A stretch of 64,000 nt of DNA from Desulfatiglandales bacterium (lineage in GTDB: Bacteria > Desulfobacterota > DSM-4660 > Desulfatiglandales > Desulfatiglandaceae), in contig OY759599.1 of assembly GCA_963662465.1 (NCBI GenBank), positions 640,001-704,000 on the forward strand. Direction: 5' to 3'. The notes under the pieces were generated by a model. It ran no database searches. It had not been told where the DNA came from and was given only the letters and a program-made list of their open reading frames with translations. A program made the translations under genes and the position numbers. This document shows, piece after piece, positions 1 through 64,000 of the stretch. Position 1 is the stretch's first letter. Each line of letters opens with the position of its first letter.

Positions 1-1273
1 GACTGCATACGCCAATGATTTCGTTGTGGAAAACGGGGCCTACATGATTCTGGGCCTCATCGTTGTCAACCGCGCCCTCGACATGCTCTCGGGCGCCTAC
101 AATATTCCCAATATTGACACGCTGGCAAGGCTGGTTTACACCAATAACCCGGCAGGCGGGGCGGCCAGAGGCGCCGGGCCGCCCCAGGTGAATTTTGCCC
201 TGGAATCGGCCATGGACATGCTGGCGGACAAACTGGGGATTGATCCCCTGGAATTCCGTGTGAAAAACTCTCTTATGCCCGGTCAGAGCGTGTCCACCGG
301 GGCGGTGGTGGAGCAGTGGACCTTCCCGGAAATCTGCGAACTCATAAGGCCCCATTACGAGCGGGCCAAAAAGGAGGCCTCTGCTTTCAAGGATGGCCCC
401 ATCAAACGGGGTGTGGGTCTCGGCGCCCATTCCTTCGGTGTCGGCGGTCCCGGGGACGCGGCCCAGGTGGCCGTGGAATTGGATCCGGATAACGGCGTCA
501 CCATCTTCGCCGCGGCAGCGGATCCGGGTGAAGGAAACGATTCCATGCTGACCCAGATCGCCGCGCATATCCTTGATTTACCCATGGACAAAATCCGCCT
601 GGTGACCCGGAATACGGATCAGACCACTGAAACCGGACCGGCAGCCGGAAGCCGCATCACTTACATGGTGGGAGGCGCTCTGGTGAATGCCCTTGAGCAA
701 TTGCGGGAGAATATGGTAGAAGCAGGGGTTTCCACCTATGAGGGGCTGAAAAAGGCAAACAAACCTATCCGCTATATGGGAACAAAGGCTGTGCCCGGAG
801 GACCGCTTGATCCGGAAACCGGCCAGGGGCCTACCTTTGAGTCCCAGGTCCATAATATCCAGATGGCAGAGGTGGAGGTCAACACCGAGACGGGAGATGT
901 TCGTGTGATCAAAATGACCACGGCGGTGGATCCGGGACCGGTGATCAATCCCCTGAATCTGGAAGGTCAGCTTGAAGGCGGCATGGATCAGGGGGTGGGA
1001 TACGCTTTAAGGGAGGAATATGTCAGCGGCAAAACCAAAGACTGGGTATCCTTTAAGTACCCCACCATGAAGACCGCCTTTGACATGGAAATCGTTACCC
1101 CCCTGGAAACGCCGCGAACAAAGGGAACCCTCGGTTCAACGGGCATCGGCGAGATGACCATGGTGTCGACGGCGCCCGCGGTCATCAATGCCATCAAGGA
1201 CGCCTGCGGCGTCAGGATCCGCAACTTGCCGGCTACGCCGGAAAAGATCAAGGCTGCCCTGGCCGAGGGATAA
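1..1273 (+). CDS. Mop-type aldehyde oxidoreductase (xanthine oxidase family molybdoenzyme), C-terminal part; 5' end outside window
   Basis: Molybdopterin-binding-domain motifs (GAARGAGPPQ, GQLEGGMDQGVG, GIGE); near-identical to the C-terminus of 30676..33330. Confidence 0.92.
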   Translation, partial: TAYANDFVVENGAYMILGLIVVNRALDMLSGAYNIPNIDTLARLVYTNNPAGGAARGAGPPQVNFALESAMDMLADKLGIDPLEFRVKNSLMPGQSVSTGAVVEQWTFPEICELIRPHYERAKKEASAFKDGPIKRGVGLGAHSFGVGGPGDAAQVAVELDPDNGVTIFAAAADPGEGNDSMLTQIAAHILDLPMDKIRLVTRNTDQTTETGPAAGSRITYMVGGALVNALEQLRENMVEAGVSTYEGLKKANKPIRYMGTKAVPGGPLDPETGQGPTFESQVHNIQMAEVEVNTETGDVRVIKMTTAVDPGPVINPLNLEGQLEGGMDQGVGYALREEYVSGKTKDWVSFKYPTMKTAFDMEIVTPLETPRTKGTLGSTGIGEMTMVSTAPAVINAIKDACGVRIRNLPATPEKIKAALAEG

Positions 1274-1281
1274 AGGTGTAA

Positions 1282-1647
1282 ATGGAAGGATCACAAAGTT
1301 CCAAGCCCCTCTCCGGTCATCCTAATCGCGAGGTTCGGGTGATGGCGGGGAGGGAGATTCTCTTCGATAACGAGGGATTCCTGTGGAAAGCGAAAGACTG
1401 GACCGAGGAAGTGGCAAGGATCCTTGCCGCCGAGAGTGGGCTTGAAGAACTTAGCGAGATCCAATGGCGGGTCATAAATTTTTTGAGGGATTTTTACGCC
1501 TATAACGGCCGGGCGCCCATGAACCGGGATATCAAGGCGGAGATCGGTTTGAGCTTCATGGAGATGGAGGCCCTTTTTCCTGACGGCATCCGCAGAGGCG
1601 CCCGCCGCGTGGCAGGTTTGCCGAATCCCAAATCATGCTCGGGATAG
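1282..1647 (+). CDS. TusE/DsrC/DsvC-family sulfur relay protein (start may be 1342)
   Basis: D-x-EGFL...DW motif, W-x-VI-x-FLR-x-FY, C-terminal AGLPNPKSC with a single terminal Cys. Confidence 0.85.
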   Translation: MEGSQSSKPLSGHPNREVRVMAGREILFDNEGFLWKAKDWTEEVARILAAESGLEELSEIQWRVINFLRDFYAYNGRAPMNRDIKAEIGLSFMEMEALFPDGIRRGARRVAGLPNPKSCSG

Positions 1648-1652
1648 AGCCT

Positions 1653-2814
1653 ATGACGGAACATTTCATATACCTTGATAACGCGGCCACTACTTTTCCA
1701 AAACCGCAAGGCGCTCTGACCCGTATGGTGGAGACCTATGAGCGCATAGGGGTTTCCCCCGGACGCGGGAGCTATGACCTCGCTGTTGAGGCGGCGGATC
1801 TGGTTTTCGCGACGAGGAGACGGCTCGCGCGGCTATTCGGGGCGCCGGACCCTGATCGCGTCATATTCACGGGGAACGCCACGGATGCTTTGAACCTTTG
1901 CATTCAGGGCTTGATAGGGCAGGGCGATCATGTGGTTTCCACCCGGATCGAGCACAACTCGGTTCTTCGACCCCTGTATCACCTTCGGCATCAAGGCTTG
2001 ATAACATACGATCTGGCGCCCTTCGACGGCAGGGGCTTTGTTGACCCAAACGATATTGCCAAGGCCATAAAACCCCATACGAAGCTGGTGATCGTGTGCC
2101 ATGCCTCCAACGTGCTGGGAACCATCCAGCCCATAGCCGAAATCGGTCTGCTTTGCGCGGAAAAGGGGGTGCCCCTGCTGGTGGATGCGGCGTAGAGCGC
2201 GGGGGTGATCCCCATTGACATGGACGCCTGGAAGATTGCAGCCGTTGCCTTTACCGGCCACAAGTCTTTACTGGGTCCAACCGGCATCGGGGGGCCTGGT
2301 CATCCACCCTGACCTGGACCTTCGAACCACCCGCTTCGGCGGTACCGGCATCGATTCTGAAAACCCGATTCATACTCAGCGCTACCCCCATCGCCTGGAG
2401 GCCGGAACCATCAACCTCATGGGGATTATCGGGCTTTCGGAAGGTCTCCGCTTTCTGGAGAAGAAGGGCATTGAATCGATCCACCGGGAGGAGATGAGAT
2501 TGCTCACCAGACTCCGCGACGGGCTGGCGGCATTGGAGGGGGTGGAATGTTACTGTGTTGAAGATTTGTCAGATCATGTGGGCCTCATGACCATGAATAT
2601 CAGGGGCATGGATCCGGGGGATGCGGGCGCCATCCTGGACGCCGATTTCGGGATCGCCGTACGTGTGGGGCTTCATTGCGCACCGCTGGCTCATGAGGGC
2701 ATCGGGACTTTTCCCCGGGGCGGCGTCCGTTTTAGCCTGGGGCCTTTTAACACGATGGATGATGTGGATCGGGCGGTGGAAGCCGTTACCCGGATGGGTC
2801 GTGCGCGGTTATGA
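1653..2814 (+). pseudogene. Cysteine desulfurase family (class V aminotransferase), disrupted
   Basis: IYLDNAATT, EHNSV, HASNVLG, TGHKSLLGPTG, RVGLHCAP, VRFSLG motifs. In-frame TAG at 2193-2195 replaces the CAG of DAAQ (CAG is kept in the second copy), and there is a +1 G in the G6 run at 2289-2294. Confidence 0.88.
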
Positions 2815-3177
2815 ATTAAGTTCAAATACAACCCTTAAAGACTGGTTAATTTCCTGTACGTTGTCTATTGACAATCTTCCCCGAATTTTAACCAGCCTAT
2901 GACGATGATCTATTGGACGTGTCTGCAAACAGTCTGCTACGGATTTTTTAGATAGGCCATTATCGGATGACGGATAAATTTTAACATTGGTTTTTATTCG
3001 CGCTTTTTTTGCACTCCATTCAGTAATTGGAACAACCTGGATAACAGGAACTCTTTCATTATAAATATCGTTAGTCACAACCACACATGGTCTAATTTTT
3101 CCAGTTTCTGAACCTTTTGTCGGATCAAGATTGACGTCAATAACCATACCTCTTTTCAGCACTATCATTTCGGCCAT
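2809..3177 (-). CDS. mazF: PemK/MazF-family toxin
   Basis: KRGMVIDVNLDPTKGSETGKIRPCVVVTND ... VVPIT ... ADCLQTRPID. Confidence 0.9.
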   Translation of the reverse strand: MAEMIVLKRGMVIDVNLDPTKGSETGKIRPCVVVTNDIYNERVPVIQVVPITEWSAKKARIKTNVKIYPSSDNGLSKKSVADCLQTRPIDHRHRLVKIRGRLSIDNVQEINQSLRVVFELNS

Positions 3178-3398
3178 CCGTTTAATGCAGTTTCGGTCAA
3201 TTCTTTTAAATCATCATCTTCAGAATAAATTTCAGAATATAGCTCAGCGGATTTTCTTAGACTTTCAAGTTCCATTTCTTTCTTGAAATGCTCTATAGCC
3301 TCACGAAGCATAGCGCTTTTATCCTTAAATCCATAAACTGTAAAATTATTCAAAAACTGGGCTTGCGTTTCTTCAACGCTGAATTTTGCCTGTAACAT
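3165..3398 (-). CDS. Putative antitoxin (RHH-like) paired with MazF toxin
   Basis: Small acidic protein overlapping the toxin start; KSAMLREAI helix motif. Confidence 0.7.
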   Translation of the reverse strand: MLQAKFSVEETQAQFLNNFTVYGFKDKSAMLREAIEHFKKEMELESLRKSAELYSEIYSEDDDLKELTETALNGWPK

Positions 3399-3444
3399 AC
3401 GGCCTCCTTTTAAGTGCTTATATTGGGCCTTTATTTATAGGCCT

Positions 3445-3473
3445 ACAATAGGGTCCAATGCACTGAAAGTCAA
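3445..3473 (-). promoter_or_regulatory. sigma70-type promoter of the TA cassette
   Basis: Minus strand TTGACT-17 nt-TATTGT, overlapped by imperfect GGCC/GGACC palindromes (possible operator). Confidence 0.6.
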
Positions 3474-3499
3474 TGAAACTGTTTGAGCAGACGGGAAAA

Positions 3500-3561
3500 G
3501 GCGAACGCTTCGGCTCACCGGACCCGCGCTGTTTGCGGGGGTCCGGGGGGAGCCGGTGGTT
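3500..3561 (-). repeat. attC site interrupted by a group II intron
   Basis: GGCGAAC-GCTTC-GGCTCACCGGACCC...GGGTCCGGGGGGAGCCGGTG-GTT; joining 3561 to 4390 restores GTTATGC (inverse core GCATAAC on minus). Confidence 0.8.
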
Positions 3562-4389
3562 GTGTGCCGGGCACGGCACGTGTTCTTAAGGGTGCGTGTA
3601 ATGTATCATGCTTCCGATATGTTACGCAAGTCCCAGACCCAGCCAGGTAGTGGCGAAGGGTGTGCGGGGTATCACAACCAGGTACCCGGTAACGGGCTTG
3701 GAGAGGCAGTGGCCTTGCTACGGCAGGGTACCGCGAACGCACGGGGCGACGAACAGAAATCGAGTCAAGCGGGTCTGGTGGGACGAGTCCGCAACACAGG
3801 ACAAAGTCCTCTAACTACTATAGGCCAGGCACGTAGTCGGCGCTCGTGTGCGGAAAGACACGTGTTTACCCCGGGAGGCTCGTTGCGTCTCGCAGGGAAC
3901 TGCAACTGAAACATACCGGAATATAAGTGAAAACCGGTAAAACAAAACCCTGGCGCCAGGGATATTTCGCGTCATGGCCCTGACGAGCCCGACCAACTGG
4001 TCGGGAAACACAAACAAATGGACTCGACAGATTGCAGAAACTACGAGTGAGTAAACTGCAAGGGGAGCCCACCGCGTAACGGGAGTCAGCAGAGGGCATA
4101 TTAAGCTGGAGAAACGAGTCCTGAATAAAGGGAGGCCTCACTCCGGTGAAGGCCCGAACGGTGCCACCTGCCGAATGGCAGGGGTAAATGGTTGTGGTTG
4201 TCAAAGAACGTGTACTTATTGGTCTAATGCAGCGGTAGCTGAAAGGTCGATAACGTCGCATTCTGGAAAACCCAGTAGGGCGGAACCTGTTTTATCCGTG
4301 CCTGCGCTGACCAGTCGAATCGCCGTATACGGACCCGTATGTACGGTGGTGTGGGAGGGGGGAGCTGTGAGGCTCCTCCCTATCCCTAT
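3562..4389 (+). ncRNA. ORF-less group II intron, class C attC-targeting type
   Basis: 5' GTGTG; domain I closing helix (CCGGGCACGGCACGTGTTC / GACACGTGTTTACCCCGG); AGTCAGCAGAGGGCATA...GAAGGCCCGAAC domain III; short domain V GAATCGCCGTATACGGACCCGTATGTACGGTGGTGTGGGAGG with CGC triad; domain VI ending CCCTAT; no RT ORF. Confidence 0.9.
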
Positions 4390-5221
4390 ATGCACACGTT
4401 TCACCGAACTTTTCTTTCAACCAGGCACACATTACCTGAAAGAAATCATCTTTTGCATATTTCTCTTTTGAAGGCGAATGCCCGCATTTTTCAAATTTAT
4501 GATATTCCAGTTGAGGTACATACCGTTTCAGTTCATCCCTTATCATTTCTCCCGGATGCGGATCATATGTGCCGTGCAGCATGAGTACCGGGGACCTGAT
4601 AACTGTAAAAGACTGAGGATATACCCTCTCTTCCTGGCAGCGGATCATGTCGTTCCATGTCTCTGTGTGCGCTTTCATATCAAACAATTCCGTTCCCGAA
4701 TTCCCGATGATGTCAGTCACACAATCGTAATTGTCTGTCATTTCATGCCACTTCATGATCTGTTCCTGAAAAGACAGATGCAGATCAGAACTGTGCTCCG
4801 GGTGCTTTTTTATGTAATCGAAAATTCTGCGCTTCCGTGTTCTTATCGCCTCCTCACGGGAACTTCTGTCAAAAGTTCCGCAACCGATAAGTACAAGAGG
4901 CCCGACTGTCTCAGGATACTCCGCGGCATAAGCCAATGCGAGCATTGCCCCCCATGAGTCACCGACAAGCGCGGGAACCTGATCGCCGCATCGGGCAGAT
5001 ATTAACTGATGGAGATCGGAAATATGAACAGCAACAGATAACGGCATGTCACCGCTGACACGCTGCCAGGGTTCAAATACTCTGAAATTGTCAGCCAGAC
5101 CTTCGGCTACCGGTGCGGCACTTCCCGATGCACCGGGGCCACCGTGCAGGACTATTACAGGAGATCCTTTTTCTCCGTAAATGCCGATACGTTTATTTTC
5201 CTTCCATCCCAACTTATCCAT
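4292..5221 (-). CDS. Alpha/beta hydrolase (proline iminopeptidase-like) gene cassette; natural stop split by the intron, so the ORF reads about 34 codons into the intron antisense
   Basis: LHGGPG and GDSWG nucleophile motifs; without the intron the gene ends ...GETCA-TAA inside the inverse core GCATAAC. Confidence 0.85.
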   Translation of the reverse strand: MDKLGWKENKRIGIYGEKGSPVIVLHGGPGASGSAAPVAEGLADNFRVFEPWQRVSGDMPLSVAVHISDLHQLISARCGDQVPALVGDSWGAMLALAYAAEYPETVGPLVLIGCGTFDRSSREEAIRTRKRRIFDYIKKHPEHSSDLHLSFQEQIMKWHEMTDNYDCVTDIIGNSGTELFDMKAHTETWNDMIRCQEERVYPQSFTVIRSPVLMLHGTYDPHPGEMIRDELKRYVPQLEYHKFEKCGHSPSKEKYAKDDFFQVMCAWLKEKFGETCAYRDREEPHSSPLPHHRTYGSVYGDSTGQRRHG

Positions 5222-5227
5222 AATCTT

Positions 5228-5320
5228 ACATAATCATATTCAGTGTGCACCGATTTCAGCTGCGTTGCCCGGAGCGAGGAACGAGCGACGGGTAACGACA
5301 GGTGGAAACATTCGTTGGGC
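5228..5320 (-). repeat. Degenerate attC site
   Basis: Minus: GCCCAAC-GAATG-TTTCCACCTGTCGTTACCCG...CGGGCAACGCAGCTGAAA; core degenerate (ATTATGT at 5228-5234). Confidence 0.65.
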
Positions 5321-5328
5321 TAAATTAG

Positions 5329-6294
5329 CTATAGATCGTCCACCCAATGAATTATATCCTCAAAAACAGACTCAGCTATAGAATCAGTATTCTTAGTTAA
5401 AAACCTATGTGTTGTATTTGGATATTTTTTGAATGAAATCATTTTAGCATTTGATGCTAGATTTTCCCAGTTTAAGACATTTTGTTGCAAGGTCTTTTGG
5501 GGATAGTTTTCATCTGCCAATCCTTGTAAAACCAGTGTTGGCTTGTTTAGCTCAGATAATATTTTATTAACGTTTTCAGTGTCTTCAATCCATTCTCGCC
5601 AGTAAATCTCACCACCACCCCATATCTGACCACCTTTTGGAAATTTCTTTTCTTTTAGAAGAACAAACGCTTTTTTTGTAGCTTCAATGTAAGGGCTATT
5701 CTGTGCCTTAAGCTGCTCGATAAATAAATCATCAATAGGGATTGAAGGGGACGCCATTATGATAACACCCGCAATATTGGGCAATTGGCTTGCTGCTACA
5801 GGCGCAATTGAGCCGCCTTCGCTATGTCCTAAAATGAATATCTTGTTTTTATCTATTTCGTTTCTGCTCTGGAGATATTTCACGGATGATACAATGTCAT
5901 TTATTTGATCACCTTGAGTAATTTCAAGCGGATTTAATGAGTTATGTGTTATGTATCGTTTGTCGTAGCGAAATGTAGCAATATGGTGAGATGATAAATA
6001 ATCCGCCCACCATTTATAAAACGGCAATTGATTATTTGTCTGAATAGTTGTTACTTTGCCGTCTCTGTCAATTGGACCTGATCCGCATACCATTACTACT
6101 CCTGGAACATTGTTTTTGTTTTGCGGTAAAAACAAAGTTCCTTCTAATTTCAATTTGTCGCTTTTTAAGTGTATCTGTTCGACTCTGTATTTTGATGAAC
6201 TAGGTATCGAATCAGACGCAAAAACTGGTGATCCATTTAAGATAAAACAGTAACCAAATGTAATAACTAATAATTTAACAACTTGGATTTTCAT
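5329..6294 (-). CDS. Secreted alpha/beta hydrolase (S33/S9-like) gene cassette
   Basis: Signal-peptide-like N-terminus, GSGPIDRDG, RYDKR, GHSEGG, QG-x-AD motifs; AT-rich. Confidence 0.85.
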   Translation of the reverse strand: MKIQVVKLLVITFGYCFILNGSPVFASDSIPSSSKYRVEQIHLKSDKLKLEGTLFLPQNKNNVPGVVMVCGSGPIDRDGKVTTIQTNNQLPFYKWWADYLSSHHIATFRYDKRYITHNSLNPLEITQGDQINDIVSSVKYLQSRNEIDKNKIFILGHSEGGSIAPVAASQLPNIAGVIIMASPSIPIDDLFIEQLKAQNSPYIEATKKAFVLLKEKKFPKGGQIWGGGEIYWREWIEDTENVNKILSELNKPTLVLQGLADENYPQKTLQQNVLNWENLASNAKMISFKKYPNTTHRFLTKNTDSIAESVFEDIIHWVDDL

Positions 6295-6330
6295 ATTATT
6301 TCCTAAATTTCTCAAAATTTTATCGTGCCC

Positions 6331-6384
6331 AATCGCGGTGTCCGGTCAAGCACCGCGATTCCCGGCGGCGAAGCCGCCGGGAAC
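6331..6384. repeat. 54-bp double-hairpin element, copy 1
   Basis: AATCGCGGTG-TCCGGTCAAG-CACCGCGATT plus CCCGGCGGC-GAA-GCCGCCGGG-AAC; 52/54 identical to 11807-11860. Confidence 0.9.
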
Positions 6385-6427
6385 ATGAACATCACCGGTA
6401 AAATCCGGTGTATGTTCGTTGTTTGAC
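6378..6427 (-). repeat. Short attC-like site
   Basis: AAC-ATGAACA-TCACCGG-TAAAAT-CCGGTG-TA-TGTTCGTT-GTT; starts 6 bp after the stop of 6433..7263. Confidence 0.6.
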
Positions 6428-6432
6428 ATTTT

Positions 6433-7263
6433 TCAAAGATACACCTCGGGTTCTTTCCTTTCATGACATGCCATTTGTAGCTGTTGAATTGCTCCGTTAA
6501 AATGGGGATCTGTCATTTGTTTGGCCTCTGACGGACAATTTTTAACACAGGCAAAACAAATCATGCACTGCCATTTGTCTATTTTGGAAACATCTTCCGG
6601 ATCAATCGCATTGGTGGGGCAAACTTCCACGCACAGGTTGCACTGGGTACACTTGCCTGCATCTGTTTCAGGCGTAAAGGATAATGTGTTACGAACCTCC
6701 TTGATCATATGTAGGTTTTTAGGTTCTATATATGGGATATTTCCTGGAATACTTATTTTTTCAATATCCTCAAGAGAATTTATAGCTTTTAGTTTCTCCT
6801 TAATTTTAAAACCAAAAGCTTTTGCCTTTTCAATATCATTTAAATCAGGCCTGCCATGTGCAATTGGCCGGGATGGAAGAGAGTATGAGTGCTCAGCAAT
6901 AAATGCTCCGCCTGCAACTGGGATGAACCCTTGTGCAACTGAAATATCATGAAGCTCTAAGAGTGCATCCTCATATTTTCGATTTCCATAAACCACGGCA
7001 AGCACCACTGGAGTATTCTGGGCACGTAATGCATTTAAAAAAGGGACCACCTCTTCGGGAACACGTCCATAATAAACAGGAGTACCGAGAATGACCATAT
7101 CCTTATTATTAAACGCAAAAGATTTACCCTTACGCTGAGACCGGTTGGTGCAGTCCATAATCTCAATTTGTTCTGCCTGCATGCCCTGTGCAATTTTCTC
7201 TATGATTGTCCTGGTTGTTCCTGTTGGCGAAAAAGATACACATGAAACTGTTTTTATTTCCAT
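6433..7263 (-). CDS. Flavodoxin-fold + 2x[4Fe-4S] ferredoxin (EFR1-like) protein
   Basis: FSPTGTT, PVYYGRVP, VYGNR, CxxCxxCxxxCP twice; GTTAAGG core-like site at 7274-7280 just upstream. Confidence 0.85.
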   Translation of the reverse strand: MEIKTVSCVSFSPTGTTRTIIEKIAQGMQAEQIEIMDCTNRSQRKGKSFAFNNKDMVILGTPVYYGRVPEEVVPFLNALRAQNTPVVLAVVYGNRKYEDALLELHDISVAQGFIPVAGGAFIAEHSYSLPSRPIAHGRPDLNDIEKAKAFGFKIKEKLKAINSLEDIEKISIPGNIPYIEPKNLHMIKEVRNTLSFTPETDAGKCTQCNLCVEVCPTNAIDPEDVSKIDKWQCMICFACVKNCPSEAKQMTDPHFNGAIQQLQMACHERKEPEVYL

Positions 7264-7339
7264 TTATTACCTTCCTTAACGCTTTTCTTGAAGCGCTTGA
7301 TACTCATGATCACGAACTGCTCTTATAAAAATAAGTTAA

Positions 7340-7700
7340 ACCGAGGATTCGAAACGCCTTTTTCCTTCAATCACAACCAGAAGGAATATGAAATCCGCAT
7401 GATCATCCTCTTTGATCAGGGTTTGGCTTCCAGAAAGCGGCATGCACTTAATAACCGGGTCGAGAAGACCCGCCAGGCATTCGCAGATTTAGATGCCAGG
7501 CTGAATGCTTATCGGCTCAAAAGCAAAGAAGCCATCGAGAAAGCCTGCGACGCTGTTCTGCGAAAATATCAAACAGCTGACTTTTTCAGCTATATCATCT
7601 CAAATGAACCCATCGTCACCTACAAAAACAAAAAAAGGGGCTGCCCTGCAAAAGGTGAAAAGCAGGAACAGATCGATATTGTGAAGGATTTCTTTTATCT
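7340..7700 (+). pseudogene. IS1634-like (IS4 superfamily) transposase internal fragment
   Basis: Helical segment and KKRG(C)P motif resemble the IS1634 transposase mid-region; no ends seen. Confidence 0.55.
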
Positions 7701-7852
7701 CTTGAGGGATCATATTTCAAGCATAGCATTATCCGTTCAATTTGTTCTCCAAAAATTGAATCTTTTTTCATTCCCCATGCCTTTTTAATTTTTTGCTGAA
7801 ACTACCAGGGAATTTGAATAGGATACTGTAAAAGAATAAAGAGTAGTCCCCT

Positions 7853-8704
7853 TTATTCGTCATTTAGTACCGCACCACAAAACTTGCAGTGGCGGGCATC
7901 GGCATCGTGACCTTCAGCGCTGCACTCCGGGCAGGCCTGGGTGGACACTTTGCGACCGAATGCCTGCGACATTTCCACGGTCACAATACCAGTCGGCACG
8001 GCGATGATGGCGTAGCCGAGAATCATCACCAGTGATGCCAGTGTCTGGCCAAAGACGGTTTGGGGAGAAATGTCGCCATATCCGACCGTGGTCAGGGTAA
8101 CGATTGCCCAGTAGATACTGCGCGGAATGCTTGTAAAGCCATTGACCCCGCCCTCTATGACATACATCAGCGAGCCGAAGATGACCACCAGGGTCAGTAC
8201 CGTGTAGATAAAGACGGCAATCTTGCGGCCACTCGCGCGCAGCGCCTTCATGAGGAGTCGTGCCTCCCCGAGATAGGGGACCAGCTTCAGGATACGGAAG
8301 ATGCGCAGGATGCGCAGAATGCGGATGACCAGCAGGTACTGGCTTCCCGGCAGGAACAGGCTAAAGTAGGTAGGGATGATCGCCAGCAAATCGACCACCC
8401 CATAAAAACTGACGGCATATTTGAGCGGCCGGCCGACACACATAAGTCGCAAAAGGTATTCGGCAGTGAAGATGATTGTAAAGAACCACTCGATCCCATA
8501 GAGTAGGCTGCCGTAATGTGATTGCACGGCACCGATACTGTCAAGCATCACCGCCACAACGCTCGCCAGGATGCTGACGATGAGCAATACGTCGAATCCT
8601 TTCCCCACCGGGGTGTCGGCCTCGAAGATCACCTCGTGCAAAACTTTCCGCCAGTGAGCCCTCGGCGGCGCTACCTCGCGGCGTGCATCCTTTAGCCATT
8701 TCAT
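7853..8704 (-). CDS. Voltage-gated-type potassium channel (ion transporter)
   Basis: S4 RILRILRIFRILK, selectivity filter TTVGYGD, C-terminal CxxC...CxxC. Confidence 0.92.
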   Translation of the reverse strand: MKWLKDARREVAPPRAHWRKVLHEVIFEADTPVGKGFDVLLIVSILASVVAVMLDSIGAVQSHYGSLLYGIEWFFTIIFTAEYLLRLMCVGRPLKYAVSFYGVVDLLAIIPTYFSLFLPGSQYLLVIRILRILRIFRILKLVPYLGEARLLMKALRASGRKIAVFIYTVLTLVVIFGSLMYVIEGGVNGFTSIPRSIYWAIVTLTTVGYGDISPQTVFGQTLASLVMILGYAIIAVPTGIVTVEMSQAFGRKVSTQACPECSAEGHDADARHCKFCGAVLNDE

Positions 8705-9080
8705 GGTTTTACTCCTGTCAGTGTTGGGTGGAATCAGGGCATCCGTCGGCGTGTCAGGAATTCATAAAGAGGCATAAATCAGAATCTGTACCTGTGATTA
8801 TTGTATACATTTAAATGCTTCCTCCATGCTTGCTTTTTCATCGAATACCATTGCTCAGGCTACCATTTTTATTCGAATGTTCAATAGATTTTAGGAATTT
8901 TGATTTATAGGGGGGGGCAGGCCATGCGAAACTGAATTATTGCCGCCTAATTTGCTTAAGAATCGATGTGTCAGTGAGAGTCGTGATCGATTAGGTTGTG
9001 GGCTTCGTTCTTTACTATCACGGTTGGCATAATTTATCCTCCCTTTCGTAGATGCTACTGACGCCCCTCACATGAAAGAC

Positions 9081-9158
9081 AAGGTCACCAGCGTTTCCTC
9101 CGGCCCCCGCCAAGGACCTCCGAAGTATCAGGCGGTCTGGTGCAGCGTTTGGTTCGCT
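9081..9158 (-). repeat. Degenerate attC site after hicB
   Basis: GGTCTGGTGCAGCGTTTGGTTCGC end and a GGTCACCAGCG partner arm; other core missing. Confidence 0.5.
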
Positions 9159-9176
9159 ATCCTGCCGTTGTGAAAG

Positions 9177-9392
9177 CTATGCAAACGCCAGCCTACGACC
9201 TTTGGGTTCAGGGATTTGGTCACCACACTCTTCGACTGTTGTGATCCAAAGTTCCATTGCTTCTTTTATGTTCGCTAATGCAGATTCATAGGTGTTACCA
9301 TGACCCATGCAACCTGGAAGCTCAGGAACATCAGCGATGAAAGCCTGATCTTCATCGCTCCAAAATATTGTAATTTGATATTTACTCATCAT
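9177..9392 (-). CDS. hicB: HicB-family antitoxin
   Basis: FWSDEDQAFIADVPELPGCMGHG...IPEPKGR. Confidence 0.9.
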   Translation of the reverse strand: MMSKYQITIFWSDEDQAFIADVPELPGCMGHGNTYESALANIKEAMELWITTVEECGDQIPEPKGRRLAFA

Positions 9393-9642
9393 CTTTTAGC
9401 CCCAATTGGTATTTCAAGATTAAACTCCGCACCTGTTTAACCTGATATGGTTTTGCCTTATTTCCTTCCTTTTGAAGATTCGGTCTTTCTTCAATTCCTT
9501 TTTTCCAAAAAATATGATGACTCCGTTTGATACGCATTTCAAATTCAAATTCTTGTAGAAGGTGAACTAAATCCGAAAAAGCTATATTGGCATCACTCAT
9601 ACCTCTTAAAATTTGGAAAATCAGTTTATCATACTTGCCCAT
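9382..9642 (-). CDS. hicA: HicA-family toxin (usual GSH motif reads RSH)
   Basis: RIKRSHHIF...KAKPYQVKQVR; core GTTAGGA at 9651-9657 just upstream of ATG. Confidence 0.85.
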   Translation of the reverse strand: MGKYDKLIFQILRGMSDANIAFSDLVHLLQEFEFEMRIKRSHHIFWKKGIEERPNLQKEGNKAKPYQVKQVRSLILKYQLGLKDDE

Positions 9643-9815
9643 TTTAAAATTCCTAACTCAAAATGATGTACGTGTATGGAAACCAGCCACGGGCTTCAGG
9701 AAATCGCCTATTCAAGTGAACCAGTGTCCTATTCTTTTTGCTGCACGAAAATAATGCTTTTTCGTGGGACCTTCTCATACTCATAAATAGGGGGAAAGGT
9801 CGACCATGGCAATTC

Positions 9816-9981
9816 CTAATGCAGCAGTAGCTGAAAGGTCGATAACGTCGCATTCTGGGAAACCCGGTAGGGCGGAACCTGTTTTATCCGTGCCTGCTCT
9901 GACTAGCCGAATCGCCGTATACGGACCCGTATGTACGGTGGTGTGGGAGGGGGGAGCTGTGAGGCTCCTCCCTATCCCTAT
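9816..9981 (+). ncRNA. 5'-truncated copy (domains IV-VI) of the same ORF-less group II intron
   Basis: 166 nt colinear with 4224-4389 with a few substitutions; 3' junction CCCTAT|ATGT again at an inverse-core-like position. Confidence 0.9.
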
Positions 9982-10211
9982 ATGTAAGTATTCTCTAAAA
10001 TAGGTTTAATGTTTTTAGCCTTCTTGTTGTCTTTCGGACACACCGGGAAGCAGTTGCCGATGCTACCCGCTCATGTGAAATTAAACAAATAGAACCAAAG
10101 AAGAAAAATGGAGCGGTTGCCTAAAATTATAAGGTGGATGTGGTGATTACCATAAAATCTCTGTGCCCGATCCAGAATACCGGCCAGATTTTTCCAAATA
10201 TATTTGGGCGA

Positions 10212-10841
10212 TCAGGCTAAATATGATTTCATTTCAACCATTTGGGTGTCTCCGTTCAGATATTCCATTATAAAATCAGGTGGCGGGGATCCCACGCCGA
10301 AAAGAGCCACCGCAGCCTTGGGATTATTTTCATACAATTTTGTAAATTCCATATGCTTCTCAGCCGCTTTGTAAAGTGAATAGGAAGAAGATGACTTGGT
10401 ATAGTGCTGTTGGAAATCCGGACGATCGTTCAATGCTTGTTCAAGCTCATTTCGATTGCTTTCCGGGAGGTCTGCGCTGACCCTGACTTTACCTTCGGCA
10501 TCCGTACTGATACTTATTTTTGTATTGGACGGGATTCCCAGCTCTTTAAGTGTTTCATCTAAGACCTGATCCGCCTTTTCCCGGTATTTTTCTCCGAAGG
10601 CAAGAATTTCCTCCACTGTAATCACCCCGTCTTTACCGGCACCATCCATGAACCCGTCAGTTATCTGGGAAAGGCTCAGGTTCCCGGTTGTTACATTGTT
10701 CAGTTTATCTTCAGGAGAAATTGTTATCTTGTCAGATCCCGGACGGGGAAGAGAAAATTTTGCCGGAGAAAGAGAACTTTTTGCCTGAGTGGCCTGACGA
10801 GAATAAATCGGTGAGTTTGATCCGAATGGATTGATATTCAT
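10212..10841 (-). CDS. Hypothetical protein
   Basis: 209-aa ORF with AAAGGA RBS; DKITIS N-terminal motif; no family recognised. Confidence 0.65.
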   Translation of the reverse strand: MNINPFGSNSPIYSRQATQAKSSLSPAKFSLPRPGSDKITISPEDKLNNVTTGNLSLSQITDGFMDGAGKDGVITVEEILAFGEKYREKADQVLDETLKELGIPSNTKISISTDAEGKVRVSADLPESNRNELEQALNDRPDFQQHYTKSSSSYSLYKAAEKHMEFTKLYENNPKAAVALFGVGSPPPDFIMEYLNGDTQMVEMKSYLA

Positions 10842-11110
10842 GACATTTCCTTTTGTTTGATGTTAGAGAGTTGGCATTCCTGTCAATATGGTAAAGCAAA
10901 ATATATGCCTAATTTTGATATTAGCCATCGCGAAGGCTTCTCCGCATATTATAACGATTTCAGAAAGATCGAAAAAAGTAGGCAGGAAATCCAAATGATT
11001 AAAGCCATCGAAAAAGCTATTGCTGACTCAAAATTCATGTGACGATCCTTTAAGCTTTTTGATCAGGACCGGCATCGGCGCGGTTTCGTTTTTCTCTATG
11101 ATTATGGGTG

Positions 11111-11386
11111 CTACGCAACTTCTATGCGCAGGCTTTTACCAAGGGCTTGAGCAAATTTTTCCAATGTTGAAAGCTTGATATCTTCAGCATGATTTTCAAT
11201 ACGTGAGATGGCAGTTTTTTTCGTATTGAGTTTTTTTGCAAGTTGTTCTTGCGTCAAACCGGCGTCTTCCCTCGCAATTTTGAGCATTACACCAATTTTA
11301 AATTCTCCATAACCGGATTCGTAATCTTTGGCGAATGCTGGATCACTGGATTTGCGTTTGGCAACATATGATTTTAGTGTTTTCAT
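11111..11386 (-). CDS. higA: HigA-like XRE HTH antitoxin
   Basis: AREDAGLTQEQLAKKLNTKKTAISRIEN. Confidence 0.85.
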   Translation of the reverse strand: MKTLKSYVAKRKSSDPAFAKDYESGYGEFKIGVMLKIAREDAGLTQEQLAKKLNTKKTAISRIENHAEDIKLSTLEKFAQALGKSLRIEVA

Positions 11387-11387
11387 G

Positions 11388-11738
11388 CTATTTCCTCCTC
11401 TCAAAATAATCCTTCTTTCTGGCTTCTGCGATCTTGATAGCTTGTGGAGGAGTTTTCTGAGTTTTCTTTTGGAATGCGTGATTGAGGACTATGAGATTGG
11501 GGCCGTCGAAGAAGCCGAGTAAGCGGAATGTGTTGTTTCCCACAACTACTCTTACCTCCCAAATGCCATCGGTATTGACAAGCTTTTTCAAATAGCTCGA
11601 TGGTATGGTCGGCAATTCTTCTATTAACCGCAAGACCCATGTCGTTTTCTGTGCTTGCTTCGGAGACAGCGATTCTAAAAACTCCTCGACAGGACAATTG
11701 CCTGATGCCGTTTCATAAAATATTATCTCTCGTGTCAT
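11388..11738 (-). CDS. higB: HigB/RelE-family (Gp49-like) toxin
   Basis: FYETASGNCPVEEFL...GIWEVRV...HAFQKKTQKTP; toxin-first order; GTTAAC palindromes upstream. Confidence 0.85.
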   Translation of the reverse strand: MTREIIFYETASGNCPVEEFLESLSPKQAQKTTWVLRLIEELPTIPSSYLKKLVNTDGIWEVRVVVGNNTFRLLGFFDGPNLIVLNHAFQKKTQKTPPQAIKIAEARKKDYFERRK

Positions 11739-11806
11739 ATGTGGATACATGTTAACGTGTGCGTTAACTTTGTCAAGGAGAATTGCATGTCGGGTTTTTT
11801 GAAGTG

Positions 11807-11860
11807 AATCGCGGTGTCCGGTCAAGCTCCGCGATTTCCGGCGGCGAAGCCGCCGGGAAC
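11807..11860. repeat. 54-bp double-hairpin element, copy 2
   Basis: 52/54 identical to 6331-6384; followed by an attC-like half arm AAC-GGCTG-GGGTAACCAG. Confidence 0.9.
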
Positions 11861-11898
11861 GGCTGGGGTAACCAGCCAGTCCCGTGCTAATCTGCGCA

Positions 11899-12027
11899 AC
11901 ATAACGTTCGTCAGATTATAAGTTACTCAAAGGCTTTCGGTTCTTTCCCTTCAATTGAGCACTCTTCTATACTTCTCTTTACGAGTTTCGAGTGACATAT
12001 AAACTTATAATCTGAAGTACGTCCCCC
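11899..12027 (-). repeat. Long attC-like site (degenerate)
   Basis: ACATAAC-5 nt-TCAGATTATAAGTT ... AACTTATAATCTGA-5 nt-GTC (GTT mutated). Confidence 0.55.
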
Positions 12028-12033
12028 AACTCA

Positions 12034-12161
12034 CGAAGGCAAGAATTTCCTCCACTGTAATCACCCCGTCTTTAGCGGCACCATCCATGAACCCGTCAGT
12101 TATCTGGGAAAGGCTCAGGTTCCCGGTTGTTACATTGTTCAGTTTATCTTTAGGAGAAATT
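12034..12161. repeat. 128-bp duplicate of 10595-10722 (interior of 10212..10841)
   Basis: Direct comparison: 2 mismatches in 128 nt. Confidence 0.92.
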
Positions 12162-12239
12162 TAGTATTGTCTCCGGAATTCCCCCAGCCGGCGGCTTGCA
12201 AGGCAGGATCGATATGTTCAGCGCGGGTTTCGGCTTCGT

Positions 12240-12683
12240 TCATGTGTCTGTTCCGGCAATTGCGGTATAAATTTTCAGCAACAACGATTCATCGTCTTCT
12301 GTGCCACAAAGAACGGCCTTTATCCATTCACCGAGTAATTCTTTTGATATATTTCCAGCGGCAACGTGGTAGCTGATGTTTTCCGATTTGTGGATAAATG
12401 ATTGGACGCTTCGCAAATAACCGTTTAGCAAGAGCATCTGGGCGCAAAGGGTGATGGCGATGCGCTTATTGCCGTCCTCAAAGCAGTGGAACTTGCAGGC
12501 ACAGAAAAACAAATGGGTGAGTTTGGTATCAAATGTTGGATAATAGTCGTCATTTTGGATATTCTGGAGCACGGAATCTAGTTTGCCGAGTTCAAGATGG
12601 CCGAATGCACCGCCGCCACTGATATCTACGGTCTTTCGATGGATCTCTATCGCCTGCTCCAAGGTTAGATACGCCCAGGCCAT
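12240..12683 (-). CDS. Fic/Doc-family (death-on-curing-type) toxin
   Basis: HCFEDGNKR motif (Doc-type NKR). Confidence 0.88.
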   Translation of the reverse strand: MAWAYLTLEQAIEIHRKTVDISGGGAFGHLELGKLDSVLQNIQNDDYYPTFDTKLTHLFFCACKFHCFEDGNKRIAITLCAQMLLLNGYLRSVQSFIHKSENISYHVAAGNISKELLGEWIKAVLCGTEDDESLLLKIYTAIAGTDT

Positions 12684-12685
12684 TA

Positions 12686-13708
12686 TTAACGTTCCTTCAG
12701 ACGTTTCATCACATCCTTGGCTTCCTCCAGACGATCAGCCAATTCCTTGCTCTTTTCTCCGAGGAAGCGCTCAAATTCATCCCGCTGCAAAGGGGTGACA
12801 TATTCCTGCAGCTGGAGGTGCAAGGCATCCCGGAAAGCCAGATCACGGCTGGCCATTTTGTTGCGGGCCTTTTCTACCAGCGGTTTCCAGTGCGCCTGCT
12901 TTTCAAAGTTTGAAAACAACGCGTCCACCTCCCAGGACGTCAGTTTGCGTCCCTTTTCCATGCAAACGCTTGACAGTACATCGGCAAAGCCACACTCATA
13001 GGCTGCAATCAGGTCGAGCACTTCCGAATAAAAGGTGTTGCGGATATTAGCGCGGTTTTCCAAACGCAGCACCCGCCGATATTCCTTCGCTTTCTCGCGG
13101 AAAATGCTGACATAGATTTTATCCGTGTAGATTGCGTATTTGAAATTGCCCATGTCCACGCAATTTTTCATCGCATCGGTGAACTGTTTACGGAAATTTT
13201 CCTCGATAAAGGCCGACTGGATGAAATCTTCGTCGCGCTGGTTGATGTATTTGGTGCCGCCGCCTGTACGCTGGTTGATAGTGTCGATAACGATGTCTAA
13301 AATTGCCTTGCGCAACAAGGCGGCCCGCTCGGATTCTCGCATTAGCATCGCGAGGTTTAGAAACGCTCGGAAGTCAAATACCCCCAATTGAGGAGCTTTC
13401 GAGATGTTCCCGAAATCTGTTTCGGGAACATCCAATCCCTGAATCGCTAATTTCAAAGCTTTCAATCGTTTACCTTTCAACACCTCATACCCGTTCCGGA
13501 CCAATTCATCTGCGTTTTGTTCCAGATAGTTTTCCACAGTGCGCAGCGTTACCTCGAAAAACGACGCCACCTGTTCCTTGAGCACCACCGTCTTGCTCTC
13601 GAACGGAATGCCTTGGATGCCTGCCGCCTTCTCAATTTCTGCAAGAGCATATGGGTTATTGAGAATGTTTTGGCGATCCACCTCCGAATTTGTAAGGTCT
13701 TTGCTCAT
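12686..13708 (-). CDS. Putative DNA-binding protein coupled to the Doc gene
   Basis: 340 aa; HTH-like QVASFFEVTLRTVENYL; 2 bp from the doc start. Confidence 0.65.
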   Translation of the reverse strand: MSKDLTNSEVDRQNILNNPYALAEIEKAAGIQGIPFESKTVVLKEQVASFFEVTLRTVENYLEQNADELVRNGYEVLKGKRLKALKLAIQGLDVPETDFGNISKAPQLGVFDFRAFLNLAMLMRESERAALLRKAILDIVIDTINQRTGGGTKYINQRDEDFIQSAFIEENFRKQFTDAMKNCVDMGNFKYAIYTDKIYVSIFREKAKEYRRVLRLENRANIRNTFYSEVLDLIAAYECGFADVLSSVCMEKGRKLTSWEVDALFSNFEKQAHWKPLVEKARNKMASRDLAFRDALHLQLQEYVTPLQRDEFERFLGEKSKELADRLEEAKDVMKRLKER

Positions 13709-13887
13709 GAGTGTGTTCCCATCTATAGTTGTCCGCTGGGGGAATTCCGTGAAATGGAGGGGGCTTTTCTACTTTTTTCTTCCCCTGCCGTTTCTTCTCG
13801 TGTTGTTCGATTTCCATGAACCTGATGAAAAAGAAACTTTTCCCGCATCCCACGTTATCTGTCTTTGTCCACGATATCCGAAGTGCG

Positions 13888-13949
13888 TGCCAACGTTGCT
13901 TTTCAGCGGGCGCGGCCTTTTGCGCTCCGCTGCAAAAGCCTTGTTGGGC
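13888..13949 (-). repeat. attC site (62 bp)
   Basis: TGCCAAC-GTTGCTTTTCAGCGGGCGC...GCGCTCCGCTGCAAAAGCCTT-GTTGGGC. Confidence 0.92.
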
Positions 13950-13970
13950 GCTGATTCATGAAGCATCAGT

Positions 13971-14819
13971 TCATTTCTTTGTTCTCGTAAAGTATGAGCC
14001 ATCTGCCCAGTCTTTCCATTTATCGACTATTGGACCAAAGATTACGAGGTTATGATAGTGACGTCCAGCATTACCGTGAACCCCAGGGATGTATAAACCG
14101 TCCCATCCATTCTTTCTGAAATAGGAGGATAGTATTTGGCTTACGTGATACCTGGATCTACTACGAGCTTGCAACTCTTCCTCGAAGCGATAACCTGAAG
14201 AGGTCCTTCCAGATTCTGCCATGTCAAAAGCCAATGCGAGGCTATTATGGATGTTCTTATTGGAAGGAGACAAATCAGCTATTTTCAGAGTATCTATTGG
14301 CATATTGAATTTCTGGACCAGGATCGATGAAGAATTTAGTTCGTTATATAGGAAATCTATTGTGTCGATTAAGTAGATGCACTTTTCCCCGACGGTGTTA
14401 TATCGTCCATCGCTCGGCTTGGGAGAGGGGCCAATTTGATTAGACCATAAATGCTTTAGTACTGAAATATCTACAGTCCTGTAGAATGCCGTGGTTGTTA
14501 AATATAAGCGGTTATTAAAATTATTTACCAAAGCCTCAATATAGAGTCCAAAATCTTTTCCGTCATGCTCAACATAGTCGACAATCAGCTTTTGGATCTT
14601 GACGGTATCTGTCTCATTTCGGCTATCAGCGTGAATGGTAGATCTGTTAGTCTTTCCGCTTGTAGATTGAATAACAAAGTCATCTCTCATTTCCAGTGTG
14701 TCCTTTACGACTACATGGATTGATCTTCCCGTCCTTCCACAGTTTGGACAAGGTTGATTATCTTCTGGGTCAAGAAGGGTGTCGCAATGACGACATTTTG
14801 TATAATCATCAGAACTCAT
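13971..14819 (-). CDS. RES-domain protein with N-terminal zinc ribbon (gene cassette)
   Basis: CxxC...CPxC N-terminus; FYR, GRYN...IYL...E, DGLYIP, NLVIF RES-like motifs. Confidence 0.75.
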   Translation of the reverse strand: MSSDDYTKCRHCDTLLDPEDNQPCPNCGRTGRSIHVVVKDTLEMRDDFVIQSTSGKTNRSTIHADSRNETDTVKIQKLIVDYVEHDGKDFGLYIEALVNNFNNRLYLTTTAFYRTVDISVLKHLWSNQIGPSPKPSDGRYNTVGEKCIYLIDTIDFLYNELNSSSILVQKFNMPIDTLKIADLSPSNKNIHNSLALAFDMAESGRTSSGYRFEEELQARSRSRYHVSQILSSYFRKNGWDGLYIPGVHGNAGRHYHNLVIFGPIVDKWKDWADGSYFTRTKK

Positions 14820-14846
14820 GTTCACTGGCCTTTCAATACTGCTTCT

Positions 14847-14908
14847 GCCCAACGCCGCTTTTCAGCGGGCGCGGCTTTTTGCGATCCGCTGCAAAAGCAT
14901 GGTTAGGT
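14847..14908 (-). repeat. attC site (62 bp)
   Basis: GCCCAAC-GCCGCTTTTCAGCGGGCGC...GCGATCCGCTGCAAAAGCATG-GTTAGGT; close relative of 13888-13949. Confidence 0.92.
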
Positions 14909-14924
14909 CTTCGGCACAACATGA

Positions 14925-15602
14925 TCAGTCACCCCGTAGGCGAAGGAACCTGCTCAACTTGCTTGGCTCGATATCTGTCCTGCACTCCAACTCACGTATT
15001 ATCGCAAGCACAGAATTGACGGCCCAGGTTGCGCAGTCTGCGCTCATACACTTCATGCTCACGAAGTCTGCACCGTCATCTACAAAGCGGCTCGTAGTAA
15101 AACGGCCGTCTAAAATATCCACTAAGGCGACAGTCCTTTCGCGCTGTGGATCCCACGTGGGCTTGTAATGAACTAATGCGTTTCTCAGCTCTATCAGCGC
15201 CCATGCATCTCGGTAAGGTGCATTATCCTTATCCAGAGGCTCTGCGCCCAACATTTCCAACGCTATTTGATACTTTTTAAGGATCGGCTTCCACTCGATG
15301 CCTCCTTTACCCCAGAACTCTTTGTCGAAGTCCTTCAGCTGAGCCCGTAGCGGGCTATGATGCGCTATGAATAACTCGTTTATCAAAGCCTCTAATGATG
15401 CAGCGGAAGACATAAGACAGGCACTAGCATATGATCTGATATCCTCGAAAAATGGCCCGAACTCTGCACAATCGTGCTTAGCTTCCAGCCGCGCCACTTC
15501 GCTCTCGAAGGTTGTTGCCGCTTTCAGGTGCTGCAACGCGAAATTTGCTATGACCTGCTCTGTTGCTTCTACTTTCAAGAAGACACCCTCTTCCACATCC
15601 AT
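14925..15602 (-). CDS. Hypothetical cassette protein with HEPN-like Rx4H motif
   Basis: LEALINE helix and LIELRNALVH motif; all-helical appearance. Confidence 0.6.
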   Translation of the reverse strand: MDVEEGVFLKVEATEQVIANFALQHLKAATTFESEVARLEAKHDCAEFGPFFEDIRSYASACLMSSAASLEALINELFIAHHSPLRAQLKDFDKEFWGKGGIEWKPILKKYQIALEMLGAEPLDKDNAPYRDAWALIELRNALVHYKPTWDPQRERTVALVDILDGRFTTSRFVDDGADFVSMKCMSADCATWAVNSVLAIIRELECRTDIEPSKLSRFLRLRGD

Positions 15603-15621
15603 TACCCGCTTCCCTCCTCAG

Positions 15622-15715
15622 ACCTAACGCTGCAAATCACCGGCAGCCAAAAGCTGCAGAGCGAGGTACGAGCGGCGCAGCTTTTGGCTGTCCGAGTGCA
15701 TTTGCCTTGTCATGT
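15622..15715 (-). repeat. attC site (94 bp), inverse core mutated
   Basis: ACCTAAC-GCTGCAAATCACCGGCAGCCAAAAGCTGC...GCAGCTTTTGGCTGTCCGAGTGCATTTGCCTT-GTCATGT. Confidence 0.88.
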
Positions 15716-15718
15716 GCT

Positions 15719-16273
15719 TTATTCAACTACCAGCACCAGCTCATTTGGTTTTGGATAACTCACTGGAATATGCTCAATATTGAACGGGTAGTTTTTGTTC
15801 TTTACGTCACTTACCAAGCATTCCATCAAATCATTTTCAATGCAATAAACAATAACCAATTTCAAGTAACGCCTTAGAATCATCAGTGGTGGGAATGTAT
15901 TTTTGTAATCCATCCATTCCATCATATCTTTCTTCCCTTTGGAACTATTGCAAGACCGACACGCATAAATCAAATTGTCCCCTGCATCCTTACCACCCAA
16001 TTTTTTAGCAAAAATATGGTCAAGTGCTAAATTCTCAATTGAGCCACAATAACTACATTTGCTGCCTGACAATAATTTTATCTTTTCATCATCGAATAGT
16101 GTTCGGATGTTCATTGTCCCTTCGATGAGACCTTTGAATAATTTTGCCCGAATCATGTAATTAAAAGGAGCATACTTCTCTTGTTTTCTATCTACTGCCG
16201 TATGAGCCATGGCAAGATTAGCATACGACCAAAACAAGGTTTCTTTCACGGTGTTTAGTTCTTTCTTTGCCAC
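15719..16273 (-). CDS. HNH endonuclease (gene cassette)
   Basis: CSYC...DHIF...NLIYACRSCNSSK; core GTTATGT at 16289-16295 upstream. Confidence 0.88.
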   Translation of the reverse strand: MAKKELNTVKETLFWSYANLAMAHTAVDRKQEKYAPFNYMIRAKLFKGLIEGTMNIRTLFDDEKIKLLSGSKCSYCGSIENLALDHIFAKKLGGKDAGDNLIYACRSCNSSKGKKDMMEWMDYKNTFPPLMILRRYLKLVIVYCIENDLMECLVSDVKNKNYPFNIEHIPVSYPKPNELVLVVE

Positions 16274-16844
16274 TACGCTTCCTTTTGTACATAACCAGTG
16301 ATTGTGCGGTTTTTTTTATCATCAAGCATCCAAATTTACATGTTGTCCGACAAAACTATATTGATTTCCAATTAACCTTGGTCCCTAAACTATTCACGAA
16401 AAACATGCAAGGATTTTGTTCTTAGTTTTATATTCTTTTGGGGGAAATGTGGAGCTGGGGTTGGGCCACGATAACTGTTTGGAACCATTGTATAACGGAA
16501 GTAAAAACACCCATGTTTGATTAGCCCTATATCGAACTTTTCAGGGGAAGAAAGGGTTTTATTCCAATTTTGTAAAGGAAACAGATTTTCGTGTGATTGT
16601 TTGTGAATATCAGGTGGTATCCACGGGAAGGGTTTCATCGGATGATGAGGCGTGTTCTGCGCTAAGCTTATGCCGGTTTATCCCGGTACTTTCTGCTTGT
16701 CCCATGGGTAAAAGAGAATATTGGGTACAGTCTTGAGATAGCAAAACGCTCCGATGACGTGAGGGATTCAAGAATCCAAACCCGAACTTCCTACAAGATC
16801 ATCGACACCGATGGCGGCAGTTTCAGCTTTACTCTCATGCGCTG

Positions 16845-18295
16845 GGGTGTAAATCACGGCTGTTGGAGAGTTAGGCTGCCAACAACTTCTGATTCCTTTG
16901 AGTCCAGAAGTCATCCCACCAATCATCTGCTCTCAACACTCGCAATGCAAGCATAGGATCAATTGAAGAAGGGTGCCAAGTCGCACCGGGGATTTTCAAT
17001 CGTTTTTGCGGTATTGATTTATGAGCGCTTTCTATTTCCCCAGAGCCAATTGGATAGCCCTTCTCTCTATACTCATTGTAATTTACTGAGTCGCAAAATC
17101 TCTTTACATAGCCGATTAGCCTCTTCAATCTATCGTTCGGATTTTTATCATATCTTTGTTTAAGTTCTTCCAGGATTTCCATAACTTTTCCATCTGAAAT
17201 GCTTGCAATCTGACTTTTTACCCATCTTGGCCGTTCTTTCACAGGTATTCCCATTTTTTCTGCTGTCTCATAGACGTGGTCTTTCAAATGCGATTTGTCT
17301 AAAACAAATTGCATTTCTGGAAATTGCCTTTTCATTTCTTCGCTCAGGCCGATACCCCCATCGGCAACCCCTACCGTCTCTGTTTTTGGCGTCATGCCTA
17401 TCCATTCCGCGGCATTATGGAGGTCTCCTACGATTTCCTCGTATGAATCCATTTTACCAACAAAAATTTTTAAATCTGAATCAAGCGGCCTTACAAAACC
17501 CAAACGAACATCACGCCAATTGATAACTTTTTCTTTTTTTGGGTTATTGTAAACAGGGGTTGTTTCCTTAGTGTTTTCTTTTAGTTGGAGTTGTGCAGTT
17601 CGAATTTCGCATCCATCCAACTCAACCAACATTTTATCTATGGGTTTTCCGTCCTTAGGATGAGGGTTGGCAATTTTTTCCTCAATATAATCAATTGCTT
17701 CATGGGCAATTGCCTTTGTTGAGCGTAATACGGCACTTGGAGCGATATTGAAATGGTAGTGTTCATTGAATCGTTTCGCAGCAGCTGCAAAGGAAAACTC
17801 AATACCAAAATCACTTAAAGCACGTTTCACGGTTTCACTACGTCCTTGGTGAGTGATGTTCATTTCATCAACCAAAGGCTTGAAACCGCTACCACCCACC
17901 CATAAATAAGGGGACCTTATTTCTATTTTTCCAAAAATGGTGTTGAATTCTATGGTAGGATTTCTGTGAATTGTCAAATTTTCGGGTTTTTTTTAGCGAC
18001 TATTTCATCGCGAGTAACCTCCAAAATATTTTTGGTCGCTTTAAGACCGATGTTCTGGACCAAGTCTTGAACGTCCTGATCTATCATCGTTGCCCTTGCG
18101 GCTAATCCTTTTTCTTCGGAGCAAAATTTATCAGCCAATTTCTTGCTGACTTCTTCGATGATCTCCTTATAGCAGTCTTTTTCCATCGTAATCTCCTTAA
18201 GTTAGAGTTGTATATTTTGCTCTAACATAAAGAGAAAAAAATGTCCCCTACTTTCTCAAAATGCCTATTCTTTCCAACAGCCGTGATTTACACCC
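16845..18295 (-). mobile_element. ISKra4-like insertion sequence (1451 bp)
   Basis: Terminal IRs GGGTGTAAATCACGGCTGTTGGA / TCCAACAGCCGTGATTTACACCC; 9-bp target duplication CATGCGCTG at 16836-16844 and 18296-18304. Confidence 0.9.
16871..18186 (-). CDS. ISKra4-family DDE transposase in two ORFs (17974..18186, 16871..17977), likely programmed frameshift
   Basis: ELDG, VADGG, LDKSH, PIGSGEIESAHK...RLK..GA.W motifs; A8 run near 17987-17994 (minus). Confidence 0.82.
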
Positions 18296-20050
18296 CATGC
18301 GCTGTCTTTTGACGCATCATCCATCGGGAGAGATCATCGATGATCAGATAAAATGACGGCACCATCACCAGTGTGATCACGGTGGCGAAAAGGACACCGA
18401 ATCCCAGGGAGATGGCCATGGGGATCATCATGCGCGCCTGGAACGATTTTTCCAGTATTATGGGCATCAGCCCGCCGAAAGTGGTCACCGTGGTCAGGAG
18501 TATGGGTCTGAAGCGTTGGATGCCCGCGGCATGAATCGCTTTTGTGGGAGCAATGCCGGCACGAACGTTGCGATTGGCCAGATCGATCAATACCAGTGAG
18601 TCGTTGACCACCACCCCCGACAGGGCCACCACGCCGAAAATGCTGTTCACCGACAGGGAGTAGCCCATCAGGATATGGCCTAAAACGGCGCCGATCATGC
18701 CGAAGGGAATACTGAACATGATGATCACCGGCTGGATGTAACTCCTGAAAGGAATGGCCAGCAGCGCATAGATGCCGAACAATGCCAGAAGCAATCCGGA
18801 AAAAAGGGAAGAAAGGCTCTCGCGGATGTCGGCCTGGTGGCCTTCGAAGTTGTAAGAGAGGCCCGGATAACGGTTCATCAGATCGGGCAGAATTTTCGAT
18901 TTTAGTTCCCGCTGGATATTCTCCGACTGGGCAGGTGGTGTGACATTGGCCGTCACCTCGATATTTCGGCGACCGTTGGTGCGTTCGATGGAGGTGTAGG
19001 CCCTGCCGGCGGTCATCTGCACGGCGTCCCGCAGAAAGACCTCGCCCTCGGGCGCCAACAGAATCAAATCCTCCAGGGTTGCCTCGGATGCCCGTTCGTT
19101 CTCCGGCAGACTCACGCGCACGGTCACTTCGTTGCGGCCGCGCTGCTGCCGCAACGCTTCAGCCCCCTGAAAGGCATAACGCACCTGACTGGCCACGGCC
19201 TGGGAGGTGAGGCCCATGCGTTCTCCCAGTGGCTGCAGTTTGATGTCGAACTGGCGTTTTCCCTGGGCCGACCCGTCGTCGATATCGTGCACAATGGAGA
19301 ATTGGGACAACTGATCCGCCAGTTGTTCGCCGGCCGTTTCCAGGGTGTCCGTGTTATTGTGGCTGAGCATGACGGTGAGGTTCTTGCCCGAACCGGGACC
19401 CCCCATATTGGATTCGAAGCGAATGGTTTCCAGACCGGCAATGGTCCCGGTGTTTTTGCGCCATAGATCCACCACCCGGGAGGTGGCCATGGGCCGTTTT
19501 TCGGCGGCGGTGAGATAGATGCGAACCGTAACGGCGTTGTTTGCCACATCGCTGAGTACACCCTTGGCCAGCCGGGATCCGCCGTTTTCCGCAACCACGG
19601 CCCTGGCGCTGTCCACCAGACGTTTTTCAACGGTTTTGAGGCGCGCTTCGGATGTGCCGTAGGGGAGGGTGGCGCCGCAATAGGCATAGTCCGATTCCGT
19701 GCTGGGGAACATCTCCATGCCCATGCGCCCGGAGGTCACATACCCTGCCAGCCCTATCATCATGGCAATGCCGAAAGCCAGCACGGCATACCGGCGCCGG
19801 ATGGTAAACCCGAGAAAAGCGCCGTAACGGTTGCGCACAAACACCTCGAATGCCGCACTGAACTTCTTCTGCCGGCGTTCCAGATGGTTGAGCGGCCAGA
19901 ATGCCTCACGCTCTCGGCTGTGCCCCAGGTGGGCGGGCAAAATAAAAATGCTTTCGATCAGCGAAACACCGAACACTGCCGCAACCACCAGGGGAATGAC
20001 CTTAAAGATCTTGCCCATGATGCCGGGAATGAACATCAGCGGCAGAAAAG
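18288..20050 (-). pseudogene. RND (AcrB-like) permease, C-terminal half only; original C-terminus displaced by the IS to 16768-16844
   Basis: GVVVNDSLVL, RFRPILLTTVTT; N-terminal half missing; frame resumes after the TSD (ESKAETAA...LDS*). Confidence 0.85.
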
Positions 20051-20206
20051 GCCGGCCGCCAATGTGGCCACCCAGTTGCTGAACAGGAGGTTGAGGGCGT
20101 CACTGGAAAATTCGGCCGCGGCTGACAGGGTGACGGCCGGCAGCCAATTGGCCCGGGCCGCGCTGACCTGCCAGTCCGCCTCTTTAAGGCGCAGACCCGC
20201 TGCACG
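20047..20206 (-). pseudogene. Fragment of an outer-membrane efflux factor fused to the RND remnant
   Basis: Translates RAAGLRLKEADWQVSAARANWLPAVTLS...NWVATLAAGL, resembling an OEP repeat. Confidence 0.6.
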
Positions 20207-20382
20207 ATACCGGTCAAATGGCCATGATTACAACCCCGATGTTGAGGGCCACCGAAAACAGCGTCAATAGTCGTTTATGAAAGAGATTCACGGTAAAAGT
20301 CCTTTGCCGGCTCTGAAGGCCCGCAGCGTCTTGCGGGAAAGCGCGGCCGGTGCTGCCTTGGGTGGCAACTCGTCCAATGCGG

Positions 20383-22035
20383 CTACGATCCGTTTCCCTC
20401 CATCTCGTACTTTTTCAGTTTTCGATAAAGGGATGCGAGCCCAATATTCAGTTTTTCCGCTGCCAGCTTTTTATTGCCGTTTGTCATCTCCAAAGCGGCT
20501 AGAATATAGCTGCGCTCGATCTGGGCGAGTGGGCGGATGCCGTCGTGTTCTTCGGGCCTTGCAACACCTTTTAGAAGGGAACGAGGCAGATCGTCCAGTT
20601 GGATAACACCGTTTGCGCACAGGGCCACGGTTCTTTCCACCATATTCTGAAGTTCCCGGACGTTGCCCGGCCAGGCGTAGAGCAGCATGTGTTCCGCGGC
20701 CCCCGGCGAAAACCCGTTCATGGAACGGCCCATGTTTTTCGCAATTTTATCAAGAAAGAAGCGGGCCAGCGGCAGGATATCCTCCGTCCGTTCCCGAAGG
20801 GGCGGAACGGCGAGTTCGATAACGCACAGGCGATAATAAAGGTCACGGCGAAAACGACCCGCTTCAACTTCGCCCTCGATGTTGCGATTGGTGGCGGCGA
20901 TCACCTTCACATCTACGGGCCGAGACTTGTTTTCCCCCACGCGACGCACCTCTTTTTCCTGTAGAACGCGAAGGAGTTTTGTTTGCATGTCCTGAGGCAT
21001 TTCTCCAACCTCGTCAAGTAACAGGGTCCCGCCGTTGGCTGCTTCAAAGAGACCGGTGCGGTCACTGTCGGCCCCGGTGAAGGCCCCTTTGGCGTGTCCA
21101 AAAAATTCGCTTTCGAGCAGCGTTTCCGTGATGGCGCCGCAGTTCACCGCTACAAAAGGCCTTCCGGCGCGTGCGGATTCATCGTGAATGAACCGTGCGA
21201 TCATTTCCTTCCCGACGCCGCATTCTCCGGTGATAATGACGGATGAGTCAACCTTGGCGGCGCGTGCGGCCAGATCCAGCAGTTGCCTCATCGTCCGACT
21301 GCTCGTTATGATCCCCGATGGGTAAACATCACTGTCAAAGAGCTTCTTAAGTTGCCGGAGGCGCCTCTCGGACCGCCGCAGCCTGTCCGTAACACCCTTG
21401 AGTGCACCGTCTATGGTCTGTTCCTTGAAGAAAGGCAGATGCTCATCAATTGTTTTTCCCCAGCCTTCTTTGCTGCGACTTTCAATGTAGCAAACATTAT
21501 CTCCCTTTCCGCGACACTTATGTTCGATGCAATAGATCTCACGCCTCTGCATGCGGCTGATATACCCGCTTACGTAGCCCGTCAGGGTCCAGCACACCGG
21601 TTCACCGGAGATCCCCAAGTGGATAAGATGCTGCTCGGCTTCGTAAGAGTCCTTCCAGATGCATGTCACTTTATTATTGATAGGATCGTCCATATCGATA
21701 GCGCTGAATTCTCTCGCATCAACCATCCCCTTCAACATATGCAGGATCGGCCCACATGTATAATCCTTCAACAACTCGGGGTATTCGGAACCGAGGCTGT
21801 CAGCTGTTAACCACCCATCGGCATAACCGAGACGGGTGAGGAAATTCCGCGCCATCGATAAACCGAGGCTGTTTATGAGGTCTTTACGCAGGAGACCCAT
21901 GGCGCTGGCGTTGATCAGAAGGGAGCGATGCCCTATGAAATGCATTACGCCGCCTTTAGGCCTAAAGGCGAGAAGTTTGCCGAGATCCAAGTCTTTTGCT
22001 TTCATCCAAGTCCCCCGTTTGAGTTTTGCATGCAA
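20383..22035 (-). CDS. sigma54-dependent activator, XylR/DmpR type (XylR_N + V4R + AAA+ + HTH)
   Basis: SYEAEQH...PVCW...GY.SGY...E.KC...C (V4R), [23 protein letters not shown]-terminal HTH. Confidence 0.93.
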
Positions 22036-22050
22036 TTCAATCCTAGCATT

Positions 22051-22088
22051 TTCTCAAAGTGAGAGCAATTATTTTCTCATAATGATAA
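22051..22088. promoter_or_regulatory. Tandem palindromic UAS candidates for the activator
   Basis: TTCTCA-AAG-TGAGAG and TTCTCA-TAA-TGATAA, 23 bp apart, about 65-100 bp upstream of the -24/-12 site. Confidence 0.6.
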
Positions 22089-22152
22089 TTTAATTTATGC
22101 ACGTTGCATGTAACTATTTATAATTAATGGTATTATTTTCGGTGAACAGCTC

Positions 22153-22168
22153 TGGCACATTGCTTGCT
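22153..22168 (+). promoter_or_regulatory. sigma54 -24/-12 promoter
   Basis: TGGCAC-ATTGC-TTGCT matches TGGCAC-N5-TTGC(A/T). Confidence 0.88.
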
Positions 22169-22268
22169 TTGAAATAGCACAAAAGATTTTACAGTCGCCT
22201 GTTTTCATAGGGCTCAGCAATGGCGGGCAGTTAATCTCTGCCCGTTCAATTCCAAAGGAGGTGCAGAC

Positions 22269-23735
22269 ATGTCAGAAAGCGGTGCACTGGAAAAGATTGT
22301 CGGCAAGAAGAATGTTCTTTATGACCCGGCCATCCTGGGGGAGTATTCTTCGGATTCAAGTTTTGTTCCCCCCATGAGGCCGCGGTGCGTTGTGAAACCT
22401 TCAACGGCCGCGCAGGTGCAGGATCTTGTTAAGTGGGCCAACGAGACGACAACCCCCCTTGTACCGGTTAGCTCAGGCCCACCCCATTTCCGGGGCGACA
22501 CGGTTCCGGGTGTAGGCGGATCGATCATCATGGATCTGAGCGGGATGAAGAAGGTGATCCGGGTCGATTCCAGGAACCGGGTTGCCATGGTTGAGCCGGG
22601 CGTCACCTTCGGAGAGCTTCAGTCTGAACTGAAGAAGGCGGGGCTGTCCGCCTATATGCCCTTGTGCCCCAGGAGTTCCAAATCCGTCATGGGGAGCATG
22701 TTGGAAAGGGAGCCCATTACCATGCCCGGCCAACATTGGGACTCCCTCGACCCCTTCCTTTGCGCGGAGATCATCTTCGGTACGGGGGATAAGCTCAGAA
22801 GCGGTGAAGCGGCCGGGCCGGATTCCATTGAGGATCAGTGGAAAATCGGAAAGGCCCAGATGGTGCCTTTCGGGCTTGGCCAGTTTGATGAAAGCCGCCT
22901 CATATCGGGTGCCCAGGGCACCATCGGGATCACCACGTGGGCAACCCTCAAGTGCAGGCCTTTACCGGAATTGACCCGGACGTTTCTGATCACTTCGGAG
23001 ACCGTCGGCCCTTTGCTCGATCTCAGCTATCGGCTCATACGCTTCAGGCTTGGCGAGACGTGCTTCATCGTAAACGATCTGAACCTGGCATCCCTTCTTG
23101 CGCAAGGTCCCGAAGAGATCAAAGATCTGAGAGGTCCTCTCCCCCGGTGGATCCTTGTGACGACTTTCGAAGGGGTTGGCGCACTGCCGGAAGAGAAGGT
23201 GGCGTATCAGGAGGCCGATTTTCGGGATATGCTGTCTCATACCGGCAATCTCAAGGTTGCGAACTCCCTGGGCGGATTCAGCGCCGACCATGTGGGCGCC
23301 CTGCTCAAGAGACCCTCCGCGGAACCCTACTGGAAACTCAGGTACAAAGGGGCCTGCGAAGAACTCTTCTTTCTTACGACACTGGACAAAACGCCTGCCT
23401 TCCTTGGGGCAATGCCTGCCCTTGCACAGTCCCATCGCCTTTCAGCGGAGGAGATGGGCGTCTATATCCAGCCCATTGTCCAGGGCACGAGCTGTCACCT
23501 GGAATTCGACCTGTTTTATGATGCGGCCCATGCGGCCCAAGGGGAACGGGTGAGATCCCTGGTTGTCGATGGTGCAAAAGATCTGGCGAACATGGGGGCA
23601 TTCTTCTCCAGACCTTATGGCCCCTGGGCGGATATTGCATACAGCCGGGCAGCGGAGACCAACATCCTCCAGCGAAAAGTGAAAAAGATATTCGACCCCA
23701 ATAACGTCCTAAATCCGGGAAAATTGTGTTTTTAA
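22269..23735 (+). CDS. FAD-linked oxidoreductase (VAO/PCMH/GlcD family)
   Basis: VVKP...Q, DLSGM...VEPGVT, GAQGTIGI, C-terminal FDPNNVLNPGK. Confidence 0.9.
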   Translation: MSESGALEKIVGKKNVLYDPAILGEYSSDSSFVPPMRPRCVVKPSTAAQVQDLVKWANETTTPLVPVSSGPPHFRGDTVPGVGGSIIMDLSGMKKVIRVDSRNRVAMVEPGVTFGELQSELKKAGLSAYMPLCPRSSKSVMGSMLEREPITMPGQHWDSLDPFLCAEIIFGTGDKLRSGEAAGPDSIEDQWKIGKAQMVPFGLGQFDESRLISGAQGTIGITTWATLKCRPLPELTRTFLITSETVGPLLDLSYRLIRFRLGETCFIVNDLNLASLLAQGPEEIKDLRGPLPRWILVTTFEGVGALPEEKVAYQEADFRDMLSHTGNLKVANSLGGFSADHVGALLKRPSAEPYWKLRYKGACEELFFLTTLDKTPAFLGAMPALAQSHRLSAEEMGVYIQPIVQGTSCHLEFDLFYDAAHAAQGERVRSLVVDGAKDLANMGAFFSRPYGPWADIAYSRAAETNILQRKVKKIFDPNNVLNPGKLCF

Positions 23736-23748
23736 GGAGGGAACAGAT

Positions 23749-24045
23749 ATGGCAATAGACGGAACATATGACATCCTTGTCAAGACGCTGAAAGGCAGGC
23801 AGGAAGGCAGATTGGTATTTGATACGGACGGTTCCACCTTGACGGGCGCCTCGGACAGTGGGGGAGAGGTGGTGGAGATCCTGGACGGGAATGTGGACGG
23901 CAACGAATTCCAGTTCAAAGTGAAACAGAAAACCCCCATCGGCAGGTTGAGCATCAAATTCAAGGGGACGGTGGACGGCGATAAGATTTCGGGGAAGGTA
24001 AAGACGCCATTCGGTCCATCGCCATTCGAGGGTGCGAGGGTATAG
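23749..24045 (+). CDS. Small hypothetical beta-rich protein
   Basis: AAGGAGG RBS; lies inside the operon. Confidence 0.7.
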   Translation: MAIDGTYDILVKTLKGRQEGRLVFDTDGSTLTGASDSGGEVVEILDGNVDGNEFQFKVKQKTPIGRLSIKFKGTVDGDKISGKVKTPFGPSPFEGARV

Positions 24046-24090
24046 ACTCCGGAATCTTTATCCGGAACAAAAATGCGGGGAGGTATCACG

Positions 24091-25365
24091 ATGGCATTAG
24101 AAGATTACGAACACGATTCACTGCGTTGCATACGGTGCTCATATTGTAAGTGGATTCCATGGGAAAACATGCGTCATCCGGACTACATGGCAGGCTGTCC
24201 GTCCGCGGCGAGGTACCATTTTCACGCCTATGCCTCGGGTGGAAAGTTCAATATGGCGTATGCCATGATGAAGGGAAGGATCGACTATACGGACGGCTTT
24301 CTGGATGCGCTCTACCGATGTCAGATGTGTGGCAGCTGTGATGTTTCCTGTAAGGCCTGGAATGAGATAGAGCCGTTGCAGAGTATGCAGGAGTTGCGCA
24401 TCAAATGCGTCGAAGACGGCCAGATACTGCCTGAACATATGTTTGTCATCGAAGGTCTCAAGAAAGAGGATAATATGATGCAGGCCAAGAAGGCCGATCG
24501 CGGGAAATGGGCCGATGGCATTGCCGTGAAAGATCTTTCCCAAGAAAAGGCCAAGGTCGCCTTTTGGGCCGGATGCAGATACTCCTTTGATGAAGACCTT
24601 TGGCCCATTGTCAGGGGCGGGCTCTCCCTCCTTCTCGATGCGGGGGTTGATGCAGGCATCTGGGGAAAAGAGGAAGTCTGTTGTGGTGGGCGGGCCTACT
24701 CCATGGGATTCGCCGGCGAGCTCACCAAATATGCGGACCACAATCTGGAAGCGCTCAAGACTGCGGGCGTGGAGACGCTTGTGACGCCCTGCTCCGATTG
24801 CTACCAACACTATAAAGTCCTTTACGACAAGATCGGCAAGAAACCGGAGGTGGAGATCCTTCATCTGACGGAATATCTCCATCGCCTGATCAAAGACGGC
24901 GCCATTCAATTTACCAAGGAAATTCCGCTGACCGTGACCTACCATGACCCCTGCCATCTGGGTCGCCTTTCCGAGCCATGGGTACACTGGAAAGGCGAAG
25001 AAATCAAGGTGCTTAACCAGATGATCTGCCATGATCCTCCAAAAAAATACAGGCGGGGGGCCAACGGCGTCTATGACATCCCGAGGGAAATTTTGAAAAG
25101 CATCCCGGGAATCAGACTTGTGGAGATGTACCGGATCAGGGAATCCGCCTGGTGCTGCGGGGCCGGAGGCGGCGTTAAAGAGGCATTCCCCGGTTTTTCC
25201 AATTGGACCGCCACGGAGCGTCTGAAAGAGGCAAACGCCGTGGGCGCCGAAGCCCTTGCCACGGCTTGCGGCTGGTGTCGACGCAACTTCATCGACGCCA
25301 TGGAACAGGGGCCGGAGAAGATTGCCGTATACGACATTGTGGAACTTGTGCGGCAAGCCATGTAG
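24091..25365 (+). CDS. Fe-S oxidoreductase (GlcF/HdrD-like, CCG domains)
   Basis: CxxCxxC, CxxCGSCxxxC, CCGG, HDPCHLGR, CCGAGGG. Confidence 0.9.
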   Translation: MALEDYEHDSLRCIRCSYCKWIPWENMRHPDYMAGCPSAARYHFHAYASGGKFNMAYAMMKGRIDYTDGFLDALYRCQMCGSCDVSCKAWNEIEPLQSMQELRIKCVEDGQILPEHMFVIEGLKKEDNMMQAKKADRGKWADGIAVKDLSQEKAKVAFWAGCRYSFDEDLWPIVRGGLSLLLDAGVDAGIWGKEEVCCGGRAYSMGFAGELTKYADHNLEALKTAGVETLVTPCSDCYQHYKVLYDKIGKKPEVEILHLTEYLHRLIKDGAIQFTKEIPLTVTYHDPCHLGRLSEPWVHWKGEEIKVLNQMICHDPPKKYRRGANGVYDIPREILKSIPGIRLVEMYRIRESAWCCGAGGGVKEAFPGFSNWTATERLKEANAVGAEALATACGWCRRNFIDAMEQGPEKIAVYDIVELVRQAM

Positions 25366-25371
25366 CGGGAA

Positions 25372-27003
25372 ATGAAAAGAGAGGGGGATCATATGGATCA
25401 TATGGAATTAGCGAATGAGGCTTACCAGGCGTTGGAGGATATCGTAGGGCCTGAGAACGTAACCCGGGACCCGGCCATACGAGATACCTATAACCAGGTA
25501 TGGGGAAACAAACTCGTTTTCGATACAAAATTTTCAAACCGTCCGGCCGCAGTGGTTCTGCCGGGAAGCACCAAGGAAGTACAGGCGGTCGTTCGGGTCT
25601 GTAACCGGTACAAGATCTCGTTCAAGCCCTTCTCTTCGGGCTTTGAAATCGTATCCACGTCCCTCGTGAGTGAAAACAGCATTCTTCTGGATCTGAAAAG
25701 AATGAACAGGATTCTGGAAATTGATACGAAAAACATGCATGCCGTGGTGGAACCCTATGTGTCCGTGTTCAGGCTCCAGATGGAGCTGGCGAAACAGGGC
25801 CTGTTTCTCGGTCCCATCTCCGCCGGCCCCGAGGCCGGGGTTATCGCCAGTTCATGCTGTCATTTCGGTTCCGGCAATACACAGGTTTTCACCGGAGGTC
25901 TGGGCCGCAACGTTCTCGGGTGCGAGTGGGTCCTGCCGACCGGAGAACTCCTCCGCATGGGTTCCGCTGAAACGGGCAACGGCTGGTTCTCCGCCGATGG
26001 ACCTGGCTTTGGCCTCAGGGGGATATTGAGGGGTCATTCGGGTGCGAACGGCGGAAACGGCGTGATTACAAAAGTAAGTCATAAGCTTTATCCCTGGTAC
26101 GGACCGCCCGAGTGGGAACTTGTGGGTTCGCCCCCGGGAATGAAACAACTTGAGAAAATACCGGATGGTTTCAAGTTCTTTGTCTTCACGTTTCCGACCG
26201 AAGAGGTTATGTATGATGCCGTTCGTGAAGTCGGACAGGCGGAAATTACCTATTCCATCATGCAGCTTCTGGATGGCATAAAGTCGGAAAGCAACGACGA
26301 GCTTTTCGCCATCATTCAGGAAATGATGACAAATGCGCCTCCGGATGTCCCCAACTTCGGCGACACGTCACTCATGATAATGATCGGCGGAAACACGGCT
26401 GGAGAGCTTGAATACCGTGAAAAATGCCTCTTCAAGGTATGCGGGAATTTAGGCGGCACGAGGGTTCCCCATCTCAATGAACCCGACTTCCTGGCATGGC
26501 GGTTCGGCCTCGTCATGTGGGGCTTTAACTGCGTGAAGGAGGCTTTCCGCCCCTGTTCCGAATTCTACATCACCCCCTGCACCGATGCCACCGAGGACAT
26601 GCTAAAGCTTCAACGCAAGGCCGCCGTCGATGCCATCATGCCGCACGTTCTGGAAGGAGAGCTGATGTTCGTGCCTTCGCCTCCCGGATTCCATCTGCCC
26701 TACGAGAACTATTCCACCGGGAGCCATCTGGAGAACCTTACCATGTACGACCCCTACGATGAGGAGTCTCTCGCGGGAATCAGAGAGCTGATCACGGAGA
26801 CCTTTGACCCCAGGGGAAAATTTAAATCCTTCGGCGTACCCTGTCTCGGCGGGGGACTCCAGATAGAGTCAGAGAGCCATGTGGTTCAAAACTGGGGGCC
26901 CATGTATGATCACTACGATGTGTGGCTCAGGAAGATTAAGGAGGCTCTGGATCCGAACTGCCTCGGCGACTGGTCCGCCTACGTGCCCCCGGTATTTCCG
27001 TAA
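25372..27003 (+). CDS. FAD-linked oxidoreductase (p-cresol methylhydroxylase-like), second subunit
   Basis: PAAVVLPGST, LDLKRMNRILEID, GRNVLGCEWVLPTG, KIKEALDPN. Confidence 0.88.
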   Translation: MKREGDHMDHMELANEAYQALEDIVGPENVTRDPAIRDTYNQVWGNKLVFDTKFSNRPAAVVLPGSTKEVQAVVRVCNRYKISFKPFSSGFEIVSTSLVSENSILLDLKRMNRILEIDTKNMHAVVEPYVSVFRLQMELAKQGLFLGPISAGPEAGVIASSCCHFGSGNTQVFTGGLGRNVLGCEWVLPTGELLRMGSAETGNGWFSADGPGFGLRGILRGHSGANGGNGVITKVSHKLYPWYGPPEWELVGSPPGMKQLEKIPDGFKFFVFTFPTEEVMYDAVREVGQAEITYSIMQLLDGIKSESNDELFAIIQEMMTNAPPDVPNFGDTSLMIMIGGNTAGELEYREKCLFKVCGNLGGTRVPHLNEPDFLAWRFGLVMWGFNCVKEAFRPCSEFYITPCTDATEDMLKLQRKAAVDAIMPHVLEGELMFVPSPPGFHLPYENYSTGSHLENLTMYDPYDEESLAGIRELITETFDPRGKFKSFGVPCLGGGLQIESESHVVQNWGPMYDHYDVWLRKIKEALDPNCLGDWSAYVPPVFP

Positions 27004-27057
27004 TGGGTTTTCCCGTAAATTGTCATATCAGTCGATTATAAATAAGGAGCCTAAAAA

Positions 27058-28065
27058 TTGGAACGAGACCGAATTCTCGTGGTGGTACAAAAAAAGGGTA
27101 TCGGCCCTGGCCGGCCCGCATCCATTGCCCTTGAAAATCTGAAAGCGGCGTCGCTGCTTTCACGGCAGGGATCAGGCGAGAGGGTGTGCGCCTGCGTGCT
27201 GGGTTCGGGCGTGGGTGAGTTTGCTATGGATATCGCCTTCTATGCGGAGGAAGTCTATGTGGTGGATCACCCGTTGCTTGGCCATTTTCAGGCGGATCTT
27301 TATGCCTGCGCCCTCGAGGCGGTGTGTCGGGCCGTGAACCCTTGCACCGTTCTCATGGGGCACCGGTATGAGAACAGTGAGGTGGGGCCGAAATTGTCAT
27401 GCAAGATGGGGAGGGATCTGATCACCGATTGCGTGAAAATAGAGAGAGAAAAAGAGACCGGCGCGCTTCTGTGTACTAAACCCATTTACGGGGGCAATGC
27501 CACGGCTGTTTTCGCGCTTCACGATCGCCCCCAGATGGTGACCATCAGGGCAAAGGCAACGGACGCGCTGGAGAAAGGGACGGCAAAAGGTGTGATCAAG
27601 ACCTTGGACTGCGCCCTTGACCCCTCCATGGGACTCACGGAATCCCTGGGTCTTGTTGCGGGAGAAGATGCCGTGGACCTTAATCAGGCGGAGGTCATTG
27701 TTGCCGGGGGCAGGGGAGTTAAGACCGAGGATGACTTTGAGACGTTAAAGGGGCTTGTGGCCGCCTTCAGGCGGCGTTTCGATAAAGTGGAGCTGGGGGC
27801 GAGCCGGGCCGTGGTGGATGCGGGCCTGCTGCCCCATTCCCGTCAGATCGGTCAGACGGGGGAGAAGGTCGCTCCGCAACTTTACATTGCCATTGCCATA
27901 TCCGGTTCCGCTCAACACATGGCGGGTGTTACCGGGGCCAAGAAGATTCTAACCATTAATAAAGATGCGGATGCGGCGATCTTCGGCGCTTCGGACTACG
28001 GCGTTGTCGGCAAGTATGAAGATATTGTCCCCGCATTCATCCGGAAATTAGAGGAACTATCGTGA
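27058..28065 (+). CDS. etfA: Electron transfer flavoprotein alpha subunit
   Basis: VAGGRG, GASRAVVDAG, QIGQTG, AISGSAQH, INKD. Confidence 0.93.
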   Translation: MERDRILVVVQKKGIGPGRPASIALENLKAASLLSRQGSGERVCACVLGSGVGEFAMDIAFYAEEVYVVDHPLLGHFQADLYACALEAVCRAVNPCTVLMGHRYENSEVGPKLSCKMGRDLITDCVKIEREKETGALLCTKPIYGGNATAVFALHDRPQMVTIRAKATDALEKGTAKGVIKTLDCALDPSMGLTESLGLVAGEDAVDLNQAEVIVAGGRGVKTEDDFETLKGLVAAFRRRFDKVELGASRAVVDAGLLPHSRQIGQTGEKVAPQLYIAIAISGSAQHMAGVTGAKKILTINKDADAAIFGASDYGVVGKYEDIVPAFIRKLEELS

Positions 28066-28859
28066 AAGCACCCACAATCATTGTTTGTATCAAGAATATC
28101 CCGGACCCGGAAGGACCTAAGGAAGCCTATGAGATTCACGGCGATATCAACAAAGTCGTGGTCGTGGGGATTCCACCGGTCATTAATCCGTACGATGAGA
28201 ATGCACTGGAACTGGCGATCCGGCTCAAGGAACGTTTCGGCGGAAAGGTCATTGCCCTCAATATGGCCGGGAAGGCCGTGAAGCCGGTCCTGAAGAAGGC
28301 GTTGAGCGTGGGGGCCGATGAGTTGATTTTATTGGAAGATCCGGCCTTCAAAGACCTGGGCAGTTATTCCACGGCCGAGGTTTTGAGTGCGGCCATTCGG
28401 AAGATTGGATCTTTTGACCTGATCCTAACCGGCAGACAGGCCGCTGACTGGGATTCCGGCCAGGTGGGCCTGCTCATGGGTGAAATGCTGAAAATTCCCG
28501 GCATAGCCCTGGTGCAAAAAGCGGAGATGGAAGACGGCATGGTGACGGTGGAAAAGTTGAAAAGAAACGGACACGAGAGGGTCCGGGCGCCCATGCCCGT
28601 TCTGCTGACCGTGAGCAGCGAGGTGGGCGATTTGAGATTTCCCACCCTTACGGCGATTAAGGCTGCGCTTAAAAAGCCCGTTGAGGTCTGGAACGCGTCG
28701 GATTTGGGTCTTGAGGCGGGCATCCTGAAGACGAAAGCCATACGGGCTGTCATTCCGCCGCCTTCCAACGAAAGGCAATGCTTGTATATGGAAGGCGCAA
28801 CGTCGCAGGAAAAAGGGGAAAATCTGGCCGTCAAGCTGCGGCGGGACAATGTCATATAA
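28062..28859 (+). CDS. etfB: Electron transfer flavoprotein beta subunit
   Basis: CIKNIPD, INPYDENALE, GRQAADWDSGQVG. Confidence 0.93.
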   Translation: MKAPTIIVCIKNIPDPEGPKEAYEIHGDINKVVVVGIPPVINPYDENALELAIRLKERFGGKVIALNMAGKAVKPVLKKALSVGADELILLEDPAFKDLGSYSTAEVLSAAIRKIGSFDLILTGRQAADWDSGQVGLLMGEMLKIPGIALVQKAEMEDGMVTVEKLKRNGHERVRAPMPVLLTVSSEVGDLRFPTLTAIKAALKKPVEVWNASDLGLEAGILKTKAIRAVIPPPSNERQCLYMEGATSQEKGENLAVKLRRDNVI

Positions 28860-28913
28860 AGCCGGACACAGAAAGTAAACGGACGAAATTATCAATTTAA
28901 GGAGGGGTAAATT

Positions 28914-30557
28914 ATGAGCGATCGGTCCTATCAGCCGGGAGAGGCTTACAAGTATCAATTGATCATCAAGCAGTTGTTCGATGGCACCTTGAACCTGGAT
29001 CTTAATCAGGAGATTGTATATCGGGACAAGGTCCGGCTGACGTATCGGAAGATGCGGGAGCGGGTCCACAGACTGGCCTCGGCCCTGACGAAGCTCGGCG
29101 TCGGAAAAGGGGATACCGTATGCGTATTCGATTACGACAGCCACCGTTACTTTGAGTGTTACTTCGCCGTTCCGATGATCGGTGCGGTTTTGCATACACA
29201 GAACTGGCGCCTTTCACCGGATCAGATCCTCTACACGATGAACCACGCTGAGGACAAAATCGTCCTGGTCAATGCGGAGTTCCTCCCGCTCCTCGAATCG
29301 GTCAGGGACAAGCTGCCCACTATAAAAAAGGTTATTCTCCTGACCGACGACGGATCAAAACCGGAAACGAAGATGAAGATCGACGGCGAGTATGAGGCGT
29401 TATTAAAAGAGGCCTCGGCGGAATACGAGTTCCCGGAGGATCTGGACGAGAATACCAGGGCCACCATCTTCTACACGAGCGGAACGACGGGCCTGCCCAA
29501 GGGCGTCTTTTTCTCCCACAGGCAGCTGGTCCTCCATACGCTCGTCAATACCCTTCAGGGGGTATACGAGACGCCCGGAAGGTTCCGTTCAACGGATGTC
29601 TATATGCCGCTTACCCCGATGTTTCATGTGCATGCCTGGGGTATGCCCTATAATGCGACGGTGATGGGGGTTAAACAGGTCTACCCCGGAAAATACGACC
29701 CCGCCTTTCTCCTGCAACTGATCAAGAACGAGAAGGTCACTTTCTCGCACTGTGTTCCGACGATCCTTCACATGCTCATCAGCCATCCCGCGGCAAAAGA
29801 GATCGATCTCTCCGGATGGAAACTCGTCATCGGAGGTGCCCGCCTTCCGAGGGGGCTTGCCAAAGCGGCCATGGATCTCGGAATCGAAATCTATTCCGGG
29901 TACGGTATGTCCGAGACCTGCCCGTGCCTCTCCACGGGCGCCCTAAAGCCCTATATGTTGGGATGGGATAAGGAAAAGAAACTCGACAGGTTGATTTCGA
30001 ACTGTGTGACGTTACCTCTGGTCAAGGCCAAGATCATTGATTCCGACGGGAAGGACCTCCCCCATGACGGCGCCGCTATCGGTGAACTGGTATTGCGGGG
30101 GCCGTGGTTTACCGAGGGGTATTTCAAAGATCTGGATAGAACAAAGGAATTGTGGGTTGACGGATGGCTCCACACCGGTGATGTGGCCTGCATCGATCAG
30201 GACGAATATATCCAGCTTACGGACCGGATGAAGGACGTGATCAAGACGGGTGGAGAGTGGATCTCTTCTCTGGACCTTGAAAACTTGGCGACCCTTCATG
30301 AGGCGGTGGCGGAGTCGGCCGCCATCGGCGTGGTGGATCCCAAGTGGGGGGAAAGGCCGATGATCCTGGTGGTACTCAAGCCGGAATTTGACGGCAGGGT
30401 TACGGGGGATGACATCCGAAGTTTCCTGACCGATTTCGCCGCAGCCGGAAAGATCCCCAAGTACGGGGTACCGGACACGGTTCAGATCGTGAAGGAGATC
30501 CCCAAGACGAGCGTCGGAAAGATCAACAAACTAGAACTGCGAAAGAGATACAGGTAA
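28914..30557 (+). CDS. Acyl-CoA synthetase (fatty/aromatic acid-CoA ligase)
   Basis: YTSGTTGLPKG, GYGMSET, LHTGD, DRMKDVIKTGGE, PKTSVGK. Confidence 0.93.
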   Translation: MSDRSYQPGEAYKYQLIIKQLFDGTLNLDLNQEIVYRDKVRLTYRKMRERVHRLASALTKLGVGKGDTVCVFDYDSHRYFECYFAVPMIGAVLHTQNWRLSPDQILYTMNHAEDKIVLVNAEFLPLLESVRDKLPTIKKVILLTDDGSKPETKMKIDGEYEALLKEASAEYEFPEDLDENTRATIFYTSGTTGLPKGVFFSHRQLVLHTLVNTLQGVYETPGRFRSTDVYMPLTPMFHVHAWGMPYNATVMGVKQVYPGKYDPAFLLQLIKNEKVTFSHCVPTILHMLISHPAAKEIDLSGWKLVIGGARLPRGLAKAAMDLGIEIYSGYGMSETCPCLSTGALKPYMLGWDKEKKLDRLISNCVTLPLVKAKIIDSDGKDLPHDGAAIGELVLRGPWFTEGYFKDLDRTKELWVDGWLHTGDVACIDQDEYIQLTDRMKDVIKTGGEWISSLDLENLATLHEAVAESAAIGVVDPKWGERPMILVVLKPEFDGRVTGDDIRSFLTDFAAAGKIPKYGVPDTVQIVKEIPKTSVGKINKLELRKRYR

Positions 30558-30675
30558 GACCTTTCGTTGGAGGAAGCCTCTACACGGCGGGAAAAAGCCG
30601 CAAATTAGTGTATACTTCCATGTGACGGTGGAAAAGTTGAAAAGAAACGGACACAAGAGGCAAGGAGAAAATTGA

Positions 30676-33330
30676 ATGAAAAAAATTTCACTGAAGGTAA
30701 ACGGACGAAATTATCAATTTGTGGTGGAACCGGAAAGGGTCCTTATTGATCTTCTGCGGGAGGACCTGCACCTTATCGGGGCCAAGCAATCCTGTGACCG
30801 AAAAGGTCAATGCGGGGCCTGTACCGTTCTCGTCAACAAAAAAGCGACGCTGTCCTGTCTGACCAAGGTGGCCGATCTGGAAGGCGCCGATGTGATCACC
30901 GTGGAGGGCCTGGGCACACCGGATAATCCGCATCTGATTCAGGAGGCCTTCGTGCTGTCAGGGGCCGTCCAATGCGGATTCTGCACGCCGGGCATGATCA
31001 TGGGGACCAAGGCGCTTCTGGACCGGAATCCGGACCCGGACGCGGAGGCGATCAAGAAGGCCCTGGCGCATAATTTATGCCGCTGCACCGGATACACGAA
31101 GATTATTGACGCCGTGAAGCTGTCCGGTCGATTTTTACGCGGCGAGACGACGCCCGATCAGGTGAGACCCGACCCAAAGAGCGGCGTGCTGGGCGTCTCC
31201 CACCCGAGACCTTCGGCCATGATCAAGGCCTGCGGACTGGCGGAATTCTCGGCCGATATAAAACTTCAGGGCGCAGCCGAATTGGCGGTGGTTCGCAGCA
31301 CGGAGCATCACGCCAAAATAAAATCAATCGATACCGCCGAGGCCGAAAAGATGCCCGGCGTCATCGGGGTCATGACCGCCAGGGACATCCTGGGGACCAA
31401 CCGAATTCAGTTCATATTTAATGACCAGCCCGTGTTGTGCGATGAGAAGGTCCGGTGCCTGGGGGATCCCATCGCGGTGGTGGCGGCCGATACCCTGGAC
31501 CAGGCTCTGGCCGCGGCGGCAGCCGTAGAGGTAGCCTATGATCCCCTGCCGGTTATGATGAGCCCGCCGGAGGCCCTTGTGGAGGGCGCAGTACAGCTCC
31601 ATGACGAGTTTCCCAACCTTTGCTATCAACAACCCCAGATCAAGGGGAATGCCAAAGAAGCCTTTGCAAAATCAGCCAAGATGGTTGAGGCCGAGTTCAC
31701 CACCCAGCTCAATCATCAGGCCCCTCTGGAGCCGGAAGCTAGTGTCGCCTATCTCGAAGGGGAAGGAGAAGAGGCCCTGCTCGTGGTGATTGGACGAAGC
31801 ATCATGATTCACTCCCATATGGCCATGCTCCAGGGGGCTCTGGGATGGGAAAACATGCGCTATGAGGAGGCCTATACCGGAGGGCAGTTCGGGATCAAGG
31901 TGGGCATTACCTCAGAGGGAATTGCCGGGGCCGCGGCCCTTCATTTTAAAAGACCCGTCCGGTATATCCCCAGCATTCATGAGTCCATGCTCATGACGAG
32001 TAAGCGGCATCCCTTCACCATGAAGGTCAAACTGGCGGCCGACAAGGACGGACATTTGACTGCATACGCCAATGATTTCGTTGTGGAAAACGGGGCCTAC
32101 ATGATTCTGGGCCTCATCGTTGTGAACCGCGCCCTCGACATGCTCTCGGGCGCCTACAACATCCCCAATATTGACACGTTGGCAAGACTGGTTTACACCA
32201 ATAACCCGGCAGGCGGGGCTGCCAGAGGCGCCGGGCCGCCTCAGGTGAACTTTGCCTTGGAATCGGCCATGGATATGCTGGCGGACAAACTGGGGATCGA
32301 TCCCTTGGAATTCCGTGTTAAAAACTCTCTCATGCCCGGCCAGAGCGTGTCCACCGGGGCGGTGGTGGAGCAGTGGACTTTCCCGGAGATCTGCGAACTC
32401 ATAAGGCCCCATTACGAGCGGGCCAAAAAGGAGGCCTCTGCTTTCAAGGATGGCCCCATCAAACGGGGTGTGGGTCTCGGCGCCCATTCCTTCGGTGTCG
32501 GTGGGCCCGGGGACGCGGCCCAGGTGGCCGTCGAATTGGACCCGGATAACGGCGTCACCATCTTCGCCGCAGCAGCGGATCCGGGTGAAGGAAATGATTC
32601 CATGCTGACCCAGATCGCCGCACATATCCTTGATTTGCCCATGGAGAAAATCCGCCTGGTGACCCGGAATACGGATCAGACCACTGAAACCGGACCGGCA
32701 GCCGGAAGCCGCATCACCTACATGGTGGGCGGCGCTCTGGTGAATGCCCTTGAGCAATTGCGGGAGAATATGGTAGAGGCAGGCGACTCAACCCATGAGG
32801 GGCTGAAAAAGGCAAACAAACCCATCCGCTATATGGGAACAAAGGCTGTGTCCGGAGGACAGCTTGATCCGGAAACCGGCCAGGGGCCCACCTTTGAGTC
32901 CCAGGTCCATAATATCCAGATGGCTGAGGTGGAGGTCAACACCGAGACGGGAAATGTTCGTGTGATCAAAATGACCACGGCGGTGGACCCGGGACCGGTG
33001 ATCAATCCTCTGAATCTGGAAGGTCAACTTGAAGGCGGGATGGACCAGGGGGTGGGATACGCTTTAAGGGAGGAATATGTCAGCGGCAAAACCAAAGACT
33101 GGGTGTCTTTTAAGTATCCCACCATGAAGACCGCTTTTGACATGGAAATCGTTACCCCCCTGGAAACGCCTCGAACCAAGGGAACCCTCGGTTCAACGGG
33201 CATCGGCGAGATGACCATGGTGTCGACGGCGCCCGCGGTCATCAATGCCATCAAGGACGCCTGCGGTGTCAGGATCCGCAACTTGCCGGCTACGCCGGAA
33301 AAGATCAAGGCTGCCCTGGCCGAGGGATAA
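30676..33330 (+). CDS. Mop-type aldehyde oxidoreductase (2x[2Fe-2S] + molybdopterin)
   Basis: GQCGACTV, QCGFCTPG, CRCTGY, GGQFG; single-chain Mop architecture, 884 aa. Confidence 0.93.
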   Translation: MKKISLKVNGRNYQFVVEPERVLIDLLREDLHLIGAKQSCDRKGQCGACTVLVNKKATLSCLTKVADLEGADVITVEGLGTPDNPHLIQEAFVLSGAVQCGFCTPGMIMGTKALLDRNPDPDAEAIKKALAHNLCRCTGYTKIIDAVKLSGRFLRGETTPDQVRPDPKSGVLGVSHPRPSAMIKACGLAEFSADIKLQGAAELAVVRSTEHHAKIKSIDTAEAEKMPGVIGVMTARDILGTNRIQFIFNDQPVLCDEKVRCLGDPIAVVAADTLDQALAAAAAVEVAYDPLPVMMSPPEALVEGAVQLHDEFPNLCYQQPQIKGNAKEAFAKSAKMVEAEFTTQLNHQAPLEPEASVAYLEGEGEEALLVVIGRSIMIHSHMAMLQGALGWENMRYEEAYTGGQFGIKVGITSEGIAGAAALHFKRPVRYIPSIHESMLMTSKRHPFTMKVKLAADKDGHLTAYANDFVVENGAYMILGLIVVNRALDMLSGAYNIPNIDTLARLVYTNNPAGGAARGAGPPQVNFALESAMDMLADKLGIDPLEFRVKNSLMPGQSVSTGAVVEQWTFPEICELIRPHYERAKKEASAFKDGPIKRGVGLGAHSFGVGGPGDAAQVAVELDPDNGVTIFAAAADPGEGNDSMLTQIAAHILDLPMEKIRLVTRNTDQTTETGPAAGSRITYMVGGALVNALEQLRENMVEAGDSTHEGLKKANKPIRYMGTKAVSGGQLDPETGQGPTFESQVHNIQMAEVEVNTETGNVRVIKMTTAVDPGPVINPLNLEGQLEGGMDQGVGYALREEYVSGKTKDWVSFKYPTMKTAFDMEIVTPLETPRTKGTLGSTGIGEMTMVSTAPAVINAIKDACGVRIRNLPATPEKIKAALAEG

Positions 33331-33338
33331 AGGTGTAA

Positions 33339-33809
33339 ATGGAAGGATCTCAAGGTTCCAAGCCCCTCTCCAGTCACTCCAACCGCGAGGTTCGGGTGAT
33401 GGCGGGGAGGGAAATTTACTTTGACAAGGAAGGATTCCTGTGGCAGATTGAGCATAACTCGGTTCTTCGACCCCTGTATCACCTTTGGCAGCAAGGCTTG
33501 ATAACATACGATCTGGTGCCCTTCGATGGTAGGGGCTTTGTTGACCCAAACGATATTGCCAAGGCCATAAAACCCCATACGAAGCTGGTGATCGTGTGCC
33601 ATGCCTCCAACGTGCTGGGAACCATCCAGCCCATAGCCGAAATCGGTCTGCTTTGCGCGGAAAAGGGGGTGCCCCTGCTGGTGGATGCGGCGCAGAGCGC
33701 GGGGGTGATCCCCATTGATATGGCTGCCTGGAAAATCGCAGCCGTTGCCTTACAACGCTGGAAGCCATGGCCGAAATCGACTGTTCTCAAAATTATTAGT
33801 GCCAAATGA
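33339..33809 (+). pseudogene. Deletion-derived TusE/DsrC::cysteine desulfurase fusion remnant
   Basis: Matches 1282-1386, then jumps to the equivalent of 1944-2251, then diverges. Confidence 0.88.
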
Positions 33810-34004
33810 AACCATCAGGAAAGATCGGCTCATCCGGGAGATTTTTTAGCGACCTCTAACTGCCGCGAAAACGGCCTATCCCGTTTTTTTTGTAGTGAAT
33901 CCCCAGCTTTTTCATCCTGCTTCTGAGGGTATTTGAGAGGAACCTGATCCTTTACGAACTCTATCAAGAGCTGTAAGAAGTCGTTTTGCATTTTTAGGTG
34001 ACCG

Positions 34005-34035
34005 CGGGTAACGTCAGCTGGAAACACTCATTATG
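34005..34035 (-). repeat. Half attC site after mazF
   Basis: 24/28 identical to the attC arm at 5289-5316; the mazF stop TAA lies in ACATAAT. Confidence 0.7.
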
Positions 34036-34378
34036 TTTCTTCATATACGCAAGCGTCAAGGATTATCAGTACTTGGTTCAAGGTCTCATCTGGCGATTTC
34101 TCAATAAATTTTATTTTACGCTTCTTGAAATCAACTGATTTTACTTGTTCAACCATAATGAAACCAGTCAGCGATGAATTTTGGGGGACAGCAACGTGAA
34201 AAGGAAAATCTCTACTTGTGTTTGTGATGGGGCAAACAATGGCTAAACCAGTGTGTTGATTAAAAAGTGTATTGCTTAAAACCAAAGCTGGTCTTCTTCC
34301 TTTTTGTTCATGACCTGATTGAGGATCGAATGTTAAAATCACAAAATCACCCTTTTGTGGAATATACGCCATTACCAC
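34031..34378 (-). CDS. mazF: PemK/MazF toxin
   Basis: YIPQKGD...FDPQSGHEQKGRRPALVLS...CPIT. Confidence 0.93.
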   Translation of the reverse strand: MVMAYIPQKGDFVILTFDPQSGHEQKGRRPALVLSNTLFNQHTGLAIVCPITNTSRDFPFHVAVPQNSSLTGFIMVEQVKSVDFKKRKIKFIEKSPDETLNQVLIILDACVYEET

Positions 34379-34620
34379 TCCTCTTTTCCAAGTGGTTTAC
34401 CCCAGTCAACTTCTTGTGTTTTATAATTTTTGGGTATTTTTTTAACCAATGTTTTTAAACTAATTTTTCCTCTGACCCGTTTGACTGGCGCAATGATAAT
34501 TTTTCCCTCTTGAGAATAAACTTCGACTTCATCTCCAATTGAGGATTGAACCTCATCCAAAACTACTTTGGGAATTCTAAGACCTTGACTATTGCCCCAT
34601 TTTTGAATTTTTGTGTGCAT
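34372..34620 (-). CDS. mazE: AbrB/MazE antitoxin
   Basis: IQKWGNSQGLRIPK...VDWGKPLGKEEW; own promoter TTGCTT-17-TATACT. Confidence 0.93.
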   Translation of the reverse strand: MHTKIQKWGNSQGLRIPKVVLDEVQSSIGDEVEVYSQEGKIIIAPVKRVRGKISLKTLVKKIPKNYKTQEVDWGKPLGKEEW

Positions 34621-34709
34621 GTTGCCTCCATTGATTTGATGTATATCCCAAGTATATCCATGTGAAAATAGTAAAGCAAGTTAAAGTAGAAATGGGTGCA
34701 ATTTTCTGT

Positions 34710-35162
34710 AGATGAAAGCATTCGAGTGATTCTTTTGACCGGGGCCGGGAAAGGCTTTTGTGCCGGCGCCGACATGGATGAGCTGAAAAATGCTCCAAAT
34801 GATAAATCGATTTCCGCTGACAAAGACGGAAAGGCGGCCGCGGAACACCAGGTCTCGACCCTCATGAGGACAAAAACGGAAGAGGCGTTAGATTCTGACG
34901 AAGCGCTGAGCATGGGGCTGGTGAACAGGGTATTTCCCACGGACGGCTTTATGGCATATACCTCCCAATTGGCGGAAACGGTTTCTCCCCGTTCTCTCCG
35001 GGTCATAAAAGGGCAGGTCTACAACGGATTGTTCCAGAGCCTTGCCAAGGCATGTGAACAGGCCGATGAAGAATTGCTGTTGAGCTTGAAGTCCGAGGAC
35101 TTTCAGGAGGGAGTCGCTCACTTTTTTTAGAAAAAAGGCCCCCGAAATTTACCGGAAAATAG
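34710..35162 (+). pseudogene. Enoyl-CoA hydratase remnant (5' truncated, internally deleted)
   Basis: ILLTGAGKGFCAGAD, EALSMGLVNRV, SEDFQEGV; central catalytic region absent. Confidence 0.8.
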
Positions 35163-35256
35163 GCTGGTTGCGCATCCAAAAGCCCTTCGCCCATATTATT
35201 TAATCAGAATTTGTTGAACATCATCTAAAAAAAATAAAAATGGGAGTAAAAAAAGA

Positions 35257-35309
35257 TTGACAACTCATGCGTAACCTTTTATCCTTCTTAAAAATAAAAC
35301 GACCATTCG
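35257..35309 (+). promoter_or_regulatory. sigma70 promoter plus candidate TetR operator
   Basis: TTGACA-17-TATCCT, then CGACCATTCG; related CGATTGGTCG at 36170-36179. Confidence 0.65.
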
Positions 35310-35400
35310 AATTATGGTGATTTTCTCAAGAATCATTTTCTTTCTGAAGTATGTGAAAAATATGCCTGAATCGGAAATGATTTGAATTCTGGAAAGATGA

Positions 35401-36117
35401 ATGGAAGCGGATTGTTCGTCTTTGTTTCAGAGGATAATGGTGGCAACTTCAAAAGAGGAATCCTTTTTAAGGCGGTGGGAAGGGCACATTGAGGAATTGA
35501 TCAATGTGTCGGCCAAAAAGCCTCAGGCCATCGAAGCAAAACATCAAAAGATCGTCGAAGGGGCCTGCCGGGTTTTTTTTAAGAAGGGGTTTCACCCCGC
35601 ATCCATGAGGGAGATCGCTGAGGCCTCCGGAATGTCCATGGGGCAGATGTACCATTACATTTCTTCAAAGGATGACGTCCTCTTTTTAATTCATCGGCAC
35701 ATGCAAATCAGCTGGTATCGGCGGTTGATGGGCGCAAAGATTGAAGATATGCAAGACCCTACAAAGAAAATGGCGATGGCGCTGCACGCTTCCATTGATT
35801 TCCTGATTGAGCAAAAGGATTTGATTCAGTTTATCTATTCGGAAAGCAAATACCTGAGCAAAGAGCATTTGCGGGTCGTGCTGGAGATGGACGACAAAAA
35901 TGTGGTGGAATATTGGCGTGATATTCTGAAGAGCGTTTTGGAACAGCAGGGGTTGAAGGCGGATGTGGAATCGGCTGCCAACCTTATTAGTTATATGCTC
36001 GTATTTTTTCCGCTCAGGGGCTGGAATATGAAAAGCAGGCCCATTAAGGAAGTGGAAACGTTCATGACGGACTTTATGTTCAAGGGGCTTGGACTTTCCG
36101 CTTCATGGCCGGAATAA
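35401..36117 (+). CDS. TetR-family regulator
   Basis: KGFHPASMREIAEASGMSMGQMYHYISSKDD. Confidence 0.9.
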   Translation: MEADCSSLFQRIMVATSKEESFLRRWEGHIEELINVSAKKPQAIEAKHQKIVEGACRVFFKKGFHPASMREIAEASGMSMGQMYHYISSKDDVLFLIHRHMQISWYRRLMGAKIEDMQDPTKKMAMALHASIDFLIEQKDLIQFIYSESKYLSKEHLRVVLEMDDKNVVEYWRDILKSVLEQQGLKADVESAANLISYMLVFFPLRGWNMKSRPIKEVETFMTDFMFKGLGLSASWPE

Positions 36118-36237
36118 AACGGTAAATCAAAGGTGCCATGAAGCGGATCGGGGTGGTATGAAAATAAAGCGATTGGTCGAAATATTTATTAAGAGTTTAA
36201 ATATATAAACGCATTTGTATTTGAATGAGGGTCATTC

Positions 36238-37008
36238 ATGGGCATTACGGAATCAACTCAAGGCAGGCAAACACGGGTGTTGACCATTGACAGGCCGCCG
36301 GTCAACGCTCTGGACGATGAAACGGTTATGGAATTGACGAAAGCCGTTGAAATCGCCATGCGGGATTCGGAGGTGAGGGTTTTGGTGATTACCGGTGCGG
36401 GCAGGTTTTTTGTAGCCGGCGCGGATCTGGAAAGGCTGGCGGCCTGCAAGCGGGAAGAAGGGCGGCAAACGGTATCCCGCGTCAAGGCGCTTCAATCGCT
36501 TTTGAGGAATGGCCCGAAGCCGGTGATTGCGGCACTGAACGGGCTGGCGGCTGGCGGTGGGCTTGAGCTGGCCATGGCATGCGACATTCGCATTGCCGAT
36601 AAAGAAGCGGGAATGGGACTGCCCGAAGCGACACTGGGAGTTATTCCGGGGGCCGGCGGCACCCAGATGCTGCCCCGGCTGGTGGGTATGGGAAAGGCGT
36701 TGGAATTGATGTTTTCAGGCCAGGTCATATCGCCAAAAGAGGCATTGGCCCTGGGGCTTGTGGATCGTCTTGCGGAGGCGGGAAAGGTTTTGGAAGAAGC
36801 GTTAAAACTCGCTGAAAAAATAGCCGGGAACGCGCCTCTTGCGCTTGCTGAAATCAAACAGGCGGCTTACGACACGCAGAAATTTTCACTTGAAGAAGGG
36901 TTGAAACGGGAGACGGAACGGTTTGCGAAACTGTGCGACAGTGAAGACAAAAACGAAGGCATCCGTGCCTTTATGGCTAGACGGTCGGCCCAATTCAAAG
37001 GCTGTTAA
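36238..37008 (+). CDS. Enoyl-CoA hydratase
   Basis: FVAGAD, GGGLELAMACD, PEATLGVIPGAGGTQ. Confidence 0.93.
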   Translation: MGITESTQGRQTRVLTIDRPPVNALDDETVMELTKAVEIAMRDSEVRVLVITGAGRFFVAGADLERLAACKREEGRQTVSRVKALQSLLRNGPKPVIAALNGLAAGGGLELAMACDIRIADKEAGMGLPEATLGVIPGAGGTQMLPRLVGMGKALELMFSGQVISPKEALALGLVDRLAEAGKVLEEALKLAEKIAGNAPLALAEIKQAAYDTQKFSLEEGLKRETERFAKLCDSEDKNEGIRAFMARRSAQFKGC

Positions 37009-37092
37009 TCCGGTCTTGATCATTGTTCCGGAACCATTGGGTTGGGGATTTTGGAAAACCCATTACACTAAAAATAAGGATAGGACAAGGAT

Positions 37093-38286
37093 ATGAGCGA
37101 TCAAAAAAATGAGCCGGTCATTGTATCGGCGGTGCGGACGCCCATTGGGGATTTCGGTGGAAGTCTTCGGTCGGTGTTACATGAGCAATTGGCCGTTACG
37201 GTGCTGAAGGCGGTCTGCGAGCGGGTGGATTTCCCCAAAGAAATTCTGGAGGACGTTTACTGGGGTACGGTGATGGTCCGAAGCGATGAAAACGGCCTGG
37301 CCCGGGGCGCGGTTTTAAAAGCGGGCATTCCCGAGTACGTATCGGCGGTTCAGGTGAACCGGGCCTGCTGTTCCTCCATGGAAGCCATCCGTATCGCGTC
37401 CATGGGCGTTCGTCTGGGTGACGGGAAAGTCTATATTGCCGGTGGCGGGGAGAGCATGAGCAATGTGTCCTACAGCATCAAGAATGCCCGATGGGGCCTG
37501 CGCATGCGGCATCAGGAGCTGTCCGACGGTATATGGGACGGGTTGTTCGACCATCATGCCGGTTTGATCATGGGTATGACCGCGGAAAATGTGGCCGAGA
37601 AATACGGCATCTCCCGTGAGGACCAGGATGAATTTGCCTATACCAGCCAGATGCGCGCCAAGAAAGCCATGGAAACGGGACGGTTCAAGGATGAGATCGT
37701 ACCGGTGGTCATTCCGGGGAAAAGGGGGAAGCCGGACGTGGTGGTGGACACGGACGAGCATCCCAGGCCGAATACCACCATGGAAATGCTGAGATCCCTG
37801 CCGCCGGCATTCAAAAAGGACGGCACTGTGACCGCCGGCAATTCATCAGGACTCAACGACGGCGCCAGCGCCGTGCTGGTGGTTTCAAAAGAGGTGGCGG
37901 ACGAACATGAAATGAAGCGGCAATGGCGGGTTGTGGGTTCCGCCGCCGTGGGTGTGGATCCCCGCTATATGGGTATCAGTCCCATCTATGCCATTCGAAA
38001 ACTGCTCAAGCAGACCGGTCTTTCCCTAGACGATATGGAGCTGTTTGAAATTAACGAAGCCTTTGCGGCGCCATCCCTGGCCGTTGAGCGGGAGCTGGGG
38101 TTGAACCGGGACATGGTCAATGTCAACGGGAGCGGAATTGCCCTGGGGCATCCCATCGGCAATACCGGGTGCCGGCTGGTGGTCAGCCTGATTCACGAAA
38201 TGGAAAAACGGGACCTGCATCTTGGAATGGCCTCCCTGTGCGGTGGTGGCGGCAGCGGTCAGGCCATTATTGTCGAACGGGTCTAA
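37093..38286 (+). CDS. Thiolase (acetyl-CoA acyltransferase)
   Basis: NRACCSS, NEAFA, GHPIG, SLCGGGG. Confidence 0.94.
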   Translation: MSDQKNEPVIVSAVRTPIGDFGGSLRSVLHEQLAVTVLKAVCERVDFPKEILEDVYWGTVMVRSDENGLARGAVLKAGIPEYVSAVQVNRACCSSMEAIRIASMGVRLGDGKVYIAGGGESMSNVSYSIKNARWGLRMRHQELSDGIWDGLFDHHAGLIMGMTAENVAEKYGISREDQDEFAYTSQMRAKKAMETGRFKDEIVPVVIPGKRGKPDVVVDTDEHPRPNTTMEMLRSLPPAFKKDGTVTAGNSSGLNDGASAVLVVSKEVADEHEMKRQWRVVGSAAVGVDPRYMGISPIYAIRKLLKQTGLSLDDMELFEINEAFAAPSLAVERELGLNRDMVNVNGSGIALGHPIGNTGCRLVVSLIHEMEKRDLHLGMASLCGGGGSGQAIIVERV

Positions 38287-38302
38287 AATGAAAGGAGTAT
38301 CC

Positions 38303-39163
38303 ATGGATATCCCGAAAAAAGTCGGCGTTCTGGGCGCTGGCATGATGGGCTCGGAAATTGCGCTCTGCTTCGCCGTTGCCGGTTGCGATGTCGCCATGAA
38401 GGAAGCGGAACTGCCTCTGGCGGAAAAAGGAAAAGCAAGGCTCGGGAAAGTGCTGGATAAAGCGGTTCAAAAGGGGCGATTTCCAGCCGACCGGCAGCAG
38501 GAAACCCTGAACCGCATTATCCCTACTGCGGATTACGATTCCTTTGGGGATGCGGATTTGGTGATCGAAGCGGTTTTTGAAGACGTTGAGCTGAAAAAAA
38601 GGCTTCTGGCTGAGACAGACCGAGCCTGCGGACCAACATGTGTCATGGCAACCAATACTTCCTCCATTCCCATTACCCTGCTGGCCACGGCCGTTTCCAA
38701 GGATCGAAGGCCTCTTTTTGCCGGCGCGCATTTCTTTGCGCCGGCATTCATCATGAAGCTGGTGGAGGTGATTCCCGGTCTGGAAACAACCGATGAAACC
38801 CTTTCATACCTCATGGAAGCCTGTCGCATGATCGAAAAGACGCCCATTCTCATCAAGGATACGGCGGGTTTTGTGGCCAACCGTCTGCTGTTCGCCATGT
38901 TCGGAGAAGCGGTCCGTCTCGTGGATGAGGGGGTGGCCACTTGCGAAGACATTGATTCCGCCTGCCGTCTGGGATTGGGGCATCCTTTGGGTCCCTTTGC
39001 CCTCATGGATATGGCCGATCTGGGAATGGCCCTGTCCGTCGGAGATATTCTGAAGGAGGCCCACGGGGACCGGTTTCGATTTGGAAACGCCCTGAAACAA
39101 AGGGTGTATGCGGGCCATCTGGGCAGAAAAACCGGTCGCGGGTGGTATTACTACAAATCATAA
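38303..39163 (+). CDS. 3-hydroxyacyl-CoA dehydrogenase
   Basis: GAGMMG, EAVFE, TNTSS, HFF, GFVANR, LGRKTGRG. Confidence 0.93.
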   Translation: MDIPKKVGVLGAGMMGSEIALCFAVAGCDVAMKEAELPLAEKGKARLGKVLDKAVQKGRFPADRQQETLNRIIPTADYDSFGDADLVIEAVFEDVELKKRLLAETDRACGPTCVMATNTSSIPITLLATAVSKDRRPLFAGAHFFAPAFIMKLVEVIPGLETTDETLSYLMEACRMIEKTPILIKDTAGFVANRLLFAMFGEAVRLVDEGVATCEDIDSACRLGLGHPLGPFALMDMADLGMALSVGDILKEAHGDRFRFGNALKQRVYAGHLGRKTGRGWYYYKS

Positions 39164-39193
39164 TTTTTTTGATGGTAGAGAAAGGGAAAGAAA

Positions 39194-40363
39194 ATGGATT
39201 TTAATTTGACCCGTGAACAACGGGAAATAAAGATGGCCGCAAGGGAGTTCGCTGAAGGGGAATTTCGAGATGTGGCTAGAGAGTGCGACAGGGAAGAGAA
39301 AACCAACCTGGAAGTGATGAAAAAGGCCTCGGAATTGGGTTTTATCGGACTGTTCATCGATGAACAATATGGCGGGGGCGGGTACGGATATCTTGAAAAT
39401 GCTCTGGTGACCGAAGAGTTCTGGCGGGTTGATCCGGGTTTGGCCGGATCTACCCTGTGCGCCTGTTTCGGAGCGGAAATGATCTTGCTTTTTGGAACGG
39501 AAGAACAGAAACAGAAGTATTTGACAGCCATATGCGAAGGTAAGGCCACCAGTGCCGTGGCGGCCACGGAGCCCGATGCCGGGAGCGATGTACTCTCGGT
39601 AACCACCCGCGCCGAAAAAAGGGAAGACGGTTATGTGGTAAACGGCAGCAAGATGTTCATCAGCAACGGGAACATCGCTGATTTTTTTATAGCCCTCTGT
39701 CTGACCAACCCGGATGCGGAATCCAGGCACGAGCGGCACAGCGTCTTTATCATTGATGCCAACACGCCCGGAATCACCCGAAACAAGATCAAAGGAAAAC
39801 TCGGCATCCGGGCACACGATACGGCGGAAATATTTTTCAGCGACGTAAAGGTGCCCGCTGAAAATCTGGTGGGGAAGGAGGGAGAAGGGTTTCGGTGTTT
39901 CATGGCTTTTTTTAACCGATCCAGATCCTATGTGGCGGCCCAGGGCGTGGGCGTGGCCCAGGGCGCCCTGGAACTGGCGCTGAAACACGTAAAGGCTCGG
40001 AAACAGTTTGGAGTGCCTTTGGCGTCCTTTCAGATGGTGCAGGGAAAGCTGGCGGAAATGGCGACTCTCACCGAAGCGGCCAGGAATTTGGTGTACAAGG
40101 CCGCCTGGAAACTGGATAACGGCGATCCCCAGGAGATGCTCATTTCCATGGCCAAATGGTTTGCCGGGGAAACCGGGGTGAAAGTGGTGGACGAGTCCCT
40201 TCAGCTCCATGGCGGATATGGGTATATGGATGAATATGATATCAGCCGCTTTTATCGCGATGCGAAAATCGTGGAAATATATGAAGGCTCAAAGGAAATT
40301 GAAAAGCTGATTGTGGCGAAGCAACTGTTGAAAGGAAAAGGCCTTAAGATTTTGGGCTGGTAA
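39194..40363 (+). CDS. Acyl-CoA dehydrogenase
   Basis: TEPDAGSD, GSKMFISN, QLHGGYGY, IYEGS. Confidence 0.94.
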   Translation: MDFNLTREQREIKMAAREFAEGEFRDVARECDREEKTNLEVMKKASELGFIGLFIDEQYGGGGYGYLENALVTEEFWRVDPGLAGSTLCACFGAEMILLFGTEEQKQKYLTAICEGKATSAVAATEPDAGSDVLSVTTRAEKREDGYVVNGSKMFISNGNIADFFIALCLTNPDAESRHERHSVFIIDANTPGITRNKIKGKLGIRAHDTAEIFFSDVKVPAENLVGKEGEGFRCFMAFFNRSRSYVAAQGVGVAQGALELALKHVKARKQFGVPLASFQMVQGKLAEMATLTEAARNLVYKAAWKLDNGDPQEMLISMAKWFAGETGVKVVDESLQLHGGYGYMDEYDISRFYRDAKIVEIYEGSKEIEKLIVAKQLLKGKGLKILGW

Positions 40364-40541
40364 ATCTTCTAAATATTGGGTTGATTTTTGTACCCTTCCT
40401 ATTTCTTCAGGCCTATTGGGTATCCGCTCCGCGGTAGATTTCGGGTAGTTTTTGTCTTGACAACCCATGTTCTTTGCCATAGCGTGGACTGGGAGGTCGG
40501 TCAATGATTTCTCTGAAACTTTTAGCAATAGAAAATGGGCT

Positions 40542-41168
40542 ATGAAAAGAAAAAATGATGATGTGAAAGAAAAGATCCTTCAGGAAAGTATAAAACTTTT
40601 CCTCAATAAAGGCTTCTCGGGTTCGAGTACAAATGAATTGGTTCGTTTGGCTGGTGTGGGTAAGGGTACGTTATATTGGCATTTCAAGGATAAGGAAGAT
40701 ATCCTTCGTAACATCCTTGACAGATATTGCGATGAGTTTCTTGATGTGGCCAGGAGGAAAGCGAATGTTGCCACTGGATACTTTCCCAATAAATTCAAAG
40801 TCTTCTATAAATTCATCACTGAATTCGGCCGTGACAACAGGGAGCTGCTATTGGTATTCACGGCGTTGCTGATCGAATTTGCAGGTACCGGTTGTGATAT
40901 GGAAAAACGGATGAAGGAAATTAACAACGAATTTAATGTGATCATTCAAGAATTGATAGAAGGCGGAATCCAGGATGGAACCGTGAGAAAGGAGATCAAT
41001 CCCGTACTTTACGCGCATTTCATTTCAGGGGCCTTAATGGGGTCGCATCTTCAATGGTTTCTCTACCTCTCTTCGTATGAGAACGACCCCGTATATAACA
41101 GGCAGCATGCGATCATTCAGCGAGATGAATTGCTGAAGATTCTGTTGTGTGGACATTCGTACGAATAA
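40542..41168 (+). CDS. TetR-family regulator
   Basis: AGVGKGTLYWHFKDKE. Confidence 0.9.
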   Translation: MKRKNDDVKEKILQESIKLFLNKGFSGSSTNELVRLAGVGKGTLYWHFKDKEDILRNILDRYCDEFLDVARRKANVATGYFPNKFKVFYKFITEFGRDNRELLLVFTALLIEFAGTGCDMEKRMKEINNEFNVIIQELIEGGIQDGTVRKEINPVLYAHFISGALMGSHLQWFLYLSSYENDPVYNRQHAIIQRDELLKILLCGHSYE

Positions 41169-41250
41169 GCTCAGATTTTTTATCTCAGTTGGTTAGAAAT
41201 TAAAAGCGAGAACGTCGCTATAAGGACGCATGGGAGTTATTTTCCTATTT

Positions 41251-41269
41251 ACTAGACCGGGCGGTCAGT
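41251..41269. promoter_or_regulatory. Palindromic candidate TetR operator
   Basis: ACTAGACCG-GG-CGGTCAGT upstream of an AT-rich promoter region. Confidence 0.5.
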
Positions 41270-41452
41270 CCATTCATGTTCGTGGCATAAATACTATTAA
41301 AAATAAGTTAAGATATGTAATATATGTTTAAATATAATGTAAAAAGAAAGGAGGTGCTGAAAATTAATCATCATGTGTAAATTTGATTAATATTATTTAA
41401 TTTTTAATAAAATTATGTCTTAAAAAACTAAATAAGAAAGGCAGGTTCATTT

Positions 41453-42721
41453 ATGGATTATCTGGATATTGATCTGAGTCTTAGCGACGAGGACGTCGCC
41501 TTACAGAAGGCGGCCCATAAGTTTGCCAAAGAAGTGATGCGGCCGGCGGCGAAGGCATTGGCGGCACTGACACCGGAGAAGCAAATAGCCGATGATTCGC
41601 CTCTCTGGGATTTTCTTAAAACGGCCTACGAATTGGGATACCACAAAATTCTCTTTCCCGAAGAAGTGGGAGGCATGGGCCTAACGCCGCTCCAGCAGGC
41701 GATTGTCATGGAGGAAATGGGTTGGGGCAGCAATGGATTGTGCATCCAATTAGGGGCGGCGGGTTCCCATGCCCTGGGAGGGTTGATGAGCATGAACCCG
41801 GATTTGTTGCAGGAATTCACCATACCCTTCTGCAACTGCACGGATGGAAGCATTCGTGGGTGCTGGGCGGTCACTGAACCGGATCATGGTTCCGATACCC
41901 TGGGTTTTGGCGAACCCTTTTTCGATTCCCCTGAAGTGAGCCCAGGCTGCAGGGCCAAACGTGATGGGAACGAATGGGTCATCAACGGACAGAAGTCCGC
42001 TTGGGTTTCCGGCGCCCCGGTGGCCACCCATTGTCTGGTTCAACTTCAGATCGATCCCACCAGAGGTTTTGCGGGGTTTGGAGCGGCCATTGTACCCTTG
42101 GATCTCCCCGGATGTTCCAAAGGCAAAAACCACGAGATGTTGGGAATGAACGAACTCAATCATTCTGAGCTTTACTTTGATGATGTCAGGATCCCGGCAC
42201 ATTACATGTTCCTGGATAATGCCGACTATTATTTTCCTTTTGGCAAACAGATTCTGGCCGGATTCAACATGACGGTCGCATGTTATGCGACAGGTTTGGC
42301 CAGGGCTGTCTTTGAGGAAGCCTTTTCATTCTGTCAGCAGAGGGTTCAGGGGGGAAAGCTTCTTAAGGAGCACTATTCCATCAAACAGAAAATATTTAAA
42401 ATGTTCAGCCGGGTTGAGGCCTGCCGCGCTTTGTCCCGGCGAGCGGTCCTGTTGAATGGGAGTATCTTTCCCGGCTTTTGCGAATATTCAATTGCGGCTA
42501 AGACCATGGCCACCGAAATGGCGTTTCAAAACGCCAATGATGCCATTACGATCTTCGGAGCAAATGGTTTGACCAAGGAATATCTCCCGGAGAAACTCTT
42601 TCGGGATGCCCGAGCAAATCTTATAGCCGATGGTACGACGGAGACGCTCAGAAAGGTGGGAGGGCATTTTCTGTTTGAGACCTATCCAAGAACCAGAGAG
42701 AGCATTCAGCGCATGGGTTAG
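41453..42721 (+). CDS. Acyl-CoA dehydrogenase family protein
   Basis: TEPDHGSD, GQKSAWVS, FGANGLTKEY, IADGT. Confidence 0.9.
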   Translation: MDYLDIDLSLSDEDVALQKAAHKFAKEVMRPAAKALAALTPEKQIADDSPLWDFLKTAYELGYHKILFPEEVGGMGLTPLQQAIVMEEMGWGSNGLCIQLGAAGSHALGGLMSMNPDLLQEFTIPFCNCTDGSIRGCWAVTEPDHGSDTLGFGEPFFDSPEVSPGCRAKRDGNEWVINGQKSAWVSGAPVATHCLVQLQIDPTRGFAGFGAAIVPLDLPGCSKGKNHEMLGMNELNHSELYFDDVRIPAHYMFLDNADYYFPFGKQILAGFNMTVACYATGLARAVFEEAFSFCQQRVQGGKLLKEHYSIKQKIFKMFSRVEACRALSRRAVLLNGSIFPGFCEYSIAAKTMATEMAFQNANDAITIFGANGLTKEYLPEKLFRDARANLIADGTTETLRKVGGHFLFETYPRTRESIQRMG

Positions 42722-42825
42722 AAAAATCCGAGGGGGGATGTGGGAGGATTCGTATTTTATTAATACCAAAAACATGTGGCTTCAGGGAGTTTTAAAGTAA
42801 CGTTTATCAAGAAAAGGAGAAAAAA

Positions 42826-43152
42826 ATGGCCTACACAAATGTAAAAGAAACTTTTGAAAAAATGCCGACCGTATTTGACGCTGCCAAGGCGCAGGGGATC
42901 AATTCCGTTGTTCAGTATTTCATCGAAGGGGCGGGAGGAGGAAACTGGATTATCCAATTAAAGGATGGCACATGCCGGATAGAGGAAGACAAGCATGATT
43001 CTCCCGCTGTAACGATCACCATGAACGCCGGGACTTGGCTGGCGCTGGTCAACGAAGAAATGAGCGGCATGCAGGCCTTTATGGGCGGCAAATTGAAAGC
43101 GGTAGGAGACACCATGCTCGCCCAGAAAATCTCGGCGATTTTCCCATTATAG
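42826..43152 (+). CDS. SCP2 sterol/lipid-binding domain protein
   Basis: AFMGGKLKAVGD motif. Confidence 0.88.
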   Translation: MAYTNVKETFEKMPTVFDAAKAQGINSVVQYFIEGAGGGNWIIQLKDGTCRIEEDKHDSPAVTITMNAGTWLALVNEEMSGMQAFMGGKLKAVGDTMLAQKISAIFPL

Positions 43153-43238
43153 ACAGATTGACCGATTCGGATATTAAAATAAAACGCCATAGGAAAATGG
43201 CAGAGCGCTTATTCGTGACGGAAAGCTGATCCTGTAAA

Positions 43239-44009
43239 ATGGAGGTTCTGATGAAGGTAATGACATGGAGTGGTGAGGTTGCGCTGGTGACCGGCGCCGG
43301 GTCCGGTATCGGACGTGCTATAGCGTTGGCTTTTGCGAGTGAGGGCATCCGGGTAGTGGTTGCTGATATCGATGTGGAGGGGGGCCGGGAGACCGTTCGG
43401 CAGGTTCAGCGGGCGGGCGGGGAATCCATCTTCTCAAAGTGCGACGTAAGCCGGGAGGATATGGTCAAGGCCACCATTGAAGAAGTGGTCGGGGAGTGGG
43501 GAAGGATTGATTACGCCTGCAACAATGCCGGAATCCACGCCGAATTACCGGTGCCCCTTGCCAATGAGAATCGGGAGGAGTGGGATCGCATCATTGCAGT
43601 GAATTTGACCGGCGTTTTTCTGTGCATGCAATCTGAGATCCTGCAGATGGTGAGCCAGGGAGGCGGGGTAATCGTCAACATCGCCTCTGCGGCGGGCCTG
43701 GTGGCGGAGCTTGGTTCTCCGGCCTATACCGCCGCCAAGCACGGCGTGATGGGGCTCACCAAGGTGGCTGCTCTGGACTGTATCAGAGACGGTGTTCGGG
43801 TCAATGCGATCTGCCCGGCCGTCATCGATTCTCCCATGGTGGCTGCCGCTCCTGAGGAGGTGCGGCAATACCTGAAAACCCTCCATCCCATCGGCAGGTT
43901 TGGGAAGCCGGAGGAAGTGGCGGCGGCAGTCATGTATCTTTGTTCGGACCTGGCAGGGTTTACAACCGGAACAGGCATCGTTCTGGATGGCGGGGCGCTT
44001 GCCGCGTAG
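43239..44009 (+). CDS. Short-chain dehydrogenase/reductase
   Basis: TGAGSGIG, NNAG, YTAAK. Confidence 0.93.
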   Translation: MEVLMKVMTWSGEVALVTGAGSGIGRAIALAFASEGIRVVVADIDVEGGRETVRQVQRAGGESIFSKCDVSREDMVKATIEEVVGEWGRIDYACNNAGIHAELPVPLANENREEWDRIIAVNLTGVFLCMQSEILQMVSQGGGVIVNIASAAGLVAELGSPAYTAAKHGVMGLTKVAALDCIRDGVRVNAICPAVIDSPMVAAAPEEVRQYLKTLHPIGRFGKPEEVAAAVMYLCSDLAGFTTGTGIVLDGGALAA

Positions 44010-44133
44010 AGATGGTCCTTATGGGGAGCTTCAGAGGTATGGGGGCGATTGTACATGCAGCCCCCGCGACCTGAAGTCGCGCACTTGCAGTGCAACATGA
44101 AGAATAAATAATGATACCGGGGGAGGGAATCGT

Positions 44134-46135
44134 ATGACAAAAAAGATTTTAGAGCCAATAGAAATTAGTGGAATGAAACTGAAGAACAGGATCGGTTTTG
44201 CACCGTGGCTGGGGATGCCGGTCGCACCGGACGGTTCCGTGAATAGCGAGACGGTTAGATGGTTCGAGGGGCGGGCACAAGGCGGCGTCGGCTTCATCAT
44301 GACCGGAACGATTGATTCATTGCCTCCGGATGCTTATTTGCAAAATGCTCCCGTCAGACCCGAAACAGGCGCCAGTATCTATGATGACAAATATATTCCG
44401 GGCTGGGTCGAGCTGATCGACGTAATTCACTCGTATGATGTGAAGATCGGAGCGCAACTGGCGGCCCCCGGCCCCATGATGGGGGAAGGCCCTTCATCTT
44501 CTCCCTTTCCAAATGAACAATCCGCCCGTTTTGGCATATTCGACCTTATGGCGGGGACAATCCTGCCGGTTGAAGAGGTTTCCATCGAGCGCATGGAAAC
44601 CATCAAAAGCCTCCTTGCAGCGGCTGCGGGCAGGGTCAAGAAGGCCGGATTCGATTGCGTGGAACTGCATTGCGGTCATGGCGGGGCAAATCTTCATGCC
44701 TCATTTCTTTCACCCTATTACAACAGACGGACCGACAAATATGGTGGCAACTGGGAAAACCGCACTCGATATATCGTTGAGACAATTGAGGAAATAAGAA
44801 AAGAAGTCGGAAATGATTATCCGATCCTGGTCCGGTTTTCGGCTGATGAATTGCTCGGAGAAGAGGGCATCACCCCGGACGCTTCCGCGAAGTACATCGT
44901 CCCCATCCTTGAAAAGGCCGGTGTGGCCGCAATCGATGTGAGCCAGGGTTCCGTTACGCATACCATTGAGGGCGTATCTATCCCCCCGTACTATCGAAGG
45001 GGCTGCTTCATGCGCAATGCAGATGCGGTAAAAAAGGCCACAGATCTGCCTGTATTCGGTGTTGGCCGCGTTCTTGACCTCGACATGGCGGAGCGGTTCC
45101 TGGAGCAGGGGAAGGCAGACGTCATCTATATCGGTAGCCAGCTCTCTGCTGACGTTGAGACGCCAAAGAAGTATTTTGAGGGGAGGTCTGATGAGATCAG
45201 GAAGTGCATTGGCTGTAAACCCGTATTATGCCGTATTATGCGGTACCCCTTGTACCATCAATTATGACTCCGAGGTTGACTGTATTCCGTTGACCCCCGC
45301 GGAAACACAAAAGAAGGTCCTTATCATAGGGGGTGGCGTGGGCGGATTGGAAGCGGCAAGGATCGCCGCAATGCGGGGTCACAAGGTCACGCTGATGGAG
45401 AGAGAACCGGAACTGGGCGGTATTGTGGCCGCTTTGGCCCGGACAAAATTGACGGGTGAGTTCAAAAACATCATCAGCTATTTGGGTGTTCAGATGAGGA
45501 AGCTGAATGTGGACGTGAGAATGTGCAAAGAAGCGACCCCGGCCGACGTAGATGATATGAAACCGGATGTGGTGATTATGGCCTGCGGTTCTTCCATGGT
45601 AATTCCCGAAATTGCCAAAGGCAAGCCGGGGGTGATGCATCACCTCAATGCCTGCCGTGAGCCGAAATCGGTGGGTCAGAGAGTCGTCATATGGGGACTT
45701 GCCGCCGCCGAACTTGCCATCTCCCTTGCCGATGAAGGCAAGGATGTGACCATCTTCGGCAGCGGAGATAAGGCCATGTTGGGTGGCGTATGGGTAGAAG
45801 GTCCGCGCCAATTGTATATATGGAGAAAACTGACGGATATGCCCCTCGCCCGGGCAATACCTGAAGCGGAACGGGTACGGAACCCTCAGGTTTTTGCCGG
45901 AGCAAAGCTTGAGGAGGTCACTGCGGAAGGGGTGAGAATCACGGATAAGGATGGATCGGAAAAGGTCCTCCCTTATGATACCCTCATCGTATCGCGTTTG
46001 CGGGTGCCGAACAAATCTCTCTTTGAGGCGCTACAGGGGAAAGCGGAAGAAGTGTACAAGATCGGTGACTGCGATAGAGTGCGCACCATCAAGAACGCCA
46101 TCTGGACTGCTAACGAGGTAGCCAGAAAGATCTGA
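44134..46135 (+). pseudogene. NADH:flavin oxidoreductase (old yellow enzyme / 2,4-dienoyl-CoA reductase-like), frameshifted
   Basis: GFDCVELHCGHG, NRRTDKYGG, GGGVGGLEAA; 10-bp tandem duplication CCGTATTATG at 45221-45240 splits the ORF. Confidence 0.88.
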
Positions 46136-46189
46136 TATCACGGTCCGGCATGAGCAGTCCAAAAAGAGTTTGCAGTAAAGGAGGCATAC

Positions 46190-47557
46190 ATGAATCAGGA
46201 ACGTCCTTATTGGAATATGGAAATGGAGCCGCTTTATGGGACTCCGGAGATGGAGAAGATCCAGCTTGAGAGGCTGAAGGTTCAACTCTCAAGGCTGAAA
46301 GCCAAGGGGGGATACTATGCCCGTATGATGGCGCGGAACCGGTTGGACCCCGAGAAGCTGAGCGGGTTCGACGAATTTAAAGACAAGGTGGATATATTCA
46401 ACAAGGCAACCTGGAATAAAATTGTGGATGACTGCGACGGCGACATGCTGAAAGCGCTTGACGAGCGGATTGCCTGCAGTCTCGATGATCTGATCATGAT
46501 CGCGACAACAACAGGAACGACCGGTGTTCCGAGTCCTTATGCATTTACGAACAAGGATCTGTGGGAATTCTGGGGGGAGTATACGGCCCGGGGGTGCTGG
46601 CGTGCCGGGATACGCGCCCATGATCGCGTGTTGCACTGTTTTGCGCTTTCCATGGTGATTGCCGGTCTCCCGGCAGCAATGGCCTATACGAAAGTCGGCG
46701 CTACGGTATTACCCGTCGGCGCGGAGGGAAAGACGGAAAGGATTCTCATGACGCAGAACATGTGGAAGGGAACCGTTTTTCTGGGTACCCCCTCCCTCCT
46801 TGAGTACCTCATTGAACAGACGCCCAAGGTGACCGGTAAATCGGTCAAGGAACTCGGCTTTAGATTCCTCGTCTGCGGGGCAGAGCCGGGAGCAGGCATC
46901 CCCGAAGTGAAGAATAAATTGGAAACGTCCTACGGCGCCAAGATTTTCGACATTGGCGCCGGTCTCGGCTTTTCCTGCGACCATGATGAATACCAGGGCA
47001 TGCATTGGCTCGGCGACGATTTGTCATACTACGAACTGGTGGACCCTGATACCAAACAACCCATTCCTCTTACCAACGGTGCCAGGGGAGAGATGCTCAT
47101 GACGAGTCTTAGTGCGGAAGGACTGGTCACTGTAAGGGAAAGCGCAGGAGACGTTCATGAGGTGCTCACCGAGCCCTGTGCCTGCGGCCTCAGCGGCTTC
47201 CGGTATAAAGTGGTCGGCCGTGCTGATGATATGCTTAAAGTCAAGGGGGTTATGGTCTACCCAAGTCACATCAAGGGCGTGATTAACGATTTCGTGCCGC
47301 GTGTCACTGGAGAGATAAGGATTATGCTGGAGGAGAGACCCCCTCGGGTAGTGCCGCCTTTGAAAATAAGGGTGGAGCATGCCGCCGAGGTATCGGATGC
47401 ACAACTCGATGCCTTGGCAAATGAGATCTCTGACGCCATGAGCAAACGCCTCAGGATCAAGCCTCAGGTTATCTGGGCCAAACCGGGCAGTCTGGAACGA
47501 AGTCTTTACAAAGGCAAAATATTCGAAAAGATCTACGAAAATAAGGGAGACAAGTAA
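46190..47557 (+). CDS. Phenylacetate-CoA ligase family protein
   Basis: TTTGTTG, GRADDMLKVKGV. Confidence 0.88.
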   Translation: MNQERPYWNMEMEPLYGTPEMEKIQLERLKVQLSRLKAKGGYYARMMARNRLDPEKLSGFDEFKDKVDIFNKATWNKIVDDCDGDMLKALDERIACSLDDLIMIATTTGTTGVPSPYAFTNKDLWEFWGEYTARGCWRAGIRAHDRVLHCFALSMVIAGLPAAMAYTKVGATVLPVGAEGKTERILMTQNMWKGTVFLGTPSLLEYLIEQTPKVTGKSVKELGFRFLVCGAEPGAGIPEVKNKLETSYGAKIFDIGAGLGFSCDHDEYQGMHWLGDDLSYYELVDPDTKQPIPLTNGARGEMLMTSLSAEGLVTVRESAGDVHEVLTEPCACGLSGFRYKVVGRADDMLKVKGVMVYPSHIKGVINDFVPRVTGEIRIMLEERPPRVVPPLKIRVEHAAEVSDAQLDALANEISDAMSKRLRIKPQVIWAKPGSLERSLYKGKIFEKIYENKGDK

Positions 47558-47558
47558 T

Positions 47559-48821
47559 ATGCGCGATGTCTATATCGTCGGCGTTGGAATGACGCGGTTT
47601 TTCAAGTGGCTCGACCGGGGAATCAAGGATCTGACGGGGGAGTCCGTAACAGAAGCCCTTAACGATGCTGATCTTCGGAAAGAAGACATAGAGGCGGCGT
47701 GGTTTGCCAATTCGACATGGGGATTTTTCGAGGGGCAGGACCAGGTGCGTGGTCAGGTGGCGCTTGGCTCTCTGGGTATGCATGGGATTTCCATCAGCAA
47801 TTCAGAAGGGGCCTGTGGGGGCGGGTCCCAGGCGCTGCACGGCGCCTGGCTGGGGGTTGCCTCAGGCGCTTACGAGTGTGCCATGGCAGTGGGGGCCGAA
47901 AAGCTGTACAACGAGAACAAGAAAAAGTCCTTTGGAGCCATAGCCAAAGGGACGGATGTGGAAAATACACAGTCTATGATCGGCGCCTGGTTGAAAAGGC
48001 TGGAACAGCTCGGCATTGAAACAACAGCCGAAGACGTGGTCGACCCGGATAATCCAACCCGCAGCGCAATGATGGACATCTATGCTTACATGATCAGATG
48101 GCACATGAAAGAATACGGCACCACCCAACACCAGTTGGCGCTGATTACCTCCAAAACTCATTGGCATGGCTCGATGAACCCCAAGGCGCAGTATCAAAAA
48201 GAGATGAGTGTGGAAGAGGTGCTGGCCGGAAAGCCGGTTCTCTACCCCTTAACAGCGCCGATGTGTGCGCCGCTGGGTGATGGGAGTGCGACGGCAATCC
48301 TTTGTTCCGGCGATTTTCTCAAGAAGATGAAGGCGCCGAGGCCGGTCAAGGTGCTTGCTTCGGTCTATGGATCGAGTACCCCGAGATATTTCGATGAGCC
48401 GGAAAAAGCGATCGAGGTGAGACTTTCTGAAAAAGCATACAACATGGCCGGAGTCGGCCCTGAGGATATCAATCTGGTCGAGGTTCATGACGCAGCCTCA
48501 TTCGGAGAGCTGAAGATGACGGAGCAGCTCGGTTTTTGCGGGCCAGGAGAAGGCGGGGCTTTCGCCGAATCAGGCGCCACAACACTTGGCGGGAAAATCC
48601 CTGTAAATGTCTCCGGAGGATTGATTTCCCGTGGGCACCCCCTTGCGGCTACCGGCATCGCTCAAATTTATGAGCTGACGACCCAGCTTCGCGGAGAGGC
48701 GGGGAAGAGGCAGGTTGAAGGGGCAAAAATCGGCATGTGCGAGAACGGCGGTGGTCAGATCTACTTTGAAGAGGTTTCCATGGGCATACATGTCCTGGAA
48801 AAGGTTTCTGTAAGGCTGTGA
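47559..48821 (+). CDS. Thiolase family protein (SCP2-thiolase type)
   Basis: GVGMTRF, EGACGGG, EVHDA, NVSGGLISRGHP. Confidence 0.9.
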   Translation: MRDVYIVGVGMTRFFKWLDRGIKDLTGESVTEALNDADLRKEDIEAAWFANSTWGFFEGQDQVRGQVALGSLGMHGISISNSEGACGGGSQALHGAWLGVASGAYECAMAVGAEKLYNENKKKSFGAIAKGTDVENTQSMIGAWLKRLEQLGIETTAEDVVDPDNPTRSAMMDIYAYMIRWHMKEYGTTQHQLALITSKTHWHGSMNPKAQYQKEMSVEEVLAGKPVLYPLTAPMCAPLGDGSATAILCSGDFLKKMKAPRPVKVLASVYGSSTPRYFDEPEKAIEVRLSEKAYNMAGVGPEDINLVEVHDAASFGELKMTEQLGFCGPGEGGAFAESGATTLGGKIPVNVSGGLISRGHPLAATGIAQIYELTTQLRGEAGKRQVEGAKIGMCENGGGQIYFEEVSMGIHVLEKVSVRL

Positions 48822-48910
48822 AGTAGTTTACGTTTTCTTGTTACGCGTGGGAATGAGCCCACAAAACAATCAAAGTGTAAACCACAAAATGAAGGATGCC
48901 GGAAAATCAT

Positions 48911-51900
48911 TCAATTTTTGCTCTTCAGTTTCGCTGAACCAGCTGGTAGACTTTCTTCGTTTCCTGTCTTTCCTTTTCGTTCCCGGAGCCTTTCAAGAAC
49001 CACATAAAGCACCGGCACCAGCACCAGGCTCAGGAAGGTGGAGGCGAGCATGCCGCCGAATACCGCTGTTCCCAGGGAATGTCGGCTGGCGGCGCCGGCT
49101 CCCTGGGCCACCACCATGGGGACCACGCCCAGAATAAAAGCAAAGGCGGTCATCAGGATGGGACGCAAGCGTTCCCGCGATGCGTGAACGGCCGCCTCCA
49201 CGATGGACATGCCCTGTTTCCTCAGTTCACGGGCAAACTCAACAATCAGAATGGCATTTTTGCTGGCCAGGCCGATGAGCATCACCAGTCCGATCTGGCA
49301 GTAGACGTCGTTGGCGATGCCGCGGATATGCTGGGCCAGAAGGGCGCCCAGAATGGCCAGGGGAACCGCCAGCATGACCATGAGGGGCATGACCCAGCTT
49401 TCGTACTGGGCCGCCAGAAAGAGAAATACAAAGACCAGGGCCAGGGAAAAGATGTAGGGGGCCATACCGCCGGCCTCGATCTCCTGGTAAGCGGTGCCGG
49501 TCCACTCGTATCCATATTCGTTGGTCAGGTTCTTGGCAGACAGGGCTTCCATGGCCGCAATGGCCTCTCCCGTACTGTAACCGGGGGCATTGCCGCCGTA
49601 AAGGGAGACCGTGCGGTAGAGGTTGTAATGTTTGATGCTCTGTACGCCCCGGATCTGCTTGACCTTGACCAGGGCGCTGAGCGGCACCATGCTGCCGTCG
49701 CCCGCGCGCACATAGAGCTTTGCGATGTCCTCCCGTTTGGCCCGGTAGTTGTCTTCGGCCTGAATAAAAACCCGGTAAACCCGGCCGAATTTATTGAAGT
49801 CATTGACGTACATGCTTCCCAGGAACGTCTGGAGCGTGGTGAAAATATCGGAGATGGAAATCTGAAGGCTCTTGGCCTTGGTGCGGTCCAGCTCCACGTA
49901 GAACTGGGGATAGTTGACTTCAAAGGTAGTACTCAGGGGGGTCAGGACCGGCTGCTTGCGGCCATCGGTGATCATTTTTTCCGCCGCGGCGCGAAGATCG
50001 ATCAGACTTCCCCCCGTAAGGTCCTGGAGCTCAAACTCAAATCCGCCGGTGGTGCTGAGGCCCTGAATCGGTGGCGGGGGAAAGGGGATGACGATGGCCT
50101 CGTTTATGCCCTGGGCCTCATACATGAAGGCGCCCATGATCCCATTAAGACTGAGCTGGGGCGTTTTTCTTTCGTCCCATGGATTGAGCATGACAAAAGC
50201 GGCCGCCGATGACGGGTCCATGGCCGAGTTGAGCAGGTTATAACCGCCGATCATGACAACGCTCTTGACGCCCGGCGTCTTTGCAAGGATCTTTTCCACG
50301 GCGCTGCATACCTTGCCGGTTCGATCAAGGGATGTCCCTTCGGGAGCTTGAAGCATGACCATGAAATAGCCCTCGTCCTCGGAAGGGACGAAGCCGGTGG
50401 GAACGATCTTGAACATGGCGTAGGTTGCGAAAACCAGACCCGCAAAAACCAGCAGGACCAACACCCAGGCCTTGATAAACCATCTGACCCCTTTCAGATA
50501 ACGGTCTCGGGACCACTCAAAGACCTGGTTGAACTTTCGGAAAAACCAGGCCTGCTTTTTGGGGGTAGGCCGCAGCAGGGCCGCGCACAGGGCCGGGCTG
50601 AGGGTCAGGGCGTTAATGGCGGAGATGCCCACGGAAAAGGCGATGGTGAGGGCGAACTGGCGATAGAGTTGTCCGGTAATGCCGGGCATGAAGGCTACGG
50701 GGACAAATACGGCCATGAGGACCAGGGTGGTGGCAATGATCGGGCCTGTCACCTCCCGCATGGCCTCCTTGGTGGCCTCCTTGGGCGCCATACCCTTTTC
50801 ATCGATGCAACGGGAGGCGTTTTCCACCACCACGATGGCGTCGTCCACCACGATGCCGATGGCCAGCACCAATCCAAACAGGGTCAGGGTATTGATGGAA
50901 AACCCGAAAGCTTTCAGTACCGCAAAGGTGCCCACCAGGGACACGGGAATGGCGATGGCGGGAATCATGGTGGCCCGCCAGTTCTGAAGAAAAATGTAGA
51001 CCACGAAAAACACCAGCAACATGGCCTCCAGAAGCGTCTTGATGACTTCTTTGATGGATTCCTTGACAAAAAGGGTGGTGTCGTAGCTGACCGCGTACTT
51101 GAGATCTTTGGGAAATCGTTTGGAGAGCCGTTCCATGTTGGCGTACACTTCGCTGGCCACATCCAGGGCATTGGCGCCGGGCAATTGAAAAACGCCGATA
51201 CAGGCGGCTTTGTTGCTGTTTAAATGCGCGAACCAGCCGTAGTTTTCCGCTCCCAGTTCCACCCGCCCCACATCTTTGACCCTGACCACGGACCCGTCCG
51301 GCCGGGTTCGAATAATGATGTCCTCAAACTCCTTGGGCGAGGATAACCGGCCCAGGGTGTTGATGGAATAGGTAAATGTTTGATTAGGGGGACTGGGCGT
51401 GTCGCCGATCTTTCCGGCTGCTACCTGAACATTCTGTTCCTGGACGGCTGAGATGACGTCCGTGGCGGTCATCTCCATGCTGGTCAGTTTGTTAGGATTG
51501 AGCCACAAGCGCATGGCGTATTTTTTTTCGCCGAAAATTTCAACGTCCCCCACGCCCGGGAGACGTTTCAGGATATCCACGATGTTGATGGAGGCGTAGT
51601 TGCTGAGATACAGGTCGTCAAAAGTATTGTTGGGCGAATAAAGGGAGATGATGACCACAAAATCGGGCGATTGTTTTTGGGTGGTGATGCCGTATTTTCG
51701 AACATCATCGGGAACCTGGGGCTGGGCCATGGTCACCCGGTTTTGAACGTCCACGGCGGCGATGTTCAGATCATAGCCCACGTCAAAGGTGACGGTGATA
51801 TCGCTGGTGCCGTCGTTGGAACTGATGGAAGACATGTAGGTCATGCCTTCGACGCCGTTGATTTGTTCTTCAATGGGGGTGGTGACGGTTTTTTCCACCA

Positions 51901-52069
51901 CTTCCGCGCTGGCGCCCGTGTAAGTGGCCTTGACCTGCACCGTGGGGGGCGTGATTTCAGGAAATTGAGCGATGGGAAGCAGGCTGATGCAGACGGCGCC
52001 GGCCAGAGAGATCACAATGGAAATGACGCCCGCGAAAATGGGCCGGTCAATGAAAAAATCGACAAACAT
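48911..52069 (-). CDS. RND multidrug efflux permease (AcrB/HAE1)
   Basis: FIDRPIFA, GIVVDDAIVVVEN, RLRPILMT. Confidence 0.95.
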   Translation of the reverse strand: MFVDFFIDRPIFAGVISIVISLAGAVCISLLPIAQFPEITPPTVQVKATYTGASAEVVEKTVTTPIEEQINGVEGMTYMSSISSNDGTSDITVTFDVGYDLNIAAVDVQNRVTMAQPQVPDDVRKYGITTQKQSPDFVVIISLYSPNNTFDDLYLSNYASINIVDILKRLPGVGDVEIFGEKKYAMRLWLNPNKLTSMEMTATDVISAVQEQNVQVAAGKIGDTPSPPNQTFTYSINTLGRLSSPKEFEDIIIRTRPDGSVVRVKDVGRVELGAENYGWFAHLNSNKAACIGVFQLPGANALDVASEVYANMERLSKRFPKDLKYAVSYDTTLFVKESIKEVIKTLLEAMLLVFFVVYIFLQNWRATMIPAIAIPVSLVGTFAVLKAFGFSINTLTLFGLVLAIGIVVDDAIVVVENASRCIDEKGMAPKEATKEAMREVTGPIIATTLVLMAVFVPVAFMPGITGQLYRQFALTIAFSVGISAINALTLSPALCAALLRPTPKKQAWFFRKFNQVFEWSRDRYLKGVRWFIKAWVLVLLVFAGLVFATYAMFKIVPTGFVPSEDEGYFMVMLQAPEGTSLDRTGKVCSAVEKILAKTPGVKSVVMIGGYNLLNSAMDPSSAAAFVMLNPWDERKTPQLSLNGIMGAFMYEAQGINEAIVIPFPPPPIQGLSTTGGFEFELQDLTGGSLIDLRAAAEKMITDGRKQPVLTPLSTTFEVNYPQFYVELDRTKAKSLQISISDIFTTLQTFLGSMYVNDFNKFGRVYRVFIQAEDNYRAKREDIAKLYVRAGDGSMVPLSALVKVKQIRGVQSIKHYNLYRTVSLYGGNAPGYSTGEAIAAMEALSAKNLTNEYGYEWTGTAYQEIEAGGMAPYIFSLALVFVFLFLAAQYESWVMPLMVMLAVPLAILGALLAQHIRGIANDVYCQIGLVMLIGLASKNAILIVEFARELRKQGMSIVEAAVHASRERLRPILMTAFAFILGVVPMVVAQGAGAASRHSLGTAVFGGMLASTFLSLVLVPVLYVVLERLRERKGKTGNEESLPAGSAKLKSKN

Positions 52070-52093
52070 AGGGCTTCCTCGAAAGGGCTTCGC

Positions 52094-53240
52094 TTATTTT
52101 TTGGAAGTGGACGGCGCCCCGGCTTCTTTGGGTTGAACCACCATGCCGGGTCTGACCATCTGAAGTCCTTCGGTTATGACGAGGTCTCCGGCCTTCAGGC
52201 CTTTCCAGATGATCTTCTGGTGTTTGTATAGAAATCCGGCCTTGACCGGCCTTTGCTCCACCTTGTTGTCTTTTCCCACCACATAAACATACATGCCGGT
52301 TTGATCCTCGGCAATGGCTTTTTCGGTAATCAACGGGGTGTCCGGCACATCACATAGAAAAAGGCCGGCCTGAACATAGATACCGGGCAAAAGGGTCTTT
52401 TCGGGATTGGGAATAACGGCGCGCATGTTGATGGTATTGGCCTGTGGGTCGGCCGTGTTGTCGATAAAATCCACCTTTCCCGGATGGGAGTGGGTGCTGC
52501 CGTCGGAGAGGATAATATTTACGGGGATCTCTTTTCCCTGTTTGTACTTGAGGATCAGCCGCAGATCTTTCTCGCTGGGGCTGAAATAGACGTACAACGG
52601 GTCCAGTTTCACAATGGTGGCCAGTTTGGTGTTTTGCCCGCCGGCGCCCACCAGGTTGCCCACATTCACCAGGGTTCGCCCGATGCGGCCATCCAGGGGG
52701 GAGTACATGGTGCAGTAGCCTAAGTTGAGCCTGTCCTGCTTGATTTTGGCCTGGTCGGCTTTGACGGAGGCGGTCGCTTCCCGGGCCTTGGTTTCGTAAT
52801 CCTCCAGGGATTCCTGGGTCACGAAATCCTGTTTTGCAAGGGGTTTGTATCGTTTCACCTGGTCCAGGGCAAAGGAAAGGGATGCTTTGTCCCGGGCCAG
52901 TTGGGCCAGGCTTCCTTCCAGCGCTGCCTGGTAGGGGGCCTTTTCAATGACGAATATGATATCCCCTTTTTTGACGTTCGCTCCTTCCACAAACCGTCTT
53001 TCTTCAAGAAAGCCCTCTACCCTGGCGCAAATGTCCACGGTTTTGACGGACTCCGTGGTGGCCACGTAATCGAGATGAACGGGCACGGTTTGTAAGGTTA
53101 CCTTTTCGACGGTAACCTCCGGGGGTGGCGGCGGTTTGGGCGCCTGTTTCCGTTCTTCTTTGCAGCCGGAAAAAGAGACTGACCCAAGGAGTAAAAAAAC
53201 CATCAGGATGATCCGGATATTGGGTATTCCGATTCGGTGA

Positions 53241-53251
<11 letters not shown>
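52094..53251 (-). CDS. RND periplasmic adaptor (MFP)
   Basis: Lipobox-like FSGC, ARVEG, SPLDGRIG. Confidence 0.92.
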
Positions 53252-56240
<2,989 letters not shown>

Positions 56241-56259
56241 TTCAAAAACTGAAGACAAT

Positions 56260-56290
56260 GCTAACAGCTAACAGCTAACAGCTAACAGCT
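56260..56290 (+). repeat. Heptamer tandem repeat (GCTAACA)x4.4
   Basis: Seen directly in the kdnA-kdnB spacer. Confidence 0.95.
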
Positions 56291-56299
56291 CAAACTTAG

Positions 56300-57391
<1,092 letters not shown>

Positions 57392-57423
57392 GTGTTTGGT
57401 TAAGGATTTAAAACCCGCTTCAC

Positions 57424-58413
57424 TTATTCATCATGTTCATCCCGGATGCTGCCCACCAGTTCCTCCAGGATGTCCTCCAGTGTGACGATGCCCGCCACGT
57501 TTCCGGCGCTGTCCACCACCACCGCCAGGTGAACCTTGTGTCGTTTGAAGCGACGCAACTGCCGGTCGATTTTCGTGTCCACTGTAGCAAATTCGGGTGG
57601 CCGCATGATCTTTTGAAGTGGAGCGGCGGGATCGTTTTCAAGAAGCTTGAAAAGATCCTTGGCGTGAATGAAGCCGATGATGTGGTCGGGGGTTTCTCCC
57701 TGCACCGGAAACCGTGTGAAGCCCGTCTCCAGCACGGTGTTGATGGCTTCCTTTATAGGCGCCCGAATATTCAGGGTTTTCATTCGAGATTCCGGAATCA
57801 TGATCTCGCCTACGGTTTTGTCGTTTAAAGTGAACACGTTGGCCAGCATCTTTTTTTCGAGGCCGGTGATGGCGCCTTCGTCCCACCCCATCTTGATGCA
57901 GGCGTGGATCTCCGCTTCGGTCATCAACGGTTTTTCAACGGTATTCATATCGACGCCCACCAGCAGAAGCAGTTTTCTGCTCACGTAGGTGATGGCTACC
58001 AATACCGGATTGGAAATCCACATGACCCCATTTAAGATGGGGGCCGTGACCATGCTGACCCTTTCATTAAAATGTTTGGCATAGACCTTGGGGGTGATTT
58101 CCGCGAAAATGAGAATGGCGACGGTCAGGATGGCGGTCACGTAAACGATGCCTTTTTCCCCCCAGAAGGAGATGGCCAGGGCCGTGGCAATGGCGCTCAT
58201 GGCCACATTGACCAGGTTGTTGCCCAGGAGAATAGCGCCGATGAGTTTTTCGGGATGTTTCAGGATTTTTGAAACCATGGCGACCCGCCGGGGCTTGGTT
58301 TCGGAAAGCAGTTTCAGGCGCAAACGACTGATGGCCATGAGCGCCGTTTCGGCGCCGGAAAAAAAGGCCGAACATCCCAGAAGCGCCACCAGAAAAAGGA
58401 TCAGGAACAGCAT
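57424..58413 (-). CDS. CNNM/HlyC/CorC family (DUF21 + CBS) protein
   Basis: SAFFSGAETA, LLGNNLVN, FAEITPK, VTLEDILEELVG. Confidence 0.92.
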   Translation of the reverse strand: MLFLILFLVALLGCSAFFSGAETALMAISRLRLKLLSETKPRRVAMVSKILKHPEKLIGAILLGNNLVNVAMSAIATALAISFWGEKGIVYVTAILTVAILIFAEITPKVYAKHFNERVSMVTAPILNGVMWISNPVLVAITYVSRKLLLLVGVDMNTVEKPLMTEAEIHACIKMGWDEGAITGLEKKMLANVFTLNDKTVGEIMIPESRMKTLNIRAPIKEAINTVLETGFTRFPVQGETPDHIIGFIHAKDLFKLLENDPAAPLQKIMRPPEFATVDTKIDRQLRRFKRHKVHLAVVVDSAGNVAGIVTLEDILEELVGSIRDEHDE

Positions 58414-58597
58414 TTTTGTTTGTCTCCCTTCGAGTTTAATGTGTTGGAAAGCCCGCGGATCATGTGTCCGTTGAACGCCACAATCTCATAGACATCATAA
58501 ACGGTATGGGCTAGATTTCAGAATACTATCTTTATTAACCTGTGGATTGCAAGTTCCAGGTTTAGGGCATCCATTGAAAATTAGTGGAGGATAACGG

Positions 58598-59812
58598 TTG
58601 GACTCCCAACTGCTCTGGCAATATGTACCGATGGCGGATTATAAACTTCCCGAAGGGATGGTTGTGGAGACGGTTCGAGGGGGGGTGGTGGGGATTTGGC
58701 GAAGGCTCACCGCTTCCGGAAAGGACAATGTTGTACCCCTTGCAAGCCCGGAGAAATTGCAGTCGGTTTCCGACGCCCTCTTGAACGCCGCTGTGCCGCC
58801 TCCGGATTGGGGAAGCGCCCTGTCCGCCCTTGATAAGGCCGTGATGCCCCGGCTCAAGGAACATAACCCCGATAATCCCGCCATATTTATCATTAGCCCT
58901 CCCCATGGGGGGAATGCCCCCATCCTGCGGCAATATGCACAGGCAAAGGGCTGGCCGGAACCGGCGCCCCCTTCGCCAAAACAAATCCTTGACGCTGACA
59001 ACGGATGGTTTGAATCTTTTACCGCAAACAGCCGCCTGCCCTGGGTTCTTCCCGCGCTGGAGCAATGCTGGTTGCGGCACGATTCGGGTTTGCGCCTTGT
59101 GCGCCATTTTTTTGAGCGGCTTTTTTCCGGCGCCCTCAACAGGGGAATTGTGGGGTGCGACAGTTGGGCATGGGCCTATCTGAAGCATGCCATGGTATTA
59201 ACCCGGACAGACCCGCTGGTTGCCCAGCCCCTGGACCCCCTGAGACTCTCCCTCTGGTTCGGGAGCCTCGCCCGGCAAAACAATGAAAACAGCCCCGTTT
59301 TTCGGCAGAGCGACAATGGTTCCCATGTCCTTACGCCCGATGGAGGCATGGACCTCGCAAACAACCCGGGGGAAGCGGGGAATTTTCTGAAAAAACTGGC
59401 AGCCTACAGCCGGGGTATTCCGGGGGTGGCCTGGGCCCTGTGGCGGGAAAGCCTCAACACGCTGCCCGAAGGGGATTACGAAGAGGGCCGGGACGTGGTG
59501 GTGGGGAGCAAAGGCGTTAAGACCCTGTGGGTGACGCCATGGGACAAGATGCGGTTGCCGAACCCGCCGCTGCCCCTGGAAAAGATACAGGTGTTGGTGA
59601 TGCATGCTCTGTTGCAGCACAACGGGTTGCCCCGGGACCTGCTATGCCGTATCCTCCCTTTTTCACCCCATGAACTGGATCGAACGCTCAATCTGCTTCG
59701 GGTTCCGGGAATCCTGGAACGAAACGAAAAAAAATGGCGTGTTTCGGCGGCCGCCTATCCATCGGTTCGGCGGCTCATGAATGGCGAAGGGTATCTGGTG
59801 GACGAATTTTAG
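58598..59812 (+). CDS. Hypothetical protein, possibly degenerate P-loop fold
   Basis: 404-aa ORF heading the MscS operon; ISPPHGGN resembles a decayed Walker A. Confidence 0.65.
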   Translation: MDSQLLWQYVPMADYKLPEGMVVETVRGGVVGIWRRLTASGKDNVVPLASPEKLQSVSDALLNAAVPPPDWGSALSALDKAVMPRLKEHNPDNPAIFIISPPHGGNAPILRQYAQAKGWPEPAPPSPKQILDADNGWFESFTANSRLPWVLPALEQCWLRHDSGLRLVRHFFERLFSGALNRGIVGCDSWAWAYLKHAMVLTRTDPLVAQPLDPLRLSLWFGSLARQNNENSPVFRQSDNGSHVLTPDGGMDLANNPGEAGNFLKKLAAYSRGIPGVAWALWRESLNTLPEGDYEEGRDVVVGSKGVKTLWVTPWDKMRLPNPPLPLEKIQVLVMHALLQHNGLPRDLLCRILPFSPHELDRTLNLLRVPGILERNEKKWRVSAAAYPSVRRLMNGEGYLVDEF

Positions 59813-59820
59813 AAAGGCAT

Positions 59821-60618
59821 ATGCTGATGGATATGATCAAGTTTCTGGAGCAGGCCGCCCTGATCCAGGTTGGTTTTACGCTGGTGGTCGGCTGGCTTTG
59901 CATCGTGGGCGCTCAGCGACTGATTCCGACCATCGCCGAAAAGGTTTCCGGTCGTTACCGGTTCTACATTCTGGCGACGGTTCCGGTATTTCGTCTTGCG
60001 ATCATTCTCCTTGCGGCCTGGCTCATCATTTCAAGAATTGTCGATCCCACCTTTGAAAACCTCATTGCGTTGCTGGGCGCCGTTGGCATTGCCCTGGGAT
60101 TTGCTTTCAAGGACTATGCCAGCAGCCTGATTGCGGGTATCGTTACCCTTTACGAAATGCCCTACCGCATGGGTGACTGGATCACCGTGGAAGGCGTTTA
60201 CGGGGAAGTGCGATCCATCGGCATGCGGGCCGTGTCCATCGTGACCCCCGACGACACCACGGTTGTCGTCCCGCACCAGAAACTTTGGAACGGACTTTTG
60301 TTTAACGCCAATGACGGAGACCGGAACCTGCAGTGTGGGATTGACTTTTATCTGCACCCCCGCCATGATGCCGTAAAGGTTATCTCCGTTCTTAAGGATG
60401 TGGCGCTTTCCAGCCCTTTTTTGCAGGTTCAGCGTCCCGTGATGGTTATTGTTCGGGAAATGCCTTGGGGAACCCATTACCGGCTCAAAGCCTACCCCGT
60501 GGATCCCAGGGATCAGTTTGCTTTTACCACGGACCTGACGGTGCGGGGAAAAGGGGCGCTTATGCGCCGGGGAATGGATTTTGCGGTTGCACCCATGGTC
60601 TGCGGGGTTGAACCATGA
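59821..60618 (+). CDS. MscS-family mechanosensitive channel
   Basis: GIALGFAFKD, PYRMGDWI, GEVRSIGMR. Confidence 0.9.
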   Translation: MLMDMIKFLEQAALIQVGFTLVVGWLCIVGAQRLIPTIAEKVSGRYRFYILATVPVFRLAIILLAAWLIISRIVDPTFENLIALLGAVGIALGFAFKDYASSLIAGIVTLYEMPYRMGDWITVEGVYGEVRSIGMRAVSIVTPDDTTVVVPHQKLWNGLLFNANDGDRNLQCGIDFYLHPRHDAVKVISVLKDVALSSPFLQVQRPVMVIVREMPWGTHYRLKAYPVDPRDQFAFTTDLTVRGKGALMRRGMDFAVAPMVCGVEP

Positions 60619-60657
60619 CCCGATTAAACCTCGGCTCTTTTGATGGGAGGATTGCTC

Positions 60658-61587
60658 ATGCCGGCTGATTTTCAGAACTGGGTTTCCAGTCCCATGGCCT
60701 TTCGGTGGTTGACGGCCATTGTGGGGCTGGTGGTTATTTTGACCCTGGTGCGTCTCTTTCAGCGCGCATTGCCCCGGTATGTCCGGGATGCGGACGCCCG
60801 GTATCGCACCCGAAAGTTTGCCGGATTCATGGGCTTCCTGCTGGCGGTGTTTTTTATGACCTCGGTTTTCAGCGATCAGCTCGGCAGCCTCACTGTGGCC
60901 TTTGGCGTGGCCGGCGCTGGCATCGCCTTTGCGCTTCAGGAAGTCATTACCGGCATTGCAGGATGGGTGGCCGTCACCTTCGGCCATTTTTATAAATCCG
61001 GGGATCGCATTCAACTGGGCGGTGTCATGGGGGACGTGATCGATATCGGCGTTTTGCGCACCACCCTCATGGAATGTGGCGGGTGGGTCAGGGGGGACCA
61101 GTACAACGGTCGTATTGTTAGAATTTCAAACGGTTCCGTTTTCAAGGACCCTGTTTACAACTATTCGGCCGATTTCCCATTTTTGTGGGATGAAATTACC
61201 ATGCCGGTCCAATACGGCAGCCATATGCCGGAAGCCCAGCGCATTCTGGAGGAAATCCTATCGGAGGTGGTGGGGGAGTATGCCGCCTACGCAAAAGCGG
61301 CCTGGGATGGCATTGTCAAGAAATACAGGATTGAGGATGCACGGGTGGCCCCCATGGTGACCATGGTCCTCAATGAAAACTGGATGGAATTTACCATGCG
61401 CTACGTGGTGGATTATAAAGAGAGGAGAACGCGAAAACACAGAATTTTCGTTCGTATACTTGAAGCATTTGAAAAGACGGAAGGCCGGGTTAAAATCGCA
61501 TCTACTTCCATGGATCTCAATCTGACGAAAACAGCGCCCTTTAAAGTTGCTTTGTCGGGTGAATCAAAAAGGGAGGTCTTGCCATGA
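60658..61587 (+). CDS. MscS-family mechanosensitive channel
   Basis: GIAFALQE, GDRIQLGG, GDVIDIG. Confidence 0.9.
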   Translation: MPADFQNWVSSPMAFRWLTAIVGLVVILTLVRLFQRALPRYVRDADARYRTRKFAGFMGFLLAVFFMTSVFSDQLGSLTVAFGVAGAGIAFALQEVITGIAGWVAVTFGHFYKSGDRIQLGGVMGDVIDIGVLRTTLMECGGWVRGDQYNGRIVRISNGSVFKDPVYNYSADFPFLWDEITMPVQYGSHMPEAQRILEEILSEVVGEYAAYAKAAWDGIVKKYRIEDARVAPMVTMVLNENWMEFTMRYVVDYKERRTRKHRIFVRILEAFEKTEGRVKIASTSMDLNLTKTAPFKVALSGESKREVLP

Positions 61588-62666
61588 GGATTTGGAGAAT
61601 TGCCCTCTGGTGGATTTTGCTGCTGTTGCTTTGCCCGTCATTGGTCGCATCGGAAGAGGGGAGGGGCCGGAAAAAGTTGCTGGCGGTGGGCACCAAGGTG
61701 GTGGCCCCCTTTGTGATGAAGACAGCGACGGGGGAGTGGACGGGCATCAGTATCGATTTATGGAAGGAGATCGCGTCCGCCCTTGAATTGCCTTACGAAT
61801 TTCGAGAGCTGGATCTTCAGGGCCTTCTGGCGGGAGTGGCCGATGGGTCTCTGGACGTTGCGGTGGCTGCGCTCACCATTACGTCGGAGCGGGAGGAGCG
61901 TTTCGATTTTACCCATCCCTTTCTCACCTCGGGCCTGGGGATTGCGATCAGTGGGCATAAGGGAAGCCCCTGGTGGACGGTTTTTCGGAAATTTTTGTCC
62001 CTCGCCTTTCTCAAGGTGGTGGCCACCCTTGCCCTTGTGTTGCTGGGGGTGGGGGTACTGGTATGGTGGTTTGAGCGGAAGCGGAATTCGGCTCAGTTCG
62101 GCCGGGGGACGAGCCGAGGCATCGGAAGCGGATTCTGGTGGTCGGCGGTAACCATGACCACCGTTGGATATGGCGATAAGGCCCCGGTGACGCCCGCGGG
62201 GCGGCTGGTAGCCCTTATCTGGATGTTTGTTTCGATTATCATCATTTCCACCTTTACGGCGGCCATTACTTCATCCCTTACGGTGAGTAAGCTGGGGTCC
62301 GTGGTTCAGGGGCCCAAGGACTTGCTGAATGTTCGCGTGGGGACCCTCCCCGATACCACCAGTGCCGCCTATTTGGCGGAAGCCCGGGTCTCCTTTCAGC
62401 GGTTTATGTCGGTACGAGAGGGCCTTGAAGCCATCAGCACTGGGAAAATCGATGCTTTTGTGTACGATGCGCCGGTCCTTCGTTACCTGATCAACAAGGA
62501 TTTTCCCGCCACGCTTGAAGTGCTTCCCCAAACCTTTGAACAGCAGAATTACGGGATTGCCCTTCCTCAGCACAGTTCTCTGCGGGAGCCCGTCAACCGG
62601 GTCCTTCTCAAAAAAATAAAGGGACGGGCATGGCAGGATGTGTTGTACCGGTACTTGGGAAGTTAG
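61584..62666 (+). CDS. GluR0-like ligand-gated K+ channel (split substrate-binding domain + pore)
   Basis: GISIDLW, ITSERE...DFT, WWSAVTMTTVGYGD, YGIAL. Confidence 0.88.
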   Translation: MRIWRIALWWILLLLLCPSLVASEEGRGRKKLLAVGTKVVAPFVMKTATGEWTGISIDLWKEIASALELPYEFRELDLQGLLAGVADGSLDVAVAALTITSEREERFDFTHPFLTSGLGIAISGHKGSPWWTVFRKFLSLAFLKVVATLALVLLGVGVLVWWFERKRNSAQFGRGTSRGIGSGFWWSAVTMTTVGYGDKAPVTPAGRLVALIWMFVSIIIISTFTAAITSSLTVSKLGSVVQGPKDLLNVRVGTLPDTTSAAYLAEARVSFQRFMSVREGLEAISTGKIDAFVYDAPVLRYLINKDFPATLEVLPQTFEQQNYGIALPQHSSLREPVNRVLLKKIKGRAWQDVLYRYLGS

Positions 62667-62715
62667 GCGTCAGGTGTGGGATGTTATTCCCGACACCTGA
62701 TGATACCCGCTCGAA

Positions 62716-63024
62716 TTATTTCACTTCAAGAATATTGTTGGCGCCGCCGAAGCCGTTGGCGCAAATCTGGTCGTTGGCGGGATCATTTTGCCATTGGCCG
62801 TCCACCATGAAACGGTATTCGTATCGTCCCGCCGGAACCATGATGATCTTTTTCCACATGCCGAGCTTACTTTTTTTCATGGGATGCTTCTTTTCATTCC
62901 ACAGGTTGAAATCACCCATCAGTGAAACCTTTTCCGCCTGGGGGGCCTCAAAGGTCAGGGTCACCCGTTTGCGTTTGATGGGGGTTTTCGCCCCCTTTTC
63001 ATTCTTTTTTGTCACCATTTCCAA
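62716..63024 (-). CDS. CBM48 / glycogen-binding (isoamylase early set) protein
   Basis: VSLMGDFNLW, GRYEYRFMVDGQW, NGFGG.N. Confidence 0.88.
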   Translation of the reverse strand: MEMVTKKNEKGAKTPIKRKRVTLTFEAPQAEKVSLMGDFNLWNEKKHPMKKSKLGMWKKIIMVPAGRYEYRFMVDGQWQNDPANDQICANGFGGANNILEVK

Positions 63025-63475
63025 ACCTCCCTATGGGTCCCCATGGGACCTGCAACATAAACGCATTCCGATATTTCATTTCGGGAAAATATTTTGTTTT
63101 AACGGCAATATGCCGCGTCTGCTTCCTCTTCAAGGCAAATACCATGTTCTTTCCAATTAAAGCATCCATGGTTTCTTTGTCAAGGATGAATCACCATCAT
63201 TAGAAAATAGATCCCGTAATGTGCTAAGGGACCTCGCCACGTCGTCCAACCCGACGATTTCCATAAAAACCGGACCTTCCGGGAAGACCATTTGGAACCT
63301 GTTCCCGTTTTTTCTCATGATGACATTTTATGAAAAGCCATATACAATTAAAAAAAGCCGTAGAAATACGGATACATCCTAACAATACAAAGGGGGGTAA
63401 AAAAATGGAAAGGCATCTGCTTAGTGTTGTACCGCTCTTTATGCCGCTTTTTCCATAATGCGAAAGGACGCTTTC

Positions 63476-64000
63476 ATGACAGATATGGCTCAAGATAAAA
63501 CAACTTCGGCTGAAACACTCCTTGAACTGATTCAGACAGATGATCCATCGCAAATAGGAATATTCCTCGCTGAGCTTAAGCCCGGAGAGGAAGCGCGGGC
63601 CATGGCTCAGTTGGATAAAGGGCAGCAGACACGCCTGTTTGATCTGCTGGGCCCTCAAAAGTCCGCCGAACTGCTCGTAAAAATCACCGGAAGGGGGGTG
63701 GTTTCAGTCATTGAGCAGATGCCCCTTGAGCAGACTGCGGCTATTTTTGAGGAAATGCCCAGCCGGCAGCAAGTGGACATTCTTCGTCGGCTCAAAGATA
63801 AGGATGCAGCGCAGATTATCGATGAATTTGCCGAGCCCAGGGCGGAAAAATTAAGAGAGTTGATCGCCTATCCGGAGGATACGGCCGGGGGGCTGATGAT
63901 TCCCGAGTATCTCGCTTTTTCAAGGGGAATGCTGGTAAAGGATGTTCTGGATGATTTGCGGGAACACGGGGAGGTGTATTCCGATTATGTGGTTCAGTAT
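63476..64000 (+). CDS. mgtE: MgtE magnesium transporter, N-terminal part (runs off window)
   Basis: Open frame from ATG 63476 containing YPEDTAGGLM. Confidence 0.85.
   Translation, partial: MTDMAQDKTTSAETLLELIQTDDPSQIGIFLAELKPGEEARAMAQLDKGQQTRLFDLLGPQKSAELLVKITGRGVVSVIEQMPLEQTAAIFEEMPSRQQVDILRRLKDKDAAQIIDEFAEPRAEKLRELIAYPEDTAGGLMIPEYLAFSRGMLVKDVLDDLREHGEVYSDYVVQY

What the first reader, a model, noticed from the sequence alone, without database searches (positions are those of the whole stretch)
3562..4389. Complete ORF-less group IIC intron inserted in an attC inverse core
Seen: 828 nt with a GTGTG start, class-C-like domain I/III landmarks, short CGC-triad domain V and domain VI ending in AT. 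Domain IV is only about 155 nt and encodes no reverse transcriptase. Removing the intron restores GGTT|ATGC, which is the attC inverse core and also the TAA stop of the hydrolase cassette. Established: group IIC-attC introns insert next to the attC hairpin, antisense to cassette genes, and normally encode an RT. Inference: this is a non-autonomous attC-homing retroelement mobilised in trans, and it blocks excision of its cassette. ORF-less bacterial introns are known, but an attC-targeting one with a second inserted copy is unusual.
Basis: partly seen in the sequence, partly recalled or inferred. Interest (0 to 1): 0.8.

Follow-up and report, generated by a model that had tools for sequence, protein, structure and literature searches.

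The report
Gene-less mobile intron in integron site
An 828-base group IIC intron that has lost its own reverse-transcriptase gene sits inside an integron recombination site; it belongs to a multi-copy, widespread family that has kept the hairpin where that enzyme normally docks, so it most likely spreads by borrowing the enzyme from a full-length relative.

Summary
Window 3562-4389 (+) is a complete 828-nt group II intron by Rfam, with no RT-like ORF. It sits between GTT and ATGC of an attC R'' box, antisense to the cassettes, and splits the TAA stop of the hydrolase gene.

It is not a one-off deletion. The genome holds 5 full ORF-less copies (94-100% identical) at different attC sites, 5 damaged derivatives and 1 ORF-bearing copy. 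The window's "second copy" is only a 166-nt 3' fragment.

The same ORF-less form occurs in a sister species, in other families of the order, and in 21 of 23 metagenome loci found with an ORF-less-specific motif.

The residual domain IV is the old ribosome-site/start-codon hairpin (DIVa). It is about as conserved as domain V and shows compensatory changes.

The partner protein is class C. It is intact in the sister species but frameshifted here, so the copies in this genome are probably stranded.

Ribozyme and protein trees disagree, which points to exchange of domain IV between intron lineages.

"Blocks cassette excision" is untested and doubtful.

Earlier notes of this scan report ORF-less IIC-attC introns on other DNA. 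ORF-less IIC introns (HYER) and trans-mobilised ORF-less families (Thermosynechococcus) are in print. I rate this a new variant of a known kind.

The parts
3504..3561 (+). attC bottom-strand hairpin forming the 5' exon. AAC (complement of R') is at 3504-3506. GTT (complement of the AAC of R''), read as IBS1, is at 3559-3561.
   Evidence: DNA fold of -18.7 to -22 kcal/mol, bounded by AAC...GTT. The same architecture flanks the other copies.
3562..4389 (+). Complete ORF-less group IIC intron, 828 nt.
   Evidence: Rfam hits; ends fixed by 5 full copies; no Pfam match in any internal ORF.
3683..3865 (+). Domain I core (RF02001).
   Evidence: 81.7 bits. RF02001 also hits an attC-borne intron of a class 1 integron at 117 bits. 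Its 9 matches in this genome are all copies of this family.
3791..3798 (+). Terminal loop GCAACACA of the d3 hairpin. AAC at 3793-3795 is the proposed EBS1.
   Evidence: Hairpin in the Rfam structure line. The loop begins with the same GCAACACA in the 14 introns where the script found the hairpin (4 of 18 gave no match), and 12 of those 14 have 5' exons ending in GTT. There is complementarity but no covariation.
4183..4316 (+). Domain IV without an ORF.
   Evidence: Consensus fold of 21 ORF-less sequences.
4194..4273 (+). DIVa-type long hairpin, a remnant of the RT gene's ribosome-binding site, start codon and first codons. Proposed docking site for the RT/maturase.
   Evidence: 82-92% identical between subtypes, like domain V. 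Helix 7: 13 pairs, 100% paired, 7 vary on one side and 1 on both. Same architecture with compensatory changes in an ORF-bearing relative, where the start codon lies in the stem.
4191..4300 (+). 110 nt present only in the ORF-less form. The ORF-bearing copy has 1406 nt here.
   Evidence: BLAST of ORF-less against ORF-bearing copy.
4319..4350 (+). Domain V, 32 nt, CGC triad.
   Evidence: RF00029 alignment; pairs.
4353..4389 (+). Domain VI with a bulged A, and the 3' end ...CCCTAT.
4390..5221 (-). Alpha/beta-hydrolase cassette gene. Its TAA stop is split T|AA by the intron, and the ORF now runs to 4292.
   Evidence: Pfam PF00561, E 4.5e-14; codon computed.
2809..3398 (-). Next cassette downstream in the cassette direction: a small ORF plus a PemK/MazF-type toxin.
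   Evidence: PF02452, E 5e-26; ORF list.
9816..9981 (+). 5'-truncated fragment of the ORF-less intron (query 663-828).
   Evidence: 96% identity. It starts inside the ORF-less-specific segment, so it derives from the ORF-less form; RF00029 hit at 9910-9981.
9083..9154 (+). Unoccupied attC of the same family that hosts six other copies (four full, the IS-interrupted one and one with an internal deletion). It ends ...TTTGGTT and is followed by C.

Best explanation
This is a non-autonomous group IIC retroelement. An ancestral class C intron lost nearly all of its RT/maturase gene but kept the ribozyme and the DIVa hairpin, the old ribosome-site/start-codon region where the protein docks.

Proposed cycle. 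The intron RNA is transcribed antisense to the cassettes. It is folded and excised with the help of a class C RT/maturase made by a full-length relative. It then reverse-splices into single-stranded attC bottom strands. The attC hairpin stands in for the stem-loop that IIC introns need. EBS1 (AAC in loop 3791-3798) pairs with the GTT of the R'' box, and the first 3'-exon base is A or G. The borrowed RT copies the intron into DNA.

Shown: the anatomy, the site, the multiplication of the ORF-less form, its wide spread, the conservation and covariation of DIVa, and the class of the partner protein.

Inferred: transcription, protein binding to DIVa, reverse splicing and priming.

In this genome the only cognate RT gene is frameshifted, so the copy in the window is most likely a stranded but structurally intact member.
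For: Identity and class.
- Rfam RF02001 and RF00029 both hit the span.
- RF02001 also hits an intron in the aadA1 attC of a class 1 integron.
- The partner protein (P0001, 94% identical to this genome's broken gene) matches GsI-IIC RT at 445 bits and the 7uim RT/maturase at 356 bits (IIC label recalled), against LtrA at 140 and 6me0 at 134.

Site.
- All 10 copies in this genome that keep a 5' end follow a hairpin ending (T/G)GTT.
- The 3' exon starts with A in 7 of the 10 copies in this genome that keep a 3' end and with G in 2 (the tenth lacks the intron's 3' end), and the 3' flanks are unrelated.
- 39 sites in the genome carry the attC-family motif; 6 are occupied.
- Integron integrase genes are present in the genome, 5 over the TIGR02249 cut-off.

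Proliferation as the ORF-less form.
- 5 full copies, 1 IS-interrupted, 2 with internal deletions, 1 3'-truncated and 1 5'-truncated, against 1 ORF-bearing copy.
- The 5'-truncated window fragment starts inside the ORF-less segment.

Spread.
- The sister species G010 has 2 full copies plus fragments and an ORF-bearing copy with an intact 469-aa protein at another site.
- ORF-less relatives occur in G049, G129, G202, G135 and G166.
- 21 of 23 metagenome loci found with the motif are ORF-less introns of three subtypes.

DIVa.
- It is as conserved as domain V.
- Its variation is not biased to third codon positions (read from alignment A3).
- The consensus fold is 97.9% paired, against 36-47% when partners are slid.
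- It is homologous in sequence and fold to the start region of an ORF-bearing relative.

A hint of excision. In one marine metatranscriptome, a contig joins the intron's 3' end to its 5' end.
Against: - No intact cognate RT exists in this genome. The next-best RT is 41% identical, and RF02001-type ribozymes occur only in this family.
- The resident ORF-bearing copies carry a DIVa region that folds differently from the ORF-less DIVa, so recognition by that protein is not assured.
- In 3 of 5 other genomes with ORF-less copies, no close protein was found with this query: G049 (95% complete), G129 (87%), and G202 (85%, best 40% identity).
- There is no evidence that this copy is transcribed or spliced. 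No promoter-like site was found inside it, and none on its strand upstream.
- The head-to-tail RNA junction has only 27-29 letters on its short side, under the tool's 31-letter rule. It comes from one run and cannot be assigned to the ORF-less rather than the ORF-bearing form.
- The EBS1 loop and the GTT target never vary, so their pairing rests on complementarity alone.
Confidence: 0.75

Rival explanations
1. HYER-like ribozyme. The ORF-less intron is kept because the RNA alone does something useful, such as hydrolytic cleavage of DNA or RNA, and it does not depend on an RT.
For: ORF-less IIC introns with protein-free DNA/RNA hydrolysis are in print (HYER; passages of PMC11754743 and PMC12990946). 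Some genomes hold ORF-less copies with no close RT found. The ribozyme domains look intact.
Against: New copies at many attC sites need reverse transcription. The best-conserved non-catalytic part is the old RT start-region hairpin, which a protein-free nuclease would not need. 5'-truncated and internally deleted copies are typical of retroelement decay. No activity was tested, and no HYER sequences were on hand for comparison.
Confidence: 0.1
2. The copies multiplied at the DNA level, by cassette duplication, integrase-mediated shuffling of cassettes that already held the intron, or homologous recombination. Retrohoming was not involved.
For: attC sites of this genome form near-identical families, so recombination between them is plausible. 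One attC type is occupied in both G000 and G010 with different 3' exons.
Against: The 3' flanks of all copies differ, and the intron sequences differ by up to 6-7%, without shared flanking genes. Every junction is exact at GTT|, as EBS/IBS-guided insertion predicts. Identical ribozyme sequence occurs at unrelated sites in two species.
Confidence: 0.1
3. The ORF-less copies are mobilised by non-cognate RTs, for example those of the many group IIB-type introns in this genome, rather than by a class C protein.
For: There are 47 RVT_1 matches in the genome. Several lie 1-5 kb from ORF-less copies. The cognate gene is broken here.
Against: Those proteins are at most 41% identical to the cognate one. 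Maturases are normally specific for their own ribozyme (established knowledge; PMC2882425 passages show that 'driver' proteins act within one related family). The conserved DIVa is of class C type. Several of those neighbouring RT genes are themselves split by a 325-nt insert.
Confidence: 0.08
4. A one-off recent deletion of the RT ORF in a single copy, with no family behind it.
For: None found.
Against: 10 ORF-less or ORF-less-derived copies in this genome, and the same domain IV in other genomes and in 21 metagenome loci at 72-89% identity.
Confidence: 0.01

Closest known systems
Group IIC-attC introns (S.ma.I2 type; passages of PMC3001079 and PMC7923331). As a fetched example, the intron in the aadA1 attC of the class 1 integron on plasmid NZ_CP015139.1.
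   Same: Class C ribozyme: RF02001 hits both. Insertion is next to the attC hairpin at the conserved GTT/AAC triplet. Here, as described for the lineage, it is on the bottom strand at R'' and antisense to the cassettes.
   Different: No RT gene. The insertion point is after GTT (GTT|A/G), whereas the published consensus is TTGT/T and the plasmid example is GT|T, a shift of one base. The partner protein is only 48% identical to the plasmid intron's protein. Membership of the monophyletic IIC-attC protein clade was not tested. No outward promoter-like site was found by a consensus scan.
ORF-less TeI3 introns of Thermosynechococcus elongatus, mobilised by 'driver' RTs of related TeI4 introns (PMC2882425, passages read).
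   Same: There was a single ancestral deletion of the ORF that left DIVa in place. The ORF-less form then proliferated to outnumber the ORF-bearing one. It depends on a related intron's protein.
   Different: That family is not class C and homes to sequence-defined sites within one genome. This one is class C and targets attC hairpins. It is spread over several families of an order and over metagenomes, and its partner in this genome is dead. Mobility is shown by experiment there and only inferred here.
HYER, hydrolytic endonucleolytic ribozymes: ORF-less group IIC introns (Liu et al. 2024 Science, not held; seen only through passages of PMC11754743 and PMC12990946).
   Same: ORF-less class IIC ribozymes of about 0.6-0.8 kb with a short target-recognition sequence.
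   Different: HYERs are defined by measured protein-free cleavage, which could not be tested here. No sequence comparison was possible. The retained DIVa hairpin and the attC-specific multi-copy insertion point to retroelement behaviour. I could not check whether HYERs sit in attC sites.

Membership tests
Group II intron | Six-domain ribozyme with a conserved domain V and a domain VI with a bulged A; GUGYG 5' end and AY 3' end. | tested here: met
   RF02001 81.7 bits and RF00029 45 bits. GTGTG start and ...TAT end. 77 consensus pairs in DIV-DVI, 97.9% paired.
Class C (IIC) | Class C-type domain I and a short domain V with a CGC triad. | tested here: met
   RF02001 is shared with an integron attC intron. 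Domain V is 32 nt, with CGC where the Rfam consensus has AGC. That CGC marks class C is recalled knowledge.
Class C (IIC) | Intron-encoded protein of the class C lineage, without an endonuclease domain. | tested here: met
   The partner protein's best solved relatives are GsI-IIC RT (445 bits) and 7uim (356 bits), against LtrA (140) and 6me0 (134). Pfam shows RVT_1 plus GIIM only. The window copy itself encodes no protein.
Class C (IIC) | Insertion just after a stem-loop, with a 3-4-nt IBS1 and no IBS2. | tested here: met
   All copies follow a hairpin and (T/G)GTT. An EBS2 was not looked for.
Group IIC-attC lineage | Insertion in the bottom strand of attC at R'', antisense to cassette genes. 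| tested here: met
   Definition taken from passages of PMC3001079 and PMC7923331.
Group IIC-attC lineage | Target consensus TTGT/T (IBS1/IBS3). | tested here: not met
   Here the cut is after the third base of GTT, and IBS3 is A or G. The plasmid example shows GT|T.
Group IIC-attC lineage | Protein falls in the monophyletic IIC-attC subclade. | not tested
   Only one pairwise value: 48% identity to the plasmid intron's protein. No named reference set was on hand.
Group IIC-attC lineage | Encodes an RT/maturase. | tested here: not met
   No Pfam match in any internal ORF. Domain IV is 134 nt.
HYER | ORF-less group IIC intron. | tested here: met
   As in the rows above.
HYER | Protein-free hydrolytic cleavage of RNA/DNA guided by a 6-nt target recognition site. 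| not testable with these tools
   This is an activity assay. Definition from a passage of PMC12990946.
Non-autonomous (trans-mobilised) ORF-less intron family, TeI3-like | One shared ORF deletion, many copies at separate sites, and a related ORF-bearing intron in the same genome. | tested here: met
   The shared domain IV across subtypes is shown.
Non-autonomous (trans-mobilised) ORF-less intron family, TeI3-like | Mobility supported in trans by the related protein. | not testable with these tools
   Needs a mobility assay. The protein is intact in G010 and broken in this genome.

The most novel reading that the evidence does not exclude
The ORF-less attC-homing intron is not a short-lived by-product. 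It is an old, SINE-like lineage that parasitises class C RTs across several bacterial families and is held together by selection on the DIVa docking hairpin. In the genus of this genome, one such ORF-less ribozyme regained autonomy by capturing, through recombination in domain IV, the RT gene of a different intron lineage. Ribozyme and protein would then be exchangeable modules, not strictly co-evolving partners.
Probability: 0.35. Interest if true: 0.7.

Novelty: new variant of a known kind. Interest (0 to 1): 0.55.

Why it matters
Reviews describe bacterial ORF-less group II introns as rare and short-lived (PMC4424553, passages). This case differs in three ways.

- It is an ORF-less class C lineage that targets integron attC sites. 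It outnumbers its ORF-bearing partner about ten to one in this genome and recurs in other genomes of the order and in metagenomes.
- Its only conserved non-catalytic part is the old start-codon hairpin. That gives a concrete, testable handle on how a class C maturase recognises an RNA it does not encode.
- The mismatch between ribozyme and protein trees suggests that domain IV, with or without its gene, is swapped between intron lineages.

For integron biology, such elements lengthen cassettes, alter gene ends (here a 32-codon read-through of a hydrolase), and occupy 6 of 39 sites of one attC family.

Compact, attC-hairpin-guided ribozymes are also of interest next to the HYER tools.

Tried and rejected
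- **Peptide in domain IV.** The frame from the old start is open in subtypes A, B and C, but the variation is not concentrated at third codon positions (read from A3). I rejected a coding reading in favour of an RNA-level constraint.
- **Outward promoter, as in S.ma.I2.** The consensus scan of 3380-4480 found no site inside the intron: 1 site in all, in the exon, against 0.6 expected.
- **Strict attC scan of the whole window** (AAC...GTT plus a strong single hairpin). It found only 2 sites, and two earlier versions found 0 and 1. Other attC-like sites were seen by eye only, so I make no count of cassettes.
- **Pattern for the attC family in the window**: 0 matches, because the motif was too narrow.
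- **Chance motif matches.** The 22-nt motif also matched an intergenic site in a Chitinophaga genome with no intron. It matched two unrelated metagenome contigs, L062 and L063. I treat all three as chance.
- **Origin of the last part of ORF-less domain IV.** No counterpart was seen at the 3' ends of ORF-bearing relatives.
- **Domain V/VI as a marker of recombination.** Two DVI types exist, but the region is too short to place.
- **Read laying**. All four runs are contigs. Parts without cover, depths and the small-share runs say nothing about absence, habitat or expression. No spliced-exon junction for this locus could be looked for in relatives' RNA.
- **Earlier notes by sequence**: nothing found.
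- **Papers not held.** Leon and Roy 2009 (PMC2747902) is not held. The TTGT/T consensus is therefore taken second-hand from PMC7923331 and from one plasmid example. The HYER paper itself is also not held.
- **Searches for an ORF-less IIC-attC intron in print**. No paper in the listings or in the passages I read describes one. The library lacks most subscription journals.

Full report
**What is there.** Window 3562-4389 (+) is a complete group II intron.
- Rfam finds a domain I core (RF02001, 3683-3865, 81.7 bits) and domain V/VI (RF00029, 4318-4389, 45 bits) at gathering level.
- The ends are fixed by comparison. The genome (one 8.16-Mb contig; the window is 640001-704000) holds four more full-length copies, 94-95% identical. 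All run from GTGTG to ...CCTAT or ...CCCAT, and their 3' flanks are unrelated.
- None of the six internal ORFs (62-131 aa) matches a Pfam family.
- Helix-bounded domain IV is 134 nt, at 4183-4316.
- Domain V is 32 nt and reads CGC where the Rfam consensus has AGC.
- Domain VI has a bulged A upstream of the 3' end.

**Where it sits.**
- The 5' exon is an imperfect hairpin bounded by AAC and GTT (3504-3561; -22 kcal/mol as DNA).
- On the cassette strand the empty site reads GCAT|AAC, an R''-type inverse core.
- The codon across the site computes to TAA, the stop of the alpha/beta-hydrolase gene (PF00561). With the intron in place, that ORF reads 32 codons into the intron's antisense.
- The cassettes run on the minus strand. 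The next one is a PemK/MazF pair. So the intron is antisense and in the attC bottom strand, as described for group IIC-attC introns (passages of PMC3001079 and PMC7923331).
- No integron integrase gene lies in the window. Five matches over the TIGR02249 cut-off lie elsewhere in the genome, so this array lacks its own integrase.
- A motif for the attC family that hosts six copies occurs 39 times in the genome. Six sites are occupied. The empty ones are followed by C (16), G (9), A (7) or T (1), whereas occupied sites have A or G. One empty site is in the window, at 9083-9154.

**Target recognition.**
- All 10 copies in this genome that keep a 5' end, and the relatives, follow (T/G)GTT.
- The terminal loop of the d3 hairpin begins GCAACACA (3791-3798) in all 14 introns in which the script found the hairpin (4 of 18 gave no match). 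Twelve of those 14 have 5' exons ending in GTT.
- AAC against GTT is therefore the likely EBS1-IBS1 pair. Because neither side varies, this rests on complementarity alone.
- The cut is one base further 3' than the published TTGT/T consensus. It is also one base further than in an intron I fetched from the aadA1 attC of a class 1 integron, which is cut GT|T. That plasmid intron is also hit by RF02001, at 117 bits.

**A family, not a one-off deletion.** Besides the five full copies, the genome holds:
- one full ORF-less copy interrupted by a 2-kb IS element with a 9-bp target duplication;
- two copies with internal deletions;
- one 3'-truncated copy;
- the window's 166-nt 5'-truncated fragment at 9816-9981, which starts inside the ORF-less-specific segment;
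- one 2123-nt ORF-bearing copy.

The ORF-bearing copy equals the ORF-less form over positions 1-629 and 740-828, and has 1406 nt in place of 110 nt. Its protein is broken by a 17-nt insertion and a 1-nt deletion, and also has two in-frame 3-nt deletions. No other close RT exists in the genome: the next best is 41% identical. The nine RF02001 matches in the genome are all copies of this family.

**The partner protein.**
- The intact form (P0001, 469 aa, 94% identical) belongs to a large environmental family of 455-aa RT/maturases.
- It is class C by its solved relatives: GsI-IIC RT 445 bits and 7uim 356 bits, against LtrA 140 and 6me0 134. That 7uim is a IIC intron protein is recalled.
- In the sister species G010, the ORF-bearing copy (99.2% identical in DNA) has an intact protein and sits at another site.

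**Spread.**
- G010 has two full ORF-less copies plus fragments.
- In a search of all 209 genomes held for the order, 16 have a match at E<=1e-20.
- ORF-less forms are seen in G049 (720 nt), G129, G202, G135 and G166 (a 379-nt mini form).
- A metagenome scan with a 21-nt motif from the ORF-less segment gave 23 loci. Of these, 21 are ORF-less introns of three subtypes (A about 830 nt, B about 720 nt, C cut by contig ends), 72-89% identical to the window copy. The other two are chance matches.
- This scan could only find the ORF-less form, so it says nothing about how common ORF-bearing forms are.
- With P0001 as query, a close protein was found in G166 and G135 but not in G049, G129 or G202, which are 95%, 87% and 85% complete.

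**What the residual domain IV is.**
- Across subtypes the long hairpin at 4194-4273 is 82-92% identical. Domain V is 85-97%, domains I-III about 73% (A against B), and the second domain IV hairpin 44-67%.
- Its variation is not biased to third codon positions.
- The consensus fold of 21 sequences has 77 pairs with 97.9% of cells paired, against 36-47% when partners are slid. In the long stem, 7 of 13 pairs vary on one side and 1 on both, with no unpaired cell.
- The sequence aligns with the ribosome-binding site, start codon and first codons of the RT gene of an ORF-bearing relative (G071). An ORF-less form in G135 is intermediate.
- All of these fold into the same architecture with compensatory changes: an apical 4-bp stem with a tetraloop, an asymmetric internal loop, and a long stem.
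- This is the position and nature of DIVa, the primary docking site of group II maturases. That role is established for IIA introns and is cited as such in PMC2882425. For this class it is an inference.

**Incongruent histories.**
- In a tree of domains I-III, the ORF-less forms A and B, the ORF-bearing copies of G000 and G010, and G071 form one clade (100/100). G138, G135, G072 and G119 form another (97/97).
- The G000 ORF-bearing ribozyme is 99% identical to ORF-less copy c3, 61% to G138 and 69% to G071.
- In the protein tree, G010 groups with G138, G135, G072 and G119 (100/99) to the exclusion of G071. Identities are 82% and 63% respectively.
- AU tests reject the protein-like topology on the ribozyme data (p 0.011) and a G010+G071 pair on the protein data (p 0.0046). 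Both groups were named after the trees were seen, and G071 is a long branch.
- This points to exchange of domain IV, with its gene, between lineages. A 42-nt stretch at the 5' base of domain IV is identical between the two ribozyme clades and would suit a crossover.
- The direction is open. The ORF-bearing copies nest inside a wider ORF-less clade, which favours capture of an ORF by an ORF-less intron, but ORF-bearing forms were sampled far less.
- The captured DIVa region folds differently from the ORF-less one. This is a caveat for the helper role of that protein.

**RNA.** Only contigs of four public runs could be laid.
- In one marine metatranscriptome (X15) there are contigs of a relative's ORF-less domain IV and of an ORF-bearing 3' end.
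- One contig in that run joins the last bases of the intron to its first bases, a head-to-tail junction as expected of an excised circle. The short side has only 27-29 letters, under the tool's 31-letter rule. It is one run, and it cannot be assigned to either form, so it is only a hint.
- Another RNA run holds a shortened variant.

**Verdict.**
- In this genome the helper is dead.
- The 'second copy' is a fragment.
- 'Blocks excision' is untested. It is doubtful because the hairpin, its AAC/GTT closure and the R' crossover side are untouched, so the intron may simply be carried inside a longer cassette (inference).

**Closest systems in print.**
- IIC-attC introns: same site logic, but they encode an RT and use a different cut register.
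- The Thermosynechococcus TeI3/TeI4 system: same non-autonomous logic in a different class (PMC2882425, passages).
- HYERs, the ORF-less IIC ribozymes, seen only second-hand.
- PMC4424553 calls bacterial ORF-less introns rare.

**Earlier notes.** Earlier notes of this scan report ORF-less IIC-attC introns in other genomes, and IIC and IIB introns on attC sites of this genome. I did not test those notes.

Noticed in passing
Own genome outside the window: G000 3215058-3216527, 4988560-4990035, 3349579-3351445, 3345895-3347206, 3337759-3339071: Several RT genes of other group II introns, of three different protein types, are all split right after the TPQGG motif by the same insert of about 320 nt.
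   Followed up: partly
Own genome, G000 3342733-3344737 (inside an ORF-less copy): A 2-kb IS element sits in domain III of one ORF-less copy. It has terminal inverted repeats, a 9-bp target duplication and a 605-aa ORF.
   Followed up: partly
L137 2150-4090 (plasmid NZ_CP015139.1): The class C intron in the aadA1 attC of this class 1 integron lies in the same direction as the cassettes and is cut at GT|T of the R' core on the top strand. This differs from the usual 'antisense, bottom strand' description.
   Followed up: partly
Window 6331-6384 and 11807-11860: A 54-nt repeat made of two adjacent GC-rich hairpins, 96% identical, in two intergenic places. It is not attC-like.
   Followed up: no
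Own genome copies c4 (2370575-2371410) and c2 (3352351-3353176): Copy c4 carries short duplications inside domain V, and c2 lacks 2 nt between domains V and VI. Both are probably inactivating.
   Followed up: no
G000 6765354-6765423 and L057 (G010 C4): The same attC hairpin type is occupied in both species, by intron variants 92% identical and next to different 3' exons. This may mean a multi-copy attC family or recombination through intron copies.
   Followed up: no
Run X16 laid on window 3877-4308: An aquatic metatranscriptome contig of a relative lacks 430 nt (domains III-IV) at high contig depth. It is a mini form like those in G000 (6382247-6382658) and G166.
   Followed up: no
L059 1501-1522 (Chitinophaga sp. 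CF118): An exact 22-nt match to the domain IV motif in an intergenic spot with no intron. It is probably chance: my own rough estimate is about 0.1 expected in the collection.
   Followed up: partly

What the first reader, a model, noticed from the sequence alone, without database searches (positions are those of the whole stretch)
6331..6384. Repeated ~51-bp double-hairpin 'empty micro-cassette' located at attC crossover points
Seen: the same 54 nt (52/54) occur at 6331-6384 and 11807-11860. On the minus strand both read [attC arm]G|TTCCCGGCGGCTTCGCCGCCGGGAATCGCGGTGCTTGACCGGACACCGCGA|TT[next cassette]. In copy 1 the next bases are TTGGGC, exactly the start predicted for the hydrolase cassette whose inverse core is GCCCAAC (5314-5320), so the element lies between the G and TT of the integron crossover. 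It also obeys the cassette rule: its start TTCCCG is complementary to an internal CGGGAAT, followed by a perfect hairpin closed by AAT/ATT instead of AAC/GTT. Inference: this is a gene-less minimal cassette with a non-canonical mini-attC, either an integrase parasite or a mobile terminator/insulator that tunes downstream cassette expression. I know of no description of this element.
Basis: partly seen in the sequence, partly recalled or inferred. Interest (0 to 1): 0.85.

Follow-up and report, generated by a model that had tools for sequence, protein, structure and literature searches.

The report
Tiny gene-less integron cassette, 51 bases
The repeated 51-base double hairpin is a shrunken copy of a widespread, protein-free mobile cassette made only of folding DNA, which sits exactly at integron cassette junctions and is absent from the same junction in a related strain.

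Summary
The 51-mer lies at 6333-6383 and, with 2 mismatches, at 11809-11859, both on the minus strand. These are the only copies in the 8.16-Mb genome.

It is an internally deleted member of a roughly 157-nt family. The layout is G|TT, a GC hairpin, AA-T, a Y-shaped three-helix domain, then A|TT. A covariance model finds the family in 38 of 105 genomes of the same bacterial family. A pattern scan finds at least 122 public stretches, mostly Desulfobacterota but also Methylomicrobium.

In 80 of those loci:
- The preceding base is G in 74 of 79.
- The last base is A in 58 of 59.
- TT follows in 56 of 59.

Covariation supports the fold: 42 of 63 pairs show changes on both sides. Wobble bias, GNA-type loops and folding energy (63 of 64) all favour the strand opposite the cassette genes, as for attC sites.

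Contigs of a related organism carry the same two cassettes joined with exactly these 51 bases missing, with a 2-base TT ambiguity.

Best reading: a cargo-less cassette moved by integron integrase, probably selfish. It is not a terminator. I found no public description. Three earlier notes of this scan describe the same family.

The parts
6333..6383 (-). Copy 1 of the 51-nt cargo-less mini-cassette. Hairpin 1 is 6383-6359 (11 bp, 3-nt loop). Hairpin 2 is 6358-6333 (8-10 bp, 10-nt loop), closed by AAT/ATT.
   Evidence: Exact pattern match; fold -24.8 kcal/mol, z -6.9; covariance-model hit at 6331-6384; exactly these 51 nt are missing in contigs of runs X3/X4.
6384..6427 (-). Short attC-type hairpin of the upstream flavodoxin/4Fe-4S cassette. 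It runs from GTCAAAC (6427-6421) to the crossover G at 6384.
   Evidence: The fold pairs AAC with GTT across the junction. Similar 42-48-nt hairpins precede family members elsewhere, for example L119, L133 and L164. In X3/X4 this G is joined directly to TTGGGC.
6327..6332 (-). TTGGGC, the first bases of the downstream alpha/beta-hydrolase cassette.
   Evidence: Read. Complementary to GCCCAAC at 5320-5314.
5314..5320 (-). GCCCAAC, the inverse core (R'') of the hydrolase cassette's own attC.
   Evidence: it stands 8 nt after the stop codon of the gene at 5329-6315.
11809..11859 (-). Copy 2 of the mini-cassette, with 2 mismatches that each break a pair. It is flanked by G (11860) and TT (11808-11807), then a gp49-like/HTH toxin-antitoxin cassette.
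   Evidence: covariance-model hit at 11807-11860.

Best explanation
The 51-mer is a cargo-less integron cassette: a recombination site with nothing else attached.

Read along the cassette strand (the window's minus strand), it starts with TT just after the G of the preceding attC and ends with A just before the TT of the next cassette. Its first six bases, TTCCCG, pair with the internal CGGGAA. Once cut out and closed, the single strand would therefore fold into a fully paired dumbbell. A 13-nt GC mini-hairpin takes the place of a gene, and a stem closed by AAT/ATT takes the place of the usual AAC/GTT attC stem.

The full-length ancestor is about 157 nt, and there the second hairpin is a 13-bp stem carrying two further hairpins (a Y shape). 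The window copies lost the two inner arms by deletions between short repeats. The shortened form still moved, because the same deletion form sits at two different junctions.

Shown:
- the position at cassette junctions;
- the family and its conserved fold;
- the bias towards folding of the strand opposite the genes;
- a precise presence/absence difference at this very junction.

Inferred:
- that an integron integrase encoded elsewhere in the genome moves it as folded single-stranded DNA;
- that it persists mainly as a selfish passenger.
For: 1. Setting. The window region of about 2800-18200 is a cassette array without its own integrase. Clear attCs obey the cassette rule, for example R' GTTAGGTC followed by R'' GACCTAAC in the next attC. 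The genome encodes at least 5 integron integrases over the TIGR02249 cut-off elsewhere.

2. Precise empty site. In runs X3 and X4 (one sample, one study) contigs of 2668 and 2684 nt cover 5200-6330 and then 6382-7043. They skip 51 nt with 2 ambiguous letters, and carry 29 and 37 other-letter differences over about 1.8 kb. The contig of X1 holds the element with 0 differences.

3. Family size. BLAST finds it in 25 of 105 genomes. The covariance model finds it in 38 of 105 genomes and 21 of 45 genera.

4. Ends, in 80 loci:
- preceding base G in 74 of 79 (A in 3, T in 2);
- last base A in 58 of 59;
- TT next in 56 of 59;
- lengths 49-67 nt (11 loci), 85-108 nt (4 loci), 144-162 nt (44 loci).

5. 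Upstream context. Of 77 sites, 32 are strict attC-like hairpins, 14 are attI-type sites and 31 are unclassified. Of 224 random GTT sites in the same loci, 3 are attC-like and 0 are attI-type.

6. Variable occupancy of one attI-type site. Of 29 copies of the same roughly 55-nt site, 4 are followed by the element, 1 by a part of it, and 24 by other sequence, 16 of which start with TT.

7. First slot beside an integrase gene. The element takes that position at G019:C37, G019:C53, G038:C3, G014:C130, G055:C240, G020:C29, G020:C89 and G107.

8. Fold. 94.2% of cells are paired against 82.9% in shuffles and 28-40% in slid controls. 42 of 63 pairs show changes on both sides.

9. Strand.
- A.C/C.A cells number 117 against 43 G.T/T.G cells. 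At the six most variable pairs the count is 80 against 2.
- The loop of hairpin 1 reads C|TNC|G in 62 of 64, which is GNA on the other strand.
- The other strand folds better in 63 of 64, by a median of 8.95 kcal/mol.

10. Integrase co-occurrence. 30 of 38 genomes with the element have an integron integrase (E <= 1e-60), against 29 of 67 without it.

11. Mobility of the short form. Both window copies share the same unusual deletion form but have different flanks on both sides.
Against: - No recombination was observed or assayed, so the role of the integrase is inferred.
- The site departs from textbook attC. It uses AAT/ATT instead of AAC/GTT in 58 of 59. The 20 bp next to the crossover form a perfect stem with no conserved bulged bases or unpaired spacer. 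Characterised integrases use such bulges for recognition (recalled knowledge).
- 31 of 77 upstream contexts were not classified as attC or attI by my strict test.
- The sequence upstream of window copy 2 is not a clean attC.
- 8 of 38 element-bearing genomes show no integrase, though most of these are fragmented assemblies.
- The empty-site allele comes from one sample only. It is read from contigs, not raw reads, and the run type is not on record.
- Sequences in the alignments are related, so shuffle counts and the Wilcoxon p-value overstate significance.
- The frequent first position after attI could also mean a function rather than mere mobility.
Confidence: 0.78

Rival explanations
1. It is a functional regulatory cassette acting as RNA. 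Candidate roles are a structured 5' leader, insulator, terminator or promoter that tunes expression of downstream cassettes, as shown for gene-less cassettes of Vibrio.
For: Gene-less cassettes of Vibrionaceae mostly carry promoters (PMC11014356, passages read). The element often occupies the first slot after attI-type sites: 14 of 77 contexts, plus 8 integrase-adjacent cases. There it would form the start of any array transcript. The fold is conserved across sub-families.
Against: No T-run follows either hairpin, and the terminator scan calls nothing at the element. The only promoter-like hit touching it scores 9 of 12, and hits are at chance frequency (14 found, 14.9 expected). The TTGAC-like stretch covaries with its pairing partner rather than being conserved. 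Wobble bias, GNA-type loops and energy all favour the antisense strand, which does not fit a sense-strand leader. Many copies have lost the Y domain.
Confidence: 0.12
2. It is a REP- or MITE-like palindromic element moved by a transposase that targets hairpins, so attC sites are merely favoured landing places.
For: It is small, palindromic, multi-copy and often shortened. The same array holds other hairpin-seeking parasites: group II intron pieces and a true MITE.
Against: Insertion is always at the same G|TT phase, including attI-type sites that are not hairpins. The ends are a circular permutation of a paired box, which is the cassette rule. There are no terminal inverted repeats and no target duplication beyond the shared TT. 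There are only 2 copies in 8.16 Mb. The MITE in the same window has about 10 copies at unrelated sites.
Confidence: 0.05
3. It is not a separate unit but an extension of the neighbouring attC, either a composite site or a duplicated site arm.
For: It abuts attC hairpins directly and is itself hairpin-rich.
Against: The same unit follows unrelated attCs and attI-type sites. The upstream attC of copy 1 exists without it in X3/X4.
Confidence: 0.02

Closest known systems
Gene-less (ORF-less) integron cassettes of Vibrio superintegrons and Treponema/oral integrons (PMC11014356, passages read; PMC6557892, search listing only)
   Same: Cassettes without a protein gene that sit in arrays between attC sites and are presumably moved by the integron integrase.
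   Different: Those cassettes pair a non-coding body with an ordinary attC, and most act as promoters. This element has essentially no body (13 nt), is 49-162 nt in all, belongs to one conserved family found across phyla, uses AAT/ATT, and shows no conserved promoter.
attC sites with complex structure, such as the DUF1874 motif proposed as an unusual multi-stem attC (PMC5737381, passage read) and the OTH-22-1 motif (PMC8632094, passage read)
   Same: A structured single-stranded-DNA-type motif with more than a simple hairpin, found at cassette junctions.
   Different: DUF1874 and OTH-22-1 stand after genes as their attC, and OTH-22-1 keeps RYYYAAC. This element is a free-standing unit placed after another attC. 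Rfam 15 gave no match to any family at the element.
Group IIC-attC introns (PMC3001079, search listing and abstract start only)
   Same: Selfish elements that colonise integron attC sites. Pieces of such introns lie in this same array on the opposite strand.
   Different: Introns are ribozymes of 0.7-2 kb that insert by reverse splicing in the opposite orientation. This element has no intron domains and sits in cassette orientation at the integrase crossover.
MITEs and REP elements
   Same: Short, palindromic, protein-free repeats that depend on an enzyme encoded elsewhere. The way of life is the same: a non-autonomous parasite.
   Different: No terminal inverted repeats and no target duplication. 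The position is fixed at G|TT, and the ends are a circular permutation of a recombination box.

Membership tests
Integron gene cassette | Lies in a cassette array, directly after the crossover G of an attC or attI site and before the TT of the next cassette | tested here: met
   Window copies. G precedes in 74 of 79 and TT follows in 56 of 59. 46 of 77 upstream contexts are attC- or attI-like against 3 of 224 controls.
Integron gene cassette | Cassette rule: the first bases after TT are complementary to the cassette's own inverse core | tested here: met
   TTCCCG pairs with CGGGAA in the window. The pair columns covary across 64 sequences: AU 22, CG 19, UA 18 at one position. The rule holds in sub-families with other sequences.
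Integron gene cassette | Precise presence/absence as a unit at a junction | tested here: met
   Contigs of X3/X4 skip exactly 51 nt with a 2-nt ambiguity. The same attI-type site is followed by the element in 4 of 29 cases and by other cassette starts in 24.
Canonical attC site | Conserved AAC ... GTT triplets at the crossover | tested here: not met
   AAT/ATT: the last base is A in 58 of 59. The pair is U-A in 57 of 64 and C-G in 2 of 64.
Canonical attC site | Unpaired central spacer and extrahelical bases between the R and L boxes | tested here: not met
   The roughly 20 bp next to the crossover are a continuous stem, 97.9% paired in helix 2, with no conserved bulge.
Canonical attC site | The bottom strand (opposite the genes) is the one that folds | tested here: met
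   A.C against G.T cells: 117 against 43, and 80 against 2 at the six most variable pairs. The bottom strand is more stable in 63 of 64. GNA-type loops occur on the bottom strand in 62 of 64.
Integron gene cassette | Recombined by an integron integrase | not testable with these tools
   Association only. 30 of 38 genomes with the element have an integrase against 29 of 67 without. There are eight integrase-adjacent copies.
Intrinsic (Rho-independent) terminator | GC-rich hairpin followed by a T/U run | tested here: not met
   No T-run follows either hairpin on either strand. The scan of 5000-13000 calls no terminator at the element.
MITE / IS remnant | Terminal inverted repeats, target-site duplication, dispersed insertion sites | tested here: not met
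   The ends are not inverted repeats of each other. Only the shared TT is ambiguous. There are 2 copies, both at junctions.
Any Rfam 15 RNA family | Match to a curated covariance model | tested here: not met
   Nothing at the element in the window. At eight full-length relatives only chance-level microRNA hits appeared.

The most novel reading that the evidence does not exclude
These elements may be a working part of many integrons rather than mere passengers. A self-closing single-stranded DNA dumbbell would be recognised by integron integrases in a second mode, as a perfect duplex with ATT and no bulged bases. It preferentially takes the slot next to attI. Its first hairpin ties up the crossover bases of the neighbouring site, so it could lock, prime or reset recombination and expression of the array. 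The 51-nt form would then define the smallest natural substrate of an integron integrase.
Probability: 0.22. Interest if true: 0.85.

Novelty: new variant of a known kind. Interest (0 to 1): 0.62.

Why it matters
Integron cassettes are normally thought of as a gene plus a recombination site.

- **Minimal substrate.** This family shows that the site alone, closed on itself by a 13-nt hairpin, can persist and spread across phyla. A 51-nt remnant still seems able to move. That gives a natural minimal substrate for asking what an integron integrase really needs.
- **Challenge to textbook requirements.** The family lacks the AAC/GTT triplet and the bulged bases, two features usually held to be required.
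- **Annotation.** These units split or pad cassette arrays and attC predictions in Desulfobacterota and some methanotrophs.
- **Array biology.** Integron arrays carry their own parasites. Here there are three kinds in one array: mini-cassettes, group II intron pieces and a MITE.

Tried and rejected
- **RNA evidence.** No RNA holder was listed for the stretch, so expression could not be examined.
- **Run X5.** It has no contig bridging copy 1, so nothing follows from it.
- **Flanking cassettes in relatives.** The hydrolase cassette start matched 0 of 104 other family genomes. The flavodoxin cassette end matched only weakly (65-72% identity) inside the gene in 5 genomes. No empty site could be found by that route.
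- **Rfam.** Gathering and E-value scans gave nothing at the element.
- **Terminator and promoter scans.** No terminator was called at the element. Promoter-like hits are at chance frequency.
- **First attC scoring attempts.** (any fold, 45-145 nt) was too coarse. (strict, at least 45 nt, with BLAST for attI) missed the short 42-48-nt attCs and most attI-type sites, calling only 4. Both were replaced by the test.
- **Are all ...ACTTG|TT sites beside an integrase?** No. No integrase lies within 1.5 kb in L035-L038 or on the same contigs in G038, G100, G003 and G079. It is adjacent in G019:C37, G020:C29, G055:C240 and G107.
- **Earlier-findings look-ups.** Searches by place and by the window sequence returned nothing.
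- **Mistyped reference.** One search failed on a mistyped reference and was corrected.

Full report
**1. Observation**

The 51-mer read on the minus strand matches exactly at 6333-6383 and with two mismatches at 11809-11859. None of 100 shuffles gave a match. BLAST over the 8.16-Mb genome and a covariance model find no other copy.

Copy 1 folds into two perfect hairpins (-24.8 kcal/mol, z -6.9). Each of the two differences in copy 2 breaks one pair. TTGGGC follows copy 1, and GCCCAAC stands at 5320-5314 just behind the hydrolase gene. The element begins TTCCCG, which pairs with the internal CGGGAA, and its second hairpin is closed by AAT/ATT. As a closed 51-nt single strand it would be a fully paired dumbbell of 19 bp with loops of 3 and 10 nt. 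This follows directly from the sequence.

**2. Setting**

Window region 2800-18200 is low in G+C. It is filled with minus-strand genes typical of cassette arrays: MazF, HicAB, gp49/HTH, Fic, hydrolases, a flavodoxin/4Fe-4S protein, an ion channel and an HNH nuclease.

Several intergenic hairpins are clear attCs that obey the cassette rule. For example, R' GTTAGGTC at about 15610 is matched by R'' GACCTAAC in the next attC. The window has no integrase. The genome has at least five integron integrases over the TIGR02249 cut-off elsewhere. The array is therefore an integrase-less cluster of attC sites.

Upstream of copy 1 lies a short AAC...GTT hairpin. Upstream of copy 2 lies a decayed cassette with a MITE about 40 nt away, so the 'attC arm' there is not clean.

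**3. The element is a shortened member of a large family**

BLAST with the element found matches in 25 of 105 genomes of the same bacterial family. Most of these run on into a longer unit. The full form is 156-162 nt and reads, in order:
- G|TT;
- hairpin 1;
- AA-T;
- a 13-bp stem (P1) carrying two further hairpins (P2, P3);
- A|TT.

A covariance model built from 11 full-length copies found the family in 38 of 105 genomes and 21 of 45 genera. It also found sub-families with quite different sequence but the same layout and the same AAT/ATT closure.

Most are Desulfobacterota. Others include Methylomicrobium sp. wino1 (two copies), Methylotuvimicrobium sp. KM1 and some MAGs labelled otherwise. 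Rfam 15 has no such family.

**4. Ends and contexts**

In the 80 loci returned by the scan:
- the base before the element is G in 74 of 79 (A in 3, T in 2; one locus truncated);
- the last base is A in 58 of 59 determinable ends (G in 1);
- TT follows in 56 of 59;
- lengths fall into 49-67 nt (11 loci), 85-108 nt (4 loci) and 144-162 nt (44 loci).

I then classified 77 upstream contexts objectively. The attC test required a single AAC...GTT hairpin of 36-130 nt, at least half paired, at -6 kcal/mol or better. The attI test used a weight matrix trained on attI-type sites that lack the element.

| Set | n | attC-like | attI-type | unclassified |
|---|---|---|---|---|
| Element upstream contexts | 77 | 32 | 14 | 31 |
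| Random GTT sites, same loci | 224 | 3 | 0 | 221 |

Several of the unclassified contexts look like attCs by eye but fail the strict test.

**5. The attI-type site**

This is a conserved site of about 55 nt ending ...ACTTG|TT. It occurs in 25 of 105 family genomes. Of 29 copies inspected, 4 are followed by the element, 1 by part of it, and 24 by other sequence. Sixteen of those 24 start with TT and look like ordinary cassette starts. The site lies beside an integron integrase gene in some genomes but not in others.

The element is the first unit next to an integrase gene at G019:C37, G019:C53, G038:C3, G014:C130, G055:C240, G020:C29, G020:C89 and in Methylomicrobium. Two pairs of these come from one genus and may be the same locus.

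**6. The empty site at this very junction**

Sequencing runs that hold the stretch were found and laid on 5200-7400. The contig of run X1 carries the element with no difference.

Runs X3 and X4 come from one sample of another organism in another study. Each has one contig (2668 and 2684 nt) that covers 5200-6330 and continues at 6382-7043. This is reported as 'skips 51' with 2 letters fitting either side. The two cassettes are otherwise about 98% identical to the window. The 2-letter ambiguity is the TT shared by both ends, as expected for exchange at G|TT and A|TT.

The same runs hold hairpin 1 in at least four other contexts, including the long form. The limits are that it rests on one sample and on contigs, not raw reads.

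**7. Fold, and which strand folds**

On 64 full-length copies, 94.2% of cells are paired. Shuffles give 82.9% (0 of 500 reach the observed value) and slid partners give 28-40%. 42 of 63 pairs show changes on both sides.

Three independent signs point to the strand opposite the cassette genes:
- **Wobble bias.** Non-Watson-Crick cells are A.C/C.A 117 times and G.T/T.G 43 times. At the six most variable pairs the count is 80 against 2, meaning the intermediates are wobble pairs on the other strand.
- **Loop type.** The loop of hairpin 1 reads C|TNC|G in 62 of 64, with all four N. That is C|GNA|G on the other strand. The same holds for the P3 tip in 41 of 64 and the P2 tip in 28 of 64. GNA triloops closed by C-G are known as very stable DNA mini-hairpins; I recall this and did not check it here.
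- **Energy.** With DNA parameters the other strand folds better in 63 of 64, with means of -70.2 and -60.9 kcal/mol.

The sequences are related, so these counts overstate independence. They all agree with the rule for attC sites, where the bottom strand is the substrate. They argue against a sense-strand RNA.

**8. How the 51-mer arose**

Short forms are many and differ in their deletion end points, but all keep hairpin 1 and the base of P1. One 108-nt copy (L130) lacks only P2, with the same joint as the window form. The window form then lost P3 between two CACCGCG repeats.

The two window copies share this rare form yet have different flanks on both sides. The short form was therefore moved as a unit after the deletions. 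This is an inference.

**9. Mechanism**

The most economical reading is that integron integrases encoded elsewhere in the genome excise and insert the unit as folded bottom-strand DNA.

A double-stranded circle of 51 bp, or even 157 bp, is hardly possible physically. A single-stranded dumbbell is possible, and hairpin 1 is what closes it. The crossover base is A rather than G and stays with the element.

The roughly 20-bp stem next to the crossover has no bulged bases or unpaired spacer, unlike textbook attC. Recognition may therefore differ from the known mode. None of this was tested biochemically.

Co-occurrence fits: 30 of 38 element-bearing genomes have an integron integrase against 29 of 67 others. 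Related genomes and incomplete MAGs weaken this count.

**10. Function**

Nothing points to a terminator. There is no T-run, and none is called. Nothing points to a conserved promoter either. The default reading is a selfish minimal cassette.

The frequent first position after attI may simply reflect frequent insertion there. It leaves room for a role in array dynamics, which I give as the novel case.

**11. What is known**

Gene-less cassettes are established, and in Vibrio most act as promoters (PMC11014356, passages read). Multi-stem candidate attCs have been proposed: the DUF1874 motif (PMC5737381, passage read) and the OTH-22-1 motif (PMC8632094, passage read).

Five full-text searches listed nothing describing this family. 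I saw only listings for the other papers and no supplements, so a mention somewhere cannot be excluded.

Three earlier notes of this scan (e1-2313974, e1-2605955, e1-2622464) describe the same family in other genomes with the same reading. I reached mine before seeing them, as stated.
- the empty-site allele;
- the strand evidence;
- the attI-slot census;
- the derivation of the 51-nt form.

**12. Verdict**

It is a new variant of a known kind (gene-less integron cassettes) and is of moderate to high interest to integron biology.

Noticed in passing
window 3597-4395 (+) and 9854-9990 (+): There are group II intron pieces on the strand opposite the cassettes. Rfam hits are D1-D4 at 3683-3865 and domain V/VI at 4318-4389, plus a second, nearly identical 3' end at 9910-9981. 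This orientation is the one reported for group IIC-attC introns. The hydrolase-like ORF at 4292-5221 reads into the intron sequence. In G096 (L099) a stretch like the window's 3560-3600 abuts the 3' part of a Y-element, so an intron or its target hairpin may have landed inside such an element.
   Followed up: partly
window about 11897-12036 (-): A MITE-like repeat of about 135 nt with roughly 25-nt terminal inverted repeats. About 10 copies lie at unrelated places in the genome. It sits about 40 nt upstream of copy 2.
   Followed up: partly
window 12034-12161 versus 10595-10722: A 128-nt stretch is duplicated at 98.4% identity. One copy lies inside the 209-aa ORF at 10212-10841. The other is a fragment cut off by the MITE, so it is a decayed paralogous cassette.
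   Followed up: no
window 1635-2814 (+): The class-V aminotransferase (NifS-like) gene bordering the array is broken. There is an in-frame TAG at 2193-2195, and the Pfam match continues in another frame from about 2215.
   Followed up: partly
G000:C1:2871529-2871584 and 978430-978482 (outside the window): The window's genome holds copies of the roughly 55-nt attI-type site followed by ordinary cassette-like starts. One of them lies about 350 nt downstream of a co-oriented 348-aa tyrosine recombinase that is only weakly like integron integrases. Whether that recombinase uses the site is open.
   Followed up: no
window 18288-20036 (-): The AcrB-family gene at the far edge of the array matches only profile positions 451-1020. 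It therefore lacks its N-terminal half.
   Followed up: no
window 7568-7593 (-): A small hairpin ending in G|TTTGAT lies about 310 nt upstream of the flavodoxin gene. TTTGAT matches the inverse core GTCAAAC of that cassette's attC at 6 of 7 positions. This may mark the start of the cassette.
   Followed up: partly
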